From Candidatus Moraniibacteriota bacterium (GTDB lineage Bacteria > Patescibacteriota > Minisyncoccia > Moranbacterales > GWC2-37-73): a DNA stretch of 61,675 nucleotides. The position numbers and the translations under genes are program-made. Shown piece after piece: positions 1 through 61,675 of this stretch. The stretch covers positions 1 through 61,675 of the forward strand of contig JAAXUC010000006.1 of the NCBI GenBank assembly GCA_013336225.1, written 5' to 3'. The notes beneath the pieces were generated by a model. The model did not search any database, was not told the origin of the DNA, and saw only the letters and a list, made by a program, of their open reading frames with translations. Numbering within the stretch: position 1 is the stretch's first letter; each line of letters begins with the position of its first letter.

Positions 1-1605
1 CTTTTGGGGCCAAGGGCTGGGGCAACGCAAGTTGACAGTGGATTTTTGAGATTGGGGCCGGCCTATTATTATTTCCAATATATCTCAGGAAAAATTTTCA
101 ATTCCACTGAGCCGCAAGTTTTTGCCTATCCTGATTTGTTTTTTTCAATGGGAGCGATTGTTTTGCTATATTTTTTCTCGCGCCTATATTTTTCCAGAAA
201 GGTTTCACTGGCAATCACGACTTTATATGCATTCTCTTTTATCATCATCGAATATTCGCGCTTTGCTTGGAATCCGAATTCTTTGCAATTTTTCTTGTTG
301 CTGACATTTTTCGCACTTTTGAAATTTTTGAATGAAGAAAAAATGAAAGCAAAGCTTGGCTGGGTTGCACTTTGGGCTTTGGCTTTGGCAATCGGTTCGC
401 AACTCCATTTTTTTGGATTCTTTGTGCTGCTAGGTGTTTCAGGGCTTTTCATTGTGCTGCGCTCCAAATTTTGGAAAAAAGAAAAGCTGCAGGAGTTTGT
501 CACCACTGATTTTTGGAAAAAGATGGCAATGTATGGTGTCACATTTGCGGCCGTGTTCACATTTTTCTATACGCCAGTGATCATCAGTGATGTCATGCGA
601 AAAGGCGAGAACGCAAGCAACTTTGTGCAGGCACTTAGCTCTAAGCCCAGCAGCAAGCCATTTATCGAAAAGATTTCCAAAAATTTCTCAGAAAACACGA
701 AATATTATTGTTTGATCTCGACTTCTTTTTGTAATGTGGGAGGATTGGATGACAATGCGCTGCCTGCGATTTTCACTGTAATCTTGCTCATCTCGGGTCT
801 GGTTTTGGCAGTGAGGGCAATGCGGAAAGAACAATCAGCAATAAAAAGAGATTTTTTGATGGTCGTTTTCATTTGGATGGGCGTGTTTTTCATTTTGACC
901 ACGCCGGTTGCCTTTGATTTGCGCCCAAGGTTCTTTATTTTGGTTTTTGCAATCCCATTTATTTTGACTGGAATCATTTTCAATTTTTTGCTGGAAAAAT
1001 TTCCTAAAAAAGCGATATATTTCATTTCAGCAATCTTTGCGATTATTCTGGGATTGAACATTTTTGGAACCTCGGCTTGGTTTGCAGAGCAGAAAAATTC
1101 ACAAATTGATGATGTGGAAATCGATCGCACTTTGATTTTGAAAACCAAGGATGGTGTGACGCTTGGTCAATTGCAAAGAGCTGTTGATTTCATGTATGCA
1201 AAAAGAAAAAATAAAGATGCCACCATTTACTTCTATGTGAAGCCTGAGCATGTTCAGCCAATCCGATATATTTTGGAACAGAAAAAGGATCCAACCTTGA
1301 AGTTTGCCACCTTAAATGAGCAGGCTAACGATGACCCAGCTGCTCAATTTTTTGCAATCATTCCATCTCAAACGGATCTTGCATCACTGGAAAAGAAATA
1401 TTCCAACAATATTGAAAGTTTGTCAGCTGAAAAGGTTGGTCAGATAACGGTGTATGAAATAAATTTTCTCAGTAGGCAGACCTCCAATGATTTCAGATTG
1501 AACAAAGAATTCAAAAAAACTGATCGAGTTTTCTGGAAGGACGTTTTTGGATTAAAAGCCAATACTGTCGAAGAGGCAACTGACGAGATAGATATGAATG
1601 AATAA
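1..1605 (+). CDS. GT-C fold membrane glycosyltransferase (ArnT/PMT-like), 5' end truncated by window edge
   Basis: The frame is open from base 1. The protein is polytopic and hydrophobic. It starts inside the LGP.AG...RLGP.YY.F.Y block and carries YSRFAWNPNS, both shared with the paralogs at 1598, 3412 and 6695. About 55 N-terminal residues are missing relative to those paralogs. Confidence 0.75.
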   Translation, partial: LLGPRAGATQVDSGFLRLGPAYYYFQYISGKIFNSTEPQVFAYPDLFFSMGAIVLLYFFSRLYFSRKVSLAITTLYAFSFIIIEYSRFAWNPNSLQFFLLLTFFALLKFLNEEKMKAKLGWVALWALALAIGSQLHFFGFFVLLGVSGLFIVLRSKFWKKEKLQEFVTTDFWKKMAMYGVTFAAVFTFFYTPVIISDVMRKGENASNFVQALSSKPSSKPFIEKISKNFSENTKYYCLISTSFCNVGGLDDNALPAIFTVILLISGLVLAVRAMRKEQSAIKRDFLMVVFIWMGVFFILTTPVAFDLRPRFFILVFAIPFILTGIIFNFLLEKFPKKAIYFISAIFAIILGLNIFGTSAWFAEQKNSQIDDVEIDRTLILKTKDGVTLGQLQRAVDFMYAKRKNKDATIYFYVKPEHVQPIRYILEQKKDPTLKFATLNEQANDDPAAQFFAIIPSQTDLASLEKKYSNNIESLSAEKVGQITVYEINFLSRQTSNDFRLNKEFKKTDRVFWKDVFGLKANTVEEATDEIDMNE

Positions 1606-3415
1606 ATTTAGCATTAAAAGTATGAAAAACAAGTCAGTTATTTTTTTCTTTGTAGTTATTCTTGCGGTTGGTATCTTTTTGCGAACCTATCATTTTGAAA
1701 ATTGGCTGTTTTTCCAGGGCGATCAGGCGCGGGATGCTTATTTGGTGAGTAAGGCGGTTGAAAATGGCCCGGGCTGGCTTCCACTGCTTGGACCGAAAGC
1801 TGGCGGAACATATCTAAGGCTTGGACCTGTTTTTTATTATTTCGAATATGTCGCTGCTGCTATTTTTGGAACTGGCAGTCCGGCTGTCTATGCCTTGCCA
1901 GATTTACTTTTCTCGATTCTAACTTTGGGATTGCTTTATTTTTTTCTGAAAGAACTTTTTCCAAAAAGTTGGTCATTGGCTTTGGTGGCCGGTTATGCGG
2001 TGTGCTATTTTGCCATTCAATATTCGCGTTTTGCTTGGAATCCAAATTCTTTGCCTTTTTTCAATTTGCTTTTTTTCTTTGCCTTGTTTAAATTCTTTAT
2101 TGCCGAAAAAAGAAAAAGTAAAATTTGGTGGTCAATTGTCATTGGAATTGCCTATGCTGTTGCCAGTCAATTGCATTTTGTGTCGTTTTTGATTTTCCCA
2201 TTCATCATCTTGGCAGTTTTTGTTGCCAGAAAATTTTATTTCAAACAACTCATTGGCAGCCATTTGAAATATTTGGGAATCACCTTGTTGGTGCTAATGC
2301 TTTTTTATGTGCCAGTCATTCTTAGTGACATTGCAACTCAAGGCAACAACGCGCTCAATTTCTTGAGCTCAATAGGCAAGAAAAGTTCTGACTCGTCTTT
2401 ACTCACGCTTTTGCAACAAAATTATTTCAATTTTTCCAAATATTTTCTGACCATTTTGGGTGGTCTGATCAATGTTCCAAAGAAAATCATCAATTGGTCG
2501 GGAATCATCATGATCACTGGTGTGATTTCGGGAATCATCTTTTTCATCAAAGAGAGGGATGTCAAAAAAAGATTCTTGATATTTCTGGTGTTTATTTGGT
2601 TTGCTGCCTATTTCTTGATGTATGTCAGCTTGGCTGCGCAGCTTCAGCCAAGGCATTTCTTGGTGATTTTGCCGATTCCATTTATTCTGCTGGGATTCAT
2701 GGCAATAGCCTTTGAAAAATCTTTTGATTTCAAATATCGCATTATCGTGCCAATTGTGCTTCTCTTGATTCCAATTTTTGCCAATGCTTATAGTGTGAAA
2801 ACTTGGTTTGCGGAAATGGGAGATTCGCAAAGGCGAGTCACAACTCCAAGAAAATCAGCCATTTTGAAATCAGTACAGGGCGAATCATGGTGGCATCTGA
2901 AGAAAGTTGCTCAATTCATCAGCAATGATTGTGAAAAAGAAGAAATTACAATCATTCCACCGAAAGAAGTGTATAGAAGTCTTTTTGCATATACCTTGGA
3001 GAATATTGGCGAAAAGCGACCATACAGGATAAAATGGGGAACAATCGATGTTTCAGACAAAGAATGTTACTATTTCGTGTATTTTACTAAAAATAATTAT
3101 TTCGACAGATATTACACCGCGCAGATTGAAAAAATCAAGCAAGGCACCTTTGGAGATGTGACGGTGGTGCGTTTTGGAATAAACGAAGAAAAGCAAGCTT
3201 CCAAAAAAGTAATCAACAATCCTTTCAAAAAAAAGAAGTCAGCCAAGGAGGCCATAGCTCAAGAGGAAAGAGACAGTGTTGATGCGGAAAATGAAGACGA
3301 AAGTCAATTGAATGAATCAGCTGGTATTGTTGCTCAAGCTATCAAGAACATCGGAAGTGCTGGCAGAGAAGAGCGGGTTTTTTGGAAGGATTTATTTAAT
3401 CAAGAAAACAAATGA
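1598..3415 (+). CDS. GT-C fold membrane glycosyltransferase (ArnT/PMT-like) paralog
   Basis: 605 aa with about 10 or more TM segments. Motifs present: RTYHF..W..F.GDQARD, LLGPKAGGT.LRLGP and YSRFAWNPNS. The start overlaps the upstream stop (ATGAATGAATAA), suggesting translational coupling. The C-terminal soluble domain has a K/E-rich tail. Confidence 0.8.
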   Translation: MNKFSIKSMKNKSVIFFFVVILAVGIFLRTYHFENWLFFQGDQARDAYLVSKAVENGPGWLPLLGPKAGGTYLRLGPVFYYFEYVAAAIFGTGSPAVYALPDLLFSILTLGLLYFFLKELFPKSWSLALVAGYAVCYFAIQYSRFAWNPNSLPFFNLLFFFALFKFFIAEKRKSKIWWSIVIGIAYAVASQLHFVSFLIFPFIILAVFVARKFYFKQLIGSHLKYLGITLLVLMLFYVPVILSDIATQGNNALNFLSSIGKKSSDSSLLTLLQQNYFNFSKYFLTILGGLINVPKKIINWSGIIMITGVISGIIFFIKERDVKKRFLIFLVFIWFAAYFLMYVSLAAQLQPRHFLVILPIPFILLGFMAIAFEKSFDFKYRIIVPIVLLLIPIFANAYSVKTWFAEMGDSQRRVTTPRKSAILKSVQGESWWHLKKVAQFISNDCEKEEITIIPPKEVYRSLFAYTLENIGEKRPYRIKWGTIDVSDKECYYFVYFTKNNYFDRYYTAQIEKIKQGTFGDVTVVRFGINEEKQASKKVINNPFKKKKSAKEAIAQEERDSVDAENEDESQLNESAGIVAQAIKNIGSAGREERVFWKDLFNQENK

Positions 3416-5019
3416 ACAAAAAAAATACATTCATCTTGCTGATAGTCTTTGTGTTGATCGGCCTGTTTCTGCGAAGCTATAATTTTTCGCAGTGGCTGAG
3501 ATTTAATGCTGATCAATCACGAGATGCCAGGATTGCAATCAATGCTGCCGAAGGCAAGACATCATGGCCATTGCTTGGTCCCATGGCAGGTGGAACTGAT
3601 TTCAAGCTCGGTGGAATTTTTTATCACTTTCAAATTGTGGCCGTGAAAATTTTTGGAAATCAACCCTATGTGGCAGCCTTTCCTGACTTGCTTTTCGCTG
3701 TACTTTCCATTCCTTTGTTTTTTTTGCTGGCAAGAATATTTTTCAACGTCAATGTTTCATTGGGAATAACCTGGCTGTATGTCATTTCATATTTCATGGT
3801 GAAATATGGTCGTTTTGCTTGGAATCCAAACTCCACGCCTTTTTTTGTGATGCTTTATCTCTATTCTTTTTATGGCATGATGAATGAGGGAAAAAACAAG
3901 CAAGTTTGGTGGGCAATTTTGTGTGGGGTGGCACTTGGAATCAATGTTCAACTGCACACATCGCTGCTGATAATCCTGCCTGTTATAAGTGTGTTAGTGT
4001 TGGCGCTTCTTTATGATAGGAAATATGTCAAAATAGGAACAATCGCGATTGTTTTGGCGGCAGCTGCTATCGTGAATATTCCTCAGATCAAGAGTGAAAT
4101 TGAAACCAGAGGTGCAAACACAACAAAATTCTTTCTCGGAGCGACTGAGAAAAATGTGCGAAATGCAAGTTTGGGCGAAAATGCATTGCTCAATCTTTCC
4201 TGTCATCTAAAATCCAACGCTCACATTCTCACCGCAAAAGGAGATGAAGACGTGTGCGACTATAATGCTGATGCTAAGATTGTCAGCAAACTGGATGGCA
4301 AGCGCATGACTTTCGCTCAAAAGTTTTCTTTCGTTTTTGCTTGGATTTTGCTCGCAGTTTTTTCTTTGGGCGGGTATTTTCTTTTGGGACGCCTGGCATT
4401 GAGAGAACAAGATAAAAAGAAGAAACTCATGCTGATTGTCTTGTCTCTGTATGTTGGAATTTCCTTTCTGCTCTTTTGCACCTGGGCGACTGAACTTTCC
4501 GTGCGTTTCTTTTTGGGACTCAGTTTCGTGCCATTTTTGTTGTTGGGTCTTTGGCTCACTTTCTTGGCTGAAAAATTCAAAAGAGAGAAAGTTTTCATTG
4601 TCATTGCAATTCTGATGCTTTCTTTTTTCAATTGGCAAAAGATTTATGGCACTTTTGAAGATCTTGAAAATGGCGGAAAGGAAATCAACGGAAATTTTGA
4701 TTATGCAACTTTGGGAGAAGAGAATTTCATCATGAAATTTATGCTGGAAAATTCCGAGGGCGAGAAAACTTTATATTTGGATGCACAAGCAGGCTATCTT
4801 TTCAAGATGCTCAGACCCTTGCAATTCCTGGGAGAAAAGCATGGGCTTACTTTGGTGCAAATGGAGAAGGAGGTGTCATTGAAGAAAGGCGCCAGAATTT
4901 TTTATCTCAAGAGTGCTGACACTGGATGTAAATTGGCGGAAAAAATTCTGGATAAATATGAAGTGGAAAAATGTTCCGAGCGCGGACAGTTCTCAGTCTT
5001 TTCCTTGAAGTTGAAATAA
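3412..5019 (+). CDS. GT-C fold membrane glycosyltransferase (ArnT/PMT-like) paralog
   Basis: 535 aa with the same motif set (LRSYNF, DQSRDA, LLGPMAGGT, YGRFAWNPNS). An ATGA start/stop overlap links it to the previous gene. Confidence 0.8.
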   Translation: MNKKNTFILLIVFVLIGLFLRSYNFSQWLRFNADQSRDARIAINAAEGKTSWPLLGPMAGGTDFKLGGIFYHFQIVAVKIFGNQPYVAAFPDLLFAVLSIPLFFLLARIFFNVNVSLGITWLYVISYFMVKYGRFAWNPNSTPFFVMLYLYSFYGMMNEGKNKQVWWAILCGVALGINVQLHTSLLIILPVISVLVLALLYDRKYVKIGTIAIVLAAAAIVNIPQIKSEIETRGANTTKFFLGATEKNVRNASLGENALLNLSCHLKSNAHILTAKGDEDVCDYNADAKIVSKLDGKRMTFAQKFSFVFAWILLAVFSLGGYFLLGRLALREQDKKKKLMLIVLSLYVGISFLLFCTWATELSVRFFLGLSFVPFLLLGLWLTFLAEKFKREKVFIVIAILMLSFFNWQKIYGTFEDLENGGKEINGNFDYATLGEENFIMKFMLENSEGEKTLYLDAQAGYLFKMLRPLQFLGEKHGLTLVQMEKEVSLKKGARIFYLKSADTGCKLAEKILDKYEVEKCSERGQFSVFSLKLK

Positions 5020-5070
5020 AAAAGTGTAACCACTCAAATTGTCTTAGTATAAATGCAACTGATATATATC

Positions 5071-5099
5071 AAAAAAGACTTCGCGAAGAAGTCTTTTTT
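5071..5099. terminator. Bidirectional rho-independent terminator between convergent genes
   Basis: Sequence AAAAAAGACTTCGCGAAGAAGTCTTTTTT is a perfect 8-bp stem with an A-run on one side and a T-run on the other. It lies between the + gene ending at 5019 and the - gene ending at 5131. Confidence 0.8.
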
Positions 5100-5130
5100 G
5101 GTGACCGATTGTTGATTGCATGATGAATTG

Positions 5131-6663
5131 CTAGGCAGTCGGTTCGTTGCCTGAAAGTTCTTCTTGAATCTCAACTTTCTTTTGCTTTTTGGCGCCAATT
5201 TGTTTGAGGTAAATAAGGTCAGCTTTGGTGATTTCACCTAGAGCATAGAGGACCAGTAAATATCCTGCAAAAAGCAGCACTGACCAGACAAGGAAAATGA
5301 ATTCTCCTTGAGAACAAAAACCAGCAGCAAAATACATGAGCAGGCCGGCAAAAAACATTTTGCTAAGGTTTTTAAGATGAAGCAAAATACCAAAATCACG
5401 CTGGATGTAATAGAGAATCATGAGCATGGTGACAAAGGAGGTGATGGTGGTTGCAATGGCTGAGCCTGCAAGTCCAGATTGTTTAATGAGAATGTAGTTC
5501 AGAATTGAATTTACAATCACGCCAAAAATGGAAATCCACATGGGAATCTTGGTTTTGCCAGCGCCGTTGAGCACGAAGCTCATGACATAGAAAATGGTGA
5601 GAAAGCCGACGCCATAGGCTAAAATAGACATGGGAAAAGCTGCTTCAATATATTTTGAACTGTAGAAAAGCTTGATGATGGGCCTGGAAAATTGCGACAT
5701 CAAAATCACGGATGGAATCAACAGGATCGTCATCAAGCGCAATGATTGACTGATGACTGAATTGGTTTCAGTGTGATTATTTTCAGAAGTGGTTTTGGAA
5801 ATCACTGGCAAAAGCATGATGGTGAGCGCATAGAAAATGTAATAGGGAATGCGTCCCACGGTCAGCGCCGCGTTGTAGATTCCAGTCAGGCGATCGTCGT
5901 GCAGGATGCCTTTGACCAGATAGAGGTCAATGCTGATCAAAAGTTCATAAGCCAGAAAGAAAAGGATGACTTGCCAGGCATAATTGGTCAATTTTTTGGT
6001 CTCAAAATTGCTCTGAAGGCTTAAATTTTGCGTTTTGGCAGCTTTTTTGAGCTCCTTCGTGTACTTGAGCTGATCAAGCGCAAAAGCGATCAGAAAGACG
6101 CTGAATGCGGCTACGGCATATCCCACAATCGATCCTGGCACTCCAAAAGCGTATGCAAGCCCCACGATGGCCACAACCTTCAAGACAGAGCGCAAAGTTT
6201 TGAGAATTGATTGCACATTGAACTTGTGCAGGGCTGTGTAGAAGGAAAAATAGAAAGAAGCGGCTGCAAAAGCCGGAATGATGAAGGTGGAAATCCTGAA
6301 TAGTGGGGTGAGTGTTTCATCTCCCAAAGCGCGGCTCAGGAAAGGGGCGGAAAAAAAGAAAACAAGCGTGATTGCGCCAATAAGCATTGACTGCAGAATC
6401 AGAGCCTTTCTTTTGATGACAAGCACCAGGCGCGGATTGGTTTCGAAAACCTCGCTGATATATTTGGCCATGGCGGTTGGAATGCCGTTTCCAATCAGGA
6501 TGATAATCATGGTCGTCATGGTGACCACCAAGCCATAGCGTCCATAGTCAGCAGGACCGAGAATGCGTCCCACAAAAGAATGGATGACATAACCTGAGAG
6601 GTTGAAGATTATTTCTGAAACAATGAGCCACATTGTCGATTTGGCGAGGTTTTGTTTTGTCAT
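5131..6663 (-). CDS. Wzx-like oligo/polysaccharide flippase (MOP superfamily)
   Basis: 510 aa with about 12-14 TM helices. The N-terminus (L.KST.W...SEI...L.GY..) and overall architecture are typical of polysaccharide biosynthesis (Wzx) proteins. The gene sits in a glycan cluster. Confidence 0.7.
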   Translation of the reverse strand: MTKQNLAKSTMWLIVSEIIFNLSGYVIHSFVGRILGPADYGRYGLVVTMTTMIIILIGNGIPTAMAKYISEVFETNPRLVLVIKRKALILQSMLIGAITLVFFFSAPFLSRALGDETLTPLFRISTFIIPAFAAASFYFSFYTALHKFNVQSILKTLRSVLKVVAIVGLAYAFGVPGSIVGYAVAAFSVFLIAFALDQLKYTKELKKAAKTQNLSLQSNFETKKLTNYAWQVILFFLAYELLISIDLYLVKGILHDDRLTGIYNAALTVGRIPYYIFYALTIMLLPVISKTTSENNHTETNSVISQSLRLMTILLIPSVILMSQFSRPIIKLFYSSKYIEAAFPMSILAYGVGFLTIFYVMSFVLNGAGKTKIPMWISIFGVIVNSILNYILIKQSGLAGSAIATTITSFVTMLMILYYIQRDFGILLHLKNLSKMFFAGLLMYFAAGFCSQGEFIFLVWSVLLFAGYLLVLYALGEITKADLIYLKQIGAKKQKKVEIQEELSGNEPTA

Positions 6664-6694
6664 GATTTTGAAGCTAAAATAAAAAATTGAATTA

Positions 6695-8326
6695 TTATTG
6701 TTGTTGGATAGATCGGTAAATCAACATTCTGCCACATGTATCGTATCGTATTGGTGTGTTTGATTCTTTCAATATTTGTTTTCGCTTATTTGAGCTGCGA
6801 AGATAAAAGGCATCTTCTTTTGTTTCCTTGCTTTCGTCAAAAACAATGAGTTTCAGATTCGATCTTGAGACAAAAAAATTGATTGAGTTGATGGACTTTC
6901 TGAGATATTGTTTGTTGCCTGAAATGTAGAGTTCTTTTTCTGCGCTTGAATTTTCGATGATGAAATTTGAAACGCATTCTATTTCTTTCAGCATCACATT
7001 GCTGAGGACATTTTTGCTTTCGCGCCCTTCTTCAAAATCAGCAAAATCGGCAAAAGAATTTTTGATAAAAAAGAGGTTGCTTGCAACAAGTAATATTATT
7101 GGAATCAATGACAGATGAGCAATGTTTTTAGGAATTTTTTCCATTAGAAATTTTGTCCAAAAGCCTAGCAGAATCAGAGGGAAAAAGATGAACATCAGAA
7201 AAAAGCGCATATCGATGGAATAGGCCAATGGCAAATAGGTCAAATAGGCGATGCCGATATATAAAAATATGATTGCCAAGAAATATTTTTTGTCCAAATC
7301 TTGTTCTTGCTTCAAATATCTGATGCCGAGATATGTTCCTCCAAACAAGAAAATAACGCCAAGAGCAAAGATAGTAATGTCAAAAAAATCAGTCTCACTG
7401 TTGATTTGGCATGAATTGAACAATTCATAGCCTGAAAGAATGACCACGTTGCTTCCAGCCCAGCAGCTGGTGTTCCTTAATGTTTTGTCAATGAATGTCT
7501 TGGTTGGATCTTGCTTCATTTGCACGCCTGTAAAAAATCTTTGGATGTTTTGGCCATTGGTCTTATATTCATTTATGAATTGGGGGATATTCAAAAATAA
7601 TGATATGACTAAAATTATGAAAAAATATTTCAATAAATTTATTTTCTGATAAAGCAAAAAACCAAAAATAAGGATAGTTATGATGGGGAAGAATAATAGC
7701 AGTGTCGTGTGCAATTGCACACCGACCCCGATTGCTATGCCGGTGATTGTGGCCCAAAATATTTTATGAGGATTTTTTTGTGAAATTATATTATGAATTC
7801 CATATAGACCCAGAATCGTCCAGAAAGGGGTGGAATTCGGATTCCAAGCAAAGCGTGAATACAGCACAGCATAAAATGAAAGAGAAAATAGTCCTGTGAG
7901 GGCAATGGAAAGGCTGCCAGTGAAATATTTTTGCAGGAAAAAAAATAATAGTGGTATGCACAAAATGGATGAAATCAAATCAGGATAGGCCATTTTATCT
8001 GGAAAATTGCCAAAGAGCTTGGCAGATATGATCTGAAAATAATATGGCATCGGTCCGAGCTTGAATTCTGTGCCACCTGCTTTTGGTCCAATCAGGGGAA
8101 TTGGAGTGCTTCCATCAACGACGTTGCTGATCAAAACTGCATCGCGACCTTGATCCATGTTGAATCTGAGCCAATCATGAAAATGATAGGTGCGCAAAAA
8201 AATTCCAACTGCTATGATGATTCCCAGAATCAGCCATAAAATTTTCTTGGAACCAAGAAAAGACTTGATTTTTTCAACCGTAGCTTTCATCTGTACATAG
8301 TTTTCTTGGCTGAATTTGAAATTCAT
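6695..8326 (-). CDS. GT-C fold membrane glycosyltransferase (ArnT/PMT-like) paralog
   Basis: 543 aa with motifs LRTYHFHDWLRFNMDQGRDA, LIGPKAGGTEFKLGP and YSRFAWNPNS. The start overlaps the stop of the upstream gene (ATGA on the minus strand at 8323-8326). Confidence 0.8.
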   Translation of the reverse strand: MNFKFSQENYVQMKATVEKIKSFLGSKKILWLILGIIIAVGIFLRTYHFHDWLRFNMDQGRDAVLISNVVDGSTPIPLIGPKAGGTEFKLGPMPYYFQIISAKLFGNFPDKMAYPDLISSILCIPLLFFFLQKYFTGSLSIALTGLFSLSFYAVLYSRFAWNPNSTPFWTILGLYGIHNIISQKNPHKIFWATITGIAIGVGVQLHTTLLLFFPIITILIFGFLLYQKINLLKYFFIILVISLFLNIPQFINEYKTNGQNIQRFFTGVQMKQDPTKTFIDKTLRNTSCWAGSNVVILSGYELFNSCQINSETDFFDITIFALGVIFLFGGTYLGIRYLKQEQDLDKKYFLAIIFLYIGIAYLTYLPLAYSIDMRFFLMFIFFPLILLGFWTKFLMEKIPKNIAHLSLIPIILLVASNLFFIKNSFADFADFEEGRESKNVLSNVMLKEIECVSNFIIENSSAEKELYISGNKQYLRKSINSINFFVSRSNLKLIVFDESKETKEDAFYLRSSNKRKQILKESNTPIRYDTCGRMLIYRSIQQQ

Positions 8327-8967
8327 TGATTTTTTTGCTGACTATTTGTGATTATACTTCTTATTTCTTCGTGCAAAGTCTGCTTGTCTTTGCTGCCATC
8401 AATGATGTTGAAATCCCAAAGGATCGCATACATGTCATAGAGTTTCTTTTTGGCTTTCAAATAATCCAGTCCTTGATCAGGCACACGCTCGCGAGTCATG
8501 ATTGATTCTGGCTGAAGTTTGATGTAGAAAGCAAAGTCTGAAGCTGGCAGAAATTTTTCAGCGCGCGAAGGAGTGTTTCGCTTGGAAAGATAGGAAATGT
8601 TGACGATGCTGTCATAGAAAAAACGATCAGTGATGAGAAAATCACATTTTTCGCGCGCCAATTTCTTTTTGAAAGCTTTGAAACGAAAAACGTCAATGAG
8701 TAGCAAAATTTTGCGCAATTGAATTTGCAGCCAGTTTGCTTTGGTGACACTTTTTTCTGTTGCTGGCTCGGTTTTGTCGCGCGCCTTGGTGAAACGACAG
8801 ATCAGACAATGCTGGTCGCGCAAACTTTTGATTTTTTGAGCCAAGGAAAATTCAATGGCATGAAAATACTGCACTTTCTTTCCTTGCGCCTCCAAAAATT
8901 CTTGCAGCATTTTGGCTTGGGTTGATTTGCCAGAGCCATCGAGACCAGATATAGATATGATTTGCAT
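8323..8967 (-). CDS. tmk: Thymidylate kinase-like P-loop nucleotide kinase
   Basis: The N-terminus ISISGLDGSGKSTQ is the dTMP-kinase-type Walker A. A DRF(Y)-like motif ITDRFFYDS follows. The length (214 aa) fits. Confidence 0.6.
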   Translation of the reverse strand: MQIISISGLDGSGKSTQAKMLQEFLEAQGKKVQYFHAIEFSLAQKIKSLRDQHCLICRFTKARDKTEPATEKSVTKANWLQIQLRKILLLIDVFRFKAFKKKLAREKCDFLITDRFFYDSIVNISYLSKRNTPSRAEKFLPASDFAFYIKLQPESIMTRERVPDQGLDYLKAKKKLYDMYAILWDFNIIDGSKDKQTLHEEIRSIITNSQQKNQ

Positions 8968-9023
8968 AATATAGATATTTAAAAATCAGAGTATATTTTT
9001 TTTGTTTCTTAAGATTTGCAGGG

Positions 9024-9142
9024 TTTAAAATCTCAATGTCAAAATCCAAATGACAAATAAATGACTCAATTTCTAAATGAGAAAATTAAAACATTTGGAT
9101 TTAAGATTTTATTTGTCATTTGGATTTGAGGTTTTGGATTTA
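9024..9142. repeat. Stutter-palindrome intergenic element (AAATCCAAAT / ATTTGGATTT family)
   Basis: The left half AAAATCTCAATGTCAAAATCCAAATGACAAATAAATGACTCAA is matched on the right by CATTTGGATTTAAGATTTTATTTGTCATTTGGATTTGAGGTTTTGGATTT. Related copies lie at 11911, 14345 and 17151. Confidence 0.85.
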
Positions 9143-9148
9143 TGCGCG

Positions 9149-10648
9149 TTAGTACATCAGCACTGCTACTGGTTGCATTTTGGCCACCACGTGAGCCACG
9201 CCGTTGGCTTCAACTCCCTTGATCACTTGATCAATGTTTTTGTAGCGAGCAGAATCTTGATTGATGACAATTGAAGACTGTGCGTTGTAGAGTCTGATGC
9301 CTTTTTCTTCCATCTTGGCGAACAACTCTTCTTTGCTGGCGATACTTTTTTCATTATTGTTCTTGCCTTTGCCAGTTCCGTGCGGAGCGGAAAAGAAACT
9401 TTGATCATTGCGGTCTGTGCCAACGCAAATGTAGGCATCGGTGCTCATGGAAGATGGAATGAAAGCTGGTTCGCCAGTTTCTTTGTAGATTGGATGATGA
9501 GACATTCTGCTTGGACCATAGGCGCGCGAGGTGTTGGAGCGATGAATCATGACTTCCTTGCCAAAATGCTCTTCGCGCGTGATGGAAATGTGGGGAAGAT
9601 CATAGATCAAATCCAGTTGAGGATCGCGTCCAAGAAGCTTTTTGATGGTTTCGGCGATGTTGTGCGTGATGACAGCTCGATTGGCTGTGCCGAAATTGGA
9701 AGCTGCTGCTCGCGCGTTCATATACATTTCTCCGTCTTCTCCGTTGGCATCATATTTGAGCAGCGTGTCATCTTTGGTCATGTGCATCCTTATTTTTTCT
9801 TGCATTTTTTCGTAGACAGCTTTTTTCTTGGAACTGAATGTCAGCTTGCCAAGCGCAACCATGAGTGCTTGTGAAAAATGTTCAGCTTTTTTGGCGGTGT
9901 GCGTATACATGGTGTATTGACCAAGGATTCCGCTGCCAGTGTGAATCATGAAAAGATATTGACCTTTCTTGATGCCCATTTTTTCTGCCATCACTGGATC
10001 TGCAATTTCACCAACTTTCATTAAATCAAGAAAATGATTTCCAGCCGCCCCGATGATTCCCAGGCGATATTTGGCAAAACCCAGATAGAGTTTTGGGATG
10101 ACATCGAAAATGTCTTGACGCGTCATTTCTTTTTCAAAAAAACTTCCTCCACACTGCGTGTTTTCCAATTCGTTCTTGGTCTGAATGTTCAAATGTTTGA
10201 TGATGGCTTTGGTGCCTTGGCGACAGATGTCCACCACCACAGAAAAGGGAACTGTTGTGCCGACGAATTTTTTGGTTGGCACAACTGCAACCAACTCCTG
10301 AAACAATCGGTGGATTTCTGCAGGCGTGATGTTGTCTTCATTTAGGCTGGTTTTAACCAAGCGCATTCCACAATTTGGATCGGAATCATTGACCTGTGGC
10401 AAGATATATTTTTCACTGGCGATGGTTGTGCCAGCCGCATTTTTTCTGCCTGGTTTTGAGCAGACATCTGGCATGGCAACTGTGCTGCGGAAAAAAGTGT
10501 CTTTATTTCCAGCAATGTCTTCAACTTGCGCAAAAGTTTCCTCCTCAGGCAAAAGATCCTGGCTCATGAAGAAAAGCGCTGGAACTGACATTTTGTCAGT
10601 TTTAAATTCTTTGATATCTTCGGATAGTGATTTTGTTTCGTAGGCCAT
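9149..10648 (-). CDS. rtcB: RNA 3'-phosphate/2',3'-cyclic phosphate ligase RtcB
   Basis: RtcB hallmark blocks are present: DPNCGMRL (D-x-N-C-G), GNHFLDL, HTGSGILG, HNIAE and PHGTGK (the position of the nucleotidylated His). Confidence 0.85.
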   Translation of the reverse strand: MAYETKSLSEDIKEFKTDKMSVPALFFMSQDLLPEEETFAQVEDIAGNKDTFFRSTVAMPDVCSKPGRKNAAGTTIASEKYILPQVNDSDPNCGMRLVKTSLNEDNITPAEIHRLFQELVAVVPTKKFVGTTVPFSVVVDICRQGTKAIIKHLNIQTKNELENTQCGGSFFEKEMTRQDIFDVIPKLYLGFAKYRLGIIGAAGNHFLDLMKVGEIADPVMAEKMGIKKGQYLFMIHTGSGILGQYTMYTHTAKKAEHFSQALMVALGKLTFSSKKKAVYEKMQEKIRMHMTKDDTLLKYDANGEDGEMYMNARAAASNFGTANRAVITHNIAETIKKLLGRDPQLDLIYDLPHISITREEHFGKEVMIHRSNTSRAYGPSRMSHHPIYKETGEPAFIPSSMSTDAYICVGTDRNDQSFFSAPHGTGKGKNNNEKSIASKEELFAKMEEKGIRLYNAQSSIVINQDSARYKNIDQVIKGVEANGVAHVVAKMQPVAVLMY

Positions 10649-10756
10649 ATATATTCAAATTTTTAATTTTTAATTTTTAATTTTCAAACAATTCTTTAAT
10701 TTTTCAATCAATCAATCGTTTTAAAAATTTAATCATTTTGTTAATGGAAATTAAAG

Positions 10757-11866
10757 TTATGATAATAACTTTGTGTATGCTTCACTATATTGGTTGGCGA
10801 CATCCTTGATGTCAAAATTTTCCAGGGTGTATGCTCTGGCTGCTTTTCCTATTTTCTCACATTTTTCTCTGTTTTCAAAGAGATCAATGATGGCTGCTGG
10901 CAACTGAGCTGAATCTTTAGCATCAATCATGACGGCATTTTCGCTGGAAGAAAATTCTTCCAAGATCGGCAGATTTGAAACAATGACAGGTTTCTCGCAA
11001 GCAAATGCCTCAATGACTGCCAAGGGAACATCGAATTTGCCTTCCATGTTGCGGACAGGGAAGATGACCACGTCTGAAAGATTGTACAATTTTGGCATGT
11101 CAGTGAAAGTGTCAGTGAAAATTATTTTTTCAAAAATGCCGCGCTCTTTGAGGGTTGCAACCACTTCATCTTTTTTGCGAGCATCTTTTTCATTTTTGAC
11201 TCTGCAGGCAAAAATGAATTTGGCAGTTGGAATCTTCTCAAATAAATCAGGCAGCATTTCCACGATGTCATCAGTTGCGCCCAGGCGAGTGTATTCCCCT
11301 GGATAGGAAATGATGAAATCTTCTTGTTTGATTCCAAGCAAATCCATGGCGCGCATGTTTTTGGAAGTCGGGGAATATAGGTCAGTGTCAATTCCTGGAT
11401 AGATTCTGACGATATTTGCAAGGCCTAATTTCTCAAGTTTATTTTTGGCATAATCCGAATAGGTGATGACAAGATCGGCAAAAATGATTTTTTTGAAATC
11501 GGCATCCTCGAAAAGATCTTCGCGCAAAGTGGCAATGGTTTGAATGGTTTTGGTTGTCTTGCTGGTCAGGAAGGTTTTAAATGCCCAGGTGTTGAGCTTG
11601 TTGGGTGTCAGCATGAAATGTGCGATGTCAAATTTTTTGATGATTGGTGCAATGGCCAGTAGGCGCAGACGTTGCAGCCAATCAAGATGAGCGGAAGAAT
11701 AGATGTGCTCCTGTTTGATGTGCGGCTCCAGGGCATCAACTTGGCCAGGAGTCAGCACATGAAATTCAAAACCTGGCGTTGTTTTGGCCAGGAAGTAGGC
11801 GAAATTTTTTGAAGCCTCATCCCAAGGAGGAGTGATGGGGCGGGTGACTAATAATACTTTTTTCAT
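10757..11866 (-). CDS. Glycosyltransferase, GT4 (GT-B fold) family
   Basis: 369 aa. The C-terminal half has the GT-B retaining-type pattern (..FP...EG....LEA.A...PVI.S). Confidence 0.7.
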   Translation of the reverse strand: MKKVLLVTRPITPPWDEASKNFAYFLAKTTPGFEFHVLTPGQVDALEPHIKQEHIYSSAHLDWLQRLRLLAIAPIIKKFDIAHFMLTPNKLNTWAFKTFLTSKTTKTIQTIATLREDLFEDADFKKIIFADLVITYSDYAKNKLEKLGLANIVRIYPGIDTDLYSPTSKNMRAMDLLGIKQEDFIISYPGEYTRLGATDDIVEMLPDLFEKIPTAKFIFACRVKNEKDARKKDEVVATLKERGIFEKIIFTDTFTDMPKLYNLSDVVIFPVRNMEGKFDVPLAVIEAFACEKPVIVSNLPILEEFSSSENAVMIDAKDSAQLPAAIIDLFENREKCEKIGKAARAYTLENFDIKDVANQYSEAYTKLLS

Positions 11867-11910
11867 AAAACTGTTGGAATAATTTAAATTTCTGAATTAA
11901 ATTGTGTCTT

Positions 11911-12036
11911 TAAATCTCAATGTCAAAACCCAAATGTCAAACAAATGACTCAAATCAGAATGTCAAAACGCAATGTTTTTTTAGGATTTGAGATTTTGGA
12001 TTTTATTGGACATTTGAAATTGAGATTTTGGATTTC
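11911..12036. repeat. Stutter-palindrome intergenic element (same family as 9024)
   Basis: AAATCTCAATGTCAAAACCCAAATGTCAAACAAATGACTCAAA ... GGATTTGAGATTTTGGATTTTATTGGACATTTGAAATTGAGATTTTGGATTT. Confidence 0.85.
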
Positions 12037-12039
12037 TGT

Positions 12040-12393
12040 TTACAGATTCTTGTATATTTCTTTTTTTGTATCTCCGCTGGTCACAATGATGGTGAATTTT
12101 TTGTTGGCTATGTTGGTTGCTGAGACTGGAATTTTTTTGGTGACACCTGCTTTAACATCAACATCTCCTTGATTGGTTATGGTGTCGTCAGACATAATTT
12201 CCCAGTGGAACTGAGTGTTGACAGTGTGATTTTCAATCACAAAACCAAGCGAGTTGTCCTTGGGACTTTCAAAATAAAGCATCCAAACATTCAATGCGTC
12301 GATGTCTGCTTGTTTTCGCTCAGAGAAGGACAAAAAAATAAAACTTACTAGGATGAAAAAGGTTGTTGCAAGAATGATGAGTTTATTGTTCAT
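12040..12393 (-). CDS. Small N-terminally anchored or secreted hypothetical protein
   Basis: 117 aa with an ATG start and one N-terminal hydrophobic helix (LIILATTFFILVSFIFLSF) followed by a soluble domain. It is tightly packed after the upstream membrane-protein gene. Confidence 0.5.
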   Translation of the reverse strand: MNNKLIILATTFFILVSFIFLSFSERKQADIDALNVWMLYFESPKDNSLGFVIENHTVNTQFHWEIMSDDTITNQGDVDVKAGVTKKIPVSATNIANKKFTIIVTSGDTKKEIYKNL

Positions 12394-12402
12394 AATGTTT
12401 TT

Positions 12403-14340
12403 TTATAAAGCTTTGTAAAAAATACCAATTGCATCTGCTGAATATACTTGCCAGAATTTTTCAGAACGACGGAATTGCTCGCTGTCTATCTTGGGATCGA
12501 TCATGATGATGTTTGTGCGGGTGCCAGCAAAACACTCTTGAGCAGCTGGGGTGCTCGGATTTGAAATCATGAAATTCGTGCATTGTTCGCGGACCTTGGT
12601 TTCATCTTCATAGCGTTTGAAAAATCCTCGCGACAAAGGAAAATTGTAATCTCGCATGAAAAAAAGCTTGATCCACGCATCGCCGGAAAGGTAGTTATGG
12701 TCTTTCAAAATCACATCTTCAGTTGTGATTTGTTTTGCCAAATATTGCGAGGCTGCATAGGTTTGAATCGAATCAGTTGCGCTGCTGCTGACATTGAGTG
12801 ATTGTGCATTGTCATACAGTCCACTGGTGGCAACATATGACATGAGCAAGAGAAAGGTGGCAAGCAGAAAAAGTGGACTGAGATGATTTTTATTTTTGGT
12901 CGCTGCTGACTTTATGGCAGTTAAAATCGTTACGAGCATGTAGGCTGCCACAATTGCGGTGGGATAGACAATGTAGCTCGCAACTCGATTGGAAGGAATG
13001 TCGATGAAAAGCCAATCTGGTCTGAGTGACATGACTGTTAGAGACAAAATCCAGCCGATTAAAAAAGCTTGATTATATTTCTTGATATTTCTTGCCAAGA
13101 AAAGCAAAGCTATTCCAATCATTGCAAAAGCAAAACGAGCTTCTCCGGCAGTTGATTTCAATTGTTCGAATGTTAGTCCTGTGCGAGTGGCCTTGCTGGG
13201 AGCGCCAACTGCCGTATCAATTGCTTTCGTGTTCAAATAGGTCGGTGTATATAAAAGAAAAATGAAAATTGCCGCAAACGCTATGATTGCTGGCACCGCT
13301 GGCGAGCGCAACATTTTTAGCCAAGCTCGTAGGTCAATCTTAATCGTTTTGATGTTGAGCGCAATATAGGAAATCAGCGCAAAAAAAGCCAAAAAGATAA
13401 ATACGAAAGTGCTGAGATGATGAGTGTAGGCCAGGCCAAGACTTATGAATAATGCATAAGCTAGGAGCTCAGATTTTTTTTCAGCAAAGGCTTTGAGTAG
13501 CAGCAGGATTATGATTGGAATCAAGAGATTTCCAATGTCATTGCCAATGACACCACCGCTGACGAATTTTGCTTGCGGTGAAGCGATGGCGAAAAGCGGT
13601 CCAATCAGAAAAAGGGCAACAATTGAAATGGTGTTTCGATGAGCTGAATCCTTGAAAAAGGTGCGAGCCAAAATGAAAATCGCCAAAACTGACATGATGT
13701 GAATCAGAAACAAAACCAAGACAGGAAAAGCAGAAATGAATTCAGCGCCAGAAATCAGCGCGATTGCAGCGAGAAAAAGATGTTCTCCAATGATGAAATC
13801 AGCAATAGGGGTCGGCTCAGCAATCTGATGGCTTGTTGTGATTTCAGCTTTTTCATAAACTGGAAGTTGACCGGTCACGGCAATTGATTTTGTCCAATAC
13901 ATGTGATGACCAAGATCGGTTGCAGTTGGGAAAATGGCATCTTGGAAGTAGATGGTTTTGATGAAGATGGTTAAGAATAAGAGTGTGATCACCAGGAAGG
14001 TGGAATGGCGTGAAATTTTTGAGTCAGGAATTTGCTTGAGGATGGAAATTTTAGTTTCACTTTTTCTTTGGTAATGCTTGTGAATTGCAAAGCAGGCTGC
14101 TGAAAAAAATGCAATTGTCGCCAGCACACTGAAGCGCGTGATGGCAAATGGGGATCGTCCGAGCAGAATCAATAAGAAATCAATCACAACAATGCTGGAG
14201 CCAAATGAAAGCACGAATAATTCCAGCATCGAAAATTGCCTATACATGCGTGTGGCCAGAATCAGAAAAATTCCAGGAATGAATCCTGCAATTAATATTG
14301 CCAGATAGAAAGCTAATTGTGATGAGAAAAAATCAAACAT
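12403..14340 (-). CDS. Large polytopic membrane protein (possible GT-C/polymerase-like) with C-terminal soluble domain
   Basis: About 645 aa with more than 12 TM segments and then a roughly 130-aa soluble tail. I chose the ATG at 14340 as start, because the first 9 codons of the tracked ORF lie inside the stutter repeat. Confidence 0.6.
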   Translation of the reverse strand: MFDFFSSQLAFYLAILIAGFIPGIFLILATRMYRQFSMLELFVLSFGSSIVVIDFLLILLGRSPFAITRFSVLATIAFFSAACFAIHKHYQRKSETKISILKQIPDSKISRHSTFLVITLLFLTIFIKTIYFQDAIFPTATDLGHHMYWTKSIAVTGQLPVYEKAEITTSHQIAEPTPIADFIIGEHLFLAAIALISGAEFISAFPVLVLFLIHIMSVLAIFILARTFFKDSAHRNTISIVALFLIGPLFAIASPQAKFVSGGVIGNDIGNLLIPIIILLLLKAFAEKKSELLAYALFISLGLAYTHHLSTFVFIFLAFFALISYIALNIKTIKIDLRAWLKMLRSPAVPAIIAFAAIFIFLLYTPTYLNTKAIDTAVGAPSKATRTGLTFEQLKSTAGEARFAFAMIGIALLFLARNIKKYNQAFLIGWILSLTVMSLRPDWLFIDIPSNRVASYIVYPTAIVAAYMLVTILTAIKSAATKNKNHLSPLFLLATFLLLMSYVATSGLYDNAQSLNVSSSATDSIQTYAASQYLAKQITTEDVILKDHNYLSGDAWIKLFFMRDYNFPLSRGFFKRYEDETKVREQCTNFMISNPSTPAAQECFAGTRTNIIMIDPKIDSEQFRRSEKFWQVYSADAIGIFYKAL

Positions 14341-14344
14341 AATA

Positions 14345-14540
14345 TTTTTTATAAATCCAAATGCCAAAATCCAAATTCCAAATATGATTACATATTATCG
14401 GCGCTCGTTCGGAAATGAAAATTAATTTTCATTTCACTCACTCTACTTGATAATAAATGATTTAAATCCAAATTTTTTAAAATTAGGATTTAGGATTTTA
14501 GATTTTATTTGACATTGAGATTTGAGATTTGAGATTTTCA
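14345..14540. repeat. Composite intergenic repeat: stutter-palindrome arms flanking a GCTCGTTCGGAAAT...ATTTCACTCACTC hairpin module
   Basis: Left arm is AAATCCAAATGCCAAAATCCAAATTCCAAAT. Right arm is GGATTTAGGATTTTAGATTTTATTTGACATTGAGATTTGAGATTTGAGATTTT. The centre GGAAATGAAAATTAATTTTCATTTC is a perfect hairpin. The right arm supplies the last codons of the GT4 gene. Confidence 0.8.
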
Positions 14541-15640
14541 TTAATGGTTTTTTGTATTTCAGTCAGATATTGTTGGGCTATATTTTTCCATTGATAATTT
14601 GCAAGCACGAAATTTCTGACAGTTTCTCCAAAAAGTTCGCGTGGACTTCCGCTTTTGAACAATTCATTTATTTTATCTGCGTAAGCTTGAGCATTTTCTG
14701 GTTCCACCAGGAAACCATTCTTGCCGTCCTTGATGGCATCTTTCAATCCTTCCATGTTTGAGGCAAGCACGGGCAGGCGACAGGCGCCAGCTTCAATGAC
14801 AGAAATTCCAAAACCTTCCATGTCGCCAGCAACCTTGATGTTAGGCTGCACAAAAAGATCGGCAGTGTTGAGCAAAACATTCTTGGCTTCATCTGGAATA
14901 TATCCAAGCATGGTAATGCGATTTTCCAATTTGTTATTTTTGATCGCTTGCTGGATGTTTTCTTTGTCTGGACCGTCACCTGCAATGATGTAGACAAAAT
15001 TTTCAGCAAGTTTTGGCATCACATTGGCAATAAACCAAGCCACACCTTTTCTTTTGGCGAGTCTGCCAGAAGTCAGCAGAACTTTCTTATCCGCAACTGA
15101 TTGCCCAATGATTTTTTCAAGATCTGCTTTGGCTGATTGAGTCAAATGTTTTTCAGTGTCGACACCATTTGGGATGAAAACAATTTTTTCGTCTGGAATC
15201 CCTTTTTCGACGGCAACTTTAACGGTTTCATTGCCAACAGCGATCAATTTATCAAAGCTTTTGATAAATATTTCAATCCAAAATGTTTGGTATAATTTGA
15301 TGAGAATTTTTTCATACCACACTCCTAATGAAGCACTGCCATAATTTATATCTAATCCATGAATAACACAAAGCGTCGGTTTTTTGTAGAATATTTTCAT
15401 AATCCAACTTAAAATTGCCAATGTGCCATCACCAATCAATAGTGCATCATATTTGTGCATCAAAAATAATGCTCGCAATAAAGCATAAGGTGCAAAGATT
15501 GGCAGGAATTTTCTTCCTCTGGTGTTGGCAATAATTTTAACTTCGGCAATTTCGCTCAGCCATTTGGCAAGTTCATAATTTTGGTTTTCGATGCCACCGA
15601 CGGTTGGGGGATACGCCCTGGAAATAAACAATATTTTCAT
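14498..15640 (-). CDS. Glycosyltransferase, GT4 family
   Basis: MKILFISRAYPPTVGGIENQ is a typical GT4 N-terminus, and the C-terminal E(G)FGI..IEA.A...PV block is present. I took the start at the ATG at 15640. Confidence 0.8.
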   Translation of the reverse strand: MKILFISRAYPPTVGGIENQNYELAKWLSEIAEVKIIANTRGRKFLPIFAPYALLRALFLMHKYDALLIGDGTLAILSWIMKIFYKKPTLCVIHGLDINYGSASLGVWYEKILIKLYQTFWIEIFIKSFDKLIAVGNETVKVAVEKGIPDEKIVFIPNGVDTEKHLTQSAKADLEKIIGQSVADKKVLLTSGRLAKRKGVAWFIANVMPKLAENFVYIIAGDGPDKENIQQAIKNNKLENRITMLGYIPDEAKNVLLNTADLFVQPNIKVAGDMEGFGISVIEAGACRLPVLASNMEGLKDAIKDGKNGFLVEPENAQAYADKINELFKSGSPRELFGETVRNFVLANYQWKNIAQQYLTEIQKTINENLKSQISMSNKI

Positions 15641-15697
15641 AGAATCATGTGGGCAAATAATCATTTAATAATGCAATAGGTAGTTTTTGAAATTTCT

Positions 15698-15810
15698 TTT
15701 TGATTTGTCATTTTCTTTTGAGGCAATAGCGAGCGACAGCGAGGTCTTAGCGAAGCAATCATAGTTCTTCGATTGCAAGCGTGCCGAAAAAGGAAATGGC
15801 AAATCAAAAA
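15698..15810. repeat. GC-rich MITE-like element, divergent copy (family of 18936 and 27400)
   Basis: The 18-bp terminal inverted repeats are TTTTTGATTTGTCATTTT / GAAATGGCAAATCAAAAA. The core TAGCGAGCGACAGCGAGGTC...GCAATCATAGTTCTTCGATTGC aligns with copy B at 27430, with compensatory changes in the hairpin. Confidence 0.75.
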
Positions 15811-15959
15811 ACAGTACCAACTTTCTTTAGAATCATGTATTGGATATGACCCAAATAATCATTTAATCGCATAGTTATGATAGCGCATTTTGCAATTTTA
15901 AACAAGAAAAAATGCCAGTATTTTTTTGGCATTTTTTCTTGCACAAAGTTGTCTGAAAG

Positions 15960-16910
15960 CTACTTTTTGTTCTTTTCTGCTTTTATCATGTACATGAGAT
16001 CTTCTGTGAGTTTGCGACTTGATTTGATCATGTCAGCAATGAGCGCAAAAACGAGAAATTGCAGTCCAATCAAGAAACTTGAGATTGAAAAGATGAGATA
16101 ATTTCGATAAGGAGAAATTTTGAAGTCTTGAGAATATAGGAAGATGAAATATGCAAAAACTGCCAAGGCAATGATTATCAAAAACAAGCCTGGCACACCG
16201 AAAAATTTCATTGGGCGCACATCGCGCACAGCTTTGAGAATTATTTTGGCACTGTTGTTCACGTATCTATAGATGCTGCGCACTACTCGTGATTTTCTGC
16301 CTTCAAAATAAGTCACTTCCACCGGAACCCATTTGATTTTCAGATTCTTGCCAAGCGCGTCAATGATGACTTCCTGTGTGTAGGTGAATGCTCCCGGAAG
16401 ATTGAGTCTTAGTAAGGTTTCTCGATTGTAGCCGCGAAATCCGCAAGTCAAATCTTTGATGGGATAATTCATGAAGCCGCCAATGATCCAGGCTGCGAAA
16501 CGATTCAGATAATATTTGGCTTTAGGCATGTTTTTGGCTTCCTCATTGCCAAAGCGATCAGCGCTGGTCATGTCAACCTCGCCAGCCAAAATCGGACCAA
16601 TTATTTTAATGATATCATTGGGATCAAATTGGCCATCAGCATCAATATTGACCATCAAGTCTGCACCATTTTCGAGAGCTTTTTCAGTGGCAGTTCGAAA
16701 TGTCACGCCGATGCCACGATTGACTTCATGTGAGAAAACAAAATCAGCCCCAGCGTCTTTGGCTGCTTTAGCAGTGTTGTCTTTGGATCCATCATCAATA
16801 ACTTGCACAAAAACTTCATCAATACCTTCAATTTGGCGAGGAATTCGCTTGATTGTTTCGGCAATTTTTTCTTCCTCATTGAAAGCTGGAAGGTTTACAA
16901 TTAATTTCAT
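15960..16910 (-). CDS. GT2 polyprenyl-phosphate glycosyltransferase (DPM1/ArnC/GtrB-like)
   Basis: VIDDGSKDNT and NIDADGQ motifs (GT-A DxD type) are followed by C-terminal TM helices. Such an enzyme would make the lipid-linked sugar donor used by GT-C enzymes. Confidence 0.8.
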   Translation of the reverse strand: MKLIVNLPAFNEEEKIAETIKRIPRQIEGIDEVFVQVIDDGSKDNTAKAAKDAGADFVFSHEVNRGIGVTFRTATEKALENGADLMVNIDADGQFDPNDIIKIIGPILAGEVDMTSADRFGNEEAKNMPKAKYYLNRFAAWIIGGFMNYPIKDLTCGFRGYNRETLLRLNLPGAFTYTQEVIIDALGKNLKIKWVPVEVTYFEGRKSRVVRSIYRYVNNSAKIILKAVRDVRPMKFFGVPGLFLIIIALAVFAYFIFLYSQDFKISPYRNYLIFSISSFLIGLQFLVFALIADMIKSSRKLTEDLMYMIKAEKNKK

Positions 16911-16916
16911 AGGCTA

Positions 16917-17147
16917 TTAATTTTTTTTGATTATTAATTTTGGATCAACACACATGAAATCACATTTTACATTTTGCGTTCCTTGTTGGACAAGGTTTTT
17001 TGAGCAATCATTCAATCTTTGTTGGCAAGTTGCCTTGCTTTCACTGAAATAATTGACATTCAGCTCATAGCCAAAATATGGCAGGGCAAAATAGGCAATA
17101 GCTGCAATACCGGCCAGCATGATGATTAGTTTGATGAGATGAAACAC
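16917..17147 (-). CDS. Small membrane-anchored Cys-containing hypothetical protein
   Basis: 76 aa with one TM helix and a tail containing 4 Cys. It lies 6 nt upstream of the GT2 gene on the same strand. The start is uncertain (GTG at 17147 or ATG at 17120). Confidence 0.4.
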   Translation of the reverse strand: MFHLIKLIIMLAGIAAIAYFALPYFGYELNVNYFSESKATCQQRLNDCSKNLVQQGTQNVKCDFMCVDPKLIIKKN

Positions 17148-17150
17148 GGG

Positions 17151-17272
17151 CTTGAAAATCTCAATGTCAAAATCTAAATTTCAAATAAATGCTCAAAGCT
17201 CCAATGAATAAAAGTTTAAGTCATTTGGATTTAGGATTTTATTTGGCATTTGACATTTGGATTTTAGATTTA
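17151..17272. repeat. Stutter-palindrome intergenic element (same family as 9024)
   Basis: AAAATCTCAATGTCAAAATCTAAATTTCAAATAAATGCTCAAA ... CATTTGGATTTAGGATTTTATTTGGCATTTGACATTTGGATTTTAGATTT. Confidence 0.85.
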
Positions 17273-17277
17273 TTTTA

Positions 17278-18561
17278 TTAGCGTCCGATTCCTTTATAGA
17301 TTATACCATGCTTTTGGATTTCATCCTTGTCTAGGCAATTTTTGCCATCAGTAATAACTTTGATGTTATTTTTCACAAATTTTTCAACTGGAATCTCAAT
17401 GAATTCCTGGTGATTGGTGGCCAGTAAGATGGCTTCACTTTTTTCCAAAATTTCATCGATGCTTTTGGTGCTGGACATTGCCGGCACGAAAGGATCAAAA
17501 GTGAGGACTTTAGCTCCATTTTTTTCCAGTAATTTGATCAGTTCAAAAGATGGACTTTCTCGCAGGTCGCCAACGTTGGCTTTATAGGAAAGTCCTAGCA
17601 CCCCTACGGTTGTTCCTTTGAGGGATTTTTCAATTTCGTTGAGCTGATCTTGCAAAAGCTCGATGGTATATTCTGGCATTGAATTGTTGATTTTTCTGGC
17701 AGCGCGCAAAAACACGTGATCGAAATCATTCTCTTTAGCTTTTTCAATCAGATAATAGGGATCAACTGGAATGCAATGTCCGCCAACTCCACAACTTGGC
17801 CAGTGTGCCAAAAATGAGAATGGTTTAGTGGATGCTCCTTTGATCACATTGGTGACATCGATGTCCATGCGCTCAAATGACCTGGCAAGTTCGTTAACAA
17901 ATGCAATGTTGATGTCGCGGAAAGAATTCTCGGTGATTTTCACTGCCTCTGCTTCGCGGATGGTGGCCATTGGCATGATTTTGGCATCCACAATGCTTTC
18001 ATAAAATTCTTGTGAACGCTTCAGTCCAACCGCATCAAATGATCCAACCACGCGAGGGATGTTGGAAACATTCCATTTTGGATCACCCGGGTTAACGCGC
18101 TCAGGGCAATGTGAAATGAAAACATCTGTTCCAACAACAAAACCAGCTTCTTCGAAAATCGGTTTGACAAATTCTTCACTCACGCCTGGATTCACAGTTG
18201 ATTCCAGAATGACCAGAGCACCTTTCTTCATGTTGGCAGCAACTGTTTTGGAGGCATTGATCACTGGTCCCAAGTCCGGAAAGTATTTGTCATCAACTGG
18301 TGTCGGCACGCAGATGATGTGAATGTCGCACTCCGACATCAGCTTCGGATCACTGAAAACATTAATTTTGACTTTTGGTAAAAGTTCTTCCAAGAATTCT
18401 TCTTTGAATGGTGAAATTCCTTGTTTGATTAAGTCTAGTTTTTTTTGATCATTATCAAATCCATAAACGGTGTAACCTTTGTTTGCAGCAACCGCAGCCA
18501 AGGGAAGACCAACATAACCCATTCCAATCACGCAAACTACTGGTTTTTCATTTTGTTTCAT
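17278..18561 (-). CDS. Nucleotide-sugar dehydrogenase (UDP-glucose/GDP-mannose dehydrogenase family, WecC/Ugd-like)
   Basis: An N-terminal Rossmann VCVIGMGYVGLPLA is present. A catalytic-Cys region GGHCIPVDP follows. The length is 427 aa. Confidence 0.85.
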   Translation of the reverse strand: MKQNEKPVVCVIGMGYVGLPLAAVAANKGYTVYGFDNDQKKLDLIKQGISPFKEEFLEELLPKVKINVFSDPKLMSECDIHIICVPTPVDDKYFPDLGPVINASKTVAANMKKGALVILESTVNPGVSEEFVKPIFEEAGFVVGTDVFISHCPERVNPGDPKWNVSNIPRVVGSFDAVGLKRSQEFYESIVDAKIMPMATIREAEAVKITENSFRDINIAFVNELARSFERMDIDVTNVIKGASTKPFSFLAHWPSCGVGGHCIPVDPYYLIEKAKENDFDHVFLRAARKINNSMPEYTIELLQDQLNEIEKSLKGTTVGVLGLSYKANVGDLRESPSFELIKLLEKNGAKVLTFDPFVPAMSSTKSIDEILEKSEAILLATNHQEFIEIPVEKFVKNNIKVITDGKNCLDKDEIQKHGIIYKGIGR

Positions 18562-18659
18562 ATTTTTTTAAGATAAAAATGATTTTATTATATTAATGGC
18601 GTAAAAAGCCAATAGATATAGTATATCTGCGTATGTAATTTCGGTCAATCATTGCTGAC

Positions 18660-18688
18660 TTGACAAAAAGTTGATTTAGGTGTATTAT
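18660..18688 (+). promoter_or_regulatory. Sigma70-type promoter
   Basis: TTGACA (18660-18665), a 17-nt spacer and TATTAT (18683-18688). It lies 38 nt upstream of the small ORF at 18726. Confidence 0.6.
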
Positions 18689-18725
18689 ATACGGTTGATT
18701 CATAAACCATAACTAAATTACAAAT

Positions 18726-18863
18726 ATGCATAAACAACACCATAAAATGCACGTAGGAGAGTTGGTTTTTCACTTAATGATTCCAATGACAATCCTTGCT
18801 CTGACATTCTCACTTGGTTATTATATAGTTTCCTTGATGGTGAATATCTTGAAAATTGCCTAG
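18726..18863 (+). CDS. 45-aa His-rich N-terminus plus single-TM micro-protein (hypothetical)
   Basis: Translation is MHKQHHKMHVGELVFHLMIPMTILALTFSLGYYIVSLMVNILKIA. It is bracketed by a consensus promoter and a strong terminator, and is below the ORF-track size cutoff. Confidence 0.45.
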   Translation: MHKQHHKMHVGELVFHLMIPMTILALTFSLGYYIVSLMVNILKIA

Positions 18864-18881
18864 TCATTGGAATTGAAAAAG

Positions 18882-18915
18882 AGAGCAGACTGATTTATCA
18901 GTCTGCTCTTTTTTT
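18882..18915 (+). terminator. Rho-independent terminator
   Basis: AGAGCAGACTG-ATTTAT-CAGTCTGCTCT is an 11-bp perfect stem followed by TTTTTT. Confidence 0.8.
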
Positions 18916-18935
18916 GATATCATGTGTAATATGTG

Positions 18936-19053
18936 GTTTTTGCTTTACCTATTTTCTCTTGAGAGCACATTCGCAGCCGAAATCTATGGCTGCTCACTCG
19001 GACCTCACTGTCGTTCGCTACGGCTTCAAGAAAAAACAGGTAAAACAAAAATA
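18936..19053. repeat. GC-rich MITE-like element, copy A
   Basis: About 95 bp are near-identical to the reverse complement of 27415-27518. The central hairpin is GCAGCCGAAATCTATGGCTGC. The terminal inverted repeats are TTTTTGCTTTACCT / AGGTAAAACAAAAA. Confidence 0.85.
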
Positions 19054-19179
19054 CTCTTCTTTTATTTATGGAACCTCATTTTGTGTTTGACCCTCTTTCT
19101 TTTTGTCTAAATTGCGGTATACTTAAAAGAGATAGGAAATGATATAACTTAAATTTTTACTTAGTAATCATTACATCAA

Positions 19180-20376
19180 ATGCGTATAGGAATAAACGCG
19201 TCATTTTCGCGCAAACAAAATACGGGCATAGGACAGGTCTCAATCAATTTCTTGAAAAAAATAATTGAAATTTCAAACACTAGTTTGCAACTCGCAAACG
19301 TGAAAGAAATGGAATTCTTTTTGTATATGGAAGAGGATTTCGATTTGGAAATTCAAAAGAGCATCACTCCTGAAGCGGTCAAGTTTGAAAAAAGAATTTT
19401 CTTGCCTCCATATAAGAGAGACGATTTGATTCGCAAGATTTGGTGGGAAAAATTTTCACTGCCTGCGCTGGCCAAGAAAGATGGTTGTGATGTTTTTTTG
19501 AGTTTATATCAATCTCCAACCATCATGCCCAAAGCAATCAAACATATCATGGTTGTGCATGACATCATTCCGCGACTTTTTCCTCAATATGCCAACAATT
19601 GGCGCAAAAAAACATATCAATGGCTTAGCGAGCATGCACTCAGGCATGCTGATCGACTTGTGGCCGTTTCGCACAAGACAGAAAAGGATTTAATCAAGCA
19701 TCTTGGTCTGGAAGCGGCAAAAATCACCGTGGCCTATGTCGATGTGGATGAAATTTATAAAAAAGAAGTCAGCGAGCAAGAAAGCGCAAGAGTTTTGAAG
19801 AAATACAATCTCAAAGCCGGATATATCTATACTGGTGGGGGATTGGACGTGCGAAAAAATACGGAAAGTGTGCTGCGGGCGTATAAGATTTTGTTTGAAG
19901 CGTATGGTCATGCCAGCTGGCTGCCGAAATTGGTTGTTTCTGGAAAAATGATGCCCCAGCTTGCTCCTTTGGTCACTGATGTGCAAGCGGCGGTGATTGG
20001 GATGGGAATCGAAAAGGAAACTATGCTTTTGGATTTTGTTGCGCAAGAAGATTTGCCAGCGCTATATAAGAATGCGGTCATTTTTGTGTATCCCTCTTTG
20101 TATGAAGGTTTTGGACTTCCAGTGTTGGAAGCCATGCATCAAGGGGTGCCCGTGATCACTTCTAAAACATCTTCACTACCTGAGATTGGCGTGGACAGTG
20201 TGCTGTATTGTGATCCAACAAGCGTGGATGACTTGGCGATGGTGATGAAAAACGTGCTGACAAACAATCATTTGAAAGCCGCTCTCTCATTGAAAGGCAA
20301 GGAGCGCGCCACTCATTTCTCTTGGGACAAATTTGTGCTCAAAACGATGCATATCATAGATTCACTAAAACGATAA
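19180..20376 (+). CDS. Glycosyltransferase, GT4 family
   Basis: 398 aa. The C-terminal block VYPSLYEGFGLPVLEAMHQGVPVITS is the EX7E-type GT4 signature. Confidence 0.8.
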   Translation: MRIGINASFSRKQNTGIGQVSINFLKKIIEISNTSLQLANVKEMEFFLYMEEDFDLEIQKSITPEAVKFEKRIFLPPYKRDDLIRKIWWEKFSLPALAKKDGCDVFLSLYQSPTIMPKAIKHIMVVHDIIPRLFPQYANNWRKKTYQWLSEHALRHADRLVAVSHKTEKDLIKHLGLEAAKITVAYVDVDEIYKKEVSEQESARVLKKYNLKAGYIYTGGGLDVRKNTESVLRAYKILFEAYGHASWLPKLVVSGKMMPQLAPLVTDVQAAVIGMGIEKETMLLDFVAQEDLPALYKNAVIFVYPSLYEGFGLPVLEAMHQGVPVITSKTSSLPEIGVDSVLYCDPTSVDDLAMVMKNVLTNNHLKAALSLKGKERATHFSWDKFVLKTMHIIDSLKR

Positions 20377-20378
20377 TT

Positions 20379-22058
20379 ATGGAACAGCTTTTTACAGATT
20401 TTTTCAAGCAAATTTTCAAGAATACAACCAAATTGTATCTTGTTTTGGTGAATGTTGTTTTGATTGTTTTTGCCATTTGGTTTTCAAATGTGGGACTATT
20501 GCCATTTAAGAATTTGGGTGATTTTGCATTTTTTGCAATTCTGGCTTTGATTTTGGGTTTGTATCGTCCAGGTTGGACATTTGTGTTTTTTGTTGGAACA
20601 TTGGCCTTGGAAAACATCAATCTGGCGCCCAAAGAAATTGGACTTACTTTGCGCCCATATCAATTTTTTGGTTTCATCACCATTGTCGCAATCTTGGTGC
20701 AAATGGTTTCAAAAAGATTGGCCTTTGCATTGCCAAAAATGAAATGGTTTGACGCATTGCCGATTGTTTTCGCTATCGGTGGCTTTGTGAGTGCTCTTGG
20801 CGCTGCAAATAAAGGTGTGAGTTTCAAGCAAGCGCTCATTGCTTGTTCCTTTGTGGCGCTGTATTTTCTGGTTCGAATTTATGTGCAATCTCTGGAGGAC
20901 TTGAAAAGAGTCATGCCATTTTTTCTGAGCAGCAGTTTGGTTGTGATGATCTATGCAATTTGGCAAAATGTCAGGTTCGCGCGCGGCGCAAATTCTTTTG
21001 AAGTCATGTTGGGACGTCCAAATGCAACATTTGCGGAAGCTGATTGGTTGGGAATATACCTTGTTTTTTGCTTGGCTGTTGTTTTAACTATTTTATACAA
21101 GGCAAGAAGCAATAACCAAGAAACAATGATCAAACAAATTTCAAATTCCAAATTCCAAATTCCAAAAAATGGTTTGTATCTTGGATCTTGTATCTTGTAT
21201 CTTGTGCTCACATTTATTACTTTGATTTTAACAGTGAGCAGGAGTGCTTGGATTGGGGCGGTGATTGTTGCGCTGGGATATTTGAAATTGGTTTTGCTAT
21301 ATGGAAAAAAGGATATTGCAAATGAGAAACAAAGATTCTGCAAAAACTTGTTGGCCCTGATGAAGCAAAGCTGGAATTGGAAAGGATGGTTTGTTGAAGC
21401 TTTGAAATTGTTGCTGCTTGTCGCTGTCAGCGTCGCAATTATTTTCGTCTTTCATTTGACCAGTTTTCAATTGGGAAATCGCGCTGTCAGCACTGGTGGA
21501 TTGCAGAAAATCACCATCGCATGCCAAGGCGGAAGTGATAAGATCGTGCCTGCGCAAATAGGCAGTGTGGATGAATTGGCAAGCTACAACTGTCGCCACA
21601 TCAATCTTGAAGACATTGAAAAAGAAAAAAGGGCTGGCCATGTTGTGCTGGAAGTTTCTCGTCCTGATCCAAACGTGAACATTCGCGCTGAAATTTATCA
21701 AAAAGCAATTGCTCAAATCAAGCAAAATCCCATTCTGGGAATCGGCTGGGGAAGCATTAATGCAGTTCTGGGCACCGATGAGCGTGGAGCAGGCCTAAAT
21801 GCCAGCAATATTTTTCTGGAAGTTTGGCTGGGCAGTGGACTGCTGGGGTTGATTGCTTTTGTTGTTTTACTGGGTTATATTCTCGCCATAGCTATTATTA
21901 AATTTATGAGCAGAACTGACGATGCCGGACTCGTGTTCGTCATGTTGGGACTTTTTGCCATCATCATTCCAAACCTTTTCAACTCCGGCATATTTTTGGG
22001 ATTTGTTTGGGTATATCTAGGGATTGCAGTGGGATTGATTTCAGAAAAAAAGACTTGA
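20379..22058 (+). CDS. O-antigen ligase/polymerase-like (Wzy_C domain) membrane protein
   Basis: Polytopic. The LTVSRSAWIGAVIV block is typical of the O-antigen ligase domain, followed by a large external loop. I set the start at the ATG at 20379, right after the upstream stop. The gene carries an in-frame stutter-repeat insertion at 21136-21205. Confidence 0.7.
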   Translation: MEQLFTDFFKQIFKNTTKLYLVLVNVVLIVFAIWFSNVGLLPFKNLGDFAFFAILALILGLYRPGWTFVFFVGTLALENINLAPKEIGLTLRPYQFFGFITIVAILVQMVSKRLAFALPKMKWFDALPIVFAIGGFVSALGAANKGVSFKQALIACSFVALYFLVRIYVQSLEDLKRVMPFFLSSSLVVMIYAIWQNVRFARGANSFEVMLGRPNATFAEADWLGIYLVFCLAVVLTILYKARSNNQETMIKQISNSKFQIPKNGLYLGSCILYLVLTFITLILTVSRSAWIGAVIVALGYLKLVLLYGKKDIANEKQRFCKNLLALMKQSWNWKGWFVEALKLLLLVAVSVAIIFVFHLTSFQLGNRAVSTGGLQKITIACQGGSDKIVPAQIGSVDELASYNCRHINLEDIEKEKRAGHVVLEVSRPDPNVNIRAEIYQKAIAQIKQNPILGIGWGSINAVLGTDERGAGLNASNIFLEVWLGSGLLGLIAFVVLLGYILAIAIIKFMSRTDDAGLVFVMLGLFAIIIPNLFNSGIFLGFVWVYLGIAVGLISEKKT

Positions 22059-22179
22059 TTTATATTTTGAGAAACTGAATCAGAAAATTTCCCAATTTTT
22101 AATTTTCAATTTTTTGCTCCAGGCTTATCCCTTGGGGACTAATTTTCAAATAATTTACAATTAATTAATTTCCAAAACA

Positions 22180-22512
22180 ATGCAGAAAAAAGTTGCTGAA
22201 ATTTTTTTGAACGCACTCCCTGTGATCTTGATGCTGGCTCTCATACCACTTATTAAAAATGACTATATTTTAGCGTCCACATACATTATTGTGATTATGG
22301 TGTCTTTGTGGATTAGAAAAGAAATTAATGATTTAACGTTTCTTATTTTTGGTTTTGTAATCATGACAATTTCCGAATATTTCTTTCTCAAAACTGGCGT
22401 TGAAAAATTCAATAGAGTCTCACTGCTTGGCGTGATGCCGCTTTGGCTGCCATTTCTTTGGGCTTATGGATTCGTAGCGATAAAGAGAGCTTCTAACATC
22501 TTAAACAAATGA
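22180..22512 (+). CDS. Small 3-TM membrane protein (hypothetical)
   Basis: 110 aa and hydrophobic. The stop overlaps the start of the downstream GT4 gene (ATGA). Confidence 0.5.
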   Translation: MQKKVAEIFLNALPVILMLALIPLIKNDYILASTYIIVIMVSLWIRKEINDLTFLIFGFVIMTISEYFFLKTGVEKFNRVSLLGVMPLWLPFLWAYGFVAIKRASNILNK

Positions 22513-23696
22513 AAATGAAAATAGGAATCGATATCAGATTAATAGGGAAGAAGAGAACTGGCGATGAGGTGGTTGTTTTTAATTTGGTCAGAGAAATGGC
22601 TCAGTTAAGTGCAAATCACGAATTTAAACTCTTTACAGATGTTGCTGACAAGCAGGTGCTGGGTGAAATTGCAAATTCGCTTGGAATTTTGGATCCGCCA
22701 GCTGGCGGAGAAAATTTTGAAATAATTTCACTTCCTGTCAAAAATAAATTCATTTGGAATTTTTGGACTTTGCCAAATTATCTGCGCAAAAATCCAATAG
22801 ACATATATCATACGCAATATATCACGCCATTTTTTGTGTCTAGGAACATTAAAATTGTCACAATTGTGCATGACATTTCTTTCAATTTTTTCCCGCAATT
22901 TATTAAATTTGCTGATTTGTTTTTTTTGAAAACACTGATTCCTTTGAGTTTGAAACGTGCTGACAAGATTGTGGGCGTTTCGCAATTCACCAGAGATGAG
23001 ATCATCAAATATTATAAAGTCAGTCCTGAGAAAGTCGATTGGATTTATAATTCAATTGGCGAGGAATTTTTGACTGATGACATTTCGCAAGAACAGCTGT
23101 TGAATGTCAAAGCAAAATATCAATTGCCAGCAAAGTTCATCCTCTATTTGGGAACGCTGCAGCCAAGAAAAAATGTTTCGCACCTAGTGGAGGCTTTCGC
23201 TCGTATTAAAGATAGACTTGAGGGCACAAAGCTTGTCATTTGCGGTAATCTTTCCGCGCACAATGCAGATGCACAAATCCGTAAGATGGTGGCAAAGCAT
23301 CATTTGGAAAACGATGTGATCTTTCCTGGTTTCATAGCGGAACAAGACAAAGCTGCAATCTTCAAGCTTGCGCATGTCTTTGCCTTTCCTTCACTGTATG
23401 AAGGTTTTGGCATCCCACCTTTGGAAGCTATGAGTCAAAATGTGCCAGTGCTTTGCTCTGACATTCCTAGTTTGAAAGAAATTGCTGGGGCAGGCGCATT
23501 ATTCTTTGACCCTGCAAGCCTTGATGATTTTTCCAAAAAGTTGTATGATATTTCTATGGACAATGACCTGCGAAATGAGCTAATTCGACTGGGAAAAGAA
23601 AGAATTAGCTTTTTTTCTTGGAAAAAATCAGCCATCAAGATGCTTGCAATTTATGAGAATATGCAGCATAATGCTCAAGTTAACAAAGAAGCCTAA
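22509..23696 (+). CDS. Glycosyltransferase, GT4 family
   Basis: The block FPSLYEGFGIPPLEAMSQNVPVLCS is present. It is a paralog of the gene at 19180 (same HDI..RLFP / VS..T..D.I motifs). Confidence 0.8.
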   Translation: MKMKIGIDIRLIGKKRTGDEVVVFNLVREMAQLSANHEFKLFTDVADKQVLGEIANSLGILDPPAGGENFEIISLPVKNKFIWNFWTLPNYLRKNPIDIYHTQYITPFFVSRNIKIVTIVHDISFNFFPQFIKFADLFFLKTLIPLSLKRADKIVGVSQFTRDEIIKYYKVSPEKVDWIYNSIGEEFLTDDISQEQLLNVKAKYQLPAKFILYLGTLQPRKNVSHLVEAFARIKDRLEGTKLVICGNLSAHNADAQIRKMVAKHHLENDVIFPGFIAEQDKAAIFKLAHVFAFPSLYEGFGIPPLEAMSQNVPVLCSDIPSLKEIAGAGALFFDPASLDDFSKKLYDISMDNDLRNELIRLGKERISFFSWKKSAIKMLAIYENMQHNAQVNKEA

Positions 23697-23722
23697 GCTA
23701 AAAAATAATAAAAAAGTTTCCT

Positions 23723-24934
23723 ATGAATGATCCAATCAGAACTGGAGGTGTCCAATCAGGTCTTCCTATTAAAAAGAAAAAAGTATGGCTCAAGCCACTT
23801 TTAATTGTTGTTGCAATTCTCTTGGCTGTTGGTGGCTTTTTGATTTTTAAAACTGGCTCAGTTCTCAATAAGATTTCATCGGATAGCAACATGTTTGGAA
23901 GCTTGGTGCACATGATTCCAGGCGTCAAACAGGAGTTGGCAGGTGAGGAGGAAGGCCGAATCAATATCTTGCTGATGGGCATGCGAGGTGAGCATGTGGT
24001 TGGCGGAGGAACATTGGCTGATACAATCATGGTTGCCAGCATTAATCCGTCTGCAAACAAGGTTGCTCTTCTCTCAATACCACGCGACTTGTATGTCAAT
24101 AATCCAAGCAAGGGCTATAAGACAAAAATAAATGCCGTGTATGCTTATGGAGAAGAAGATGGGAAAAAGCAAGGAGCTGAGGATATGAAAAAAGTTGTCA
24201 GTGAAATTGTTGGCATGCCTGTTGAATATTCCTTGATTATCAATTTCAAGGGTTTTACTGATTTGGTTGATGCTATTGGCGGGGTGGAAGTTGAGCTGAA
24301 AAAACCATTCGAAGAAGTGATGCAATTCAATGAAGAGCATGTTTGCGACAGCACGGTTTTCACTGTGCCAACTGGAAAATTTGAAACAAAAACCAAAAAA
24401 TATCTCAGCAAAGAAACTGGATTATATAAAACAAGGGTGGTTGCAAGTTATCCGCTTTGCACCAATGCTGTGACTGAATGTGGAGGAGACTTTAAGTTGC
24501 CAGCAGGTAAGCAGACACTCAGTGGGGAGAAAGCACTTTGCTACGCTCGAGCGAGAAAAACATCTAATGATTTTGAGCGCGCAAAAAGACAACAATATGT
24601 CATTCAGCAAATCAAAAACAAAGCTCTTTCAATGGGAACTTTGACTGATTTCAATAAAGTGAATGGAATCATTGATAGTCTTGGAAACAATGTGTCAACT
24701 GACTTGCAAGCTTGGGAAATGAAGCGTTTCTATGACTTGCAAAGCACCATGCAAAATCCGCAGATGTTGCAACACGTGCTTGAAAACACTGACGAAGGTT
24801 TGCTGTACACTCCGCAAAGCACGCCAGAAACAGGATATATCCTTGCTCCAATTGGAGACAATTATGATAAGATAAGGCAGTTGTTTAAAGACATCTTTAT
24901 CGTTGCTTCACAATCAGATTCAGAACCTAAATAG
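23723..24934 (+). CDS. LytR-CpsA-Psr (LCP) family glycopolymer phosphotransferase
   Basis: An N-terminal TM helix is followed by INILLMGMRGE....LADTIMVASINP....ALLSIPRDLYV, the canonical LCP core. Confidence 0.85.
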   Translation: MNDPIRTGGVQSGLPIKKKKVWLKPLLIVVAILLAVGGFLIFKTGSVLNKISSDSNMFGSLVHMIPGVKQELAGEEEGRINILLMGMRGEHVVGGGTLADTIMVASINPSANKVALLSIPRDLYVNNPSKGYKTKINAVYAYGEEDGKKQGAEDMKKVVSEIVGMPVEYSLIINFKGFTDLVDAIGGVEVELKKPFEEVMQFNEEHVCDSTVFTVPTGKFETKTKKYLSKETGLYKTRVVASYPLCTNAVTECGGDFKLPAGKQTLSGEKALCYARARKTSNDFERAKRQQYVIQQIKNKALSMGTLTDFNKVNGIIDSLGNNVSTDLQAWEMKRFYDLQSTMQNPQMLQHVLENTDEGLLYTPQSTPETGYILAPIGDNYDKIRQLFKDIFIVASQSDSEPK

Positions 24935-24957
24935 CTCTAAAGAATATCAGTCAAATA

Positions 24958-25767
24958 ATGGAACTTTCAATTATTGTTGCAAATTATCGCAATCCGGAAC
25001 TGCTTAAGGTTTGCCTGGATTCAATCAAGAAATGTGTGACTGATGTTACATATGAATTGATTGTGGCTGATAGTGCAACTCAAGAGGACACAGAGATGCT
25101 GATGCGGGAAGATTTTGGTGATTTGAAATTCTTGCCATTCAAGGAAAATGTCGGCTTTCAAGCTATGGTTAAAAAGGGAATTGAAAACAGTGTTGGCGAA
25201 TATCTGCTGGTACTGAATGGTGACATTATTGTCACTGAGAATGCTGTTCAGCAAATGCTGAAATTCCTGAAAGCAGACGCTTCAATTGGGATTATTGGGC
25301 CGAAGCTTTTGAATTTCAATGGAACTCCGCAAACATCCTGTTTTCGGTTCTATAAACCGTGGACGATTGTCTATCGCAGAACTTTTCTGGGCAAATTTGC
25401 GTTTGCCAAAAAACATTTGGATTGGTTTTTGATGCATGACTATGATCACAAAGAGCCAAAAGAAGTTGATTGGCTGATGGGTAGCGCACTGATGTTTTCC
25501 AAAAAAGCAATTGAAAAAGTGGGCTTGATGGATCCGCAATATTTCATGTATATGGAAGATGTGGATTGGTGTCGCAGATTTTGGGAGCATGGCTTCAAAG
25601 TTGTTTTCTTTCCTTTTGCGCAGATGCATCACTATCACGGCAAGGGTAGTGCCAAAGGAGGTGTGATTAAGTCATTGTTGTTCAATAAATATACTTGGAT
25701 TCATATCATCAGCGGATTTAAATATTTCAAGAAATTTTTGGGAAAACCTCTGCCTATTCATAATTAA
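24958..25767 (+). CDS. Glycosyltransferase, GT2 family
   Basis: LSIIVANYRN...L..CL.SI and a D-x-D-like region (LNGDIIV) are present, as is a late YMEDVDWC block typical of GT2 rhamnosyl/galactosyl transferases. Confidence 0.8.
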   Translation: MELSIIVANYRNPELLKVCLDSIKKCVTDVTYELIVADSATQEDTEMLMREDFGDLKFLPFKENVGFQAMVKKGIENSVGEYLLVLNGDIIVTENAVQQMLKFLKADASIGIIGPKLLNFNGTPQTSCFRFYKPWTIVYRRTFLGKFAFAKKHLDWFLMHDYDHKEPKEVDWLMGSALMFSKKAIEKVGLMDPQYFMYMEDVDWCRRFWEHGFKVVFFPFAQMHHYHGKGSAKGGVIKSLLFNKYTWIHIISGFKYFKKFLGKPLPIHN

Positions 25768-25785
25768 TTCTGTCATAAAATACAA

Positions 25786-27081
25786 ATGGAAGATTTAGAA
25801 CAAAAAAATAATTTACCGGAAGAATTTCAGCTTTATAAAAAGAGAATGGTGCGTTATTTTTTTCAAATATCAATTTTTGTCTTGATAAGCATGAGTATTT
25901 TTTGGGCAGGCTTTGAAATAGGAAAACAAAGCACTCAATCAACTTCACCGGTTTCGCTGGAAAGTGTTGCTTTTATAAATAAAACTCAGCAGGCGGATAA
26001 AACAATTGATTTTTCCTTATTTTGGAGTGTTTGGGAGCTGCTTAAGCATAAATATGTGGATGCAGGCTCTTTGGATGCTAAAAAATTATATTACGGTGCC
26101 ATTAAAGGCATGATGGCAGCCACTGGCGATCCATATACAACTTTTTTTGATCCGGAAGAGAATAAGAAATTTGGCGAGGACATTTCAGGCAATTTTGAAG
26201 GCATTGGTGCTGAACTCGGCATTAAAGGTGGAATTTTGACAGTCGTTTCGCCACTGCAGGGATCTCCAGCAGAAAAAGCTGGTTTGCGTAGTGGAGACAA
26301 AATTGTCAAAATTGATAGCAATATTGCAGCTGATATGACCATTGAAGAAGCAGTTGATCATATTCGTGGAAAAAAGAATACTTCAGTCGTGCTGACAATC
26401 TTTCGCGACGGAGATTCAGACACTCAGGACATCACCGTTATGCGAGATGTCATCAATATTAAAAGTGTGACAATGGAAATCAAAGATGGAAACGTTGCTT
26501 ACATTAAAATCACTCGTTTCGGAGATGACACCACTAAGGGATTTACTGATGCAATCAACAAGGCTGCTAATCAAAAATCCAAAGGACTTATCATTGACTT
26601 GCGCAATAATCCTGGAGGATATCTTGAATCAGCAGTTGATATTGCAAGCAAATTGCTTCCCAAGGATCAAGTGGTGGTGATTGAAGAAAGTTCCGATAAG
26701 AGTCAGAAAAAAATGTATAGCCGAGGAGGTGATGTTGCCAGTAAAATGCCAACAGTGGTGCTGATCAATGAAGGCAGTGCTAGCGCTTCTGAAATTTTGG
26801 CAGGAGCTTTGAAAGATGATCGCTCAGAAAACGTCACCCTTATCGGTAAGAAATCATTTGGCAAAGGAAGTGTGCAGGAATTCATTGAAATGCCTCAAGG
26901 CACTGCAGCCAAGATCACTGTGGCGCGCTGGTTGACTCCTGATGGCACGCAAATCAATGAGAAGGGAATTAGTCCTGATAAGGAAGTTGAACTTACTAAT
27001 GATGACTATGCCAATAATAAAGATCCGCAGCTTGATGCAGCATTGCAAGAGCTGAAAGATAAACTTGCTATTGCTAAATAG
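25786..27081 (+). CDS. Carboxyl-terminal processing protease (S41, Ctp) with PDZ domain
   Basis: An N-terminal TM helix is present. The PDZ segment is GIGAELG....V.SPL.GSPAEKAGLRSGDKIVKID. The S41 core is LIIDLRNNPGG and NEGSASASEILAGAL. Confidence 0.85.
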   Translation: MEDLEQKNNLPEEFQLYKKRMVRYFFQISIFVLISMSIFWAGFEIGKQSTQSTSPVSLESVAFINKTQQADKTIDFSLFWSVWELLKHKYVDAGSLDAKKLYYGAIKGMMAATGDPYTTFFDPEENKKFGEDISGNFEGIGAELGIKGGILTVVSPLQGSPAEKAGLRSGDKIVKIDSNIAADMTIEEAVDHIRGKKNTSVVLTIFRDGDSDTQDITVMRDVINIKSVTMEIKDGNVAYIKITRFGDDTTKGFTDAINKAANQKSKGLIIDLRNNPGGYLESAVDIASKLLPKDQVVVIEESSDKSQKKMYSRGGDVASKMPTVVLINEGSASASEILAGALKDDRSENVTLIGKKSFGKGSVQEFIEMPQGTAAKITVARWLTPDGTQINEKGISPDKEVELTNDDYANNKDPQLDAALQELKDKLAIAK

Positions 27082-27116
27082 TTTTCATGCAGCTACTTGC
27101 TTAATTGTAGAAACTA

Positions 27117-27150
27117 AAATCACCAGTGTTAAGCTGGTGATTTTTGAAAT
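27117..27150 (+). terminator. Rho-independent terminator after ctp
   Basis: AAAATCACCAG-TGTTAA-GCTGGTGATTTT is followed by TGAAAT. Confidence 0.65.
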
Positions 27151-27399
27151 AAAGTTTATTTTCCACATTTCTTTTTCCGCAAAAGAAACGTGGAGCAAAG
27201 AAAACTCTCGCACGAAGAAATACGGCGACAAACTGCTCACTCTTTCACTAAAATTTTTAACTAATTCATGCTCCAACAAAAATTTCTTAACGTTCAATTC
27301 GTGGCAGATTTGTATCGGCGTATTTCTTATGTGCGAAAAGGAATGCGAAATGCTGTATGCAGAATATAAAAAGTTTATTTTGAATCATGCAGCGTATAT

Positions 27400-27518
27400 G
27401 GTTTTTTGTTGAATCTGTTTTTTCTTGAAGCCGTAGCGAACGACAGTGAGGTCCGAGTGAGCAGCCATAGATTTCGGCTGCGAAACGTGCTCTCAAGAGA
27501 AAGCAGGTGAAACAAAAA
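27400..27518. repeat. GC-rich MITE-like element, copy B (inverted relative to copy A)
   Basis: The reverse complement matches 18936-19039 almost base for base (..CTCTTGAGAGCAC.TTCGCAGCCGAAATCTATGGCTGCTCACTCGGACCTCACTGTCGTTCGCTACGGCTTCAAGAAAAAACAG). Confidence 0.85.
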
Positions 27519-27539
27519 TGTCTCAGAGCCTCATGTTAT

Positions 27540-28415
27540 CTATTTTACCAAACTGAAGCCTTTTTGCTGCCAGCCGGGGATGGCTGTGCGCATGACGAAA
27601 GGTGAAGCCAGGAGCATGTCATACATTTGAACGGAGGCTTGAAATTCTTGCAATTCATTGGCGCCGACCACCACGATTCTTTTTTCCGTGATTTCTCCGC
27701 GTCTTTTTTCCAGCTCGTCAATGGGAATGTTTTTTGCTCCCACGATGTGACCCGCATTGAATTCGCCAGCATCTCTCACGTCAATGATATAGACTGGAAC
27801 TTTTTGAGTGATGGCGTCATTCAATTTTTCCGGATCAAGATAGGAAACTTTGGATTGATCGATGAAGGATTTTGGATCTCCATAGCTCACGGTTGAGCCA
27901 ATGAGTTGTTTCCAAGAAATCATGCCGCCAGCCAACACAACGATGTTTTCAAAGTCTTCATCTTTGAGCTTGTCGACAGCTGCGCTGATATCTTTGTCGG
28001 TGTTGCTGGCTCCAATGACCACCACCAGACTGTGCGCATTGATTTTTGAAGCCACAGGAAATTCATCGATTGCAATGTTGACTGCATCCATGATGTGTTC
28101 TTGAATGTATGCATCAAAAGGACGGATGTCGAGCAAGGTGAGAGACTCCTTTTTATTGGAAATCAAGATTTTTTTGTTCAAATCGGTGGCACTGATGGTG
28201 TCGTAATCAAAAGTTGCTTTCTGATCTTGACTGGAGCTAACCGCTGATTGAGATTTTGTTTTGCTTTTGTCTGAAAAAATGCTGCCCCTGAAAAGTGTGA
28301 AAATGATCACCAGAAAAATCAGCGCAAAGCCAGCAGTGAGGGTGATGTTTTCATTTTGTTTTTTTTCTCCAAAAAACGAAGTGATTTTTTGGGATATTTT
28401 TTCCTTGTAGTGCAT
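27540..28415 (-). CDS. Membrane-anchored tandem rhodanese-domain protein
   Basis: An N-terminal TM helix is followed by two rhodanese-like modules (LLDIRPFDAY..EHI..A.NI and IIDVRDAGEF.AGHI.GA.NIP). Confidence 0.7.
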   Translation of the reverse strand: MHYKEKISQKITSFFGEKKQNENITLTAGFALIFLVIIFTLFRGSIFSDKSKTKSQSAVSSSQDQKATFDYDTISATDLNKKILISNKKESLTLLDIRPFDAYIQEHIMDAVNIAIDEFPVASKINAHSLVVVIGASNTDKDISAAVDKLKDEDFENIVVLAGGMISWKQLIGSTVSYGDPKSFIDQSKVSYLDPEKLNDAITQKVPVYIIDVRDAGEFNAGHIVGAKNIPIDELEKRRGEITEKRIVVVGANELQEFQASVQMYDMLLASPFVMRTAIPGWQQKGFSLVK

Positions 28416-28481
28416 TTTTTCTTGCCCAATTAAATTGTGGTACTCCGCACTATTTAACCAGGGTTTTTTGTTTAATAAAGA

Positions 28482-29444
28482 CTATTGCAAGATGCTGCCG
28501 ATGAATTCAGGATATCCATTGATGAAATCTTTGGCGCTGGCTGTTTTTTTGCCTTCTCTTTGAATTTCCTTGAAAATGATGATGCCAGCGTTGGTCTGAA
28601 TTCCGATGTCATCTCCAAGCTGAAAGATTTCTCCAATCTGATGTTTTTCAATCGGGTTAATTTTTTGAAGTCCAATGGTGATCAATTTCAATCTGATGAT
28701 TTCCGAATCATTCTTCCAGTGCGTGAAAATTCCCGGCCAAGGAGTCAGGGCACGATATTTGTTGTAGATGGTTTCGGCGTCTTCTGTCCAAAATATCTTA
28801 CCATCTTCGCGTTCAATCAATTGGCACTGTGAAGCCTGGGTGTGATCTTGAGCTTTTGCTTCAATTTTTCTCTCAATCCAAAGAGGAATGGTTTTCAGCA
28901 AGAGAGCTGCGCCGCTGACTGACAATTTTTGCATCAAAGTTTCCGTGGTGTCATTTGGCGCAATGACTGTTTTTTCTTGCACCAAGATGTCTCCCGTGTC
29001 CACACCTTCATCCATCAGCATGATGGTGACACCTGTTTCTTTTTCTCCATTAAACAAAGCATTTTGAATGGGGGAGGGGCCGCGATATTTCGGCAAAAGT
29101 GAAACATGTACATTGATGCAGCCAAAACCAGGGATTGCCAAGGCTGCTTTGGGAATTATTTTGCCATAAGCTGCCACAATCACAAGGTCTGGTTTGAGTT
29201 TTTTAAATTCTTCCACCGCTTCAGCATTGAATCTTAGTGGTTGAAAAACCGGAATCTTTTTTTCTGTGGCCAGTTTTTTCACCAGCGGCTCAGTGATTTC
29301 TTGTTTGCGGCCAACTTTCATGTCAGGTTTGGTGAAAACGCCCACCACGTTATATTCACCATCAATAAGTGAACCAAGAATGACTTCCGACAAATCAGAA
29401 GTTCCCATAAAAACAACGCGCAGTTTTATTTTTTTTGTGTTCAT
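28482..29444 (-). CDS. fmt: Methionyl-tRNA formyltransferase
   Basis: VVFMGTS, NVHVSLLPKYRGPSPIQ.A. (the formyltransferase SLLP motif) and a C-terminal Fmt domain are present. The gene lies directly downstream of def. Confidence 0.9.
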   Translation of the reverse strand: MNTKKIKLRVVFMGTSDLSEVILGSLIDGEYNVVGVFTKPDMKVGRKQEITEPLVKKLATEKKIPVFQPLRFNAEAVEEFKKLKPDLVIVAAYGKIIPKAALAIPGFGCINVHVSLLPKYRGPSPIQNALFNGEKETGVTIMLMDEGVDTGDILVQEKTVIAPNDTTETLMQKLSVSGAALLLKTIPLWIERKIEAKAQDHTQASQCQLIEREDGKIFWTEDAETIYNKYRALTPWPGIFTHWKNDSEIIRLKLITIGLQKINPIEKHQIGEIFQLGDDIGIQTNAGIIIFKEIQREGKKTASAKDFINGYPEFIGSILQ

Positions 29445-29467
29445 CTTATTTTTTATATCACTATCTT

Positions 29468-29495
29468 GTCATTCCCGCGAAGGCGGGAATCCAGG
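29468..29495. repeat. GTCATTCC-type small hairpin repeat
   Basis: GTCATTCCCGCGAAGGCGGGAATCCAGG shares the 5' GTCATYC plus hairpin design seen at 45519, 45580, 51069 and 51123. Confidence 0.7.
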
Positions 29496-29502
29496 TTCGT
29501 CT

Positions 29503-29994
29503 TTAAATTTTTATAAGTGGGGTTTCCTTTTTTGGTTTCAGTGTGCGAGTCTTTTTAATTCTATCAATGATGAGCACGCCATCAAGATGATCCAATTCGT
29601 GCTGAATGGCTCTGGCCAGCAAATCGCGACCTTTCAATTTGGCAGGCTTGCCAAATTCATTCAGATAGCGCACTTGAACTTCACTGTAGCGAGAGATTGG
29701 AAAGAATTTCCCCGGAAAGCTGAGGCAGCCTTCTTCAGAAATGACTTTATTTTTTGACGTGGCTGTGATTTGGGGATTGATCATGACATATTGAGTTCCT
29801 TCTGTTTCAATCACGCACAAGCGCAAATTTGAGCCAACTTGTGTGGCAGCCAAGCCAACGCCATTGTTGGCATACATCGTTTCAATCATGGCCAAAACAA
29901 GCTCCTGCACGTCTTTGGCAAGAGGATCTTTCACTTTCACGGTCTTAACCCGCAAAGCAGGGTCTGGATTTTTTCGAATTTTCAGTGTAGTCAT
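29503..29994 (-). CDS. def: Peptide deformylase
   Basis: All three Def motifs are present: GVGLAATQVG, EGCLSFPG and HELDHLDG. Confidence 0.92.
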   Translation of the reverse strand: MTTLKIRKNPDPALRVKTVKVKDPLAKDVQELVLAMIETMYANNGVGLAATQVGSNLRLCVIETEGTQYVMINPQITATSKNKVISEEGCLSFPGKFFPISRYSEVQVRYLNEFGKPAKLKGRDLLARAIQHELDHLDGVLIIDRIKKTRTLKPKKETPLIKI

Positions 29995-29995
29995 A

Positions 29996-30859
29996 TTACA
30001 AGTCTAGCGGACTTTTGATGGTTTGTAAATTGGTATTTGCAACTTTTGTATAAATCTGGGTCGTTTCCAATTTGCTGTGTCCTAGCAGTTCCTGGATATA
30101 TCTAATGCTGGTGCCTGCCTCCAGCAGGTGAGTGGCAAAAGAATGCCTGAGAGTGTGGCAGGACACATTTTTTGTTATGCCTGACATTTCTGCGGATTTT
30201 TTGACAATCTTTCCAGCACTTTCAGCAGTCAGGTGACATTTTCCATCAGCGCCAGTGAAAAGATAATCACCAGGCTCTTTCAACGAAAGTTGTTTTGATA
30301 AAATTGGCACCAATTTTTCTGACAATAATGTGCAGCGGTCTTTATCGCCCTTGCCATGCCTCACCGTGATCATTTTTCTGTCCAAATCAAAATCGCGCAT
30401 CCTTATTTCCAATGCCTCGCTTACTCGCAGTCCTGCGGAATACATCAGGGAAATCAAAAAATGATGCTTGGGATTTTTTGTCACAAGAAGCATTTTTTCT
30501 ATTTCCTCTCTGCTGAGTATGGTGGGGAGATAGTTTGATTTTTTTGCTCCCTTGATATCAAAAAAGAATTTTCTCTTAAGGACTTGCCGATAATAAAATT
30601 TCAAAGCATTGAGCGCCACATTCAGGGTTGAATTGGCACAACCTTTATCTCGTATTGATTCCAGATAATTTTTGATATCATTATTGGTGACAGCTGTCGA
30701 ATTTTTGCCAATAAATTCCAAGAAAATCCTATTATAAAGCAAATATGACTCAATGGTTCTATGACTAAACCCTCTTATTTTCATTTCTCTCTCCAGGTTA
30801 TGCACAGAATCTCTATCAAGAGTGGTTGTCTTTGTATTTTTATGATAAAATGTATTCAT
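29996..30859 (-). CDS. Tyrosine recombinase, IntI/XerCD-clade, lacking the integron-integrase-specific insertion
   Basis: The N-terminal SAM-like motif is RGFSHRTIESYLLYNRIFLEF. Catalytic residues: R (AGLRVSE), K (HGKGDKDR), HxxR (HTLRHSFATHLL), H (LLGHS) and Y (QIYT). The C-terminus ends ..KSPLDL, as in IntI1 (..RSPLDAL, recalled from memory). The stop lies 1 nt from the def start codon. Confidence 0.85.
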   Translation of the reverse strand: MNTFYHKNTKTTTLDRDSVHNLEREMKIRGFSHRTIESYLLYNRIFLEFIGKNSTAVTNNDIKNYLESIRDKGCANSTLNVALNALKFYYRQVLKRKFFFDIKGAKKSNYLPTILSREEIEKMLLVTKNPKHHFLISLMYSAGLRVSEALEIRMRDFDLDRKMITVRHGKGDKDRCTLLSEKLVPILSKQLSLKEPGDYLFTGADGKCHLTAESAGKIVKKSAEMSGITKNVSCHTLRHSFATHLLEAGTSIRYIQELLGHSKLETTQIYTKVANTNLQTIKSPLDL

Positions 30860-30972
30860 AAGGCTCCATGCTTACATCAAAATTATATCATAATTCGTTG
30901 ATTAAGCCAAAAAAAACAACAGGTACGCATAAAAGGAGTTGATCTGAAATGTCGCTCCACTGCGTTCGCTCC

Positions 30973-31138
30973 ATTTCAAATCAACGCGCGCGCCTGACGG
31001 ACGCTGTCATCTTCCGTGTTGCTTCTCCCTTCGGTCGTGAGCAAACACATCAGATAACAGCGCCTATCCGAAATTTCCCTCAGAACCCTCTGGGATTCCT
31101 CGTGAAACATCGAATCAGGCGCGCGCGTTCAACGAAAT
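30973..31138. other. GC-rich, highly structured palindromic element (candidate recombination site or ncRNA)
   Basis: The closing stem is ATTTC..AACGCGCGCGCCTGA (30973-30997) paired with TCAGGCGCGCGCGTT..GAAAT (31115-31138). A nested hairpin CGCTGTCATCT..GTGTTGCT..C(TTCG)G..AGCAAACAC..AGATAACAGCG lies inside. The right end CGTTCAACGAAAT is identical to the right core of site S4 (35679-35691). Confidence 0.6.
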
Positions 31139-31277
31139 AAATTTTTTATCTTGGTGAATATTTAAAGTTTTGTGAATTGAATAGGGGCAGAAAATTTGCT
31201 TTTTTATTTATTTAAAGAGGGTGATAAGGAGTTTTTCTGCTCTTTGGGGAGCAGAAAAAATTAGCTCATAAAAACAA

Positions 31278-31320
31278 AAGCCGCCCGATTGGATTTCCCA
31301 ATACAAGGCGGCTTACTTTT
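31278..31320 (-). terminator. Rho-independent terminator for the gene at 31334-31768
   Basis: On the minus strand, AAGCCGCC..(loop)..GGCGGCTT is followed by TTGTTTTT. Confidence 0.7.
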
Positions 31321-31333
31321 TTGCTAATATTCC

Positions 31334-31768
31334 TTAACTGTTTTTTAGATCATTCCATCCGCGTCCCTCTGTTGTTTGGACGTTGAATGGTTTTTTTGCA
31401 ATTTCAGTTGGAACAAGAAAAGAGAAATATTTTCCAGTGTCTTCGAACACTTTGGCATATTCTTTCCTGTCATCACCAATCCAGAAGAGCAATCTGACAT
31501 TTTGGTTCTTATCAAGCATTGCTTGATTTGTCGGCTGACCCTTTATGACCTCTTTGCTGATTATGATAAGCTGATTCTTGCCCATATCAATAACGATGGG
31601 CTCCCGCATGTCTTCTCTGTATATCTTGTTCAACTCTCTAAGCTTGGAGTTTGTCATCTCCATGTGAGCCATTTCCGAATCCATATACATGAAGACGAAT
31701 AGGGCAGGAAAACATCCAACAACCAGCACGACGAGAATTGCTCCAATGATTCCAGATATTTTTTTCAT
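31334..31768 (-). CDS. Membrane-anchored hypothetical protein (cassette 1)
   Basis: The start MKKISGIIGAILVVLVVG is preceded by CAGGAGGATGTT. There is one TM helix and a soluble domain. I see no recognisable family. Confidence 0.6.
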   Translation of the reverse strand: MKKISGIIGAILVVLVVGCFPALFVFMYMDSEMAHMEMTNSKLRELNKIYREDMREPIVIDMGKNQLIIISKEVIKGQPTNQAMLDKNQNVRLLFWIGDDRKEYAKVFEDTGKYFSFLVPTEIAKKPFNVQTTEGRGWNDLKNS

Positions 31769-32032
31769 AACATCCTCCTGAGGTTCTAGTCCTCCGACTA
31801 TGATTTTTTTAAACAACTGAGTCCTTAACTAACCATATATTATACTCCCATTTTGCTAATTTGTCAATGGTTTTGATACCCATCGACATTTGGGGCTAAA
31901 ACAAGCCACAAATAAGGAGTCTTTTTTCAAAGAAATTCACCCCAACCCTCTTTCTTTGAAAAAAGACAAAAATTAAATTTTCTTATACGATAAATCAGTG
32001 TATAATGAATTTAACAACGAGATAAAAAATTG

Positions 32033-32172
32033 ACATCGTTGAACAACTCATATCTGGCTCAAGAAATTGACGCATTAATAGTTCAGAAGAAAATCAATTT
32101 CTTTCGACCCAAATTTTTGTGCAATTATATTGCGCAAAAACTTCAGATACACAGATACGTTGTACAAAATAT
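32033..32172. repeat. attC-like structured site S0 (short variant)
   Basis: ACATCGTTGAACAACTCATATCTGG ... CTTCAGATACACAGATACGTTGTACAAAAT. The inner hairpins are GAAATTGA/TCAATTTC and AAATTTTTGTGCAA/TTGCGCAAAAACTT. The junction CGACCCAAATTT is shared with S2-S5. Confidence 0.7.
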
Positions 32173-32354
32173 TGCCATGTAGTAATTGGGTTGGTGATTT
32201 TTAAAAAGCGAATTGTAATTCAATCGATGGTGCGTTGATAAAGTTAGTAATGGCAATACTGTCGTACAACACGCGATATGAGGCTGCATGGAAAAGAAAA
32301 TCCCAAATATTTTTTCTTTATAAGCACAGCCATTTTTTGGAATTTTTTAAGCAC

Positions 32355-32392
32355 AAAAAACCCACTCCGAAGTTTTGGAGTGGGTAGCGAGT
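32355..32392 (-). terminator. Rho-independent terminator for the 39-aa ORF
   Basis: On the minus strand, CCCACTCC-AAAACTTC-GGAGTGGG is followed by TTTTTTG. Confidence 0.75.
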
Positions 32393-32410
32393 TTGGCGGA
32401 AATGTTTTGA

Positions 32411-32530
32411 TTAACCTCCACCTAACAAAGTTGCGATTGTACCTACTACAGCAACACACATAATTGCTGCTACTGCATAAAACACGATGATGAGAACTAA
32501 TACATTTTCCGGTGATATTTTTATCAACAT
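32411..32530 (-). CDS. 39-aa hydrophobic micro-protein (cassette 2)
   Basis: CAGGAGGTTGAA precedes the ATG. Translation is MLIKISPENVLVLIIVFYAVAAIMCVAVVGTIATLLGGG, followed by a strong terminator. It is below the ORF-track cutoff. Confidence 0.55.
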   Translation of the reverse strand: MLIKISPENVLVLIIVFYAVAAIMCVAVVGTIATLLGGG

Positions 32531-32774
32531 TTCAACCTCCTGATTGAGTGGATTTTGTATATTACTCTAATTTGAGTACTTTTCATATTAGCACATTATG
32601 AATGAAATGTCAAATATTCATGGGGCAAAAATTCCAAAAAATGGCTAAAATAAGGAAAATATTTGGGATTTTCTTTTCCATTTCGCCCAAATTCAGCCCC
32701 TTCTGCTGGTGACTGAACAAACGTTGGCAATTTCCAATAGTTCGTGAGATAATTTAAATATCAGTGATTTAAAC

Positions 32775-32814
32775 GGGACTGAACTTCTCATATCGCGAAA
32801 CGTTCTGCGAAATT
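32775..32814. repeat. attC-like half-site S1 (right arm only)
   Basis: GGGACTGAACTTCTCATATCGCGAAACGTTCTGCGAAATT matches the right arms of S2-S5. The left half is degenerate or absent. Confidence 0.6.
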
Positions 32815-32852
32815 GCAAGACAACCTAACTAATTTAATTCCATTTTTTTCTT

Positions 32853-33158
32853 ATGAAATTTGAAAAACTAGTAAGGGATAATATTCCCGACATTATTAAA
32901 AAAGATGGTAAAGAGCCGATTACTCGTATTGTGGAGGGCAAAGAGTACGAGGAGGCTTTGACGCGAAAATTGCACGAAGAGGTTGGTGAGTTTTTAGAAA
33001 ATCCATGTGTAGAAGAGGCTGCTGATATTTTAGAAGTTTTGCATGCAATTTGCGCTCTGAAGGGTGAGGATTTAAAAACGCTGGAGGATGTTCGCCAGAA
33101 AAAAATGGAAGAACGTGGAGGTTTCAAGCAAGGGATATTTCTAGATAGTGCGGAGTAA
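32853..33158 (+). CDS. MazG-like nucleoside triphosphate pyrophosphohydrolase (small all-alpha type), cassette 3
   Basis: 101 aa. KLVRD.IP.II and EE..E..E......E.AD..EV are the E-x-x-E / E-x-x-D metal motifs of the MazG/HisE-like family. Confidence 0.7.
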   Translation: MKFEKLVRDNIPDIIKKDGKEPITRIVEGKEYEEALTRKLHEEVGEFLENPCVEEAADILEVLHAICALKGEDLKTLEDVRQKKMEERGGFKQGIFLDSAE

Positions 33159-33177
33159 TATTGAGAGGTTGTCTTGC

Positions 33178-33423
33178 AACATCGCAGAACACCAAATATC
33201 TGGCTCCAAAATTTTTCATTTATTAGAAATAGCAAGGAGTGAAAAATTTTCTCGACCCAAATTTCGCACTTTTCCGCTTAGTGATAACATATAGTATAAT
33301 TAGTTTAACAAAATAATCTAAATATCCAGGTTTTTAGCTTTAAAACCAAAGTGCGAAACTTCAGATATTTGGAAACGTTCTGCGAAATTCCATTTTTAAA
33401 AGAAATAATTTTTTGTTTTTTTG
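33178..33423. repeat. attC-like structured site S2
   Basis: The core runs from AACATCGCAGAAC (33178-33190) to GTTCTGCGAAATT (33377-33389). The inner hairpins are AAAATTTTTCA/TGAAAAATTTT and AAATTTCGCACTTT/AAAGTGCGAAACTT. The outer right arm is CCATTTTTAAAAGAAATAATTTTTTGTTTTTTT. Confidence 0.8.
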
Positions 33424-33454
33424 AAAATGAAAAGCCTACTCCGAAGAATAGGCT
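33421..33454 (-). terminator. Rho-independent terminator for the gene at 33477-33734
   Basis: On the minus strand, AGCCTATTCTTCGGAGTAGGCT is followed by TTTCATTTTC. Confidence 0.7.
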
Positions 33455-33476
33455 GTGTGTTTTTCGAAAGTGATTG

Positions 33477-33734
33477 TTAGCAATGTGCCCAGCAATCATT
33501 TTCTGTATCATAGTACCAACCGAGTTTTGCCATCTGGAGCACATCTTCTTCGGGCATTTGCATGACAGTTTTGTCAAAATCGCTTGCCCAAATGATGTCG
33601 TGATCAAATTGTGGCATAACATTTTCCTCGTATTTTGCGAGGATTTGAAGCCCATGCATAACTGTGTTTTTCTCTCCGATCATGCTACTGATGTCCATTT
33701 TTTCAATGATTTCCTTTGCTTTGTCAATGTCCAT
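33477..33734 (-). CDS. 85-aa acidic hypothetical protein (cassette 4)
   Basis: AAGGAGGGACTT precedes the ATG. The gene has its own consensus promoter and terminator. I see no recognisable family. Confidence 0.65.
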   Translation of the reverse strand: MDIDKAKEIIEKMDISSMIGEKNTVMHGLQILAKYEENVMPQFDHDIIWASDFDKTVMQMPEEDVLQMAKLGWYYDTENDCWAHC

Positions 33735-33781
33735 AAGTCCCTCCTTGTGAGCGATATTTGTGCCATTTATAGCAACAGTAC

Positions 33782-33810
33782 AGTATAGCAGAAAATAGAG
33801 CTTATGTCAA
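33782..33810 (-). promoter_or_regulatory. Near-consensus sigma70 promoter for the cassette-4 gene
   Basis: On the minus strand: TTGACA (33810-33805), a 17-nt spacer and TATACT (33787-33782). Confidence 0.7.
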
Positions 33811-33823
33811 GGGGCGCAGGTAA

Positions 33824-34835
33824 TGTCTACATACATATGGCGGTTTTCACAAGATAGCAGTATCTTGGAGGATGAGTATACATATGCCAACAACAATTAG
33901 AGAGGAGAGACTCCGATGGGTTGTTCCCATCTATCAGAAGGAGCTCAAACTAAAAGATGTAGCCAAAATGTGCCCTCACAGTAAGAGGAGCTTGGAGCGC
34001 TGGGTTGCTGCATACAAAAAGTATGGAGCAAGAGCCTTGGAACCAAAATCTACACGTCCCAAGAGCCATCCTAAAGAAACTGAGATCAGAATTAAAGAGA
34101 GAGTTATTGAACTGCGAAAGAAAACTAGAAAATGCGCCATAAAATTAAAATGGCAATTAGACAAAGAAGGTATTAATCTTCATAGAAATACCGTTCACAA
34201 AATTATCAAGAAAGAAAGATTAGTTAGAAAATATAGGATCAGAAAATTGAAATACAAATATGTTAAAGTGCCCCTGAGTCCAGGAGAGTTAGTTGAGATA
34301 GATGTAAAATATGTGCCAGAAAAGCTAGGAAACAAGCAGTATTATCAATTCACAGCCATAGACTGCTCTACGAGATGGAGGTATTTAGAAATATATGAGG
34401 ATTGCACAAATCACAGCTCGATAAAGTTTTTGGAAAAAGTGCTAAGAGTTGCACCATTTAGAATACGAGCTATTAAAACTGACAATGGAAGTAATTTCAC
34501 TAATAGATATACGGGGTATGATAAAAGCAGTGATCCTTTGAATCCAAGACTGCATGATCTAGATCTGATGTGTCAAAGTAGAAATGTCATTCACTATCTC
34601 ATTGATTCAGGCAAGCCCGCTCAGAATGGAAAAGTTGAAAGGAGCCACAGATCAGATCAGGAAATTTTCTATGATAGAAATAGGTTTAAGAATGTGGCTG
34701 ATTTAAAGAAGAAGATTAGGATGTGGAATAAGTATTACAATAACCTGGAACACTGCGGTTTAAATGGTAAAACTCCAAACGAAATGCTAGAATTATTAAC
34801 AATCCAAAAACCGACAAATGTATGTGTTTAAAACA
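33824..34835 (+). mobile_element. IS481-family insertion sequence (approximate ends)
   Basis: A single DDE (rve) transposase ORF is present. The imperfect terminal inverted repeats are TGTCTACATACATATGGCGG (left) and CCGACAAATGTATGTGTTTAAAACA (right). It lies between the cassette-4 promoter and site S3. Confidence 0.65.
33872..34831 (+). CDS. IS481-family DDE transposase (integrase core domain)
   Basis: An N-terminal HTH is present (..AKMCPHSKRSLERWV.AYKKYG..AL). DDE catalytic core: first D in VEIDVKYV; second in IKTDNGSNF; third region PAQNGKVERSHRS. Confidence 0.85.
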   Translation: MSIHMPTTIREERLRWVVPIYQKELKLKDVAKMCPHSKRSLERWVAAYKKYGARALEPKSTRPKSHPKETEIRIKERVIELRKKTRKCAIKLKWQLDKEGINLHRNTVHKIIKKERLVRKYRIRKLKYKYVKVPLSPGELVEIDVKYVPEKLGNKQYYQFTAIDCSTRWRYLEIYEDCTNHSSIKFLEKVLRVAPFRIRAIKTDNGSNFTNRYTGYDKSSDPLNPRLHDLDLMCQSRNVIHYLIDSGKPAQNGKVERSHRSDQEIFYDRNRFKNVADLKKKIRMWNKYYNNLEHCGLNGKTPNEMLELLTIQKPTNVCV

Positions 34836-34837
34836 CG

Positions 34838-35072
34838 CAAAAAACAAAAAATTATTTCTTTTGGGCTCAAAAAATGGAACATCGCAGAACACCGAATATG
34901 AGGTTCACCCCGATTTCACTTTTAAAAAATAAATTAAGGAATATCGGGACTCAACCCAAATTTTTGCCCTTTTTCTCTATTGATATATAATAAGGAAGCG
35001 GACAAAAACTTCTCATATTCGGATACGTTCTGCGAAATTCCATTTTTAAAAGAAATATTTTTTTGTTTTTTT
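34838..35072. repeat. attC-like structured site S3 (canonical copy, about 235 bp with about 65-bp inverted arms)
   Basis: The core runs from AACATCGCAGAAC (34878-34890) to GTTCTGCGAAATT (35027-35039). L-boxes are CGAATATGAG / CTCATATTCG. Hairpin H1 is CCCGAT/ATCGGG. A promoter-like TTGCCC-16-TATAAT sits in the H2 loop. Confidence 0.85.
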
Positions 35073-35078
35073 AGGCAA

Positions 35079-35113
35079 GAAAAAAGCCCAGCAAGCCAAT
35101 AGGCAAGATGGGC
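35079..35113 (-). terminator. Rho-independent terminator for the gene at 35144-35419
   Basis: On the minus strand, GCCCA..(loop)..TGGGC is followed by TTTTTTC. Confidence 0.6.
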
Positions 35114-35143
35114 ACACATTTCGTAATAAAGAGAAAAGTGTTA

Positions 35144-35419
35144 TTAACTAAATTCAGAAATTAAAAGAGCAATTTTGGCTTTCTGTTCCTGATTCAGACC
35201 TAGTTCCTCATTAAAACGCTTGAGTTCGGTTGTTATTGCCCCAAGGTCTTTTTCTGGCAACTCCATGCTTGCAAGAAGACCAAGCATGCATCTGATGATA
35301 ACAAACCTGGCTGTCGAAGTAATTGGATTACCGTCCGCATACTTGTTGCAAGCATTTCGAATTTCAGCCAAAATAAGCTCGTGGGCCGGTTTTTTATCTT
35401 TTCCCTCTGTCTGACTCAT
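35144..35419 (-). CDS. 91-aa hypothetical protein (cassette 5)
   Basis: CAGGAGGTGCTCA precedes the ATG. An upstream minus-strand promoter reads TTGACT (35486-35481), 17 nt, TAATGT (35463-35458). I see no recognisable family. Confidence 0.65.
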   Translation of the reverse strand: MSQTEGKDKKPAHELILAEIRNACNKYADGNPITSTARFVIIRCMLGLLASMELPEKDLGAITTELKRFNEELGLNQEQKAKIALLISEFS

Positions 35420-35490
35420 TGAGCACCTCCTGAGTATTTGTCGCTAATCGACTTTGCACATTACCATGTTAAAAACAGGCAGTCAAGTAG

Positions 35491-35726
35491 AGCAAAAAAC
35501 AAAAAATATTTCTTTTGGGCTCAAAAAATGGAATATCGCAGAACACCGAATATGAGGTTCAAAAAATTTGCACAATTTATATCAACAAGGAAAGCAAATT
35601 TTTCTCAACCCAAATTTTTGCCCTTTTCTTCTATTGATATATAATAAGGAAGCGGACAAAAACTTCTCATACTCGGAAACGTTCAACGAAATTCCATTTT
35701 TAAAAGAAATAATTTTTTGTTATTTT
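35491..35726. repeat. attC-like structured site S4
   Basis: The core runs from AATATCGCAGAAC (35531-35543) to GTTCAACGAAATT (35680-35692). H1 is replaced by the unrelated but still complementary pair AAAAATTTGC/GCAAATTTTT. The promoter-like TTGCCC-16-TATAAT is at 35617-35644. Confidence 0.85.
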
Positions 35727-35797
35727 TGGGAAAAGAAAAAGACTCGCGGAAATACGAGCCTTAATTTAGGAAATGGTTCTTTCCCCCGATTCAAATT

Positions 35798-35965
35798 TTA
35801 AAAATATGGAGTTAATATTGATAGAAGAACTCCGCCAACGACCAAGGAGCCTAAAAAATACCAAGGCTGGGATGGTGTCCATGTTCCCAATATTGCTGTT
35901 AAACCTACAAGGAAAGAACCAGTGAGGAAGCTTATTGTCATCTGAATAAGATATCTTTTCTCCAT
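35798..35965 (-). CDS. 55-aa two-TM micro-protein (cassette 6)
   Basis: AAAGGAGGACGTT precedes the ATG. Translation is MEKRYLIQMTISFLTGSFLVGLTAILGTWTPSQPWYFLGSLVVGGVLLSILTPYF. This is a different frame from the tracked ORF 35766..36029, which lacks an SD. A terminator hairpin GGCTCG..CGAGTC plus a T-run lies downstream. Confidence 0.55.
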   Translation of the reverse strand: MEKRYLIQMTISFLTGSFLVGLTAILGTWTPSQPWYFLGSLVVGGVLLSILTPYF

Positions 35966-36062
35966 AACGTCCTCCTTTTATAGAGTGTAGTGTCCTAGCG
36001 AGATTACTAGACATTAAACAGTAGCACACTTTATGCCGCTGTCAATAGTACAACCAAATTAT

Positions 36063-36268
36063 GAAAAAATAACAAAAAATTATTTCTTTTGGGCTCAAAA
36101 AATGGAACATCGCAGAACACCTAATATGAGGTTCATCCCGATTTCACTTTTTAATGTAAATCAAGGAGTATCGGGACTAAACCCAAATTTTTGCCCTTTT
36201 CTTCTATTGATATATAATAGGGAAGCGGACAAAAACTTCTCATATTCGGATACGTTATATGAAATACT
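36063..36268. repeat. attC-like structured site S5 (last copy; right arm degenerates after the GTT)
   Basis: AACATCGCAGAAC lies at 36106-36118. H1 is CCCGAT/ATCGGG. The promoter-like TTGCCC-16-TATAAT is at 36191-36218. The right side reads GGATACGTT then ATATGAAATA instead of CTGCGAAATT. Confidence 0.8.
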
Positions 36269-36366
36269 TTTCACAATACAAATATAGGGTTGTGGATAAC
36301 TTGCAATATGCAATTTTTATAAATAATGATATAATATCACTATGATAAAAATTAAGCATAAAATCC

Positions 36367-37197
36367 ATGCAAAATCCAAACGATCAAATCGCCATCTTTA
36401 GGGGAAAATCAATCAGAAAAATCATTTTTCAAAAGGAATGGTGGTTTTCTGTGGTTGATGTTTGTGGAATACTTACAGATAGTCCTGATTCAGGAGCTTA
36501 TTGGCGGAAGCTTAAACAAAGGCTTAACGAGGAAGGAAGTGAAGTCGTGACATTTTGTCACGGGTTGAAATTGGAGGCTCCAGACGGCAAAATGCGTGAA
36601 ACTGATTGCGCCAATACTGAAGGAATGTTTCGCATAATTCAGTCAGTCCCATCGCCCAAAGCCGAGCCATTAAAGAGATGGCTGGCTAAAGTCGGCTATG
36701 AACGTATTCAAGAAGTGGAAAATCCAGAACTTGCGAGCAAAAGAACGAGATTATTGTATAAACTTAAGGGTTATCCTGAAGAATGGATTGAAATGCGAAT
36801 GAGAGGCATTGCAATCCGTGAAGAATTGACTGACGAATGGCAAAAAAGAGGCGCGAAATACAAAGATGATTACGAGATTTTAACCGCAGAAATATCCGAA
36901 GCCACTTTTGGGATAAAGCCAAATGAATATAAAAAAGTAAAAGGTTTGAAAAATGAAAATCTTCGTGACCACATGGATGACTTCGAACTCATCTTGACCA
37001 TGCTTGGCGAACGAACCACTAAAGAAATTCACAAAACCAACGACTCAAAAGGGTTACCTAGACTTAAGGATGATGCTCGAAAAGGTGGTGCGGTTGCAGG
37101 CACAGCCAGAAAACAAATCGAAAGACAAATAGGCAGGCCGATTGTTTCAGAAAAGAATTTTCTGAGATCTAGTGGTAGGAAGAAAATTAAGAATTGA
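36367..37197 (+). CDS. Bro-N domain protein (antirepressor/DinD-like)
   Basis: The N-terminus F.GK.IR......EWWFSVVDVCGIL is the Bro-N fold signature. The C-terminal helical part resembles DNA-damage-inducible DinD-type proteins. Confidence 0.6.
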   Translation: MQNPNDQIAIFRGKSIRKIIFQKEWWFSVVDVCGILTDSPDSGAYWRKLKQRLNEEGSEVVTFCHGLKLEAPDGKMRETDCANTEGMFRIIQSVPSPKAEPLKRWLAKVGYERIQEVENPELASKRTRLLYKLKGYPEEWIEMRMRGIAIREELTDEWQKRGAKYKDDYEILTAEISEATFGIKPNEYKKVKGLKNENLRDHMDDFELILTMLGERTTKEIHKTNDSKGLPRLKDDARKGGAVAGTARKQIERQIGRPIVSEKNFLRSSGRKKIKN

Positions 37198-37362
37198 CCG
37201 ATGGGAATGCCCTCGTGATAAATTTCACCAAAAATATATCAAGGGAAAAACTTATTGTATCTCTTGAGAATGCTGTGTCTTTTTGATGTAGTGTTTTTTC
37301 TATATTCTTATGATTCAAATTGATGTATGATTAAGTTGCTGATGAGTTAATAGAAATAGCAA

Positions 37363-38820
37363 ATGCAAAAACAAATCTTAAAACTTATTTTCGTACTGAT
37401 GGTGTTTTTGATGTTGCCATCTTTTGCGAGTGCAGCAGTTTTTCTTGATGGGTCAACAATTGGATGCAATAATGGTTCAACCAACTATGCACCTATCACG
37501 CGATCATGCGGAAGTGGAAATGACACTGTTTATTTGGATTTGGCGAATTTCAACACAGGTATTGTGCCAAGTGTCACAAATTATGTTCGTTCTGGCAATT
37601 ATTTTCGCGATGGAGTTCCTGGATCCTTGGTTGTTGCTGTATCAAAATCTGGAATTGATAATAACAATCGCACCGTGATCAGTGCCTATCCAGGAGAGGA
37701 GCGCCAAGTTATTATTGGCACGGCAACGAGAGGAGCGACATATAATTCAAATCCAGGAGACACTGTGTCGCCGTATGGTGGCTCGCAAACATATTATCCC
37801 AACACGGTGCTTGCTATATCGGGTGCAAGTTATGTGACCATCAATGGGTTAAAGATATATGGACAAACATATACCTGGGGTGGTCACGATGTCACACTGC
37901 AAAATTCTGATTTTGGCGGCGGCGGACCTTCGGAATTGCAAGGTAACGTGGTGAAGTTGCATGGGGGAGACACTGGCGGTCAAAATTTGATTGTTCGCAA
38001 TAATGGGATTCATAATAGTTGTTGGGGTGAAAATGATGAAAATGGTAGCGCAATAATCATGTACAATGCCAGCGCTTTAATTGAGGGAAACATCTTTTAT
38101 GATAATTGGGGATATGATATCTTCACTAAAGATAGTGGCAATCAAGCTGGGCAAACAACTGAAATCAAAAATAATTTTTTTGCTCCTTCGGCAATTTTTC
38201 CAGCTGTTGGAGGAATCAGGGGGCACAATCAAGATGTGCAAATAGACAGCCTATTGATTCATCATAATATTTTTTTGCAGAAACAAACTGCATTTGCAGT
38301 TTTGGCAACACCAGTGATAAATAGAATTTATAATAATACTTTTATTAATTCTGCGTATGATATTGGGAACAGTTCAAGTGGTGGCCCACATCCAATTGAG
38401 TCTTATAACAATCTTTTCTATCATGCTACAAATCAATATTTTGCTGAATTATATATGGACACCGGCACGGTTTACACTGATTATTTTGCTGGTTCAAATT
38501 GGAATGTCTTTTATAACAATGGAAGCAAGTGGGGGAAATCTGCACCAGGAGCATTGACATGGGAAACGACCTTGAGTGGCTGGCAAACGCGAACTGGTCT
38601 TGATGGTTCTTCCATTATGGCAAATCCAAATTTTGTAAATGCTGCTGGCACAGTCCCGACAGACTTTAAACGTTCAGCATATATTGAGAACTTTGCTGGA
38701 TCAATGTATGGAACGCATGCTGGAGCATATGAAGTTGGCGATGAACAAATTGGCATTGATTGGTCAATTCAAGCTGATGACATTGCACCTGCTGCGCCAA
38801 GCGGACTTGGTGTGCTGTAA
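37363..38820 (+). CDS. Secreted right-handed beta-helix (pectate-lyase-fold) protein with conserved C-terminal APxxPxGL motif
   Basis: The signal peptide is MQKQILKLIFVLMVFLMLPSFASA. Repeated N-x-I/F-x-x-N turns are present. It ends DDIAPAAPSGLGVL-stop. It is a paralog of the gene at 60141-61553. Confidence 0.7.
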   Translation: MQKQILKLIFVLMVFLMLPSFASAAVFLDGSTIGCNNGSTNYAPITRSCGSGNDTVYLDLANFNTGIVPSVTNYVRSGNYFRDGVPGSLVVAVSKSGIDNNNRTVISAYPGEERQVIIGTATRGATYNSNPGDTVSPYGGSQTYYPNTVLAISGASYVTINGLKIYGQTYTWGGHDVTLQNSDFGGGGPSELQGNVVKLHGGDTGGQNLIVRNNGIHNSCWGENDENGSAIIMYNASALIEGNIFYDNWGYDIFTKDSGNQAGQTTEIKNNFFAPSAIFPAVGGIRGHNQDVQIDSLLIHHNIFLQKQTAFAVLATPVINRIYNNTFINSAYDIGNSSSGGPHPIESYNNLFYHATNQYFAELYMDTGTVYTDYFAGSNWNVFYNNGSKWGKSAPGALTWETTLSGWQTRTGLDGSSIMANPNFVNAAGTVPTDFKRSAYIENFAGSMYGTHAGAYEVGDEQIGIDWSIQADDIAPAAPSGLGVL

Positions 38821-38822
38821 AA

Positions 38823-40883
38823 TTAGGCGATTGAAATCGGGTCAACATCAACAGCCCAACTACTGGAAAGTGAGCCAAGAATTTTGATCATTGAAGCAGG
38901 TAAGGAATTTATTTCTGAGCCTGTTTTTATTTTGAGAATCATTTGCAGGATGAATTTTCCACGAACTTTTGAAACCAGGGGTTCACTTGGCTCCGTGAGG
39001 GAAATGTTTTTTTCTGTTTTAAGAGCAGCAGAAATTTTTTCATAAATAATTTGAGCATCTTTAGTGATTTTGTTTTTGTCTGCATCTTTGCAGGAAAGTT
39101 TGATGATTTTTCCAAAAGGCGGATAGTGCAGAGCTTGGCGCTGCGCAATTTCTTTGGCATAGAATCCTGGATAATTTCTGCTGGTGACAAAGTCGAAAAC
39201 TGGCCGCTGGGGATTGAAAGTTTGAATCAGGACATGTCCCACGTAGCGACTGCCAACGCGCCCAGTGCGCCCAGCAATTTGCATGATGTTGGCATAGGCT
39301 CTTTCATCTGTCAGATAGTCAGGCGAAGAAAAAAGTGAATCACTGTCAATCACGCCCACGAGTCCCACCATCGGATTGTCCCAACCCTTGGTGATCATTT
39401 GAGTTCCAATCAGTACATCAATGTTTCCTTGCATGAAATTGTCAAAAATCTCTTTGGATGCTCCTGGTTTTTTGGCAGCTGTTGAATCCAATCTGGTGAC
39501 GCGCACCTTGCCAAACAATTTTTTCACTTCGCGCTCCACGAGTTGTGTGCCAATTCCGATGTTGGTAAAGGCAATTGAGCCACATGCTTTGCAAGAGGAG
39601 GTTGCATCAGCTTTAAAATTGCAATGCAAGCATTTATATCCTCCAGTTTGCTCAAGGACAACGGCGCGATCACATTTGGGACATTTGAGCACGGCTTTGC
39701 AAGCAGCGCAAACAGAAAAGGTGTTCATGCCTTGATGATTGACGAACAGAATGGTTTGCAGATTTTGCGAAATTGCATAGGAAATTTCTTCTTGCAAGCG
39801 CATCGAGAGCAGGGAATGATTGGGCTGTTTTTTTCCAGCAAAGTCAGTCCATTTTTCTTTGCGCATGTCCACAATTTCAATGCCGGGCACAGTTTTTTCG
39901 CGTCCCATGATTTCGGCAGGCAGAGTTGGAATTTTGAGAAGTGAAAATTCGCCAGAGGTGGTTTTTTGAAAAGATTCAATGCGCGGGGTGGCAGTTCCAA
40001 AAACAATTTTGGCTTGATGATTTTGCGCCAAGAGTTCTGCGCTGAGCCGCGCATCATAGCGAGGATTCATGTCCCACTGTTTGAATGACATGTCTTGTTC
40101 TTCATCCACAAAAATTCCGCCCAATTCTTGAAAAGGTGCAAAAATTCCAATGCGAGTTGAAATGATGATTTTGGCTTCGCCTGAAGCGATGCGTTGCCAA
40201 AGCGCATAAAATTCTCCTTTGCCAAGTTTGCTGTGCAGCAATACAATTTCTCTGGGATTAAAATAGGCGCCATAACGTGCAAGAGCTTGAGGGGTTAAGG
40301 TCAATTCCGGAAGCAAAATCAGGAATTGTTGCTGCGGATTTTTTTTTCTTAATTCTAAAATCGCATGAATGTAAACTTCGGTTTTACCGGAAGAGGCAGG
40401 ACCAAATAAAAGAAATTTTGAATTTTGAATTTTGAATTTCGAATGATTATCTGCTATTGCAGATACGGCAATATTTTGTTCTGGTGTTAATGTTATATTT
40501 GGTTTTCGATGACTAATGACTAGTGACTGATGACTTGAATTTCTTGCGTTCACGCGTTTTGGCATGAAATGTTTCAAGACCACACCAAGAGAGTTTAAAT
40601 AATATTCCGAGAGTTGCTGTGCAAGCAAGAGTTGCTTGGCGTTTAAAAAATTCAAAGCCAGCACCTTGGTGACAGACTTGAGTTTGTAGTCGCCAACCTT
40701 TTCAGTTTCAGGTTTGCAAGCAAGCACAATGCCTTCAGTTTCACGATTAAAAAGCGGAATCATGACCATGGTTCCTTGAGGTAGTTGGGTTTCCGAGAGG
40801 TATGAATAAAATTGCTGCTTTGAAAGTGGCAGTCTGGCAATTGGAGCAACGTCAACGATGAATTTTAGTGGCTTTGTTTCCAT
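38823..40883 (-). CDS. priA: Primosomal protein N' (PriA helicase)
   Basis: Walker A is GPASSGKTEVY. DEEQ stands in for the DEEH box. The Cys-rich zinc region is CAACKAVLKCPKCD...CLHC....CKACGS. The C-terminal helicase lobe is present. An in-frame repeat insertion lies just upstream of the Walker A. Confidence 0.88.
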   Translation of the reverse strand: METKPLKFIVDVAPIARLPLSKQQFYSYLSETQLPQGTMVMIPLFNRETEGIVLACKPETEKVGDYKLKSVTKVLALNFLNAKQLLLAQQLSEYYLNSLGVVLKHFMPKRVNARNSSHQSLVISHRKPNITLTPEQNIAVSAIADNHSKFKIQNSKFLLFGPASSGKTEVYIHAILELRKKNPQQQFLILLPELTLTPQALARYGAYFNPREIVLLHSKLGKGEFYALWQRIASGEAKIIISTRIGIFAPFQELGGIFVDEEQDMSFKQWDMNPRYDARLSAELLAQNHQAKIVFGTATPRIESFQKTTSGEFSLLKIPTLPAEIMGREKTVPGIEIVDMRKEKWTDFAGKKQPNHSLLSMRLQEEISYAISQNLQTILFVNHQGMNTFSVCAACKAVLKCPKCDRAVVLEQTGGYKCLHCNFKADATSSCKACGSIAFTNIGIGTQLVEREVKKLFGKVRVTRLDSTAAKKPGASKEIFDNFMQGNIDVLIGTQMITKGWDNPMVGLVGVIDSDSLFSSPDYLTDERAYANIMQIAGRTGRVGSRYVGHVLIQTFNPQRPVFDFVTSRNYPGFYAKEIAQRQALHYPPFGKIIKLSCKDADKNKITKDAQIIYEKISAALKTEKNISLTEPSEPLVSKVRGKFILQMILKIKTGSEINSLPASMIKILGSLSSSWAVDVDPISIA

Positions 40884-41005
40884 TGCTGTATTTTAGCAGT
40901 ACGTCTGGGTAATAGCAAAAGATGTTGTGACACTGGGTTGCCAAGAAGATTGTTTAGGGGTATATTTGTGATGTAGTACATACCTTAAAAAAGGAGGGTT
41001 CCCTG

Positions 41006-41491
41006 ATGAATTTCTTGAAAGATAAGTTGGTGGAAAGTCTTTGTAGGCTATCTCTTATTTGTACTAACATGAAGTCCAGTGGTAAGATCGTTGTTCTCAC
41101 AAGTGGTTGTTTTGATTTGTTGCATGGAGGACATCTGGAATATCTCGAGAGTGCTTCACAGTGGGGTAATCTCATTGTTGGCATCAATAGTGATCAGTTT
41201 GTCAAAAGGCTCAAAGGTGACACTCGTCCAATTCGAGATGAACAAGACAGAGCATTTTTGATTTCTGGATTTTCAGCTGTGGAGTTCGTCACAATTTTTG
41301 ATTGTGATTATCGGCTTATTGAAGCAGTTAAGCCAGATATCTATATTGCATCTGTAACATCACATTTGAAAATTGAAGATGATGTAAAACGCATTGAATT
41401 GCTTGAGAGTTTTGGAACCAGGATTGTTGAGCTTGAATCTGGCAAGCGTGATTCAACTACTGATATTATCAGGCGAGCTGCTACGACATGA
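41006..41491 (+). CDS. Cytidylyl/adenylyltransferase-family protein (RfaE domain II / TagD-like)
   Basis: VVLTSGCFDLLHGGHLEYL is the (H/T)xGH nucleotidyltransferase motif. AAGGAGGG lies upstream of the ATG at 41006. Confidence 0.75.
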   Translation: MNFLKDKLVESLCRLSLICTNMKSSGKIVVLTSGCFDLLHGGHLEYLESASQWGNLIVGINSDQFVKRLKGDTRPIRDEQDRAFLISGFSAVEFVTIFDCDYRLIEAVKPDIYIASVTSHLKIEDDVKRIELLESFGTRIVELESGKRDSTTDIIRRAATT

Positions 41492-41510
41492 ATTGTGTAG
41501 TTTTTTTCTT

Positions 41511-41540
41511 GGTCGCCCCTCGTGGCGACCATTTATTCTT
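41511..41540 (+). terminator. Rho-independent terminator
   Basis: GGTCGCC-CCTCG-TGGCGACC is followed by ATTTATTCTT. A T-run on its 5' side means it may act in both directions. Confidence 0.6.
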
Positions 41541-42011
41541 ATGAGGATATTAGATGAAAATAGAGCAAGTTATAAAAAAACATTTTCCGATGCTAGCGAG
41601 TGTATATTTTGCTTGGAAGAAAAATCTCTTGAGTGCGCAGGTCTTGGAAACATTCATTGGAAGGTTGTGGTTAATAGTTTCCCGTATATGGATGGGAATG
41701 TTATGATAATTCCACTTCGGCATATTGAAAAAACTGAGGAAATTTCTGATCAAGAATGGACAAGTTTTGGAGAAGTGCTCGCAAAAACCAAAAAGGTTCT
41801 TGGTGAAATTTTCAAAACTGAATCTTTCAATGTTGGATTGAATATTGGTCTTGAATCTGGAGCTTCAATTCCACATCTTCATTGGCAAATTGTTCCACGC
41901 AAATTTAAAAATATCACGACACTTAACACATTTGCTGATTTATATATTGTTGCAACAACCCCACTGCAAACTAAAAAAATGATTGATGATGCACTTAAGA
42001 ATAATTTATAA
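41541..42011 (+). CDS. HIT (histidine triad) family nucleotide hydrolase/transferase
   Basis: C.FC near the N-terminus, FPY..G..MIIP.RH and the triad region IPHLHWQIVPR are present. I set the start at the ATG at 41541, after the terminator. Confidence 0.75.
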   Translation: MRILDENRASYKKTFSDASECIFCLEEKSLECAGLGNIHWKVVVNSFPYMDGNVMIIPLRHIEKTEEISDQEWTSFGEVLAKTKKVLGEIFKTESFNVGLNIGLESGASIPHLHWQIVPRKFKNITTLNTFADLYIVATTPLQTKKMIDDALKNNL

Positions 42012-42027
42012 GATTGATTTAATATAT

Positions 42028-42567
42028 ATGCAAAAGAAGAAAATATTCGTTGAAATTGATGTGCCTGGCAACATGCGCAGGCGTTTGGCGCAGAAAATTG
42101 CTGATTGGTCAGAATTGCCGATCAAGTGGATGAAAGAGGAAAATTTTCACATTACAGTGGCTTTTGTGGGCTATGTCGATGAAAGCATGTTACCTGAAAT
42201 TTGTCAGAAAGTTCGCACTGCAGTGGAAGATTTTGAAGCTTTTGATTTGGAATTTGATCGCATTGAACTTGGACCAAATCCAGAGGATCCAAAAATGGTT
42301 TGGCTCACTGGGCAGCCATGTGTGGAATTGGGGATGCTTAATGAAGAAGTTGAAAGAGCGCTTGGCATGAGACCGGCTGCGCACAAAGAGTTTAGTCCGC
42401 ACATCACCCTGGGACGAATTCGCAAACTGAAGTGGGATGAATTGGAAATAAAACCAGCAATTTCAGAGAAAACAATTATTTCGATGACGGTGGACAGTCT
42501 TTCTATCATGGAGAGCAAAGGTGGGGGAGCGGAATATGTTTCACTCGAGGAATGCCCGCTGGCATAG
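42028..42567 (+). CDS. thpR: RNA 2',3'-cyclic phosphodiesterase (2H phosphoesterase, ThpR/LigT)
   Basis: Two H-x-T motifs are present (FHITVAFVG and PHITLGRI). At about 180 aa the length fits. Confidence 0.8.
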   Translation: MQKKKIFVEIDVPGNMRRRLAQKIADWSELPIKWMKEENFHITVAFVGYVDESMLPEICQKVRTAVEDFEAFDLEFDRIELGPNPEDPKMVWLTGQPCVELGMLNEEVERALGMRPAAHKEFSPHITLGRIRKLKWDELEIKPAISEKTIISMTVDSLSIMESKGGGAEYVSLEECPLA

Positions 42568-42610
42568 CCAGCAAGTTTAAAGTTCATAAAGTTTAAAGTT
42601 CATAAAGTAG

Positions 42611-43348
42611 ATGCAAATTCTTGGCGTTAGAATTGATAATTTTTCCAAAAAAGAAATTCTTGAGAAAATAGAATTTTTTTTGAGTGAAGAAAAGATTCAT
42701 CAAATCTCCACTGTGAATCCGGAATTTATTTTGCGAGCGCAAAAGGATGCGGAATTCCGAAGTATCTTAAATAAAGCCGAATTGAATGTGGCTGACGGGG
42801 TGGGAATCTGGTATGCCTTTTTGAGAAAGCGCAAACATCTGGAAAGCAGGATTGCGGGAATTGATTTGATGCAGGAAATTTTGCAGATTGCAGACAGAAA
42901 AAGACTGGATGTCTTTTTGGCAATTCACAAGAATGGGCTGAGTTCATTTGCTGAAATTAAAAAAGTTTTAAATGAAAAATATCCCAATATTGAGGTGTCT
43001 GGGGATGACATTGATCCTAGAAAAAGCAAGAAGATGCTGGCCGCGATTGATCATTCCATCGTCTTTTGCAATTTTGGCTTTCCAATGCAAGAAAAGTTTA
43101 TCAATACACTCAAAAACAGACAGAATTCGGGCTTGCAGTTAAGTGGCTTGCAAGGTAAAATAAGAATAGCTATGGGAGTTGGTGGCAGTTTTGATTTTGT
43201 CACTGGAAAAATTTTGCGCGCTCCACTTTGGATGCAAAAAATAGGCTTGGAATGGCTTTGGAGATTTGTTCAAGAACCAAGATATAGATTCAAGAGAATT
43301 GCGAACGCCGTAATCGTTTTTCCGATAAAAATTATTTTTGAACGTTAA
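42611..43348 (+). CDS. WecG/TagA/CpsF-family glycosyltransferase (GT26)
   Basis: ILGV.I.N.S..E.L..I, the block TVNPEF...A..D..F..IL..A.L.VADG.GI and the C-terminal LEW..R...EP.R are typical of GT26. Confidence 0.8.
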   Translation: MQILGVRIDNFSKKEILEKIEFFLSEEKIHQISTVNPEFILRAQKDAEFRSILNKAELNVADGVGIWYAFLRKRKHLESRIAGIDLMQEILQIADRKRLDVFLAIHKNGLSSFAEIKKVLNEKYPNIEVSGDDIDPRKSKKMLAAIDHSIVFCNFGFPMQEKFINTLKNRQNSGLQLSGLQGKIRIAMGVGGSFDFVTGKILRAPLWMQKIGLEWLWRFVQEPRYRFKRIANAVIVFPIKIIFER

Positions 43349-43356
43349 AGAATATT

Positions 43357-43956
43357 ATGAAAAAACAAGTTATTTGCATTCACGGAGGGGATTCCTATGC
43401 AAGTTATGATGAATATCTAAATTTCCTAAAGTCGCATATTTTGACCATTGAACAACTTAAGAAGATTGGCTGGAAAAATAAGCTTCAGGAAAATTTGGGA
43501 GATGAATATGATGTTATTCTTCCGCAAATGCCGTGCAAATGGAATGCCAAGTATGCTGAATGGAAAATTTGGTTTGATAAGATAATTCCTTTCTTGCAAG
43601 ACAATGTAATTTTAGTTGGACATTCTATGGGTTCAATTTTTTTGGTGAAATATTTATCAGAAAACAAAATTGATAGAAAAATTACTGCAACAATTTTAGT
43701 ATCAGCTCCATTTGATGAAAAAGATACTGATGAAAAATTGATGGATTTTAATTTGCCTGATTCCATAGAGGGGTTCAAGGAGCAGGCTGGAAAAATATTT
43801 TTAATTCAATCAGAAGACGATCCTGTGGTGCCGTTTGTTGACTTGGAAAAATATGGCAAGGTCATTCCTGATGCTGAAAAAGTAATTTTCAAAGATCGCG
43901 GACATTTTTCTGGAGAAGAATTTCCTGAAATTATTGAACTTATAAAAAATATATAA
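43357..43956 (+). CDS. Alpha/beta hydrolase, YdeN/RBBP9-like serine hydrolase
   Basis: 199 aa with the nucleophile elbow LVGHSMGS. A late D and H are present (SEDDPVVP, RGHF). Confidence 0.65.
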   Translation: MKKQVICIHGGDSYASYDEYLNFLKSHILTIEQLKKIGWKNKLQENLGDEYDVILPQMPCKWNAKYAEWKIWFDKIIPFLQDNVILVGHSMGSIFLVKYLSENKIDRKITATILVSAPFDEKDTDEKLMDFNLPDSIEGFKEQAGKIFLIQSEDDPVVPFVDLEKYGKVIPDAEKVIFKDRGHFSGEEFPEIIELIKNI

Positions 43957-43960
43957 TTAT

Positions 43961-45511
43961 ATGTCAGAAAATATAAAAAAAATCAGGGTGCGTTTTGCAC
44001 CTTCGCCGACTGGGTATCTGCATATTGGTGGACTTCGCACCGCTTTATATAATTATCTTTTTGCTCGCAAGAACAAAGGTGTTTTTGCGTTGCGCATTGA
44101 GGACACTGATCAAAAAAGATTTGTGGAAGGAGCGGTTGAAAATTTGATTAAGGCTCTTTCGCAAACAGGACTTTCTTGGAATGAAGGAGTTTATGAAAAA
44201 TCTCAAATTTCAAATCTAAAATCAAAAACTATAGCTGAGTCAAAAACATATCCAGGGATTATTGAGGCGGGAGAATTTGGACCATATGTTCAATCTGAAA
44301 GATTGGAATTATACAAGAAATATGCTGAACAATTGGTTGCTGATGGAAAAGCATATTATTGTTTTTGCGAGCCGCAAAGACTGGAGGAAATGCGCGAACG
44401 GCAGCAAAAAGAAAAACGTTCTCCCATGTATGACCGTTATTGTTTGAACAATGTTTCTCCTGAGCAAATCAATGAGAAATTGAAAGAGAATTGTTCAGCG
44501 ACCATTCGTCTTAAGGTTCCCAAGGATGAGATCATTGAATTTGATGATTTGGTGCGCGGCAAAATTTCATTTAACACCAACACTATTGATGATCAAGTGC
44601 TTTTCAAGTCGGACGGCTACCCAACGTATCATTTGGCCAACGTGGTGGATGATCATCTAATGGAAATCACGCAGGTGATTCGCGGCGAAGAATGGTTGCC
44701 CAGTACGCCGAAGCACATTTTACTTTATCGTGCTTTTGGTTGGCAGGAGCCACAATTTGCGCATATCCCGCTGCTATTGAACGCTGACAAATCCAAACTT
44801 TCCAAGCGCCAAGGAGATGTGGCAGTGGAAGATTATATCAAAAAAGGATATTTGAAAGATGCTATTGTGAATTTCGTGGTAATGCTGGGTTGGAATCCTG
44901 GAGAGGGTAGCACGCAGGAAATTTTTTCAATGGAGGAATTGATTGAAAAGTTTGAATTGACCAAGGTTCATAAAGCTGGAGCAGTTTTTGACATCAAAAA
45001 ATTGGATTGGATTAATGGGCAATACATCAAAAAACTTTCTGATGAAGAACTTCTTCAAAACGCATTGCCATTTTTTGAACAAAAAGAATTTTTTGCAAAG
45101 GCAGCTGCTGACAAGAAAACTGGTGAATATTTGAAAAAAGTTTTAACTATTGAAAAAGAGCGTCTTGCGAAATTTGCTGATGTTGGAGATGAGAATCAAT
45201 TTTTCTTTCAGGACATTTCCTATGATAAAGAAATGCTCCGTTGGAAAACAAATACTGACGACGAAATTGTCCAGTCACTTCAAAAATCACAAACAACATT
45301 AAATGCTATTACTGAAAACAATTGGTCACTTGTGGAGATTGAAAAGAATTTATTGATTGCAGCAGGGGATAAGAGAGGTGATTTGCTTTGGCCGCTGCGC
45401 ATGGCACTGACTGGAGCGCAAAAATCTCCCTCACCATTTGAATGTGCTTGGGTGCTGGGAAAAATTGAAGCAATAAAACGCATTGAAAATGCCATCGAGA
45501 TGTGGCAGTAA
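43961..45511 (+). CDS. gltX: Glutamate--tRNA ligase
   Basis: RFAPSPTGYLHIGGLRTALYNYLFAR carries the HIGH motif, and KLSKRQG is the KMSKS motif. A C-terminal anticodon-binding domain is present. Confidence 0.92.
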   Translation: MSENIKKIRVRFAPSPTGYLHIGGLRTALYNYLFARKNKGVFALRIEDTDQKRFVEGAVENLIKALSQTGLSWNEGVYEKSQISNLKSKTIAESKTYPGIIEAGEFGPYVQSERLELYKKYAEQLVADGKAYYCFCEPQRLEEMRERQQKEKRSPMYDRYCLNNVSPEQINEKLKENCSATIRLKVPKDEIIEFDDLVRGKISFNTNTIDDQVLFKSDGYPTYHLANVVDDHLMEITQVIRGEEWLPSTPKHILLYRAFGWQEPQFAHIPLLLNADKSKLSKRQGDVAVEDYIKKGYLKDAIVNFVVMLGWNPGEGSTQEIFSMEELIEKFELTKVHKAGAVFDIKKLDWINGQYIKKLSDEELLQNALPFFEQKEFFAKAAADKKTGEYLKKVLTIEKERLAKFADVGDENQFFFQDISYDKEMLRWKTNTDDEIVQSLQKSQTTLNAITENNWSLVEIEKNLLIAAGDKRGDLLWPLRMALTGAQKSPSPFECAWVLGKIEAIKRIENAIEMWQ

Positions 45512-45518
45512 AAATTGA

Positions 45519-45606
45519 TGTCATTCTGAACTTGTTTCAGAATCTGCATTTTTTGTTTCAAGTTTGTTTTTTGCAATCAAGATCCTGAAATAAATTCAGG
45601 ATGACA
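45519..45606. repeat. Pair of inverted GTCATYC hairpin modules (MITE-like)
   Basis: GTCATTCTGAACTTGTTTCAGAATC (left) and GATCCTGAAATAAATTCAGGATGAC (right, inverted). Confidence 0.75.
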
Positions 45607-45608
45607 AC

Positions 45609-46943
45609 ATGCTACTTTCTATGAATATAAAAACACAATTAAAAGAAAAATACGGCGCCTATATCTTGTTTGCTGCAATCATTGTGGTGGGTTCTTCTTT
45701 GTGGTGGCAAAATGGAAAAGCTGACACCGGCAGCATCTCTCAGGAAAGCACTGATGAACAAAAAGAAGCACAAAAGAAAATAGATGATTTGGAAAAAAAA
45801 GCTGATGTTTATCGCGAAATCATTGAAATTAAGAAAAAACAAGGTGAAACACTGAACAACCAGCTCTCCATCACTGATTCAAGTATTGCTGAAGTTAATG
45901 CGCAGATAGATGTCAGCAAACAAAAAATTGATGATTTCAACAGTCAAATATCTCGCATTAGCATGCAAGTGCAAGAAAAAGAAATACTAATAAGCTCACA
46001 GAAGAAAATGCTTGCGCAACTTGTACAGGCATTCTATGAAGTCAACATTGCAAGTCCTGTGGTTTCATATCTGACAGATGGTAATGTGGCATCTTTCATT
46101 GTTAAGAAAGATAGAATCACACAAACCGGAGATAAGGTCAAAGAAATGGTTGCTTCCGTCAAGAAAATAAAAAGCGATCTTGAAGCGCAAAGTGCTGAGT
46201 TGGACAAGAAAAAAGGTGAACTAATCTCAATAAATGAAAAGTTGAGCAACCAAAACAACAACCTTGAATCAATTAAAAATCAAAAAGAAAATCTGCTTGC
46301 TCAAACCAAAGGTGAGGAAGTTCGTTATGCTCAATTATTGGCTCGCGTGGAGCAACAAAAGCAGGAATTGCTGGATATCGATCAGTTTTTTGCAGCTAGC
46401 GGACTTTCAGTTGATTCTTATCCAAAACCTGATTCAAAATATTTCGCATCCACTGCTTGGTATTTTTCACAACGAGATCCTAGATGGGGAAATGAAACAA
46501 TTGGAAATACCAAGACTTTGATGAAAAGTTATGGTTGCGCTGTGACCGCTGTTGCGATGGTTTTCAAGGAACATGGAGGATCAATCAACCCAGGTCAGCT
46601 CTCTTCGAAGCCAATATTTTCTGGTGATTTGATTAATTGGCCGACTTCTTGGACCGATCCACGGGTTGCATTGACTGCCAGTGGCAAAAGCCATGGAAAT
46701 ATAAATTGGTCAATTATTGACGCACAGATTGCCAAAAATAATCCCGTCATTGTTTATATTGGAAAAACGAAGGGAGGTGGTGGTCACTACGTCGTCATTC
46801 ATCATAAAGCAAAAGATGGAAAATATGTGGTGCATGACCCCTATTTTGGTCCAAATCTTTTCTTGGACACTTCACGGGCATTGGTTGGAGCAATGGGCAC
46901 TTCCAGTTCAACGATTATCAATCAAATGATCATCTATAACTAA
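45609..46943 (+). CDS. Membrane-anchored coiled-coil protein with C-terminal C39-like cysteine peptidase domain (putative cell-wall hydrolase)
   Basis: A TM helix is followed by a Q/K/E-rich coiled coil of about 230 aa. Then come YFSQRDPRWGNE....YGCAVTAVAMV and GGGHYVVIH, the Cys and His of a Peptidase_C39_2-type fold. Confidence 0.65.
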   Translation: MLLSMNIKTQLKEKYGAYILFAAIIVVGSSLWWQNGKADTGSISQESTDEQKEAQKKIDDLEKKADVYREIIEIKKKQGETLNNQLSITDSSIAEVNAQIDVSKQKIDDFNSQISRISMQVQEKEILISSQKKMLAQLVQAFYEVNIASPVVSYLTDGNVASFIVKKDRITQTGDKVKEMVASVKKIKSDLEAQSAELDKKKGELISINEKLSNQNNNLESIKNQKENLLAQTKGEEVRYAQLLARVEQQKQELLDIDQFFAASGLSVDSYPKPDSKYFASTAWYFSQRDPRWGNETIGNTKTLMKSYGCAVTAVAMVFKEHGGSINPGQLSSKPIFSGDLINWPTSWTDPRVALTASGKSHGNINWSIIDAQIAKNNPVIVYIGKTKGGGGHYVVIHHKAKDGKYVVHDPYFGPNLFLDTSRALVGAMGTSSSTIINQMIIYN

Positions 46944-46946
46944 GCG

Positions 46947-47810
46947 ATGCAAAAACTAATATTGAAAATATCTTTATTTGCTGCAATATTTTTTGTATTG
47001 CCGAATTCTGCAGAAGCCTGGAGCAAAAATTTTGACATGGAAACTGTCGACACGTCTATTGGAGTTGGTACATTTGGCTCAACAATTTCCAGCGAACATG
47101 CCAATAGTGGAAATAATTCTTTTAAAGTTCCGCTGCTTGCTGGCGTCGAAAATGATGGCCAGCACACTTTTAGTCTGGGTGGGGATTTACATGAAGGAGA
47201 TGAATTATGGGCCAGAGTTTTCATCTACGTGCCAATCGGATTTGATTGGACTGCAATTCCAATCACGAAATTGCTAAGAATAGCACCTGCCAGGGCTGAT
47301 GGAACAGAGTGGGCATATCACTCAATTTTAGCAACAAACAAAAACAATTATGGATGTGGAAGTGAAACAACATTTGGATTCATGGTGACTGGCTCAGAAA
47401 ATAACAGCTCACAATCTCCACCACCAATTTGTCAAAATAGAAATACTGGTGATGGCGGAGCATATATGACTTCTGGGCAATGGAATTCAATTGAATTATA
47501 TATAAAAGTTTCAGCAATAAACGGTGTAATTAGAGCATGGCACAATGGAATTCTTCGCAATGAATATTTTTATCCAACCATCCCATCCGATGGCTATATT
47601 CCTTGGAACAGAACTACTAGTTGGACGCAGCATCATCTCTTAGGGTGGTGGAATGGAGGACCATCTAAGAATCAAGATATATATTTTGATGATCTTGTTT
47701 TGACTAATGAAGTTCCAGCGAGTCGAGATATTGAGAGTAACCCCATGATTGGCGCTAATATTATTGATATTATCGCACCGAATGCACCAATTGGACTTGT
47801 GGTGATATGA
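46947..47810 (+). CDS. Secreted beta-jelly-roll (ConA/polysaccharide-lyase-like) protein with conserved C-terminal APxxPxGL motif
   Basis: The signal peptide is MQKLILKISLFAAIFFVLPNSAEA. The W..IELYIKV....G.I.AW.NG and IYFDDLVL pattern is present. It ends IDIIAPNAPIGLVVI-stop. Its fold is related to the gene at 59225. Confidence 0.6.
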   Translation: MQKLILKISLFAAIFFVLPNSAEAWSKNFDMETVDTSIGVGTFGSTISSEHANSGNNSFKVPLLAGVENDGQHTFSLGGDLHEGDELWARVFIYVPIGFDWTAIPITKLLRIAPARADGTEWAYHSILATNKNNYGCGSETTFGFMVTGSENNSSQSPPPICQNRNTGDGGAYMTSGQWNSIELYIKVSAINGVIRAWHNGILRNEYFYPTIPSDGYIPWNRTTSWTQHHLLGWWNGGPSKNQDIYFDDLVLTNEVPASRDIESNPMIGANIIDIIAPNAPIGLVVI

Positions 47811-48767
47811 TTTTTAATAGATTGGAAAGTGTAATATAGTTTATTTTTTATATAAAAAGGGTTGTGCGACATTGAAGTGGGTGAGGTGTTTGGAAGATAG
47901 GTGGGCTATATTGTCGCATACTTAATTCTAATAATCGGCTTGTGCTCTTATATAGACATGACTTATGCACCATGATTCTGCCTTTGTTGTTAGTATTTGG
48001 CATTTTCCATATTATTGAAAAATTTTGCTTTTTTAAATTTTATTTTTAAAAAAGTTTTTTTTGTAAAATTGAAAAAAATAAAAAGACGTAATTTTCAAAA
48101 TGCAAAAGTTGGTTTTGAGGCACTAATATTGTTTCATGCATTAGGTCCAATGCTTCTTGTTTTGACTCTGGAGGCTTGGTGATGAAATAGCTATATGAGA
48201 GCACTAAGTTACTAATCATATACCCCAGAGACTATTTTTCAGGCCAAAAACGATCCAAAATAGCCTCAAAAACACCTCTGAATTATGGCTTATCTAAGCC
48301 ATAAAACGACGCTCAAAATTGACCTGTAAGGTGCCTCTGGGGAGAAAGTGGTACACTTATACCACTGAAAAAGGCTTGTCTGAGCCGTCATTTTAACATT
48401 AAGCTCTTTTTTGTGAATATTGGAGCGCGCGGTTGATATTGAAGAATGAAATTGGATAATTTTGATAAATGGAAAAAAATTAGAAATGATTGGAAATGTG
48501 AAACCTGAGAGTGTTGAGATGAAGATCGGGTGTGAAGGGCAGCAGAAGGCGCGTAAGGACTAAATAATCATGTTCTGGGGCTCTTAGATGCATTAAAATG
48601 ATTTATAGCCAGGAAGCCTTGTTCTGACCTCATACCCAACTGTATGTCGTAAAAGATATAATGTGCGACATTGAATAGATATTAAAATATAGCCATTTAT
48701 ACCCTATATAAGCCCAGGATTCGTATCCTTTTGTATCTTTTATGCCAATTGATGCACGCCAAACAAC

Positions 48768-49187
48768 TCACCACTCTAGCGTCATGGTGAATGTGTCAGT
48801 GTTGCTCTTGATGAATCCAACTGATTCATACAGCTTCTGAGCGCCAATTCGCATTGGATTACTGGTGAGATTTATTCTACTTGCATTTCTTTCTTTGGCA
48901 ATCTCAATCAATCTCAAAACCAAGGTTCGCCCAAGACCTTGGTTTTGATGATTTTCGCCAATCACAACATCCTCAATCCTGGCCACTTCCCCTTTAGTTG
49001 GAATCTTGTGCATGATCAACGACCCAAAGCCAACCAAATTTTCGCCATCCTCAAAAACCAAACAAACAACATTGTCATCAGCAATCAAAGCTGCCTCATT
49101 AATAAGAATTTCTTTATCAGTCAAAATTTTGAAAAGTGGAATAAGTTTCTCTGCATCCCCTATTTTCAGTTCTCTTAATGTTGGCAT
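48768..49187 (-). CDS. GNAT family N-acetyltransferase
   Basis: The acetyl-CoA motif is HQNQGLGRTLV. I took the start at MPTLRELKIG (ATG at 49187), because the longer tracked ORF runs into a repeat element. Confidence 0.8.
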   Translation of the reverse strand: MPTLRELKIGDAEKLIPLFKILTDKEILINEAALIADDNVVCLVFEDGENLVGFGSLIMHKIPTKGEVARIEDVVIGENHQNQGLGRTLVLRLIEIAKERNASRINLTSNPMRIGAQKLYESVGFIKSNTDTFTMTLEW

Positions 49188-49192
49188 ATTAA

Positions 49193-49340
49193 AATAAAAT
49201 GGTATTAATACCCCAGGGCGAGCCTTGAACCCCTTGGGTTTTCGAGGCAAGCCTCGAGGCATTAAACCTTTTGGTATCGTCGCTCACTCGGAAATACTTG
49301 TCTGCTGACAAATCATTTCACTCGTTTCGCTAGATAATAA
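49193..49340. repeat. About 150-bp GC-rich structured repeat, copy 1 (direct repeat of 52572-52750)
   Basis: GGTATTAATACCCCAGGGCGAGCC..TCGAGGCAAGCCTCGAGGCATTAAACCTTTTGGTATCGTCGCTCACTCGGAAAT..ATTTCACTCGTTTCGCTAGATAATAAA. Confidence 0.85.
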
Positions 49341-49389
49341 ATTATTTATTAACGGATTAACGCATTAACGAATTAAAATTAAGTGAAAA

Positions 49390-49776
49390 TTAGTTTTTAC
49401 TTTTGTAATTCTTGATAGCAGCATGCAGCGCATCGGCTGCTAAGTTACTGCAATGCATTTTTGCTGATGGAAGACCGCCCAATTCTTCGGCCACACTTTT
49501 GTTTGTGATTGCTAAAGCTTCAGAAATGGTTTTTCCTTTGGCCAAATCAGTGGTCATGGAGGAAGTTGAAATGGCTGCTCCACAACCCAAGGTTTCAAAT
49601 TTCACATCCTTGATGATTTCCTGTCCTTGCTTATCCTTGGACACCTTGATATATAGACGCATGATATCGCCGCATTTTGGGTTGCCAACTGTGCCAACGC
49701 CATCAGCATTCTTAATCTTTCCTTGATTATGAGGCTTCGTAAAATGCTCTAAAACTTTCTTGGTATATTTTTGCAT
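49390..49776 (-). CDS. iscU: Fe-S cluster assembly scaffold (IscU/NifU N-terminal type)
   Basis: The three conserved Cys contexts are present: GNPKCGD, TLGCGAAI and MHCS.LA..AL. Confidence 0.9.
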   Translation of the reverse strand: MQKYTKKVLEHFTKPHNQGKIKNADGVGTVGNPKCGDIMRLYIKVSKDKQGQEIIKDVKFETLGCGAAISTSSMTTDLAKGKTISEALAITNKSVAEELGGLPSAKMHCSNLAADALHAAIKNYKSKN

Positions 49777-49833
49777 GATAGAAAAATTACTTATTAACGA
49801 ATTAACGCATTAACGAATTCAAAATGCGTGTTT

Positions 49834-51057
49834 TTATTGAAAGTCTGCTAGCACGTTGCCAGAAATTTTTCGTAGACGCTTCACAACTTCCTTGATTTTA
49901 GTGATGACAATGTCTAATTCTTTCTTGGTGGTATGTTTTCCAATGGTGAGCCGCAAACTGCCATGGGCTTGTTCATGCTTGAGTCCCAAAGAAAGAAGCA
50001 CATGCGAGGGATCAAGCGCGCCAGATGAGCAAGCAGAACCTGTGGAGGCAGCAATTCCATCCAAATCCAGTGAAAGTATCAATCCTTCACCTTCAACATC
50101 GTCAAAGCGAAAATTGGCATTATTAGGTGAACGCAACTCCTTAGATCCATTGAGATATGATTTGGGAACTTCTTTCAGCACTCGCTTGATCAAATAATCT
50201 CGTAGCACTGTGATTTCCGCAATTTTCTTTTGCGTGGCAGGGGTTTTGATTGCATTGATTGCTTCGCCAAGTCCGACGATAGCTGGCACATTGTGGGTTC
50301 CAGCGCGCATCTTGAATTCTTGATCCCCACCATCTTGAATGCGCTTGATTGGCGTGCCTTTGCGAATATATAAGAGTCCAACTCCTTTGGGACCATAGAT
50401 TTTGTGCGCTGACATGGAAAGCAGATCAATGCCAAGTTCATCTACATCGCAATTAAAATAGTTGATGGCTTGGGTGGCATCAGTATGGAAAATTATGCGT
50501 GGCAACTTTGCTTCTTTTCGCTCAACGTTTATTTTTTTGAGCAATTTTCCTATTTCGGAAATTGGTTGCACTGTGCCGATTTCATTATTCACATACATCA
50601 CGGAAATCAGGATGGTGTTGGGCTTAATGGCAGCCTTGATGTCCTTGATTGAAATCAAACCTTCTTTGTTAGGAGCAACAAAGGTGACTTCAGCTAATCC
50701 ATCTTTCTCGGAAAATTTGCAAGCATCCAGTACACAGTGATGTTCAAATTTGGTGGTGATGATGTGTGGTTTTTCTCCAGCTTTGCGAGCAATGGAATAA
50801 AATGAACGCAAGCTTCCCTTCACAGTCAAATTATTGCTTTCAGTGGCGCCTGAAGTGAAGATTATTTCAGAAGTACTGCTGCGAAAAAAAAGTGCTGCTT
50901 TGGCGCGAGCCTCGTCAACAGCTTCAAGTGCAACTTGTCCAAAACCGTGCACGCTCATGGCATTGCCAAAATCCTGAGTGAAAAATGGCAGCATTGCTTC
51001 CAAAACTTTTTTATCAACTGGCGTGGTGGCTGCGTAATCGAGATATATTTTATTCAT
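49834..51057 (-). CDS. iscS: Cysteine desulfurase (IscS/NifS class)
   Basis: YLDYAATTP is present. The PLP-lysine context is SMSAHKIYGPKGVG. The catalytic loop is GSACSSG. Confidence 0.9.
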   Translation of the reverse strand: MNKIYLDYAATTPVDKKVLEAMLPFFTQDFGNAMSVHGFGQVALEAVDEARAKAALFFRSSTSEIIFTSGATESNNLTVKGSLRSFYSIARKAGEKPHIITTKFEHHCVLDACKFSEKDGLAEVTFVAPNKEGLISIKDIKAAIKPNTILISVMYVNNEIGTVQPISEIGKLLKKINVERKEAKLPRIIFHTDATQAINYFNCDVDELGIDLLSMSAHKIYGPKGVGLLYIRKGTPIKRIQDGGDQEFKMRAGTHNVPAIVGLGEAINAIKTPATQKKIAEITVLRDYLIKRVLKEVPKSYLNGSKELRSPNNANFRFDDVEGEGLILSLDLDGIAASTGSACSSGALDPSHVLLSLGLKHEQAHGSLRLTIGKHTTKKELDIVITKIKEVVKRLRKISGNVLADFQ

Positions 51058-51068
51058 AAAAAAATAAA

Positions 51069-51153
51069 TGTCATCCTGAACTTGTTTCAGGATCCCGCAA
51101 TATCATAGCTGTTTTGCTAAATTTCTGGATTCCGGATCAAGTCCGGAATGACA
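51069..51153. repeat. Pair of inverted GTCATYC hairpin modules (MITE-like)
   Basis: GTCATCCTGAACTTGTTTCAGGATC (left) and GGATTCCGGATCAAGTCCGGAATGAC (right, inverted). Confidence 0.75.
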
Positions 51154-51165
51154 CTGCTAGTTTGG

Positions 51166-51555
51166 TTATTTTATTAGGGTGTTTAATTTTATATCATACA
51201 GAGTTTTTTTGATTTGCACTCCAAGCTTATTCCAAACAATGCTTGAGGGACATTTATGCTCACTAGCACAAAATTTTCCCACACAGCGCATGGGCGCAAT
51301 TTCCCCATCCAAAATTTCAATGATTTCCCCTGCTGTGATTTTTTTTGGATCGCGATCAAGCACATATCCACCTTGTTTTCCCTTGGTGCTTTGCACCACT
51401 CCCCCATTTCGTAGCAGTCCCATGAGCCGTTCCAGATATTTTTGAGAAATGTTTTCCTCTTTGGCAATCTCGCCAATGGTTTTTTGCTCAGGATAACATT
51501 GAGCAAGATTAGTCATGGCCTTAAGACCATATTCCGCTTTGGTTGAAAATCGCAT
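51166..51555 (-). CDS. Rrf2-family transcriptional regulator (IscR-like)
   Basis: MRFSTKAEYGL.AM..LA and the wHTH I...E.IS..YLE.L...L...G.V.S..G..GGY are present. A Cys cluster reads C..KFC....C. It lies upstream of iscS-iscU on the same strand. Confidence 0.85.
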   Translation of the reverse strand: MRFSTKAEYGLKAMTNLAQCYPEQKTIGEIAKEENISQKYLERLMGLLRNGGVVQSTKGKQGGYVLDRDPKKITAGEIIEILDGEIAPMRCVGKFCASEHKCPSSIVWNKLGVQIKKTLYDIKLNTLIK

Positions 51556-51692
51556 AGTTTCTTTATTACCTACTAAATTAGTATATATTCATAATACCAG
51601 TTTTTGGCTTATCGTCAAGGGCTTGACTCCTGCTTGGAAAAATTGTATACTTTCTTGAAGTTCCTAATATATCAAGCCCAGGGAGGGATGTC

Positions 51693-52136
51693 ATGTCAAT
51701 TGAGATCACATTTATTTTGGATGAAGAAGACGTTGAAATGCAGGAAAAGGTTGCCGCATTTGTTTCACAGTATCCAGATAAGATTCAGATGATGGAAACA
51801 AGAAGTGCTGACAATATAGACTTCAGCAAGGTCATGGCATTCGCGACTTATTCTGAGGAGCCAAGAATCGGCAACATGGTTGCCAGAATAATGGTAGCTG
51901 CCAATGATTCAAGAAGCCTGGTGGTGGATGATTTTTCCAAGCAAGTCGGTATCGTTGGATTTGACTCCAGTCAAGATCTGCACATTTCCAGGATATTGAT
52001 GAATGACTTATTGATCCAGGATGCAGAGATTATCCCAAAGAATCATCGGGAAGGATATCCAAGCTTTGCTCAAATAAGAAAATTTCCCATCCCTGCGCAA
52101 TGCAAAAAAGCAAACATAATAATCAGCAAGCGTTAG
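51693..52136 (+). CDS. Hypothetical protein
   Basis: 147 aa. A strong SD (GGGAGGGATGTC) precedes the ATG. I see no recognisable family. Confidence 0.5.
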   Translation: MSIEITFILDEEDVEMQEKVAAFVSQYPDKIQMMETRSADNIDFSKVMAFATYSEEPRIGNMVARIMVAANDSRSLVVDDFSKQVGIVGFDSSQDLHISRILMNDLLIQDAEIIPKNHREGYPSFAQIRKFPIPAQCKKANIIISKR

Positions 52137-52303
52137 CACAACCATAGAAACCACATGAGAATCTTCATGTGGTTTTTTAATTGGCTTTCAAATTTTAATT
52201 TTGTCCAGACAATATAGAACTGAAGTGTAATCTTGCCCTAAATTGCTTATTTGATATAATTAACTTAGTATTTGCCAACATTGCAAAAAAGGAGTTTGCT
52301 GCC

Positions 52304-52513
52304 ATGAAAATTTATGCGTGTTTCGATTGCAAGGAAAATGAGGATGGCATCATCAATATTATTGGCTGCGGTCAAAATGTGTTGAGCAATGAATGCCTGA
52401 GTTGCGGTGTCAAAAAACGTAAAGTTTGTCCGCAAAAAATGCCGGATCAAGAAATTGAAATTGATGCCAAGCATCGTTGTGAGAAATGCAATGAATTGCG
52501 ATATTGTTGGTAA
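52304..52513 (+). CDS. Small Cys-rich (zinc-ribbon-like) protein
   Basis: 69 aa with CxxC-type pairs (CFDC, C..C, C.KC). AAGGAG lies 8 nt upstream of the ATG. Confidence 0.5.
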   Translation: MKIYACFDCKENEDGIINIIGCGQNVLSNECLSCGVKKRKVCPQKMPDQEIEIDAKHRCEKCNELRYCW

Positions 52514-52571
52514 AGGCTATGCATTGACATGGCCTTTTTATTTTTCTTGCCCTTTTTTGTCAGCATGTCAT

Positions 52572-52750
52572 AATAAAAGGGTATTAATACCCCAGGGCAA
52601 GCCCTGGACCCTTTGGGCTCTCGAGGCAAGACACGTCGCTCGCGAGTGAACATGTCAAGCCTCGAGGTATTAAACCTTTTGGTATCGTCGCTCACTCGGA
52701 AATGATTGTCTGCTGACAAATCATTTCGCTCGTTTTGCTAGATAATAAAA
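52572..52750. repeat. About 150-bp GC-rich structured repeat, copy 2 (with a nested palindromic insertion)
   Basis: Same sequence as 49193-49340, except for an extra ACACGTCGCTCGCGAGTGAACATGT inside the TCGAGGC...GCCTCGA hairpin loop. Confidence 0.85.
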
Positions 52751-52808
52751 ATGTATCATCATGACTTTACAAACTTGATGAACTTTAAAAACTTTCAACT
52801 TAACTTTT

Positions 52809-53939
52809 ATGCGTCTATCATATTCAGCCCTGGATTCATTCCAAAATTGCAGCTTGAAATACAAATTTCAAAACATCGACAAACTCAAAGAACCAAAATC
52901 CAAAGAGGCGGTTTTTGGAACATTGGTGCATGGCACTTTAAAATTCATTCACACCCCTTCCCTGCTGCAACCAAAATTGGAAGATGCATTGGACTATTTT
53001 TCCAAAAATTGGAACAGCGATGTTTTTGAAGATGAACTGGAAGAGCGCTCAGCTTTTTCCATGGGCGTTTCCATGATTCAGGAATATTACAAAAAAAATG
53101 TTATTGCAGATTACAACATTGTTGATTTGGAAAGTCGCTTTGCAGTGGAAATCAAAAACCCCAAAGATGGCACATCGCACGTCATTTCTGGAATCATCGA
53201 TCGCATCGACAAAACTGAAGATGGCTATGAAATCATTGATTATAAAACCACCAAAAAAATGCCATCCCAAGACAAGGTTGACAATGATTTGCAACTTTCA
53301 GTCTATTTGAATGCATTTTTGGCTCGTTATCCCAAGGAAGCTGAAAGATTGGATAAGGTGACGGTGAGTCTCTATTACCTCAAGCACGGAGTGAAATTGA
53401 GCTCCACAAGAACCTTGCAACAACTAAATGACGCCAAACAACTTTTCTTGGATGTCATCACTGAAATTGAAAAAGGTGTCTTTGTGCCAAACGTCACACC
53501 TCTTTGTGATTGGTGTGGTTTTCAAAAAATTTGTCCAATGTGGAAACATAAGTTCAAGGAAGAAAGAAGAATCGACAGTGAAGAAATCAATGCTGCCATT
53601 GGAGATTACATCAATTTGAAATCAGCCATTGCTTCCACCAAAGTGCAATTTGCCCAATTGCAAGAAAAAATCAACACCTATATGGAGCAAGAAGGTGTTG
53701 AGCGGGTTTTTTCCGAAGAAGGAATCATCGCTCAAACATTGCGCAAAACATATAAATACGATGAAAAAATCTTGCGTGAAATTTTGGAGCCATTGGACAA
53801 ATGGGAGTCCGTGCTCAAGGTTGATGGCATTGCACTGAAAAACATCATGAGTGTGCTTTCTCCTGGAATCAGACAAGATGTTGAAAGATCGCGCATTTTG
53901 GACAAGGAAAGTAAGAGTTTGACCATCAAGAAAAAATGA
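52809..53939 (+). CDS. PD-(D/E)XK nuclease (RecB/AddB/Cas4-like) with C-terminal Cys cluster
   Basis: SYSAL..F..C.LKYKF, G.LVH and GIIDRIDK.....IIDYKT (the D..D/E-x-K core) are present. The C-terminal CDWCGFQKICPMW marks an Fe-S-type cluster with the N-terminal Cys. Confidence 0.75.
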   Translation: MRLSYSALDSFQNCSLKYKFQNIDKLKEPKSKEAVFGTLVHGTLKFIHTPSLLQPKLEDALDYFSKNWNSDVFEDELEERSAFSMGVSMIQEYYKKNVIADYNIVDLESRFAVEIKNPKDGTSHVISGIIDRIDKTEDGYEIIDYKTTKKMPSQDKVDNDLQLSVYLNAFLARYPKEAERLDKVTVSLYYLKHGVKLSSTRTLQQLNDAKQLFLDVITEIEKGVFVPNVTPLCDWCGFQKICPMWKHKFKEERRIDSEEINAAIGDYINLKSAIASTKVQFAQLQEKINTYMEQEGVERVFSEEGIIAQTLRKTYKYDEKILREILEPLDKWESVLKVDGIALKNIMSVLSPGIRQDVERSRILDKESKSLTIKKK

Positions 53940-53993
53940 TATAGGATGGATAATCTTCTTTAACAATCAAAAAACTTAACAAGGAGGTTTCTC

Positions 53994-54413
53994 ATGGGAG
54001 CAAGAATGTTGAAAAGAATTTCTCGCAAAGGAAAACGAGAGACGAAATTGCAAGAAGCAAAAAAGCGTTTGCAAACAAGAAAAGAACAAGTAAGAAAAGA
54101 AATTGAGCTTAAATTGGCCAAACTAAGATATCGCAAAATATGGCTTTCTAACTACCCCCTTTTTTTGGCACTTGTCATTTTGATAGGCGCGCTGGGATAT
54201 GCTTTCAAGTCATGGCTTGCTCTATTTTTCTTTTTAGCTGGAATTTTGATCTATGGAATTCTGCTCATGATCAATCATTGCAACCGAATCACCAAAGATG
54301 AAAAAGTTGATATTGATGATTATGAGTTTGCAGCCACCATCATGGGCGTGGCCAGCAAGGCTGGCATGCTATATGCTTGCGTGGCAACAGTTTGTATGGC
54401 AATTTTTTCTTGA
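53994..54413 (+). CDS. Hypothetical membrane protein
   Basis: 139 aa with a basic N-terminus and then 3 TM helices. AAGGAGG lies upstream. Confidence 0.5.
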   Translation: MGARMLKRISRKGKRETKLQEAKKRLQTRKEQVRKEIELKLAKLRYRKIWLSNYPLFLALVILIGALGYAFKSWLALFFFLAGILIYGILLMINHCNRITKDEKVDIDDYEFAATIMGVASKAGMLYACVATVCMAIFS

Positions 54414-54441
54414 AAAATGAAATCATCTTTCATTTGGAGGT

Positions 54442-54786
54442 GTGTCAATGAAATCAAGTCACCGATTATTTTTCAAAAAGTTTATTTTGGATTTTTGGGT
54501 GGGATTTGTTGTGTATGCTGCGATTTTGGCATTCATCTTTTACAGTTATCAAGATCGCACCTGGGCTGTTTTCTTTCTGACCTTAGCTTGGACATTCTTT
54601 TGGCTCACGTTCTACGCGGAATATCTAACCAAGGTCTCGGTGGAATTGTATGAGGATCATGTGCGCAAAAAAATGTTTGCAACAACAGAAGATCTCAAAG
54701 GCGCTGTGATTGGAACGCATTATTGCAGAGGCAAATTTGAAAAAGGAAAAAACGATATTGATAATCCTTCAAACTACGCCAGATAA
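54442..54786 (+). CDS. Hypothetical membrane protein
   Basis: 114 aa with 2 TM helices. TGGAGG lies upstream. Confidence 0.5.
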   Translation: MSMKSSHRLFFKKFILDFWVGFVVYAAILAFIFYSYQDRTWAVFFLTLAWTFFWLTFYAEYLTKVSVELYEDHVRKKMFATTEDLKGAVIGTHYCRGKFEKGKNDIDNPSNYAR

Positions 54787-54844
54787 TAAAAGAAGAAAGC
54801 CGGTCATCAAATGATGATCGGCTTTTAAAATAGTGCAAGTATTC

Positions 54845-55126
54845 TCAATAGTGTTCTTCCGGGCTGGCATCGTCAGTGAGTCTCCGAAACAACTTTTTTT
54901 GCTGCCTGAATTTGTCAGGAATTTTTGAAAATCCCAATTCAACAACGGCTTGCCGAAAAGAAATTTCCTTGTCTTTTCCGACTTGTGGAAGCTCCAGAAT
55001 TTCCTCTAGCGTTTTTTTGGATGGGTCAATGTCACAAACAAAATACACATCTCTCAGGTTACATTTTTCAATAAAGGTAACTTTCCAATAATCATCCTTC
55101 ACGTGCACAATGCTTCGATGTTTCAT
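54845..55126 (-). CDS. Hypothetical protein
   Basis: 93 aa. AAGGGGGTGATGTC precedes the ATG on the minus strand. I see no recognisable family. Confidence 0.45.
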   Translation of the reverse strand: MKHRSIVHVKDDYWKVTFIEKCNLRDVYFVCDIDPSKKTLEEILELPQVGKDKEISFRQAVVELGFSKIPDKFRQQKKLFRRLTDDASPEEHY

Positions 55127-55242
55127 GACATCACCCCCTTTTTTTTATTTGTTAAGATTACCAAAACTCTTGTGCCTCCATTATATTCTAATTTGGCTTT
55201 TTGTCTATTGCATATAGTTTAATAAAAAGATATCCTGAGAAT

Positions 55243-55704
55243 ATGAAAATAGCTTGGCTAAAAATCAAAAACTTCTTCGCGCATTTTTTCACACTGGATG
55301 ACACTCCACACAACATTGCTGGCGGAGCAGCGCTGGGAGTTTTTCTTGGAATTTTGCCTGGCGAGGGCTTGGCTACAACTTTAATTATTGCTTCAATTTT
55401 AAAATTAAACAGAGCCTCAGCGACCTTGGGAGTGCTGACAACCAACATGTGGGGCACTTTTTTAGCACTGCCCCTGGCAACCATTGTGGGCGGTTTTCTT
55501 TTTGGTCAAACTCCAGGAAACCTTTCTGACCAATTCTATCAAACATATCACCTTGGATTTAAATTTTTCCTAAGCAAAGCAATCTTTTTCGATTTGGCCC
55601 TGCCACTCATTTCAGGCTTTATCATAGTTTCGCTTTTAATCTCATTTTCACTATACATTTTTGTCTTGATTCTGCTGAAATATTTCAAAACAAAGCAAGA
55701 CTAG
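55243..55704 (+). CDS. DUF2062-like membrane protein
   Basis: The opening MKIAWLKIKNFF....DTPH.IA.G.A.GVF.G..P is typical of the DUF2062 family as I recall it. I set the start at the ATG at 55243. Confidence 0.5.
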   Translation: MKIAWLKIKNFFAHFFTLDDTPHNIAGGAALGVFLGILPGEGLATTLIIASILKLNRASATLGVLTTNMWGTFLALPLATIVGGFLFGQTPGNLSDQFYQTYHLGFKFFLSKAIFFDLALPLISGFIIVSLLISFSLYIFVLILLKYFKTKQD

Positions 55705-55828
55705 GAACATTCTTTTTTATATAAAAATGAACAAAAATGCTTGACATTTGGCAACCAATATGTCAAAATACTGTCTTAGTATCTTTACAACTGAAAGACA
55801 AATAAACCTATATAGGAGAGGTGCAATC

Positions 55829-56941
55829 ATGGAAAAAACAGTCAAATCGGTAGATCAGTCAGCGGTGTGCAATGCTTTTTGGGAACAAACTCCAGATTCG
55901 ATGTGGGCCACTGATTTAACGGGGATATTGCTAAGGGTTAGCATGAAAAAAGCGGAAAATCATGGTTTTGTTGATCCAGAAGAAATGATTGGCAAAATGT
56001 TTGATGATGAAAGGTTCATGAAGCCAGATGAGGCAGAACAAGTGCGCAAATATATGACCGAAATGCTAATCACTGGAGAAAAAATTGCTGATAAAATTCA
56101 GCGTCTTGAACGAGATGGACGGATAATTTATTACTCAGTTTCCATGTTCCCCATCTTTGGAGAAAATAAGGAAATTGTGGGATTTGCAGGGACATCTCGT
56201 GACATCACTGAAAGAATAAATATTGAAGAAAATCTCAAAAATTTTTACACAACTGCTACTCACGGCATTAAAAATCCATTAGTTTTTGGCAATGGAATTT
56301 TACGAAGAGTTATTAATGGTAAATTTGGGCATATCAGTGATAATGTCAAAGCAACACTGCAGAATTTATTGCACGGCTACGATCGAGGAGAAAAAGAATG
56401 CGTTGAAACCATAGTAAGAATGGTAGCACTTGGTCTTGGAGAGAAAACATTTGCTGCAAAAAATTGTCATGTTGATGTTGGATTGGAAATCTTATTGCGA
56501 GTTCTTAATAAGCATGAGAAAGAACTTGATGAAAAAAACATAACCATCGACAATAGGATGCATTCCATCCCCCCAGGGGCAGTTAAATTGCAAACAGATA
56601 GCAATATGTTGTTTTCAATTTTTGATAACCTCATTGATAATGCTATTAAATATTGCAGTATCGGCGGCGTTATCTCTATTGGATATTGTATCTCTAAAGC
56701 TACCAATGAAATCATTTTTAATGTTTATGATGATGGCGATCCTCCATCTGAAGAATTTGTAAATGAGCGCATGGGTAAAAAATTTCAGCGTGACAATATA
56801 ACTGAAGATGGTACAGGCATTGGAATATATTCAGTAAAAGAATCTGTGCGCATGCTTGGTGGAAGGTTTTGGTATGAAGAAACCGAATCTGGGCATCCGA
56901 ATTTTCTCTTTGCTTTTCCACTCTCTGATTTGATAATCTAA
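55829..56941 (+). CDS. Cytoplasmic PAS-domain sensor histidine kinase (no cognate response regulator in window)
   Basis: The PAS region reads W.TD..G....VS; a second PAS-like block ending RDITER follows. The H-box-like motif is ATHGIKNPL. HATPase_c N-box: DNLIDNAIKY. G-boxes: YDDGDP and GTGIGIY. AGGAGAGG lies upstream of the ATG at 55829. Confidence 0.75.
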   Translation: MEKTVKSVDQSAVCNAFWEQTPDSMWATDLTGILLRVSMKKAENHGFVDPEEMIGKMFDDERFMKPDEAEQVRKYMTEMLITGEKIADKIQRLERDGRIIYYSVSMFPIFGENKEIVGFAGTSRDITERINIEENLKNFYTTATHGIKNPLVFGNGILRRVINGKFGHISDNVKATLQNLLHGYDRGEKECVETIVRMVALGLGEKTFAAKNCHVDVGLEILLRVLNKHEKELDEKNITIDNRMHSIPPGAVKLQTDSNMLFSIFDNLIDNAIKYCSIGGVISIGYCISKATNEIIFNVYDDGDPPSEEFVNERMGKKFQRDNITEDGTGIGIYSVKESVRMLGGRFWYEETESGHPNFLFAFPLSDLII

Positions 56942-57009
56942 TCAGTAAGAGTGGTGACACTAAAAATCCAACATATTTAAAATTTGTTCAACAGCAAAAG
57001 GAGGACGTC

Positions 57010-57555
57010 ATGGGAGATGGAATGATGGGGTTGATGGCATTTTTTTCACTCTTGAAAAGTACGCCTGATTCAATGGTTTGGAAAAAATACAGAGCTAATG
57101 GAAATGGTGGAGTTGAAGGTGGAGAAATTGAATTTGCCAGCATGGCAAAGGCCAGGCATTATAACTTGGATATGCAAAGCATTCGCGGCAAGACAGATTT
57201 TGATTTGATGCTGTCTCATGAGCAAGCTCAACAAGCCCTCAGAGATGACATTTGGGTAATACAAAATAATAAGGCCATTGAAGATCGTGAAGAAATAATA
57301 ACACACGAGAATGGTGGCGATGCTATAATTTCAGTTTCCAAATTTCCATGGACAATTTCCGATGAAAAAAAAGTGATTGGCTCAATCTGCACAGCCAGAG
57401 ACATAACCATCAGGAAAAAAGCCATGCTGCGTGTCTCTGAACTTGAAACATTGCTTCTTGAAGAAATCTTGCCTTTTTTGGAATCATTAGCTGAACATCA
57501 AGATGTTGTTACTGCTTTAATACAAAAAATCAAAAAAATGGAAACGGCACGCTAA
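57010..57555 (+). CDS. Stand-alone PAS-domain protein
   Basis: 181 aa with a GKTDFDL...... PAS core ending ARDITIRK. AAGGAGGACGTC lies upstream. Confidence 0.6.
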   Translation: MGDGMMGLMAFFSLLKSTPDSMVWKKYRANGNGGVEGGEIEFASMAKARHYNLDMQSIRGKTDFDLMLSHEQAQQALRDDIWVIQNNKAIEDREEIITHENGGDAIISVSKFPWTISDEKKVIGSICTARDITIRKKAMLRVSELETLLLEEILPFLESLAEHQDVVTALIQKIKKMETAR

Positions 57556-57685
57556 CAACAACAAAAAGCTCTGCGCGATAAATTCGCCAGAGCTTTTTAA
57601 TTTACTTTCAAGTCCTTGTGTCTAATCATTGTGCAACCCAGGTGAATTGCATTCATACTAAATACATTCTACAAAATACTTTATA

Positions 57686-58378
57686 CTAACGTATAATTGT
57701 CCCAACAAACTTCTCCCCATTTAAATATTTTTCAAGATTTTTCACTTTCTTGCCATTTAAAATTGAGACCTCAATCCCCTCTTTGGCGGCCAACTTGGAA
57801 GCGATTGGATCAAAAGGCACATTGGAACCTGGATCCCAGGAATCTCCCACAATTTTCTGAAATTCTGACCACGCAATTTCTTTGATTTTTTTGGCATCAG
57901 CATGTTTGCGCGGGTCTTTGTCATAAACATAATCAATATTAGAAAGGTTGGCAATCTTTTTCACATCAAAATGCTTGGCCAACAAAACGGAAATATAGTC
58001 CGTGGAATTTCCTGGACGATAACCCGCAGCCACCAAAATTGATTCCTTGGCTTTCAGAAAACTTTCCAAATCGTATGGATTCTTGTTGATGGTTGGATGC
58101 GCATATTTCTTGAAAATTGTTCGGATAAAGTGAGCATTCATGCGGGTGGCGTGAATTCCAATCCAATCTTTGTCTTCATTGTCAATGTCCCCAATTTTTG
58201 CGCCAGCTTCAATATATTTGCGCGCAGTTTTTCCACCTCCGGTGACGATGATGAAGCGAAAACCCTTGGCAATGCCATCCTCAATAACCTTTTTGAATTG
58301 TTTCACAAATTTCCAGTCAATTTCTTCTGGCACAATCAAGGATCCTCCCAATGAAATGACAATAGTTTTCTTATTCAT
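57686..58378 (-). CDS. pyrH: UMP kinase (archaeal/short type, amino-acid-kinase fold)
   Basis: IVISLGGS...... and VTGGG..AR.YI are present, with a later GYRPG.STD block. The 230-aa length resembles archaeal-type PyrH. Confidence 0.8.
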   Translation of the reverse strand: MNKKTIVISLGGSLIVPEEIDWKFVKQFKKVIEDGIAKGFRFIIVTGGGKTARKYIEAGAKIGDIDNEDKDWIGIHATRMNAHFIRTIFKKYAHPTINKNPYDLESFLKAKESILVAAGYRPGNSTDYISVLLAKHFDVKKIANLSNIDYVYDKDPRKHADAKKIKEIAWSEFQKIVGDSWDPGSNVPFDPIASKLAAKEGIEVSILNGKKVKNLEKYLNGEKFVGTIIR

Positions 58379-58471
58379 ATTTATATCTTTAACTATTTAA
58401 GTTTTATTTATTATAGCACAGGACGCAAAGTGCTACACTTGCTTAAAAAGCGGATATGTGCTTTACTATGA

Positions 58472-58625
58472 ATACGTTTTGAGGACATGGAAGTGCTAAG
58501 TGAGCAGCGGGCTTCGCACCCCTTGCTGAGGTTTCGCACCCTCCACTTCTTCTATCAGCGTGCTGCTGAAGAAACATCTCCTCATTGGAAGCAATGGACA
58601 GACCAGATCTTGGTCTGTCCATCTT
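58472..58625 (+). ncRNA. Candidate structured sRNA, copy 1 (unknown class)
   Basis: A promoter-like TTGCTT..TACTAT lies at 58439-58469. The conserved 5' end is ACGTTTTGAGGACATGG. Nested helices are TGAGGACATG/CATCTCCTCA, GAAGTG/CACTTC and TTCTTC..GAAGAA. The 3' hairpin is ATGGACAGACCA-GATC-TTGGTCTGTCCAT. There is no ORF. Confidence 0.5.
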
Positions 58626-58681
58626 AATATCAAAATTAGGCAGCCTGCTTGCATGAAAAACAATTAGCTGCTTTACTATAT

Positions 58682-58838
58682 ATACGTTTTGAGGATATGT
58701 GAATGAACGTTCAGCATGGGACCCTCACCAGTCCTATTGCAGAGGGCAAACCCTCCATTCGCAACAAATATTTCCCCTCCAAGGGCTATCCTCGAAACTA
58801 AGCAGGCAGACCGAGAATCATCGGACTGCCTGCTTTCA
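58682..58838 (+). ncRNA. Candidate structured sRNA, copy 2 (paralog of copy 1)
   Basis: A promoter-like TTGCAT..TACTAT lies at 58649-58679. The same 5' end is present (ACGTTTTGAGGATATG). Helices are GTTTTGAGGATA/TATCCTCGAAAC, GTGAATG/CATTCGC and GAGGG-CAAA-CCCTC. The 3' hairpin is AAGCAGGCAG..CTGCCTGCTT. Confidence 0.5.
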
Positions 58839-58894
58839 TATCTAAATGCAAGAAAATTTACTTGATGAACTTGTAACTTTATAAACTTTGCAAC

Positions 58895-59188
58895 TTATTT
58901 TATATGCTCGTCAGCTTGATTCTTGGTTTCATGAAGTTTGGCAATCGTTTGTCTGATCTCATCCTTGATTCCCAGAAACATTTCCAAACCTTTCTGCAAT
59001 TCTTCCAAACCTTTTTTATATTTCTCCAAAACTTCTGCCGTCGCCTTTTCCTCCACCTGCTTTTCCAGCATTTCTTGTCCAACTTGCAAATGATTTTCAA
59101 GCTCTTCAATTTCCCCATCAATCTTCTTCAAATCCTCCTGCAATCTTGCATCAATTTCCTCAAACGTCTTCGGCTCTTTATTTTCCAT
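58895..59188 (-). CDS. Small E/K-rich coiled-coil protein
   Basis: 97 aa with heptad-like E/K/L composition. I see no recognisable family. Confidence 0.5.
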   Translation of the reverse strand: MENKEPKTFEEIDARLQEDLKKIDGEIEELENHLQVGQEMLEKQVEEKATAEVLEKYKKGLEELQKGLEMFLGIKDEIRQTIAKLHETKNQADEHIK

Positions 59189-59224
59189 GATATTTTATAA
59201 AATATTTATCTTAAATTATTTAAA

Positions 59225-60094
59225 TCAATTTACGCCAAGTCCAGTTGGCGCGCTTGGCGCGATCACATCAGCAGTTGGCATTCCATCCCAAACCTGGATA
59301 TCATCAAATTGATATCCACATGCATATCCTGTTCCGTCTATTGATTGATTAACTTCAGCTTGGTCCACATATAAAAGTTGCAAGCCACGCAAATGAAAAT
59401 CTGGATAGACAGGAACTTTTCCATCAAAAATATAACTTGCGGTTGTGCCTCTGGCTAATAATTTATACCCATCAATCCAGAATGAGACATAATGTTCGAT
59501 ATAATTGACATAGATATCAAACTTATGCCATTGACCATCTGAACCTCCAGGATCAGCCAATGGATTTCCAAGGTAGGCTTGAATATAACCCCAATTTTCC
59601 GTGTCCCAACTTTGTGGCCAAGCACCATTGCCAACAAAAGATGAATCGTTTGGCCCCCAGGCCATCCGCGTATAATAAGCAGTGGTTGATTTGATATCAT
59701 CTGTCAAATATTCCCCTTTTCCATGTCCAACCATTGTCCCTTGCCAAGTTGCACCATCAAAGCGTCTCCAATAACTGATAAATATTTCATTTGGGGTTTG
59801 TGAGGATATATTATTTCCGACATATTCCAATTGAGGATTGCTAACCCCAAGCAAGCCAGTGATTGGATCAAGCTTGTTTAACATAAGATTTCCTCGCAAA
59901 CAATAATCGCCGCCATGGCAAGTGTTGTTCACTCGAGCTATTTTTCCTTGCCAAGCACCTGAACGAAAAGAAGTTTCCCATCCAGCTGCTTCAAAATCCA
60001 AACTATGAATCAAGTTAGCCGCACTGACAAAATTTGGGAACATTAAAAACGTTGCGCAAAGAAGCATTAATTTTAGATTTTTGAATTTATACAT
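59225..60094 (-). CDS. Secreted beta-jelly-roll (ConA/polysaccharide-lyase-like) protein with conserved C-terminal APxxPxGL motif
   Basis: The signal peptide is MYKFKNLKLMLLCATFLMFPNFVSA. The W.KFDIYVNY....VSFWIDG and YQFDDIQVW pattern is present. It ends ADVIAPSAPTGLGVN-stop. Confidence 0.6.
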   Translation of the reverse strand: MYKFKNLKLMLLCATFLMFPNFVSAANLIHSLDFEAAGWETSFRSGAWQGKIARVNNTCHGGDYCLRGNLMLNKLDPITGLLGVSNPQLEYVGNNISSQTPNEIFISYWRRFDGATWQGTMVGHGKGEYLTDDIKSTTAYYTRMAWGPNDSSFVGNGAWPQSWDTENWGYIQAYLGNPLADPGGSDGQWHKFDIYVNYIEHYVSFWIDGYKLLARGTTASYIFDGKVPVYPDFHLRGLQLLYVDQAEVNQSIDGTGYACGYQFDDIQVWDGMPTADVIAPSAPTGLGVN

Positions 60095-60140
60095 GATACA
60101 TGCTTCAAGTTTATTCTCGAGACACTATATTAATTCTTTT

Positions 60141-61553
60141 CTACATGACAGAGAGTCCATTGGGTGATGATGGAGCAATCAAGTCAGTTGAGGATGAAAA
60201 TACCCCGACTGAGCTGATGTCTGCACCCATATCAAGACCCTCGCGACCAGCGGCTCGACAAAAAGAATTTGAGGCCAAAGCAAAATCTGTCAAAAGACTG
60301 AAATTTCCAGAAACATTCACGAAACCAGGATCACTCATTAAGTCTCCAACTCCAGGAGAAAGATTTCCTTCCAACTCATCGGATCCTTGCCAAGAAGCAA
60401 TAGAGTTATAGGTAGTCTCATTGGATTCATATATATGCAGATTTATCAGCATTGAGGTGCCCCATTGATTATGATCGGCTTCCGCTATTTCCTTATCAGC
60501 ACCAGACATGCCCAATGATTTATTGAATCCAGTGATTATGTTGTTGTAAAATTTTGGTCGATGACCAGCAAACGTGGTATCCATTCCTATGGCTTGATCA
60601 TTAGTGTTTGGATTTCCATAAAAAGTATTGTTACTGAATATCAAATCATCAGCTCTTTCATCGTATTCTGCAGAATTAATGTTATCCCAAACGCTCATGG
60701 CCATATACTTGCTTCCCGCTATCACATTATTTATTAAAGTGTTTCTCTCACAAGCACCATCCAGGTTGTCGTTAGTGTTAAGGAAAGCAACATAATTATC
60801 ATGCAGATAGTTATCTTGAATCAAACTATCGTCAATATTGTCCTTAAAATGAATTCCGTTGGTGCATTCGTATATTTCATTATTTTTTATAACAATGTGA
60901 TGTGAATCGTACCCATTGATGCAGTTATTGTTGTAATTATTACTCGTTTCTTTGTATTCATGTATCTCGTTATTTTCAATGGTGAGATAGGAGGCATTGT
61001 TCATGGAGATGGCCGCATTATTGTTTGCTCCACCTTGACTATGTGTTCCACCAACAAATTCACAATTTTTAATGACGCAATAATCAGCCTCGACCCTGAG
61101 GGTGACCATGATGTCAACTGTATCAGCTTGATTTCTAGCAGTGATTAGGAATCCGTCCCAAGTAATATAGTTCTTGTGATATGAGCCCAAAACTGTGCTG
61201 ACATAGGCTTCTGCCGTAGCTCCTATGCCGTGGATATTAGCTCCATGTTGATTGAGTGATTTGAAAATGATCGGATTGCCAGCTGTCCCACTATTTGTCG
61301 GGTGGAGGGCTGGAATTTTGTAATCAGGATCATTTTGAATTACGGAATAAATTCCATCGAGAAAGTATACGACATCCCCAGCAACGGCATTGCTCATTCC
61401 AGCTTGCGCTGAACAAGGCACATTAATATTCGTGCAAACAGGCCAGCTTGCTTCTCCTGTCGGCGAAACATAATATGTTGCCGCCTTGGAGAAATTTGGC
61501 AGCATAAAAAACGTCACACAAAGAAAAATTAATTTATATAGTTGTTTTTGCAT
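60141..61553 (-). CDS. Secreted right-handed beta-helix protein with conserved C-terminal APxxPxGL motif
   Basis: I set the start at the ATG at 61553, giving MQKQLYKLIFLCVTFFMLPNFSKA. Repeated NN.I..N turns are present. It ends TDLIAPSSPNGLSVM-stop. It is a paralog of the gene at 37363. Confidence 0.7.
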   Translation of the reverse strand: MQKQLYKLIFLCVTFFMLPNFSKAATYYVSPTGEASWPVCTNINVPCSAQAGMSNAVAGDVVYFLDGIYSVIQNDPDYKIPALHPTNSGTAGNPIIFKSLNQHGANIHGIGATAEAYVSTVLGSYHKNYITWDGFLITARNQADTVDIMVTLRVEADYCVIKNCEFVGGTHSQGGANNNAAISMNNASYLTIENNEIHEYKETSNNYNNNCINGYDSHHIVIKNNEIYECTNGIHFKDNIDDSLIQDNYLHDNYVAFLNTNDNLDGACERNTLINNVIAGSKYMAMSVWDNINSAEYDERADDLIFSNNTFYGNPNTNDQAIGMDTTFAGHRPKFYNNIITGFNKSLGMSGADKEIAEADHNQWGTSMLINLHIYESNETTYNSIASWQGSDELEGNLSPGVGDLMSDPGFVNVSGNFSLLTDFALASNSFCRAAGREGLDMGADISSVGVFSSSTDLIAPSSPNGLSVM

Positions 61554-61560
61554 GTTTTTA

Positions 61561-61675
61561 TTATAGCACGCTGAGACCACTCGGTGCGCTTGGCGCAATA
61601 ATATCCGCACCCATATCAGGTCCAATGTGCTCTGTGCTTATCACAAAATCATCAACCTCAAGCGCTTGCCATGAA
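61561..61675 (-). CDS. 3' fragment of another secreted protein of the same family (truncated by window edge)
   Basis: The minus-strand frame is open to the window end and reads ..SWQALEVDDFVISTEHIGPDMGADIIAPSAPSGLSVL-stop. It carries the same terminal motif and lies 7 nt upstream of the next family member. Confidence 0.6.
   Translation of the reverse strand, partial: SWQALEVDDFVISTEHIGPDMGADIIAPSAPSGLSVL

What the first reader, a model, noticed from the sequence alone, without database searches (positions are those of the whole stretch)
29996..37200. Integron-like island: IntI-type recombinase followed by single-gene cassettes separated by long attC-like palindromic sites
A tyrosine recombinase of the IntI/XerCD clade sits at 29996-30859 on the minus strand. 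Immediately to its right is a series of structured sites:
- 30973-31138
- S0, 32033-32172
- half-site, 32775-32814
- S2, 33178-33389
- S3, 34878-35039
- S4, 35531-35692
- S5, 36106-36256

The canonical sites start with AACATCGCAGAAC and end with its reverse complement GTTCTGCGAAATT. Variants of the right end are GTTCAACGAAATT, GTTGTACAAAATA and GTTATATGAAATA. The geometry is a 7-bp box with inner AAC/GTT triplets, then an asymmetric unpaired spacer (AC on the left, ATAC on the right), then a second box CGAATATGAG/CTCATATTCG. This matches the R''-spacer-L''...L'-spacer-R' layout of integron attC sites, where AAC/GTT is the most conserved feature.

Exactly one small gene lies between consecutive sites: a membrane-anchored protein, a 39-aa peptide, a MazG-like NTP pyrophosphohydrolase, an 85-aa protein, a 91-aa protein, a 55-aa peptide and a Bro-N protein.

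It differs from known integrons in four ways:
- The sites are 140-212 bp, or 235 bp with their extended arms.
- The recombinase lacks the IntI-specific insertion.
- Most cassettes are on the same strand as the recombinase.
- At least three cassettes carry promoter-like sequences (two with TTGAC-type -35 boxes), and most have their own SD and terminator.

This combination may represent an undescribed cassette-capture system.
Basis: partly seen in the sequence, partly recalled or inferred. Interest (0 to 1): 0.85.

Follow-up and report, generated by a model that had tools for sequence, protein, structure and literature searches.

The report
Integron-type cassette array in CPR bacterium
This is a chromosomal gene-cassette array of the integron type in a candidate-phyla-radiation (Patescibacteria) bacterium; its recombinase lacks the domain thought to define integron integrases, and the same system recurs in well over a hundred other CPR genomes, a group in which I found no published description of integrons.

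Summary
A 287-aa tyrosine recombinase (29996-30859, minus) sits beside an attI-like site (crossover GTT at 30938-30940). Seven co-oriented hairpin sites follow and delimit cassettes up to 36256.

The sites have the attC layout: R''(…AAC)-L''…L'-R'(GTT…). A strict site pattern hit at least 119 loci in other genomes, almost all Patescibacteria.

- The L boxes covary.
- 189 of 190 right halves in multi-site loci are co-oriented.
- Every homologous recombinase found (21 loci) lies divergently on the R'' side.
- Bases right of GTT pair with the left arm of the next site, not the same site.
- One MazG-like cassette sits in two different arrays of one metagenome, with near-identity starting and ending exactly at GTT.
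- A syntenic relative (recombinase 79% identical) has entirely different cassettes between the recombinase and priA.

It differs from classical integrons. The integrase lacks the IntI additional domain, although VchIntIA is its best sequence and fold match. The sites are long and sequence-conserved, with 20-50 bp extended arms. About 12% carry the gene inside the hairpin loop. In this window most genes are reversed and have their own promoters.

Verdict: new variant of a known kind, high interest.

The parts
29996..30859 (-). Tyrosine recombinase (287 aa), the presumed integrase of the array. It is IntI/XerA-like but lacks the IntI additional domain.
   Evidence: Pfam PF00589 + PF13495. NCBIfam NF040815 scores 227.9 (cut-off 220). 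TIGR02249 IntI scores 225.7 in two pieces (cut-off 265). Best PDB sequence hit is VchIntIA 2A3V; its residues 185-239 correspond to only 13 aa here. Best fold match is 2A3V.
30921..30950 (+). attI-like double-strand core site: L-arm AGGTACGCATA, 6-bp spacer, R-arm GTTGATCTGAAAT. The inferred crossover GTT is at 30938-30940.
   Evidence: Homology with the syntenic relative L120 stops exactly after GGAGTT. The equivalent motif (A)ACTTCG[CT]ATA-6/7 nt-GTT-NNNN-GAAAT lies 40-145 nt upstream of the recombinase start in 16/25 loci by a strict regex, against a background of 0.009 per segment.
30882..30910 (-). Promoter-like site for the recombinase gene (TTGGCT-17-TATAAT with TG).
   Evidence: consensus match only.
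30939..31127 (+). Cassette 0: gene-less and GC-rich. It has an R-box hairpin (GTTGATCTGAAATG / CATTTCAAATCAAC) and two alternative left arms for one right arm (AACGCGCGCGCCTGA or ACATCAGATAAC-AG-CGCCTATCCG versus CGAATCAGGCGCGCGC-GTT).
   Evidence: The same element type occurs in at least 14 other loci. No Rfam match.
31128..32159 (+). Cassette 1: membrane-anchored protein gene 31334-31768/31816 (minus) with its own TTGACA-17-TATAAT promoter (31867-31839). It ends with degenerate site S0 (AAC 32042-32044 … GTT 32159-32161).
   Evidence: The flanking arms 31127-31156 / 32015-32044 are complementary, with the compensatory pair GTTCAACGA / TCGTTGAAC (I3). The first ~130 bp of the cassette are homologous to the second cassette of L120.
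32160..32802 (+). Cassette 2. Site S1 has AAC at 32268-32270 and GTT at 32802-32804. The 39-aa peptide gene (32411-32530, minus), its promoter and its terminator lie inside the hairpin loop.
   Evidence: L'' GCGATATGAG pairs 10/10 with L' CTCATATCGC. Inner inverted repeats at 32288-32347 / 32627-32681 (I2 and I13).
32803..33377 (+). Cassette 3: MazG-like NTP pyrophosphohydrolase gene 32853-33158 (+) and site S2 (AAC 33188-33190, GTT 33377-33379).
   Evidence: The same cassette (about 86% nt identity to the window's) is found in other arrays. Between two of them (L125, L126) near-identity is bounded by GTT at both ends. Arms 32802-32826 / 33166-33190 are 92% complementary and have a cassette-specific sequence (I9).
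33378..35027 (+). Cassette 4: 85-aa gene 33477-33734 (minus) with promoter 33810-33782 and terminator 33454-33433. It is interrupted by an IS481-family element (about 33824-34830). It ends with site S3 (AAC 34888-34890, GTT 35027-35029).
   Evidence: Arms 33398-33421 / 34839-34862 are 100% complementary (I4).
33872..34831 (+). IS481-family transposase (319 aa) of the inserted IS. It is a secondary insertion and not part of the cassette system.
   Evidence: NF033577 E = 4.5e-62; Pfam rve / rve_3 / HTH. TIRs at 33829-33847 / 34807-34825.
35028..35681 (+). Cassette 5: 91-aa gene 35144-35419 (minus) and site S4 (AAC 35542-35544, GTT 35681-35683).
   Evidence: Arms 35048-35070 / 35494-35516 share the cassette-specific variant AAATATTT (I12).
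35682..36254 (+). Cassette 6: 55-aa gene 35798-35965 (minus) with terminator 35762-35739, and site S5 (AAC 36116-36118, GTT 36254-36256).
   Evidence: Arms 35702-35727 / 36065-36090 are 100% complementary, including the private variant GTTATTTTT (I1).
36257..38820 (+). Variable region distal to the last site: Bro-N protein gene (36367-37197) and a 485-aa NosD-like secreted protein gene (37363-38820). No terminal site was detected. The region is absent from the syntenic relative.

Best explanation
The island is a sedentary chromosomal integron of a previously undescribed lineage that is widespread in the candidate phyla radiation.

**What the sequence and comparisons show**
- The recombinase gene is flanked by a double-stranded attI core: an L-arm like AACTTCGYATA, a 6-7 bp spacer, and an R-arm GTT-NNNN-GAAAT.
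- Each cassette ends in an attC-type imperfect palindrome. Its left arm is ACATC-NNNN-AAC-AC-[10-nt L'']-GTT. Its right arm is AAC-TT-[10-nt L']-GAWAC-GTT.
- The cassette boundary lies at the GTT of the right arm.

**What I infer**
- When one DNA strand folds, the two arms rebuild a duplex that mimics attI. The mimic carries conserved unpaired marks: a TT bulge, three extra bases in the central spacer, and a 2x2 mismatch in the R arm.
- The recombinase cuts and exchanges strands at the GTT of the R arm, so cassettes are inserted at attI and excised between sites.
- The sequence after each GTT therefore belongs to the following cassette. It pairs with that cassette's own left arm for 20-50 bp, giving a very long hairpin in the free (circular) cassette.
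- This enzyme lacks the IntI helix that reads extrahelical bases. I infer that recognition relies more on base sequence, which fits the unusually strong sequence conservation of these sites.
- The single-stranded substrate, the strand used and resolution by replication are inferred by analogy with classical integrons.

In this array most cassette genes are self-contained units with their own promoter, SD and terminator, so their expression does not depend on position.
For: **Site anatomy and covariation**
- 191 non-identical sites from more than 100 genomes were anchored and compared.
- The L''/L' box is 85-98% paired. Its variable columns show 4-5 pair types, against 38-49% paired when partners are shuffled.
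- Loops range from about 40 to 690 nt.

**Array behaviour**
- 189 of 190 right halves in multi-site loci are co-oriented.
- Median cassette length is 864 nt. 77 of 82 dominant ORFs are co-oriented with the sites.

**Link to the recombinase**
- 21 of 119 arbitrary blocks of up to 8 kb contain a homologous recombinase of about 275-290 aa. It is always divergent and always on the R'' side. The same holds in L120-L122.
- attI is conserved next to the gene in 16/25 loci by a strict regex (alignment).

**Crossover position**
- Across 109 consecutive site pairs, bases y1-3 and y10-22 after GTT pair with the next site's left flank at 0.6-0.8. They pair with the same site only at the random level of about 0.4-0.5.
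- In the window, the arms flanking each cassette are 83-100% complementary and carry cassette-private variants (I1, I3, I4, I9, I12).

**Mobility**
- An identical 101-aa MazG-like protein lies in two different arrays of JGI sample 3300077746. DNA near-identity starts right after the upstream GTT and ends at the cassette's own GTT.
- The same cassette occurs in Magasanikbacteria and Falkowbacteria arrays.

**Variable content at a fixed locus**
- Between the window and L120, recombinase, def, fmt, rhodanese and priA are 61-83% identical. No island gene is shared.
- Relatives with the same attI carry different first cassettes.

**Enzyme**
- The best PDB sequence and fold match is the integron integrase VchIntIA.
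Against: - No experiment or read-level data shows recombination. Everything here is comparative.
- The recombinase fails the curated IntI model cut-off and lacks the additional domain, which published work holds to be necessary for attC recombination (Messier & Roy 2001, cited in PMC9668308).
- The recombinase passes the XerA-type model NF040815. CPR enzymes of this kind have been assumed to be Xer substitutes (PMC8138268).
- In-array hairpins have only the AAC/GTT triplet plus a few conserved pairs in the R box. It is therefore unclear how excision sites are recognised.
- The strict GTTRRRY / RYYYAAC consensus is met by only about 27-28% of sites.
- I could not scan whole genomes, so sites far from any recombinase (CALIN-like arrays) are not quantified.
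Confidence: 0.85

Rival explanations
1. Xer/dif-type system. The recombinase is the cell's single chromosome-dimer resolvase (XerA/XerH/XerS-like). The 'attI' next to its gene is the dif site, as with xerS-difSL. The cassettes are elements that exploit Xer (IMEX or pdif-module-like), piled up at dif by ordinary double-strand recombination.
For: - The recombinase passes the XerA-type NCBIfam model and lacks the IntI domain.
- It is inherited vertically with def-fmt and priA.
- The attI has the two-arm, 6-7-bp-spacer layout of a dif-like core.
- It is the only tyrosine recombinase in the 61.7-kb window.
- Smyshlyaev et al. assume that CPR 'Cand' recombinases replace Xer (PMC8138268).
- By my own recollection, not checked here, Xer can use folded single-stranded substrates (CTX phage).
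Against: - The repeated sites are not dif copies. They are hairpins whose arms covary and lie 40-690 nt apart.
- All sites are co-oriented, whereas pdif modules alternate in orientation (the pdif property is from my own knowledge).
- The island is not at the GC-skew extremum of the window; the cumulative maximum is at about 57.5 kb.
- One array lies about 3 kb from dnaA/rpmH.
- This rival is not exclusive. The enzyme could do both jobs.
Confidence: 0.1
2. A family of miniature inverted-repeat transposable elements (MITEs) of about 235 bp inserted repeatedly between small genes. It would be mobilised in trans by a transposase such as the IS481 enzyme in the island.
For: - The units of about 235 bp are 75-95% identical and have long terminal inverted repeats (D1-D3, I7).
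- An IS481 transposase is present in the island.
- The assembly of the same sample breaks inside a repeat.
Against: - The outer arms co-vary across the gene (right arm of site n with left arm of site n+1), not within a unit.
- All copies are in one orientation and clustered.
- No copy lies elsewhere in the window.
- The IS481 TIRs (ACATACATATGGCGGTTTT) are unrelated to the site ends.
- Shared-cassette boundaries fall at an internal GTT, not at unit ends.
- The association is with a tyrosine recombinase in 21/21 loci.
Confidence: 0.02
3. A shufflon- or inverton-like switch. The recombinase inverts each gene segment between the inverted repeats that flank it, changing expression rather than capturing genes.
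For: - Every cassette is flanked by inverted repeats of 20-50 bp.
- In this window, five cassette genes (31334-35965) are reversed relative to the family norm of 77:5. This is what inversions would produce without changing the sites.
Against: - Inversion does not explain different cassette content at the same locus.
- It does not explain the same cassette in different arrays bounded at GTT.
- It does not explain the hairpin covariation within sites.
- Each flanking repeat is only a half-site (an R arm), not a full core.
- Reversed genes have their own promoters, so flipping would not switch them.
Confidence: 0.02

Closest known systems
Sedentary chromosomal integrons (e.g. the Vibrio cholerae superintegron: VchIntIA, attIA, VCR-type attC sites)
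   Same: - A divergent tyrosine recombinase gene lies next to an attI and a co-oriented array of cassettes of about 0.4-1.5 kb.
- Sites are imperfect palindromes with R''(…AAC)-L''…L'-R'(GTT…). The commonest boxes are GCCTAAC / GTTAGGC.
- The cassette boundary is at the GTT.
- Sites within one array resemble each other.
- Cassette content differs between relatives at a fixed chromosomal locus.
- Cargo is typical: MazG, NUDIX, acetyltransferases, nucleotidyltransferase, a restriction-modification gene and many unknowns.
- VchIntIA is the best sequence and fold match of the recombinase.
   Different: - The integrase lacks the roughly 40-aa IntI-specific additional domain and scores below the TIGR02249 cut-off.
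- The sites are much more conserved in sequence: AACTTC, ATA, GAWAC, GAAAT, ACATC and a loop motif CCACCCAAATT.
- The central region is partly paired (4 bp) with a 1x4 asymmetric loop, instead of an unpaired central spacer.
- The extrahelical bases are a TT bulge on the right arm.
- The stems continue 20-50 bp beyond the R box into the cassette.
- About 12% of sites hold the ORF inside the loop.
- Gene-less GC-rich cassettes with two alternative left arms are common.
- The host is Patescibacteria.
Archaeal integrons (Ghaly et al. 2022, PMC9668308)
   Same: They also extended integrons to an unexpected, largely uncultured group, using metagenome-assembled genomes. The arrays consist of short ORFs separated by folding attC sites.
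   Different: The archaeal IntIs are reported to keep the IntI-specific additional domain. The CPR enzymes do not.
Single-recombinase Xer systems (archaeal XerA/dif, XerS/difSL, XerH/difH) and Xer-exploiting elements (IMEX, Acinetobacter pdif modules)
   Same: - The recombinase has the same size and domain layout, without the IntI insertion, and passes the XerA-type model.
- A two-arm core site lies next to the recombinase gene, as with xerS-difSL.
- Small modules accumulate at a recombinase site.
   Different: - The repeated sites are folded-hairpin mimics with covarying arms, not copies of a 28-bp duplex site.
- Orientation is uniform.
- No link to the replication terminus was seen.
'Cand' subgroup of simple tyrosine recombinases (Smyshlyaev et al. 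2021, PMC8138268)
   Same: The window's recombinase fits the paper's description of this subgroup: Xer-related tyrosine recombinases of candidate phyla. Membership was not tested here.
   Different: That paper treats them as presumed Xer substitutes and reports no associated sites or cassettes.

Membership tests
Integron (functional definition: intI + attI + attC-bounded cassettes) | A tyrosine recombinase gene lies next to the cassette array and is transcribed divergently from it. | tested here: met
   True in the window and in 21/21 loci with a homologue. All sites lie on the R'' side and are co-oriented.
Integron (functional definition: intI + attI + attC-bounded cassettes) | An attI site lies next to intI, and the first cassette joins it at a GTT. 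| tested here: met
   A conserved L-arm / 6-7 bp / GTT-NNNN-GAAAT motif lies upstream of the gene in 16/25 loci by regex. Homology between the window and L120 ends at this GTT. The first cassettes differ in relatives. This is comparative inference only.
Integron (functional definition: intI + attI + attC-bounded cassettes) | attC sites are imperfect palindromes with R''-L''…L'-R', conserved AAC/GTT and a structure that matters more than sequence. | tested here: met
   Box layout and L-box covariation were shown on 191 sites. The strict RYYYAAC / GTTRRRY consensus is met by only 27-28%. Sequence conservation is higher than expected for attC.
Integron (functional definition: intI + attI + attC-bounded cassettes) | Cassette boundaries (the recombination crossover) lie at the G/TT of R'. 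| tested here: met
   Flank-pairing statistics over 109 site pairs. Exact homology limits of a shared cassette in L125 versus L126.
Integron (functional definition: intI + attI + attC-bounded cassettes) | attC length is about 57-141 nt, with an unpaired central spacer and extrahelical bases in the L box. | tested here: inconclusive
   The median AAC-to-GTT distance is 127-128 nt, but the range is 64-686 nt. The central region has 4 paired bases plus an asymmetric loop. A TT bulge sits on the right arm. The features are analogous but not the same.
Integron (functional definition: intI + attI + attC-bounded cassettes) | Cassettes are mostly promoterless, co-oriented and expressed from a Pc promoter. 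| tested here: inconclusive
   Family-wide orientation is 77:5 canonical. In the window five genes are reversed and have their own consensus promoters. Pc was not identified.
Integron (functional definition: intI + attI + attC-bounded cassettes) | Detection by IntegronFinder (attC covariance model plus intI_Cterm HMM). | not testable with these tools
   Neither model is available here. Rfam has no matching family.
Integron integrase IntI (TIGR02249 / additional-domain clade) | The IntI-specific additional domain (helix I2 around patch III). | tested here: not met
   VchIntIA residues 185-239 align to only 13 residues (195-207). The model shows a short beta-hairpin there and no helix. All array-linked homologues are about 273-292 aa.
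Integron integrase IntI (TIGR02249 / additional-domain clade) | A score above the curated family cut-off. | tested here: not met
   TIGR02249 scores 225.7 against a cut-off of 265, in two stretches. PRK15417 scores 151.5 against 435.
XerA-type recombinase (NCBIfam NF040815, 'site-specific tyrosine recombinase/integron integrase') | A score above the curated family cut-off. | tested here: met
   The score is 227.9 against a cut-off of 220, full length.
Xer/dif chromosome dimer resolution | A single dif site at the replication terminus. | tested here: inconclusive
   The cumulative GC skew keeps rising through the island and peaks at about 57.5 kb. One related array lies near dnaA. No complete genome could be scanned.
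MITE | Dispersed copies in both orientations, with terminal inverted repeats inherited together and target-site duplications. | tested here: not met
   Copies are clustered and uniform in orientation. The arms are inherited with the neighbouring cassette, not with the unit.

The most novel reading that the evidence does not exclude
Patescibacteria carry their own large integron lineage, and its integrase never had, or has lost, the IntI additional domain. The domain regarded as the hallmark and a requirement of attC recombination would then not be needed for hairpin-site cassette capture. Instead, a Xer-like enzyme would recognise a sequence-conserved hairpin that mimics its duplex attI. This would be either the ancestral state linking Xer recombinases to integrons or an independent invention. 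The same enzyme and attI might also serve as the chromosome's dimer-resolution system.
Probability: 0.55. Interest if true: 0.92.

Novelty: new variant of a known kind. Interest (0 to 1): 0.85.

Why it matters
Integrons are the classic bacterial system for capturing and shuffling genes. Their definition rests on an integrase with a special extra domain that reads extrahelical bases of folded attC sites.

Here the whole architecture is present in a huge, uncultured and genome-reduced bacterial radiation: integrase, attI, hairpin sites, cassettes bounded at GTT, and variable content. The extra domain is absent.

If the system is functional, several things follow:
1. The known host range of integrons extends to the CPR, where gene flux mechanisms are poorly known.
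2. Searches that require the IntI-specific HMM would not call these complete integrons. One groundwater survey kept only 'complete' IntegronFinder calls.
3. It offers a natural experiment on how a Xer-like enzyme can use folded DNA. This bears on the long-standing question of how integrons arose from Xer-type recombinases.
4. It gives a compact, sequence-defined hairpin recombination system that could be tested as a tool.

Tried and rejected
- **Rfam.** Neither the gathering threshold (whole window) nor E <= 1 (island) gave a credible family for the sites or for the GC-rich gene-less cassette.
- **tRNA/tmRNA scan.** Nothing was found, so this is not a tRNA-targeted island.
- **Viral contigs.** The strict site pattern gave 0 hits, so there is no sign that the sites are phage-borne.
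- **Metagenome scan.** The Moranbacteria-type attI pattern returned only 3 loci. That was too few for a population-level view of first-cassette variation.
- **Exact-sequence look-ups.** The 91-aa cassette protein is not on record. The MazG-like protein's only exact match is a 3.9-kb contig 100% identical to window 29468-33404, presumably the same organism.
- **Short ORFs across the sites** (e.g. MEHRRTPNMRF…). Rejected as coding, because the frame is not kept between S3, S4 and S5.
- **63-aa ORF over cassette 0** (30949-31140). Treated as spurious for the same kind of reason, although one pipeline called it a gene.
- **Site as a conventional double-strand core.** The 23-bp right half is not an inverted repeat (inspection).
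- **Phylogeny.** No formal tree of IntI, XerA, XerC/D and the CPR enzymes was made, because reference sequences could not be fetched in full. Placement rests on HMM, PDB and fold scores.
- **Literature.** Searches for integrons in CPR/Patescibacteria found nothing relevant.

Full report

Yes. The ORF at 29996-30859 (minus) is a complete tyrosine recombinase with Phage_integrase and SAM_4 domains.

To its right lies a set of related palindromic sites. All six are on the + strand and all lie between 32139 and 36265. None is expected by chance. Two other probes and half-site HMMs find nothing outside the island.

The three best copies (S3, S4, S5) share 75-95% identity over 88-136-nt repeat blocks that together span about 235 bp per unit. 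They fold far better than shuffled sequence, with z = -9.6 and -11.2 for the two strands.

Five details need correction:
- An IS481-family element sits inside the '85-aa cassette'. Its transposase is at 33872-34831 and its TIRs at 33829-33847 / 34807-34825.
- The 'half-site' at 32775-32814 has its left half at about 32261-32285, with a 10/10 complementary L box. The 39-aa gene therefore lies inside the loop of that site.
- The element at 30973-31138 is part of a gene-less GC-rich cassette (30939-31127). It is not the first recombination site.
- Bro-N has no distal site.
- The first gene is probably 144 aa.

**2. What the sites look like across genomes**

Nearly all are labelled Patescibacteria/CPR: Moran-, Uhr-, Falkow-, Magasanik-, Kuenen-, Peregrini-, Peri-, Saccharibacteria and others. 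A few short contigs carry archaeal or other labels. Several long 'Gammaproteobacteria' TPA bins may have unreliable labels.

Anchoring 191 non-identical complete sites gave these consensus arms:
- left arm: acaTC-NNNt-AAC-Ac-[NgNaTATNNG]-G.t
- right arm: AAC-tT-[CNNATAtNcN]-gA.AC-GTT-aNNNg-AAAT

The commonest outer boxes are GCCTAAC and GTTAGGC, the textbook attC R''/R' pair. Only 27-28% of sites meet the strict consensus.

The 10-bp inner box covaries strongly. It is 85-98% paired, with 4-5 pair types at the variable columns. Shuffling partners gives 38-49% paired. The two arms lie 40 to about 690 nt apart. This is the signature of selection on an intrastrand hairpin, not on a duplex protein-binding repeat.

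**3. Arrays, orientation and the recombinase**
- In 65 of 66 loci with two or more sites, all sites point the same way. That is 189 of 190 right halves.
- The median distance from one site's GTT to the next site's AAC is 864 nt. The dominant ORF is co-oriented with the sites in 77 of 82 cassettes.
- The fetched blocks are arbitrary pieces of up to 8 kb, yet 21 of 119 contain a homologue of the window's recombinase (273-292 aa). In all 21 it lies on the R'' side and is transcribed away from the array, exactly as in the window. Three further loci fetched through recombinase homologues show the same.

**4. attI**

Immediately upstream of the recombinase start codon, diverse loci carry (A)ACTTCG[CT]ATA, then 6-7 nt, then GTT-NNNN-GAAAT. 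In Moranbacteria the L-arm is AGGTACGNATA. A strict regex finds this in 16/25 loci, 40-145 nt from the start codon. The background is 0.009 per segment.

In the window the GTT is at 30938-30940. Homology between the window and the syntenic relative L120 runs through …ATAAAAGGAGTT and stops there. Relatives with the same attI have different sequences after the GTT.

The attI is thus a conventional two-arm core. The folded attC-type site reproduces it. The complement of the left arm gives ATA-6 nt-GTT, as in attI. The right arm carries the same L-arm letters (AACTTCGCATA) but has three extra bases in the spacer. Its TT has no partner.

**5. Where the crossover is, and whether cassettes move**

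Over 109 consecutive site pairs, positions 1-3 and 10-22 to the right of GTT pair with the mirrored positions left of the next site's AAC at 0.58-0.81. They pair with the same site only at the random level of 0.35-0.70, which equals the shuffled values. Positions 7-8 are a conserved 2x2 mismatch.

The window shows the same pattern:
- the arms flanking each cassette are 83-100% complementary;
- they carry private variants (GTTATTTTT / AAAAATAAC in I1; an entirely different arm GCAAGACAACCT in I9; the compensatory pair GTTCAACGA / TCGTTGAAC in I3);
- the two arms of a single site match less well (I25 83%, I7 96%).

This is what a cassette bounded at GTT predicts. It is the opposite of what a MITE predicts.

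There is also direct comparative evidence. A 101-aa MazG-like protein (88% identical to the window's) is encoded in two different arrays of one JGI sample, with different neighbours. The two DNAs differ up to …AAACGTT, are nearly identical from there through the gene and its site up to …GAATACGTT, and diverge again immediately after. The same cassette occurs in Magasanikbacteria and Falkowbacteria arrays.

**6. Variable content at a fixed locus**

L120 comes from a 469-kb JGI contig. It has the same backbone as the window: rhodanese-fmt-def-recombinase | island | priA. Protein identities are 61-83%, and 79% for the recombinase. None of the window's island genes is present in L120. Its island instead holds a MazG fusion, DUF6326, NUDIX, an EamA-like protein and other genes, all in the canonical orientation.

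The first ~130 bp and the last ~30 bp of the window's cassette 1 are homologous to L120's second cassette, although the cargo differs.

**7. The enzyme**
- NCBIfam places it just above the cut-off of NF040815 ('site-specific tyrosine recombinase/integron integrase', XerA type): 227.9 against 220.
- It falls below the IntI cut-off of TIGR02249, at 225.7 against 265, and matches in two pieces.
- Its best PDB sequence match is the integron integrase VchIntIA (164.5 bits), ahead of XerA (145 and 130) and XerD (84). IntI residues 185-239, the additional domain, correspond to only 13 residues.
- An AlphaFold model (pLDDT 81) has a short beta-hairpin there. Its best fold match is again 2A3V (E = 6.6e-17), followed by XerA.
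- The family is very large: 7,420 of the 8,000 scored candidates have E <= 1e-20. Members are about 286 aa and are annotated XerD or 'integron integrase' by their sources.
- The closest plasmid-borne relatives are Clostridium 'xerA' genes at 41% identity.
- Smyshlyaev et al. grouped CPR recombinases as 'Cand' and assumed a Xer role (PMC8138268).

**8. Mechanism proposed**

Shown by sequence and comparison: the architecture, the hairpin covariation, the boundary at GTT, cassette sharing between arrays, and the variable content.

Inferred by analogy with classical integrons:
- the recombinase binds the L-arm and R-arm of duplex attI and of the folded site;
- it cleaves at the GTT of the R arm and exchanges one strand pair, and replication resolves the product;
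- the conserved unpaired marks (the TT bulge, the 1x4 spacer loop, the A·A/A·C mismatches) tell the enzyme which strand and orientation it holds. This job is done in classical IntI by the missing domain.

The 20-50-bp extended arms would stabilise the hairpin of a free cassette. Why they are needed is unknown.

In this window the reversed genes carry consensus promoters and terminators. Their expression therefore does not need an integron promoter.

**9. Rivals**

The MITE reading is contradicted by arm inheritance, clustering, orientation and the internal GTT boundaries.

A pure Xer/dif-IMEX reading fits the enzyme's family and the attI layout. It does not fit the hairpin sites or the uniform orientation. 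There is also no visible terminus link: the skew maximum is at 57.5 kb and another array lies next to dnaA. It remains possible that the enzyme also resolves dimers.

A shufflon-like inversion system could explain the reversed genes here, but it explains none of the comparative data.

**10. Novelty**

Searches of the held literature found no description of integrons in CPR/Patescibacteria. A 2021 review's phylum list omits them (PMC8618304). The archaeal integron paper stresses that archaeal IntIs keep the additional domain (PMC9668308).

Pipelines that demand the IntI-specific HMM would report these arrays at best as integrase-less attC clusters. One groundwater survey kept only 'complete' integrons (PMC12259885).

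I therefore rate this a new variant of a known kind. It is an integron by architecture and behaviour. It is not a member of the IntI family as currently defined.

Noticed in passing
window 33824-34830: An IS481-family insertion sequence lies inside cassette 4, between the 85-aa gene's promoter and site S3. Its transposase is at 33872-34831 and its 19-nt TIRs at 33829-33847 / 34807-34825.
   Followed up: yes
window 30939-31127; also L011, L017, L023, L025, L027, L029, L041, L044, L060, L091, L096, L097, L103, L117: A recurrent gene-less GC-rich cassette of about 190 nt. An R-box hairpin with a CGCTTCGCTCC-type loop is followed by two alternative left arms that can each pair with the single right arm. 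One gives a perfect 15-bp stem AAC-GCGCGCGCCTGA / TCAGGCGCGCGC-GTT. It looks like a structural switch or a small RNA gene. There is no Rfam match.
   Followed up: partly
site loops, e.g. window 34952-34961, 35606-35615, 36179-36188; most sites in L001-L119: A conserved single-stranded-looking motif (C)CACCCAAAT(T) lies 10-45 nt upstream of the AACTTC of the right arm, in otherwise variable loops. Classical attC loops have no conserved sequence. Its function is unknown; it might bind an accessory factor.
   Followed up: no
window 34964-34991, 35618-35645, 36191-36218 (+ strand): The S3-S5 site subfamily carries TTGCCC-16-TATAAT inside its loop, pointing into the next cassette. Sites of the same subfamily (…TTGATATATAATAAGGAAGCGGACAAAAACTTC) recur in many other genomes (L009, L013, L029, L032, L057, L086, L104). 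This may be a promoter embedded in the recombination site.
   Followed up: partly
window 32268-32804; 24 further sites in L015-L117: In about 12% of sites the ORF (roughly 50-190 aa) lies inside the hairpin loop, between perfectly complementary L boxes, instead of between sites. The cargo can therefore sit in either of the two loops of the cassette's long stem.
   Followed up: partly
attI L-arms in L093, L035, L043, L097 and right arms of many sites: The L-arm consensus AACTTCGTATA is nearly the loxP arm (ATAACTTCGTATA, quoted from memory). It is probably coincidence, but it is striking for a tyrosine recombinase site.
   Followed up: no
L124 (Logan SRR11449212 contig, 3937 bp) = window 29468-33404: An independent assembly, 100% identical to the window, ends inside the right arm of S2. 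This is consistent with repeat-induced or heterogeneity-induced assembly breaks at the sites. The run would be the place to look for recombination junctions.
   Followed up: partly
window 36367-38820: The Bro-N protein and a 485-aa NosD-like secreted protein lie between the last site and priA. They are absent from the syntenic relative L120, yet no site bounds them. They may be decayed cassettes or a separate insertion.
   Followed up: partly
L036, L062, L080 (archaeal labels); L009, L064, L074, L097 and others ('uncultured Gammaproteobacteria/Bdellovibrionales' TPA bins): Typical sites occur on contigs labelled as archaea (all under 3.2 kb) and on long contigs labelled Proteobacteria. This could be mis-binning or mislabelling, or cassette exchange beyond the CPR. 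It was not resolved.
   Followed up: no
window 31128-31262 vs L120 8995-8860 (minus strand): The first ~130 bp of cassette 1, including a hairpin TTTTTCTGCTC…GAGCAGAAAAA, and its last ~30 bp are conserved between the two genomes. The cargo genes between them are unrelated and lie on opposite strands. This suggests cargo replacement inside a conserved cassette frame.
   Followed up: no

What the first reader, a model, noticed from the sequence alone, without database searches (positions are those of the whole stretch)
32033..36268. Site architecture is conserved by compensatory changes, not by sequence (two inner hairpins plus a fixed ACCCAAATTT junction)
All full sites share one fold. The outer arms pair, then hairpin H1, then a conserved single-stranded junction (C)(G/A)ACCCAAATTT, then hairpin H2.

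H1 sequences are unrelated between copies but always self-complementary:
- S0: AGAAATTGA/TCAATTTCT
- S2: AAAATTTTTCA/TGAAAAATTTT
- S3 and S5: CCCGAT/ATCGGG
- S4: AAAAATTTGC/GCAAATTTTT

H2 keeps its base AAATTT.../...AAACTT, including the same A-C mismatch at position 3, while its interior covaries:
- S0: TTGTGCAA/TTGCGCAA
- S2: CGCACTTT/AAAGTGCG
- S3-S5: TTGCCC/GCGGACAA

Covariation of this kind implies selection on a folded single-stranded nucleic acid. That molecule could be a ssDNA recombination substrate, as in attC, or a transcribed RNA.
Basis: seen in the sequence. Interest (0 to 1): 0.7.

Follow-up and report, generated by a model that had tools for sequence, protein, structure and literature searches.

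The report
Integron-like gene-cassette array in Patescibacteria
The repeated folded sites are the recombination sites of an integron-like gene-cassette array in an ultra-small (Patescibacteria) bacterium, run by a recombinase that lacks the hallmark domain of integron integrases, so it looks like an undescribed sister or precursor form of the integron.

Summary
Every site folds into outer stem, hairpin H1, CCCAAAT junction and hairpin H2.

A covariance model found 100 such sites in the window plus 79 related Patescibacteria loci. All lie upstream of, and on the strand opposite to, one tyrosine recombinase gene. Covariation is strong: 87.7% of cells paired against 66% when shuffled, with 620 double changes against 202.

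The sites behave like integron attC sites:
- The 4 nt after GTT of site n pair with the 4 nt before AAC of site n+1, not with their own site.
- Two strains with identical recombinases lose synteny exactly at AC|GTT.
- A conserved 11-6-11 dif-like duplex site (attI analogue) sits 56-78 nt upstream of the recombinase gene.
- The bottom strand folds more stably in 89 of 100 sites.

When folded, each site rebuilds that dif-like core. Both arms read ACWTC opposite GAAAT with a conserved C·A mismatch, which is G·T on the bottom strand. H1 branches off one arm and H2 extends it.

The recombinase is closest to VchIntIA but lacks the roughly 42-residue IntI-specific insertion.

The system works like an integron but fails integron membership. 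No published description was found.

The parts
29996..30859 (-). Tyrosine recombinase gene (287 aa), related to IntI and XerA but without the IntI-specific insertion. It is divergent from the cassette array and is followed by def and fmt.
   Evidence: Pfam gives Phage_integrase plus SAM_4. NCBIfam XerA_Arch scores 227.9 against a cut-off of 220, while integron integrase TIGR02249 scores 225.7, below its cut-off of 265, in two stretches. The best PDB sequence and fold match is VchIntIA 2a3v, with 13 residues where VchIntIA has 55. The AF2 model has no helix at residues 194-211.
30922..30950 (+). attI-type, dif-like duplex site GGTACGCATAAAAGGA-GTT-GATCT-GAAAT. This is the proposed insertion point for cassettes; GTT is at 30938-30940.
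   Evidence: The same site (consensus aaGTTCGyATATAACTtGTT-nnnn-GAAAT) lies 56-78 nt upstream of the recombinase start codon in at least 40 related loci. By eye, its nnnn is complementary to the R'' nnnn of the first hairpin site in most of the roughly 18 loci printed in full, with one mismatch in L014 and in the window.
30951..30972 (+). 'Empty' 22-nt GC-rich cassette body between attI and the first hairpin site.
   Evidence: Read directly from the sequence. The same arrangement occurs in L049 and L083.
30973..31138 (+). Site Sm1, a GC-rich variant of the hairpin site. R'' is ATTTCAAATCAAC, the L arms are GCGCGCGCCTGA/TCAGGCGCGCGC, and R' is GTTCAACGAAAT.
   Evidence: The bottom-strand DNA fold is -44.3 kcal/mol with z = -8.2. 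The 3' part is a CM hit at 31047-31138. A homologous element is present in L083 and a same-type GC-rich site in L049.
31139..32032 (-). Cassette 1 body, carrying a 160-aa ORF (31334-31816, minus strand) with its own promoter-like TTGACA/TATAAT. It is bracketed by an imperfect inverted repeat of about 95 nt.
   Evidence: ORF list; inverted repeats I3, I11 and I12; no Pfam or NCBIfam hit. The cassette ends, but not the body, are conserved in other loci.
32033..32170 (+). Site S0. R'' is ACATCGTTGAAC, followed by L'', H1 (AGAAATTGA/TCAATTTCT), CCCAAAT, H2 and L'. R' is GTTGTACAAAAT.
   Evidence: CM hit of 43.8 bits, fold, sequence.
32171..32257 (+). Non-coding mini-cassette between S0 and S1. R' GTTGTACAAAATATTGCCAT pairs with ATGGCAATACTGTCGTACAAC.
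   Evidence: Read from the sequence; coordinates.
32258..32813 (+). Site S1, a complete site. Its H1 (32288-32681) is a long hairpin with 26-nt and 20-nt perfect arms that encloses a gene: a promoter-like TTGACA, a 39-aa hydrophobic ORF at about 32411-32530 on the minus strand, and a hairpin plus T-run.
   Evidence: Inverted repeats I2 and I14 are 100% complementary. L'' ACGCGATATGAGG pairs with L' CTTCTCATATCGCG. The ORF and H1 ends are shown. The same gene-in-H1 layout occurs in at least 12 sites of other loci.
32814..33178 (+). Cassette 3 body with a 101-aa ORF (32853-33158, plus strand), bracketed by a 25-nt inverted repeat.
   Evidence: Inverted repeat I9 is 92% complementary; ORF list; no family hit.
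33179..33388 (+). Site S2. H1 is AAAATTTTTCA/TGAAAAATTTT, and H2 is long (CGCACTTT ... AAAGTGCG, with a loop of about 90 nt).
   Evidence: The bottom-strand fold is -36.8 kcal/mol with z = -7.3. It is homologous to sites in L005, L009 and L014.
33389..34878 (-). Cassette 4 body, carrying an 85-aa ORF (33477-33734, minus strand) and an inserted IS (about 33830-34832; transposase 33872-34831, plus strand).
   Evidence: ORFs; rve, HTH_32 and HTH_28 domains; flanking inverted repeat I4 is 100% complementary over 24 nt.
34879..35038 (+). Site S3. H1 is CCCGAT/ATCGGG and the H2 arms are TTTTTGCCC/GCGGACAAAAA.
   Evidence: CM hit of 60.6 bits; bottom-strand fold -30.1 against top-strand -27.3 kcal/mol.
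35039..35532 (-). Cassette 5 body with a 91-aa ORF (35144-35419, minus strand).
   Evidence: ORF list; flanking inverted repeats I13 and I17; no family hit.
35533..35692 (+). Site S4. H1 is AAAAATTTGC/GCAAATTTTT.
   Evidence: CM hit of 55.6 bits; bottom-strand fold -25.5 against top-strand -16.9 kcal/mol.
35693..36106 (-). Cassette 6 body with a 55-aa ORF (35798-35965, minus strand).
   Evidence: ORF list; flanking inverted repeat I1 is 100% complementary over 26 nt.
36107..36265 (+). Site S5, the last site. Its R' GTTATATGAAAT joins non-cassette DNA and is presumably the displaced right half of the original attI.
   Evidence: CM hit of 58.1 bits. No further site lies downstream in the window. 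The origin of the R' half is an inference.

Best explanation
The sites are the cassette-associated recombination sites (attC analogues) of an integron-like platform found across Patescibacteria.

Platform layout:
- a tyrosine recombinase gene (29996-30859, minus strand);
- a double-stranded 11-6-11 dif-like site about 65-90 nt upstream of its start codon (30922-30950), which is the attI analogue;
- an array of single-gene cassettes, each ending in one hairpin site.

How each site is built. On a single strand, most likely the bottom strand, each site folds so that it rebuilds the dif-like core.
- Arm R is ACATC-nnnn-AAC paired with GTT-nnnn-GAAAT.
- The central region is partly unpaired, with 3 extra nt on one strand.
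- Arm L is ACTTC-nn-ATAT... paired with ...ATAT-nn-G then AAAT.
- Both arms therefore present ACWTC opposite GAAAT with a conserved C·A mismatch, which is a G·T wobble on the bottom strand.
- H1 is a hairpin branch that interrupts the G|AAAT strand of arm L.
- H2 is the helix that continues beyond arm L.
- Because only the arms are read by sequence, H1, H2 and the inner L stem are free to change as long as they stay paired. This explains the compensatory changes.

Proposed reaction. Two recombinase monomers bind the folded site and two bind attI. One strand is exchanged at or next to G|TT, and replication resolves the intermediate, as in integrons and CTX phage. Cassettes are thereby inserted at attI and excised by site-by-site recombination.

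What is shown: the anatomy, the covariation, the polarity, the hybrid boundaries, the strain-level breakpoint, the attI conservation and the strand asymmetry.

What is inferred: binding stoichiometry, single-strand exchange, replicative resolution and the exact cleavage bond.
For: Distribution:
- A CM built from 11 short sites finds 100 sites in 1.0 Mb. All are on the strand opposite the recombinase gene and upstream of it, and none lies in the downstream flanks.

Covariation:
- In the CM alignment, 87.7% of cells are paired against 66.3% shuffled, with 620 double changes against 202. By helix, 10 of 11 L-stem pairs, 8 of 9 H2 pairs and 6 of 6 H1 pairs change on both sides.
- The result is reproduced on a MAFFT-only alignment and by RNAalifold.

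Cassette signature:
- The nnnn after GTT of site n against the nnnn before AAC of site n+1 is 3.19 of 4 complementary on average (23 of 47 perfect). The own-site value is 1.67 and random pairs give 1.81.
- The next 12 nt outward are 7.7 of 12 complementary for adjacent pairs (30 of 62 reach at least 10). The own-site value is 3.9 and other loci give 3.6.

Strain comparison:
- Two strains with identical recombinases (L080, L083) are 99% identical through four cassettes. They diverge exactly after ...AC of a site. The next cassette in L083 carries GAT...ATC in place of GTT...AAC, a compensatory change.

attI site:
- It is conserved in at least 40 loci at a fixed distance from the gene. Its nnnn matches the first cassette's R''. 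Its register equals that of the reverse complement of the 5' half of the hairpin sites.

Strand asymmetry:
- The bottom strand is more stable than the top in 89 of 100 sites, with a median difference of -2.5 kcal/mol.
- The third H2 pair is A·C on the top strand in 96 of 97 sites. Other mismatches are A·C or C·A in 97 cells against G·T in 55.

Cassettes:
- The median inter-site spacer is about 595 nt. ORFs are on the top strand in 44 of 53 cassettes, often filling 80-95% of the spacer. Cargo is diverse.

Recombinase:
- The best sequence and fold match is the integron integrase VchIntIA.
Against: - No experiment or read-level evidence of excised circles was available. Recombination is inferred from comparative anatomy.
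- The recombinase lacks the I2 insertion that integron integrases use to handle folded attC sites, so the mechanism cannot simply be copied from integrons.
- In this window most cassette ORFs are antisense. They have their own promoter-like TTGACA/TATAAT motifs and hairpin plus T-run ends, and three cassettes share terminal inverted repeats of about 45 nt, which is unlike the rest of the family.
- The CM alignment is fitted to the structure, which inflates pairing somewhat. The MAFFT-only control and the slid controls limit this concern.
- The roles of H1 and H2 are unexplained, as is the presence of whole genes inside H1.
Confidence: 0.8

Rival explanations
1. The recombinase is the organism's housekeeping Xer and the adjacent 28-bp site is the chromosomal dif. 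On this reading the array is a pile-up of tiny Xer-exploiting elements (IMEX) that integrate CTX-phage-style as folded single strands. It is not a dedicated integron-like system.
For: - The site has 11-6-11 dif architecture and, from memory of the E. coli sequence, resembles E. coli dif.
- The recombinase has no I2 insertion and passes the XerA model cut-off.
- Empty platforms (gene plus site, no cassettes) exist in L010 and L046.
- The gene sits directly upstream of def-fmt, possibly in one operon, in the window, L001, L003 and L028.
- Single-recombinase Xer systems such as XerS/difSL keep the site beside the gene (from memory).
Against: - GC skew has the same sign on both sides of the platform in the window and in 11 Patescibacteria loci, so the site is not at a terminus-like skew switch.
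- The genomic context differs between lineages. L028 has def at 84% identity but a recombinase at only 49% identity in the same locus, which suggests replacement rather than vertical descent.
- The best PDB match is IntI, not XerC or XerD.
Confidence: 0.15
2. The sites are a structured RNA, such as a terminator, insulator, processing site or sRNA, transcribed with the cassettes. On this reading the covariation reflects RNA function and recombination is incidental.
For: - The sites fold strongly with RNA parameters, z = -3.4 to -8.3.
- TATAAT-like and AAGGA motifs are enriched on the top strand in the loops.
Against: - No Rfam family matches, even at E up to 1.
- The more stable strand is the bottom one in 89 of 100 sites, and the invariant mismatch is A·C on the strand that is sense for most cassette ORFs.
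- An RNA role does not explain the hybrid nnnn boundaries, the cassette-specific flanking repeats, the breakpoint at AC|GTT, or the duplex attI copy of the same motifs.
Confidence: 0.03
3. Each cassette is an invertible segment, as in a shufflon or fim-type switch. Double-stranded recombination between the inverted dif-like half-sites that flank each cassette would flip the gene. Hairpin folding would be irrelevant.
For: - Every cassette is bracketed by inverted R arms.
- ORF orientation is mixed, 44 sense to 9 antisense, and mostly antisense in the window.
- Weak NCBIfam hits to tyrosine-type DNA invertases, E about 1e-12.
Against: - Inversion would need matching central regions between L' of site n and L'' of site n+1. 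Where read, these are unrelated, for example S2 L' against S3 L''; this was not measured across the family.
- L'' covaries with L' of the same site across H1 and H2, which inversion does not require.
- The strains differ by cassette content, not by orientation.
Confidence: 0.04
4. The sites are selfish palindromic repeats of the MITE or REP/BIME type. They would have accumulated in one intergenic hotspot, and any link to the recombinase would be accidental.
For: They are AT-rich imperfect palindromes of 100-230 nt, repeated in tandem between genes.
Against: - None occurs elsewhere in the 61.7-kb window or in the downstream flanks of 79 loci. All 100 have one orientation relative to the recombinase gene.
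- No target-site duplications or transposase partner were seen.
- The boundary signature and the attI site point to site-specific recombination.
Confidence: 0.02

Closest known systems
Integrons (IntI integrase, attI, attC-bounded cassettes; for example the Vibrio cholerae chromosomal integron with VchIntIA)
   Same: - A divergent integrase gene, an adjacent duplex attI, and then an array of mostly single-gene cassettes, each ending in an imperfect palindrome R''-L''...L'-R' with conserved AAC/GTT.
- Many R' boxes are the canonical GTTAGGC, GTTAGAC or GTTAAAC.
- The crossover is at or next to G|TT, so each R' is a hybrid.
- The bottom strand is the better folder.
- The inner part of the site is variable and kept only as structure.
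- The recombinase is the closest solved-structure relative of VchIntIA.
   Different: - The recombinase is 285-290 aa and lacks the IntI-specific insertion of about 42 residues (the I2 helix).
- The sites are 94-210 nt, rising to about 560 nt when H1 carries a gene. They are three-way junctions rather than a stem with extrahelical bases.
- Both arms carry sequence motifs (ACWTC/GAAAT) and mimic the attI duplex.
- The R stem extends at least 12 bp into cassette-specific flanks.
- The host is Patescibacteria. No report of integrons there was found in the searched library.
CTX-phage-type IMEX integration (folded (+)ssDNA attP recombined with dif by XerCD)
   Same: - A Xer-type recombinase without I2.
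- A folded single strand whose stem imitates the duplex dif site with an imperfect central region.
- A forked hairpin of roughly 150 nt.
- Escudero et al. 2016 (PMC4792948) describe exactly these traits for CTX phage and speculate that IMEX elements were ancestors of integron cassettes.
   Different: - The mobile units here are single genes, not phages.
- They form ordered arrays beside the recombinase gene.
- The target site is not at a GC-skew switch.
- The recombinase is a single IntI/XerA-like protein rather than a XerC plus XerD pair.
Single-recombinase Xer modules (archaeal XerA/dif, XerS/difSL, XerH/difH)
   Same: - One recombinase.
- It passes the NCBIfam XerA model.
- A pseudo-palindromic core site lies immediately beside the gene. 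That adjacency in XerS/difSL is recalled from memory.
   Different: Those systems resolve chromosome dimers at the terminus and have no cassette arrays or hairpin sites.
Acinetobacter pdif modules (genes flanked by XerC/D sites on plasmids)
   Same: Small gene modules bounded by Xer-type sites are thought to move by Xer recombination (PMC7399989, abstract as listed).
   Different: The pdif sites are simple 28-bp duplex sites in alternating orientation. They are not folded three-way junctions, and there is no dedicated adjacent recombinase or polar array.

Membership tests
Integron | The integrase carries the IntI-specific additional domain (I2 alpha-helix around patch III). | tested here: not met
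   The alignment to VchIntIA has query residues 194-208 opposite chain residues 184-240, so 13 residues stand where VchIntIA has 55. TIGR02249 scores 225.7 against a cut-off of 265, in two stretches. The AF2 model has no helix at residues 194-211. Almost all listed full-length homologues are 283-290 aa; a few are longer.
Integron | The integrase belongs to the IntI/Xer branch of simple tyrosine recombinases and has the catalytic residues. | tested here: met
   The best PDB sequence hit (164.5 bits) and best Foldseek hit (E = 5e-17, 30% identity) are both 2a3v IntI4. R145, K170, H235, R238, H261 and Y270 are invariant in the family alignment.
Integron | attC is an imperfect palindrome R''-L''...L'-R' with conserved AAC...GTT and structure rather than sequence conserved in between. 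| tested here: met
   AAC/GTT pairs hold in 90-96 of about 97 sites. The L, H1 and H2 helices covary.
Integron | The cassette boundary lies inside R' (G|TT), so sequence 3' of GTT pairs with the R'' of the next site. | tested here: met
   Adjacent sites are 3.19 of 4 complementary against 1.67 for own-site pairs. Flanks are 7.7 of 12 complementary against 3.9. The strain breakpoint falls at AC|GTT.
Integron | A duplex attI sits next to intI, and the array points away from the integrase gene. | tested here: met
   The conserved site lies 56-78 nt upstream of the start codon in at least 40 loci. All 100 sites are upstream and in one orientation.
Integron | Extrahelical bases in the L box and an attC length of about 57-141 nt (figures recalled from the literature). 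| tested here: not met
   The L stem is 92% paired with no conserved bulged base. The irregularities are instead a 3-nt excess in the central spacer, conserved C·A mismatches in both arms, and the H1 branch. Site lengths are 94-210 nt, or about 560 nt with a gene in H1.
Integron | The bottom strand is the recombinogenic, better-folding strand. | tested here: inconclusive
   The bottom strand is more stable in 89 of 100 sites, and the invariant mismatch is G·T on the bottom strand. This is a folding preference only; which strand actually recombines was not testable.
Integron | Recombination activity, meaning excision as circles and insertion at attI. | not testable with these tools
   This needs an assay or read-level data. 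It is only inferred from array differences between strains.
Xer/dif chromosome-dimer resolution and IMEX | A core site with 11-bp arms, a 6-8-bp centre and pseudo-palindromic arms. | tested here: met
   The consensus is aaGTTCGyATAT-AACTtG-TTnnnnGAAAT. The arms are inverted-repeat related at the conserved positions, read directly from the consensus. Similarity to E. coli dif is from memory.
Xer/dif chromosome-dimer resolution and IMEX | dif lies at the replication terminus, at a GC-skew switch. | tested here: not met
   GC skew has the same sign on both sides of the platform in the window and in 11 loci.
Xer/dif chromosome-dimer resolution and IMEX | The integrating element is a folded ssDNA whose stem mimics duplex dif, as in CTX phage attP(+). 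| tested here: met
   The folded site reproduces both arms and the spacing of the attI duplex. That it acts as ssDNA is an inference.
Rfam RNA families | A match to a curated covariance model. | tested here: not met
   Only three chance-level hits appeared at E up to 1, and none fell on a site.

The most novel reading that the evidence does not exclude
Patescibacteria carry a widespread, previously undescribed lineage of integron-like platforms. The integrase is an I2-less relative of IntI and XerA, the attI is a dif-like site, and the cassette sites fold into a full mimic of that site.

This would be a living example of the Xer/IMEX-to-integron intermediate that Escudero et al. (2016) proposed only as a speculation. 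It has an extra twist: hairpin H1 of the site is a second cargo slot that can hold a whole gene.
Probability: 0.6. Interest if true: 0.9.

Novelty: new variant of a known kind. Interest (0 to 1): 0.85.

Why it matters
Integrons are the main known platform for capturing and shuffling single genes. Their origin from Xer-type recombinases, and the step from double-stranded to folded single-stranded substrates, is currently explained by acquisition of the I2 helix (PMC4792948, PMC7790495).

A cassette array with attC-like folded sites served by an IntI-like enzyme without I2 would matter in four ways:
- It would show that folded-site cassette recombination does not require I2.
- It would give a concrete candidate for the ancestral or parallel state.
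- It would extend integron-like gene capture to the Candidate Phyla Radiation, whose small genomes are thought to depend on accessory genes for host interaction.
- Because it fails the integrase criterion that defines integrons (the I2-containing domain), surveys that apply that criterion would presumably not report it (inferred; IntegronFinder was not run). Cassette metagenomics may therefore be undercounting a whole class of cassettes.

Tried and rejected
- Rfam scan of 29-38 kb at a permissive threshold returned nothing relevant.
A first Python fold timed out. Folding was redone.
It was replaced by a 108-position model built from short sites. That model misses S1 and S2 of the window because of their large inserts.
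- RNAalifold on the MAFFT alignment recovered only the L stem, because H1 and H2 vary in length.
- The idea that the site is the chromosomal dif at the terminus was rejected as the leading reading because there is no GC-skew switch.
- Conserved xer-def-fmt synteny as a sign of a housekeeping gene held in only 3 loci.
- A consistent orientation of the array relative to replication was not found; the skew sign is mixed among loci.
- An SD-like AAGGA motif in the loops was tested as a ribosome-binding site, but in the sites read no start codon follows it. It is left unexplained.
- Nine literature searches found no description of this system. Absence from this library is not proof of novelty.
- Pfam and NCBIfam scans on the window's cassette proteins gave no hits apart from the IS transposase.

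Full report
**1. Observation**

- Sites S0, S2, S3, S4 and S5 each have paired outer arms, a self-complementary H1 of unrelated sequence, the motif (C)(G/A)ACCCAAATTT, and an H2. The H2 base AAATTT/AAACTT carries an A·C mismatch.
- ACCCAAATTT occurs five times exactly, only on the + strand and only here.
- With DNA parameters every site folds into the same three-way junction, with z = -2.7 to -8.2 against dinucleotide shuffles.

Three corrections are needed.
- AAAT(T) of the 'junction' is the 5' strand of the H2 base, so the junction is not fully single-stranded.
- S1 is not partial. Its arms lie at 32258-32287 and 32782-32813, and its H1 is a stem of about 60 bp (I2 and I14) around a complete small gene.
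- The array begins further left, with a GC-rich site at 30973-31138 and a non-hairpin site at 30922-30950.

**2. Surroundings**

- Immediately left of the array, on the minus strand, lies a 287-aa tyrosine recombinase gene (29996-30859), followed by def and fmt. To the right lie a Bro-N gene and priA.
- The recombinase's homologues are almost all from Patescibacteria (Moranbacteria, Parcubacteria, Falkowbacteria) and are 283-290 aa long.
- Seventy-nine related loci were fetched.

**3. The family of sites**

- Simple pattern scans showed the same architecture in dozens of these loci.
- A covariance model built from 11 short sites found 100 sites at E ≤ 0.01 in 1.0 Mb.
- Every site lies on the strand opposite the recombinase gene and upstream of it. 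None lies in the downstream flanks or elsewhere in the 61.7-kb window.
- Among Patescibacteria-type loci with at least 3 kb of upstream sequence, 24 of 27 have at least one site. The distant archaeal, Omnitrophota and Bacillales homologue loci have none.

**4. Covariation**

| Alignment | Cells paired | Shuffled | Double-change cells (observed / shuffled) | Slid controls |
|---|---|---|---|---|
| CM alignment, 99 distinct sites | 87.7% | 66.3% (0 of 500 shuffles reach it) | 620 / 202 | 26-48% |
| MAFFT-only, 18 sites | 86.4% | 71.1% | 97 / 34 | 23-46% |

- Changes on both sides occur in 10 of 11 L-stem pairs, 8 of 9 H2 pairs and 6 of 6 H1 pairs.
- RNAalifold independently finds the L stem, with 7 of 12 pairs compensatory.
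- Per site, the H1 and H2 segments fold better than their shuffles, with median z about -2.0 to -2.6.

**5. Evidence that these are recombination sites of cassettes**

*Hybrid boundaries*
- The four variable bases after GTT of site n are complementary to the four before AAC of site n+1: mean 3.19 of 4, with 23 of 47 perfect.
- They are not complementary to those of their own site (1.67) or of random sites (1.81).
- The next 12 nt outward behave the same way: 7.7 of 12 for adjacent pairs, against 3.9 for own-site and 3.6 for other loci.
- This is the signature of integron cassettes, where the crossover in R' makes each R' a hybrid.

*Strain comparison*
- Two assemblies with the identical recombinase protein (L080, L083) are 99% identical from the gene through four cassettes.
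- They become unrelated exactly after the ...AC that precedes GTT of a site.
- In L083 the next, empty cassette has GAT...ATC in place of GTT...AAC. This is a compensatory change in the otherwise invariant triplets.

*Content and cargo*
- Only the sites, the cassette ends and the recombinase-proximal region are shared between the window's array and other loci. The cassette bodies are not.
- The median inter-site spacer is about 595 nt. ORFs lie on the top strand in 44 of 53 cassettes, often filling 80-95% of the spacer.
- Cargo in L080 includes PQ-loop, HAD hydrolase and methyltransferase genes.

**6. The attI analogue**

- A conserved sequence, aaGTTCGyATATAACTtGTT-nnnn-GAAAT, lies 56-78 nt upstream of the recombinase start codon in at least 40 loci. 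The window copy is at 30922-30950.
- It is not a hairpin. It reads as an 11-6-11 pseudo-palindrome like a dif site. From memory of E. coli dif (GGTGCGCATAA TGTATA TTATGTTAAAT), 16 of 22 arm positions agree.
- Its nnnn matches the R'' of the first hairpin site in most of the roughly 18 loci read by eye, with one mismatch in L014 and in the window.
- Empty platforms, with gene plus site and no cassette, exist in L010 and L046.

**7. What the fold is for**

This section is inference from the logos and the pair counts.
- The top strand carries ACWTC twice: as ACATC-nnnn-AAC at the 5' end and as ACTTC-nn-ATAT in the 3' half.
- After folding, these lie on opposite strands of one long stem, each facing GAAAT. 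In arm R this is the GAAAT that follows GTT-nnnn. In arm L it is the G after L'' plus the AAAT of the 'junction'.
- Both arms therefore have the same conserved C·A mismatch, which is a G·T wobble on the bottom strand.
- The 5' half has the same spacing as attI, while the 3' half has 3 extra nt in the central region.
- The folded site is thus a copy of the attI/dif-like core. H1 is a branch interrupting one strand of arm L, and H2 is the helix beyond arm L.
- This explains why CCCAAAT and AACTTC are invariant while H1, H2 and the inner L stem are conserved only as pairing.

**8. Which strand folds**

- The bottom strand is more stable than the top in 89 of 100 sites, with a median difference of -2.5 kcal/mol.
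- The third H2 pair is A·C on the top strand in 96 of 97 sites.
- Among the other mismatches, A·C or C·A (97 cells) outnumber G·T (55 cells).
- Most family ORFs are on the top strand, so a sense-RNA role is unlikely. A bottom-strand ssDNA substrate, as in integrons, fits better.

**9. The recombinase**

- NCBIfam passes the XerA model (227.9 against a cut-off of 220) and fails the integron integrase model (225.7 against 265, in two stretches).
- The best PDB sequence hit is VchIntIA. The query has 13 residues where VchIntIA has 55.
- An AF2 model (pLDDT 83) has no helix in that segment, and its best fold match is again VchIntIA, followed by archaeal XerA.
- The enzyme is therefore IntI-like but lacks the I2-bearing insertion that defines integron integrases (PMC9668308; PMC8138268; PMC4792948).

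**10. Dedicated system or the cell's Xer/dif?**

- GC skew keeps its sign across the platform in the window and in 11 loci.
- The genomic context varies. L028 has def at 84% identity to the window's but a recombinase at only 49% identity.
- These points favour a dedicated platform, but a dual role is not excluded (about 15%).

**11. Rivals considered**

- *Structured RNA:* weak, for the reasons in section 8 and because no Rfam family matches.
- *Invertible cassettes:* this would need L' of site n to match L'' of site n+1. Where read in the window it does not (S2 L' against S3 L''). Instead L'' covaries with its own L'.
- *MITE or REP-like repeats:* this does not explain the strict polarity and confinement.
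- *Canonical integron:* this fails the I2, extrahelical-base and length criteria.

**12. Comparison and novelty**

- The system works like an integron, with an attI, attC-like folded sites, a G|TT crossover and polar cassette arrays. It resembles CTX phage integration in that the folded site mimics a duplex dif-like site and the enzyme has no I2.
- Escudero et al. proposed such an IMEX/Xer-like stage as a speculative ancestor of integrons.
- Nine full-text searches found no description of integron-like arrays in Patescibacteria. Smyshlyaev et al. only list a 'Cand' subgroup of Xer-related recombinases.
- I classify it as a new variant of a known kind.

**13. Unexplained**

- The purpose of H1, and why it can hold a whole gene. 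This occurs in window S1 and in at least 12 sites elsewhere, with stems of 22-37 bp and loops of 300-670 nt containing ORFs.
- The GC-rich site type, conserved at sequence level, that follows 'empty' cassettes.
- The AAGGA and TATAAT motifs in the loops.
- The window's unusual antisense cassettes, which carry their own promoter-like TTGACA/TATAAT motifs and hairpin plus T-run ends and share terminal repeats of about 45 nt.

Noticed in passing
window 32288-32681 (H1 of site S1); also L002:542-1056, L009:8506-9339 and 3488-3998, L028:3717-4324, L045:6090-6574 and 3213-3765, L051:3041-3539, L055:2304-2821, L062:122-552, L074:799-1519 and 120-566: Hairpin H1 can be a stem of 22-37 bp whose loop of 300-670 nt holds a whole ORF of 39-177 aa, often with hydrophobic N-termini suggesting secreted or membrane proteins. 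The site itself therefore carries cargo, which I do not know from integron attC sites.
   Followed up: partly
window 30951-31138; L083 ~6750-6960; L049 ~9700-9890; L052:3647-3747, 5446-5546, 6230-6330, 7138-7238; L051:720-820, 1377-1477: A GC-rich variant of the site (L arms GCGCGCGC...) is conserved at sequence level between distant genomes. It usually follows an 'empty' 13-25-nt GC-rich cassette. It is the first site after attI in the window and in L049, and it is repeated four times in L052.
   Followed up: partly
window ~33830-34832: An IS with an rve-family transposase (ORF 33872-34831, plus strand) and roughly 19-nt imperfect terminal inverted repeats, read by eye, is inserted inside cassette 4, next to that cassette's small minus-strand gene.
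   Followed up: partly
window 31139-36106 (cassette bodies): In this window five of six coding cassettes have the ORF antisense to the site orientation, each with its own TTGACA/TATAAT-like promoter and a hairpin plus T-run terminator. Three cassettes share terminal repeats of about 45 nt (GTTCTGCGAAATTCCATTTTTAAAAGAAATAATTTTTTGTT...). In the wider family 44 of 53 cassette ORFs are sense and nearly fill the cassette.
   Followed up: partly
H1 and H2 loops of sites in the window and loci (e.g. window 34937-34945, 34988-35003, 33289-33300): AAGGA(R) sits at the 3' end of the H1 and H2 loops on the top strand (35 of 100 sites against 11 on the bottom strand). TATAAT-like hexamers occur in long H2 loops (24 against 14). 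These may be promoters or other signals for the downstream cassette. In the sites read, no start codon follows the AAGGA.
   Followed up: partly
L028 (recombinase 4452-5261, def 5374-5829, fmt 5987-6946) against window 28482-30859: The xer-def-fmt context is the same. Def is 84% and Fmt 78% identical to the window's proteins, but the recombinase is only 49% identical. This suggests that the recombinase, or the whole platform, was replaced at a conserved locus.
   Followed up: no
L004, L007, L008, L012, L017, L018, L020-L023, L025 and others: In many assemblies the contig ends within about 250 nt upstream of the recombinase gene. This is where the repeat-rich, strain-variable array would begin, so arrays are probably under-assembled in metagenome bins.
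   Followed up: no
L083 ~6900-6960 (top-strand reading): An empty cassette has GAT...ATC where all other cassettes have GTT...AAC. This is a compensatory change in the otherwise invariant crossover triplets.
   Followed up: no
window 36367-37197 and L024:18954-19821: The Bro-N domain gene just beyond the last site has a 72%-identical protein (70% at the DNA level) in L024. There it lies about 9 kb on the other side of the recombinase, so it is not part of a conserved array flank.
   Followed up: no

What the first reader, a model, noticed from the sequence alone, without database searches (positions are those of the whole stretch)
59225..61675. Five secreted proteins of two unrelated folds share both a signal peptide and a C-terminal D-(I/L)-I-A-P-x-x-P-x-G-L-x-V-x-COOH tag
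The five members end as follows:
- 37363-38820 (beta-helix): DDIAPAAPSGLGVL
- 46947-47810 (jelly-roll): IDIIAPNAPIGLVVI
- 59225-60094 (jelly-roll): ADVIAPSAPTGLGVN
- 60141-61553 (beta-helix): TDLIAPSSPNGLSVM
- 61561-61675 (fragment): ADIIAPSAPSGLSVL

All five stop 2-3 residues after the G-L, using TAA, TGA and TAG, so this is not readthrough or recoding. The N-termini are also alike (M-Q-K-x-L-x-K-L-I-F....F-(F/L)-M-L-P-N-F-x-x-A).

The sequence APSAPTGL normally opens a bacterial FN3 domain, but here it terminates the protein and no TM segment follows. It is therefore unlike LPXTG or PEP-CTERM-type sorting signals.

Modular sharing across folds suggests a short C-terminal sorting, docking or processing tag. 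One speculative partner is the PDZ domain of the Ctp protease at 25786-27081, because S/G-V-(L/M/I)-COOH resembles PDZ ligands.
Basis: partly seen in the sequence, partly recalled or inferred. Interest (0 to 1): 0.65.

Follow-up and report, generated by a model that had tools for sequence, protein, structure and literature searches.

The report
Detached FN3-strand docking tag on enzymes
Secreted polysaccharide-cutting enzymes of this Patescibacteria (CPR) bacterium all end in the same 14-residue peptide, which looks like the detached first strand of a fibronectin-III domain. Related genomes encode, right next to such genes, membrane- or wall-anchored fibronectin-III domains that lack exactly that strand, which points to an undescribed plug-and-socket way of hanging enzymes on the cell surface.

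Summary
Five ORFs in the window end in D-x-I-A-P-x-x-P-x-G-L-x-V-x-stop, and a sixth lies just past the window's end.

A degenerate DNA scan of 185,579 reference genomes found the same ending almost only in Patescibacteria. It occurs there in tandem arrays on more than 20 sequence families, mostly polysaccharide lyase or glycosidase-like. In long ORFs the motif ended exactly one residue before the stop in 80 of 81 cases. It is coupled to a conserved signal peptide (MQKQILK…LPNFxxA).

AlphaFold leaves the tail of protein D free, so it is not part of the enzyme fold. No known sorting-signal model matches it.

An unbiased neighbour analysis found one recurrent untagged family. These are small proteins with a signal peptide or TM anchor, followed immediately by an FN3 domain that starts at strand B (strand A is missing). 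They often carry a peptidoglycan-binding domain or a dockerin.

My best explanation (about 0.55) is that the tag is the missing strand A supplied in trans. That would be a split-FN3, cohesin/dockerin-like docking system. Binding itself is inferred, not shown.

The Ctp-PDZ idea is not supported: the conserved residues sit at -1 and -3, which is the wrong register, and the last residue varies.

The parts
37363..38820 (+). Gene A: secreted right-handed beta-helix protein (485 aa) with the conserved signal peptide MQKQILKLIFVLMVFLMLPSFASA and the C-terminal tag
   Evidence: NosD/beta-helix; signal-peptide pattern
38776..38817 (+). Tag of A: DDIAPAAPSGLGVL, followed by TAA
46947..47810 (+). Gene B: secreted jelly-roll-type protein (287 aa, no Pfam hit). 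It starts 4 nt after the stop of a coiled-coil + C39-like peptidase gene (45609-46943).
47766..47807 (+). Tag of B: DIIAPNAPIGLVVI, followed by TGA
59225..60094 (-). Gene C: secreted jelly-roll-type protein (289 aa). In homologs from other metagenomes the same position holds FN3-strand-A-like tails, a dockerin, or Ig-like domains.
59228..59269 (-). Tag of C: DVIAPSAPTGLGVN, followed by TGA
60141..61553 (-). Gene D: secreted Pel9A/PL6-like beta-helix protein (470 aa from MQKQLYK). The AlphaFold model has pLDDT 92.5, with the last ~20 residues at low confidence and unstructured.
60144..60185 (-). Tag of D: DLIAPSSPNGLSVM, followed by TAG
61561..61675 (-). Gene E, C-terminal 37 codons only (frame 61561-61674). 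The complete gene (296 aa, jelly-roll 'EIIFQDNFD' type, signal peptide MQKQIFTICFLLAAFFMLPSFAHA) and a sixth tagged gene lie beyond the window on contig L127.
61564..61605 (-). Tag of E: DIIAPSAPSGLSVL, followed by TAA

Best explanation
The 14-residue ending D-x-(I/T)-(A/P)-P-x-x-P-x-G-L-x-V-x-COOH is a docking tag. It consists of the usual bacterial inter-domain linker plus strand A of an FN3 domain, cut off exactly where the A-B hairpin would begin.

The tagged proteins are exported by Sec, using a conserved signal peptide. They are mostly polysaccharide lyase or glycosidase-like enzymes. The tail stays flexible on the folded enzyme.

I propose that the tail inserts as the missing edge strand beside strand B of a dedicated receptor. 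The receptor is a small protein made of a signal peptide or N-terminal TM anchor followed immediately by an FN3 domain that starts at strand B ('FN3-deltaA'). It is tethered to the envelope by the TM anchor or a peptidoglycan-binding domain, or bridged onward through a dockerin. Many enzymes would thus be displayed on few receptors, as dockerins are displayed on cohesins, but by strand complementation of a split domain.

The usual gene order, tagged genes followed by the receptor on the same strand, fits an origin by fission of an enzyme-FN3-anchor gene between strands A and B.

Shown here:
- The tag, its conservation, its fixed distance from the C-terminus, its modularity and its taxonomic spread.
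- The free tail in the D model.
- The FN3-deltaA family, its anchors, and its adjacency to tagged genes.
- Single proteins that carry both halves in exact register.

Inferred: physical binding of tag to receptor, and surface display as the purpose.
For: 1. The tag is under selection and position-locked.
- In 71 tagged proteins: D(-14) 68/71, P(-10) 71/71, P(-7) 71/71, G(-5) 71/71, L(-4) 69/71, V(-2) 68/71 (numbering with the last residue as -1).
- In long ORFs of all fetched loci the motif ends exactly one residue before the stop in 80 of 81 cases, and it never opens an internal FN3.
- L and V alternate (i, i+2), as expected for a strand with one buried face.

2. The tag is modular.
- It sits on more than 20 sequence clusters, including beta-helix, HepII_C/DUF4962, GH123, PL14, polysaccharide lyase, TIG and CBM5/12.
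- It occurs in tandem arrays in Moranbacteria, Wolfebacteria, Paceibacterota, Saccharibacteria and unnamed CPR MAGs.

3. The slot it occupies is an anchoring slot. Homologs of C and D carry at the same place a dockerin, a T9SS CTD or TM sorting tails.

4. The tail is not part of the enzyme fold. The D model has pLDDT 92.5, falling to 67 and then 52 in the last 20 residues, with no secondary structure there.

5. Unbiased clustering of all ORFs around tagged genes gives one recurrent untagged family, FN3-deltaA: 7 members in 6 loci from 5 genomes.
- Pfam fn3 matches start at profile positions 9-16 of 84, against 2-81 for an intact FN3 in the same protein.
- Against the solved ChiA1 FN3 (1K85), the receptor signal peptide lies where strand A would be.

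6. All 120 best homologs show the same design: SP or TM, then G(S/T)ATLSWNANTExDLAGYKIYYG.
- Many are only about 125 aa (TM + FN3-deltaA).
- Many others are about 166 aa (SP + FN3-deltaA + dockerin). Such proteins have no other plausible job than binding and bridging.
- PG_binding_1 anchors also occur.

7. The reciprocal test works. Starting from a receptor (P0153), its contig shows four tagged genes directly followed by two receptor genes.
- The same order occurs in L054, L057, L062 and L063.
- In all 13 loci that hold both, they lie on the same strand and 0-1204 bp apart.

8. The logic recurs outside CPR.
- L117: an FN3-deltaA protein with a C-terminal TM anchor, followed by a jelly-roll enzyme ending APAPPTNFKVN.
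- L081: two anchored FN3-deltaA proteins plus an FN3-deltaA-beta-helix protein ending DTTPPTSPTGLTVN.

9. Both halves occur in one protein, in exact register.
- In P0145, P0165 and P0184, [C-terminal tail + mature N-terminus] aligns without a gap across the junction to the intact second FN3.
- The tail adds 37-44 BLOSUM units, against 5 +/- 6 for shuffled tails.
- AlphaFold gives domain 1 six strands starting at B, and domain 2 seven strands.
- P0291 and P0366 show the same phase-shifted repeats.
Against: - No binding was tested or modelled.
- The one AlphaFold run that could have shown cis-docking (P0145) left the tail as coil at pLDDT 69-82.
- Direct tag+receptor concatenations did not extend the Pfam fn3 match to position 1. 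They scored no better than scrambled tags. The junction lacks about 4 loop residues, so this test is weak.
- Co-localisation is partial. Only 6 of 31 tag-seeded CPR blocks (5 of 14 genomes) hold a receptor. The binomial P is 0.004 at a 5% background but 0.08 at 10%.
- Only 12 of 75 receptor loci hold a tagged gene in view. Many of those contigs are short.
- The window itself (61.7 kb, five tags) and its 2.4 kb extension hold no receptor.
- N-terminal FN3 domains that start at strand B are widespread, also at the head of very large non-CPR proteins. A few internal copies also lack a canonical strand A. The deltaA form may simply be a stable six-stranded variant with another role.
Confidence: 0.55

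Rival explanations
1. The tag is a docking or retention peptide, but its receptor is something other than FN3-deltaA. Candidates are peptidoglycan or another wall polymer, an S-layer or pilus protein, or the tagged enzymes themselves (oligomerisation). The FN3-deltaA genes would then be just another class of surface protein that happens to sit in the same surface-protein islands.
For: - The tail is free and conserved.
- Most receptor loci show no tagged gene, and most tag loci show no receptor.
- The window holds none.
- The deltaA form is common in many bacteria.
Against: - The complementarity would be a large coincidence: a tag that is linker + strand A, beside a neighbour that is FN3 minus strand A.
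- There are also single proteins carrying both halves in exact register.
- All 13 co-occurrences are on the same strand and adjacent.
- Neighbour clustering turned up no other recurrent family.
Confidence: 0.22
2. The tag is a recognition signal for an enzyme rather than a receptor. One option is a carboxy-terminal processing protease (Ctp, via its PDZ domain) that trims or releases the proteins. Another is an unknown transpeptidase that links them covalently to the envelope.
For: - The fixed distance to the free C-terminus suggests that the carboxylate is read.
- A Ctp/S41-PDZ gene lies 6-10 kb from tagged genes in the window, L023 and L039.
- The invariant Asp at -14 could be reactive.
Against: - Conserved residues are at -1 and -3. 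The canonical PDZ-read positions 0 and -2 are variable, and position 0 is often E, N, S or Q.
- Ctp proximity is confined to one syntenic housekeeping block of one lineage and is absent from the Wolfebacteria and ELA025 arrays.
- No TM or basic tail is present to hold a substrate at a membrane transpeptidase.
- No NCBIfam sorting-domain model hits.
Confidence: 0.12
3. The ending is a functionless remnant. Ancestral enzyme-FN3 fusions lost the FN3 domain through nonsense mutations, and only the harmless first strand was left behind.
For: - The sequence is identical in type to the start of bacterial FN3 domains.
- Some homologs do continue into Ig-like or FN3 domains.
Against: - The stop position is the same in 80 of 81 cases.
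- Six positions are near-invariant across phylum-level CPR lineages and more than 20 protein families, while the bodies share under 25% identity.
- Synonymous divergence shows purifying selection on the peptide.
- The tag is coupled to a specific signal peptide.
Confidence: 0.03

Closest known systems
Cohesin-dockerin assembly (cellulosomes)
   Same: - Many secreted carbohydrate-active enzymes carry one short C-terminal module that would plug into a few anchored receptor modules.
- Receptors are tethered to the wall or membrane.
- Here some receptors themselves carry a dockerin.
- Some homologs of C and D carry a dockerin in the tag's place.
   Different: - A dockerin is an autonomous, roughly 60-70 residue Ca-binding fold that binds the face of a complete cohesin.
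- The tag is 14 residues, is not a domain, and would complete an incomplete FN3 fold.
Donor-strand complementation/exchange (chaperone-usher pili, type V pili, TasA fibres, archaeal threads and cannulae; papers listed)
   Same: - An Ig-like or FN3-like beta-sandwich lacks one edge strand and would be completed by a strand from another polypeptide.
- The donor has alternating hydrophobic residues.
- P0145-type proteins, with acceptor head and donor tail, look like polymerising subunits.
   Different: - Those systems build homopolymeric filaments, and the classical ones use chaperone/usher or protease priming.
- Here the donor sits on enzymes of many folds and the acceptor on a separate anchored receptor. 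The proposed purpose is heterotypic display, not filament growth.
- No chaperone or usher was seen.
SpyTag/SpyCatcher and other engineered split Ig-like domains
   Same: A 13-14 residue peptide that is one strand of a bacterial beta-sandwich domain and would dock onto the rest of the domain supplied separately.
   Different: - SpyTag is man-made from CnaB2 and locks by an isopeptide bond.
- Here the split is natural and involves FN3.
- A covalent lock is pure speculation; it rests only on the invariant Asp in the tag and invariant Lys/Glu in the receptor.
LPXTG sorting signal paired with YSIRK-type signal peptides (own knowledge)
   Same: A special conserved signal peptide is coupled to a special C-terminal signal on surface proteins of many families.
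   Different: - There is no LPXTG, no hydrophobic segment and no basic tail.
- No sortase dependence is indicated.
PDZ-binding C-terminal motifs / Ctp (Tsp) substrates
   Same: A short motif at a fixed distance from the free carboxylate.
   Different: The conserved residues are in the opposite register (-1 and -3), and the terminal residue is variable, including acidic residues.

Membership tests
LPXTG / sortase cell-wall sorting signal | LPXTG-like pentapeptide followed by a hydrophobic TM segment and a positively charged tail | tested here: not met
   The proteins end one residue after GLxV. There is no hydrophobic segment or basic tail, and nothing in frame follows the stop.
PEP-CTERM, GlyGly-CTERM, PGF-CTERM, MYXO-CTERM and other exosortase, archaeosortase or rhombosortase signals | Signature motif + TM helix + basic cluster at the extreme C-terminus, with a matching NCBIfam/TIGRFAM model | tested here: not met
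   An NCBIfam scan of A-D at E<=1 gives no C-terminal-domain hit, and there is no TM segment. Some homologs of D do carry such TM tails in place of the tag.
T9SS C-terminal sorting domain (PF18962) | Roughly 70-100 residue beta-sandwich CTD | tested here: not met
   The tag is 14 residues and gives no Pfam hit. PF18962 occurs in other homologs of D at the same position.
Dockerin (PF00404) | Duplicated Ca-binding loop-helix motif of about 60-70 residues | tested here: not met
   There is no PF00404 hit on A-D. A dockerin is present instead of the tag in P0006 and P0096, and on about 25 of 120 FN3-deltaA receptors.
PDZ ligand (class I/II) / Ctp substrate | Conserved hydrophobic residue at position 0 and a conserved residue at -2 relative to the free carboxylate | tested here: not met
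   Position 0 is L21, E14, I12, N5, M4, S4 and others. The -2 position is S, G, A, N, E and others. The conserved residues are V at -1 and L at -3.
PDZ ligand (class I/II) / Ctp substrate | Physical binding or cleavage by the Ctp of the same genome (window 25786-27081) | not testable with these tools
   Only neighbourhood could be examined. Ctp is near tags only in one syntenic lineage.
FN3 domain (PF00041) | Complete seven-stranded sandwich (strands A-G) in one chain | tested here: not met
   The tag corresponds only to the linker plus strand A. Receptors match fn3 profile positions 9-16 to about 80 only. AlphaFold gives six strands for the N-terminal domain of P0145 and seven for its second domain.
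Donor-strand complementation systems | Acceptor subunit with an Ig/FN3-like fold lacking one strand | tested here: met
Donor-strand complementation systems | Donor strand with alternating buried hydrophobic residues on another polypeptide (or on the opposite end of the same subunit) | tested here: met
   Conserved L(-4) and V(-2). In P0145, P0165 and P0184 the tail + head aligns ungapped to an intact FN3, about 6 SD above shuffled tails.
Donor-strand complementation systems | Demonstrated insertion of the donor strand into the acceptor (structure or binding) | tested here: inconclusive
   The AlphaFold monomer of P0145 leaves the tail undocked. The Pfam chimera test was uninformative. Multimer modelling was not available.
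Donor-strand complementation systems | Dedicated chaperone/usher or priming protease encoded with the subunits | tested here: not met
   No such genes appear among neighbours in the window or the loci. Chaperone-free DSC systems are known, so this feature is not strictly required.

The most novel reading that the evidence does not exclude
Split-FN3 strand complementation is a general, so far unrecognised protein-display and assembly principle.

- In Patescibacteria, dozens of secreted enzymes per genome would plug a 14-residue strand-A tag into membrane-, wall- or dockerin-linked FN3-deltaA sockets.
- The same logic would operate in other bacteria: anchored N-terminal FN3-deltaA proteins next to enzymes ending in PxNLxV-type tails, and EPS-locus beta-helix enzymes with such tails.
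- It would also operate in phages, where head-socket and tail-plug proteins would polymerise.
- The complex might be locked by the free carboxylate or even covalently.

That would make it a natural counterpart of SpyTag/SpyCatcher and a minimal alternative to cohesin-dockerin.
Probability: 0.3. Interest if true: 0.9.

Novelty: new variant of a known kind. Interest (0 to 1): 0.8.

Why it matters
- Patescibacteria are tiny, mostly uncultured episymbionts. How they organise their surface and attack or harvest polysaccharides is largely unknown.
- A tag-and-socket system would explain the architecture of a large share of their 'hypothetical' secreted proteins. It would give a simple sequence rule for predicting their surface-displayed enzyme set, and it would name a function for the very common small FN3 proteins.
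- Mechanistically it would extend donor-strand complementation from filament building to heterotypic enzyme display.
- It would show how a multidomain gene can be split between two strands of one domain and still work.
- A natural 14-residue peptide/90-residue domain pair is also of obvious interest as a protein-engineering tool.
- All of this is directly testable with a peptide and one small recombinant domain.

Tried and rejected
- **Known sorting-signal models.** NCBIfam and Pfam scans of A-D gave no hit on the tail.
- **Literature.** Five searches covered the tag sequences themselves, CPR sorting signals, CPR dockerin/cohesin, and FN3 strand complementation. They found no description of this motif.
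- **Cis-docking of the tail on its own enzyme.** Rejected for D: AlphaFold leaves the tail unstructured.
- **Cis-docking in P0145.** Not predicted, so inconclusive.
- **Pfam fn3 scan of tag+receptor concatenations against scrambled tags.** The gain was <=1 bit and the match did not extend to profile position 1. This was uninformative, probably because the A-B loop is missing.
- **Receptor in the window.** Regex and HMM searches of the six frames found none. None lies in the 2.4 kb beyond the window either.
- **Annotated context through the window's own contig.** One look-up found no record and another only a 3.9 kb contig.
- **Same-genome test for L038.** L038 is a receptor-bearing contig from the same sample.
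- **Strict tag pattern in IMG/VR viral contigs.** Zero hits, so the CPR tag is not phage-borne.
- **Exhaustive profile search for receptors.** It was swamped by giant multi-FN3 proteins and is not usable as a census.
- **Recoding or readthrough into FN3.** Rejected: all three stop codons are used and nothing in frame follows.
- **Tag-receptor covariation across loci.** Too few matched pairs (about 12) to attempt.
Full report
**1. The observation.**
- A 37363-38820 (+) DDIAPAAPSGLGVL-TAA
- B 46947-47810 (+) DIIAPNAPIGLVVI-TGA
- C 59225-60094 (-) DVIAPSAPTGLGVN-TGA
- D 60141-61553 (-) DLIAPSSPNGLSVM-TAG
- E 61561-61674 (-) DIIAPSAPSGLSVL-TAA

C, D and E are on the minus strand. A six-frame search for AP..P.GL finds only these five sites in the 61.7 kb window (39% G+C), each three residues before a stop.

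An alignment of the DNA ends shows invariant first and second codon positions, differing third positions, and no similarity after the stop. The peptide is therefore conserved by selection. Gene conversion and readthrough do not explain it.

Pfam calls A and D right-handed beta-helices, and finds nothing in B and C.

A public contig identical to the window's end (depth 19.6, no variants) runs 2.4 kb further. It shows E complete (296 aa) and a sixth tagged gene before it, giving a tandem array F-E-D-C.

**2. It is not a private feature of close paralogs.**
Homologs of C from unrelated metagenomes end variously:
- ...DADMIPPVEPANLHVR, ...SMPPAAPSNLRPN, ...NPPQNLTVQ
- with a dockerin
- by continuing into Ig-like domains

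Of 120 homologs of D from many phyla, 33 end in a P-x-(G/N)-(L/V)-x-(V/I) tail. Examples are DTVPPSAPTGLVIQ, DTTPPAAPSGLSVS, PPTNLRVQ and LPAPRNLR. Others carry a dockerin, a T9SS CTD or a TM sorting tail at that place. The position is thus a slot for anchoring modules.

Non-CPR homologs of D sit inside exopolysaccharide biosynthesis loci with Wzx, Wzy, glycosyltransferases and PEP-CTERM proteins.

**3. Distribution of the strict tag.**
I back-translated D-x-I-A-P-x-x-P-x-G-L-x-V-x-stop and scanned one genome for each of 185,579 species. By my own estimate about 13 chance matches were expected. The scan gave 35 loci:
- 31 come from Patescibacteria-type MAGs: Moranbacteria, Wolfebacteria (a complete genome), Paceibacterota, Saccharibacteria, unnamed 'bacterium ELA025/ELA218', and two MAGs labelled Bdellovibrionales.
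- The other four are short chance ORFs.

Reading the flanks showed 84 ORFs with the ending, mostly in tandem arrays of three to six genes. Most of these were not selected by the pattern itself.

Over all loci, the motif in long ORFs ends exactly one residue before the stop in 80 of 81 cases. It never opens an internal FN3 domain.

The logo from 71 proteins is D(-14) 68, A/P(-11) 70, P(-10) 71, P(-7) 71, G(-5) 71, L(-4) 69 and V(-2) 68 (numbering with the last residue as -1). The last residue is variable.

The tagged proteins fall into more than 20 BLAST clusters. Those with Pfam hits are beta-helix, heparinase-II-like, GH123, PL14/polysaccharide lyase, TIG and CBM5/12.

D's model resembles Pel9A and PL6 lyases. 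The jelly-roll profile only faintly touches glucuronan lyase (E = 0.68).

The window is syntenic with a Moranbacteria contig, at 51-67% identity over five genes. Its first 23 kb is a surface-polysaccharide cluster.

**4. The N-terminus.**
Of 61 full-length tagged proteins, 37 share the signal peptide MQKQILKLFFLLAIFFMLPNFAxA|A across genomes and folds. With a strict pattern, 22 of 23 complete ORFs having it also have the tag. This pairing of a special signal peptide with a special C-terminal signal recalls YSIRK with LPXTG (my own knowledge).

**5. What the tag is not.**
- No NCBIfam or Pfam model covers it.
- It has no TM segment.
- AlphaFold models D at pLDDT 92.5, but the last 20 residues drop to 67 and then 52 and have no secondary structure. 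The tail is a free peptide and is not part of the fold.
- The PDZ idea fails on register. The conserved side chains are at -1 and -3, whereas positions 0 and -2 vary, and position 0 is often E, N, S or Q.
- Ctp is near tags only within one syntenic housekeeping block: the window, L023 and L039.

**6. The candidate partner.**
I clustered every ORF in the tag-seeded CPR loci. One untagged family recurred next to the arrays in different genomes, with seven members in six loci.
- All begin with a signal peptide or an N-terminal TM anchor. Immediately after it comes (A/G)(S/T)ATL(S/T)WNANTExDLAGYKVYYG, an FN3 domain starting at strand B.
- Pfam fn3 matches begin at profile positions 9-16 of 84. An intact FN3 further down one of these proteins matches 2-81.
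- Against the solved ChiA1 FN3 (1K85), the receptor's signal peptide occupies the place of strand A.
- C-terminal parts are peptidoglycan-binding domains, other repeats, or nothing.

A profile search gave 1,341 relatives. The best 120 are nearly all 100-245 aa with the same design, and about 25 end in a dockerin. A protein that is only TM + FN3-deltaA, or SP + FN3-deltaA + dockerin, can hardly be anything but a binding or bridging module.

**7. Linkage.**
- Starting from a receptor (P0153), its contig shows four tagged genes in a row followed directly by two receptor genes. Next comes the same GT-LytR-GT-Ctp-SecDF block as in the window.
- A metagenome scan with the receptor core gave 80 loci. 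L054, L057, L062 and L063 repeat the order tagged genes then receptor.
- In all 13 loci that hold both, they are on the same strand and 0-1204 bp apart.
- The association is partial. Only 6 of 31 tag-seeded blocks (5 of 14 genomes) hold a receptor, which gives binomial P = 0.004 at a 5% background but 0.08 at 10%. Only 12 of 75 receptor loci show a tag, though many of those contigs are short.
- The window has no receptor.

**8. Complementarity.**
The tag is the linker plus strand A, and it stops where the A-B turn would start. The receptor starts where strand B starts.

Three phage-borne proteins (P0145, P0165, P0184) carry both halves: SP, FN3-deltaA, an intact FN3, then a tail KDTTPPAPPAAPTLKISQ.
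- Joining tail to mature N-terminus gives a sequence that aligns without any gap across the junction to the intact second domain.
- The tail contributes 37-44 score units, against 5 +/- 6 for shuffled tails.
- AlphaFold gives six strands (starting at B) for domain 1 and seven for domain 2, but it leaves the tail undocked.

P0291 and P0366 show the same phase-shifted repeat, (B..G-linker-A)n. L099 has the same FN3 subfamily with strand A in cis...NPVAPAGLSAISTYSALKLSWNAN....

Outside CPR the logic recurs:
- L117 pairs a C-terminally TM-anchored FN3-deltaA protein with a jelly-roll enzyme ending APAPPTNFKVN.
- L081 has two anchored FN3-deltaA proteins and a third that is FN3-deltaA + beta-helix + DTTPPTSPTGLTVN.

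**9. Interpretation.**
The best-supported reading is a split-FN3 docking system. Enzymes would be exported with a dedicated signal peptide, and their free C-terminal strand A would complete an FN3-deltaA socket on a membrane-, wall- or dockerin-linked receptor.

The fixed one-residue overhang suggests that the carboxylate itself is positioned, perhaps against the receptor's N-terminal amine or the conserved Lys at the end of strand G. This is inference only.

The gene order suggests an origin by fission of an enzyme-FN3-anchor gene within the A-B turn.

Binding is not shown. Confidence is about 0.55 for this mechanism, and about 0.9 that the tag is a functional modular C-terminal signal.

Rivals are another receptor (0.22), an enzyme-recognition signal including Ctp (0.12), and a functionless remnant (0.03).

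**10. Comparison and novelty.**
Functionally it works like cohesin-dockerin. Mechanistically it works like donor-strand complementation in pili, TasA, and archaeal threads and cannulae (papers). As an object it resembles the engineered SpyTag/SpyCatcher.

It fails the defining features of LPXTG, PEP-CTERM-type, T9SS-CTD, dockerin and PDZ-ligand signals.

I found no description of it in the searchable literature. I rate it a new variant of a known kind: strand complementation used for heterotypic enzyme display through a naturally split FN3.

Noticed in passing
beyond window end; L127:384-1595 and L127:1673-2563: A public contig identical to window 55000-61675 continues 2.4 kb past the window's end. 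It holds the complete gene E and a sixth tagged gene (403 aa, ...GDTIAPNAPSGLLVL). The array is therefore F-E-D-C.
   Followed up: yes
window 37363-37437, 46947-47021, 60014-60094, 61479-61553; many loci: The signal peptide MQKQILKLFFLLAIFFMLPNFAxA is conserved across genomes and folds, and is almost always coupled to the tag (22 of 23 complete ORFs). This suggests a dedicated export or cleavage route. The 'LPNF' c-region is unexplained.
   Followed up: partly
window 36367-37197; L001:11529-12362: A Bro-N domain gene sits next to tagged genes both in the window and in a related contig (71% identity). In L001 a RhuM gene is also nearby. This may reflect a mobile-element or regulatory association.
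   Followed up: no
window 45609-46943: A coiled-coil + peptidase C39-like protein ends 4 nt before tagged gene B, which looks operonic. The family does not recur next to tags in other loci.
   Followed up: partly
L041/L042 (P0145); L128-L144: Proteins of the form SP + FN3-deltaA + intact FN3 + strand-A tail lie in large phage-like contigs (Portal_T4, intein), and 17 IMG/VR contigs hold relatives. Some small viral SP + FN3-deltaA proteins carry dockerins. They are possible head-to-tail polymers or decoration proteins.
   Followed up: partly
P0143, P0144, P0163, P0169 and others; L039:10406-10939; L038:2924-3547: About a fifth of the small FN3-deltaA proteins end in a type-I dockerin. This implies that cohesin-bearing scaffolds exist in Patescibacteria. 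I did not look for the cohesins.
   Followed up: no
L008, L012, L015, L027, L033: Two MAGs labelled 'uncultured Bdellovibrionales' carry arrays nearly identical in type to those of Wolfebacteria: the same signal peptide, the same tag and the same jelly-roll family. Their taxonomic label or binning looks doubtful.
   Followed up: no
L045, L046 (P0039, P0048): Non-CPR homologs of beta-helix D lie inside exopolysaccharide biosynthesis clusters (Wzx, Wzy, GT4, deacetylase, PEP-CTERM protein). They end in related tails (DTIPPAKPTGISVQVIN, DNTPPSPPIGVGVNVNL). No partner was seen within 10 kb.
   Followed up: partly
window 4-8326: Four paralogous PMT_2-type membrane glycosyltransferase genes (4-1605, 1598-3415, 3412-5019, 6695-8326) flank a Wzx-like flippase. 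With GT2, UDP-glucose dehydrogenase and Wzy_C genes up to about 23 kb, they form a surface-glycan cluster. That glycan could be the substrate or the context of the tagged lyases.
   Followed up: partly
window 29996-30859 and 33872-34831: A tyrosine recombinase (phage integrase family) and an IS-type rve integrase lie between the housekeeping block and the first tagged gene. There is no tRNA anywhere in the window.
   Followed up: no
L078-type loci, e.g. L071, L079, L083, L093, L118, L123: Many large (600-1977 aa) non-CPR proteins begin, right after the signal peptide, with an FN3 that starts at strand B (A|AQIKLAWDPNTEPDLAGYKVYYG). What covers or uses that open edge in these organisms is unknown.
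   Followed up: no
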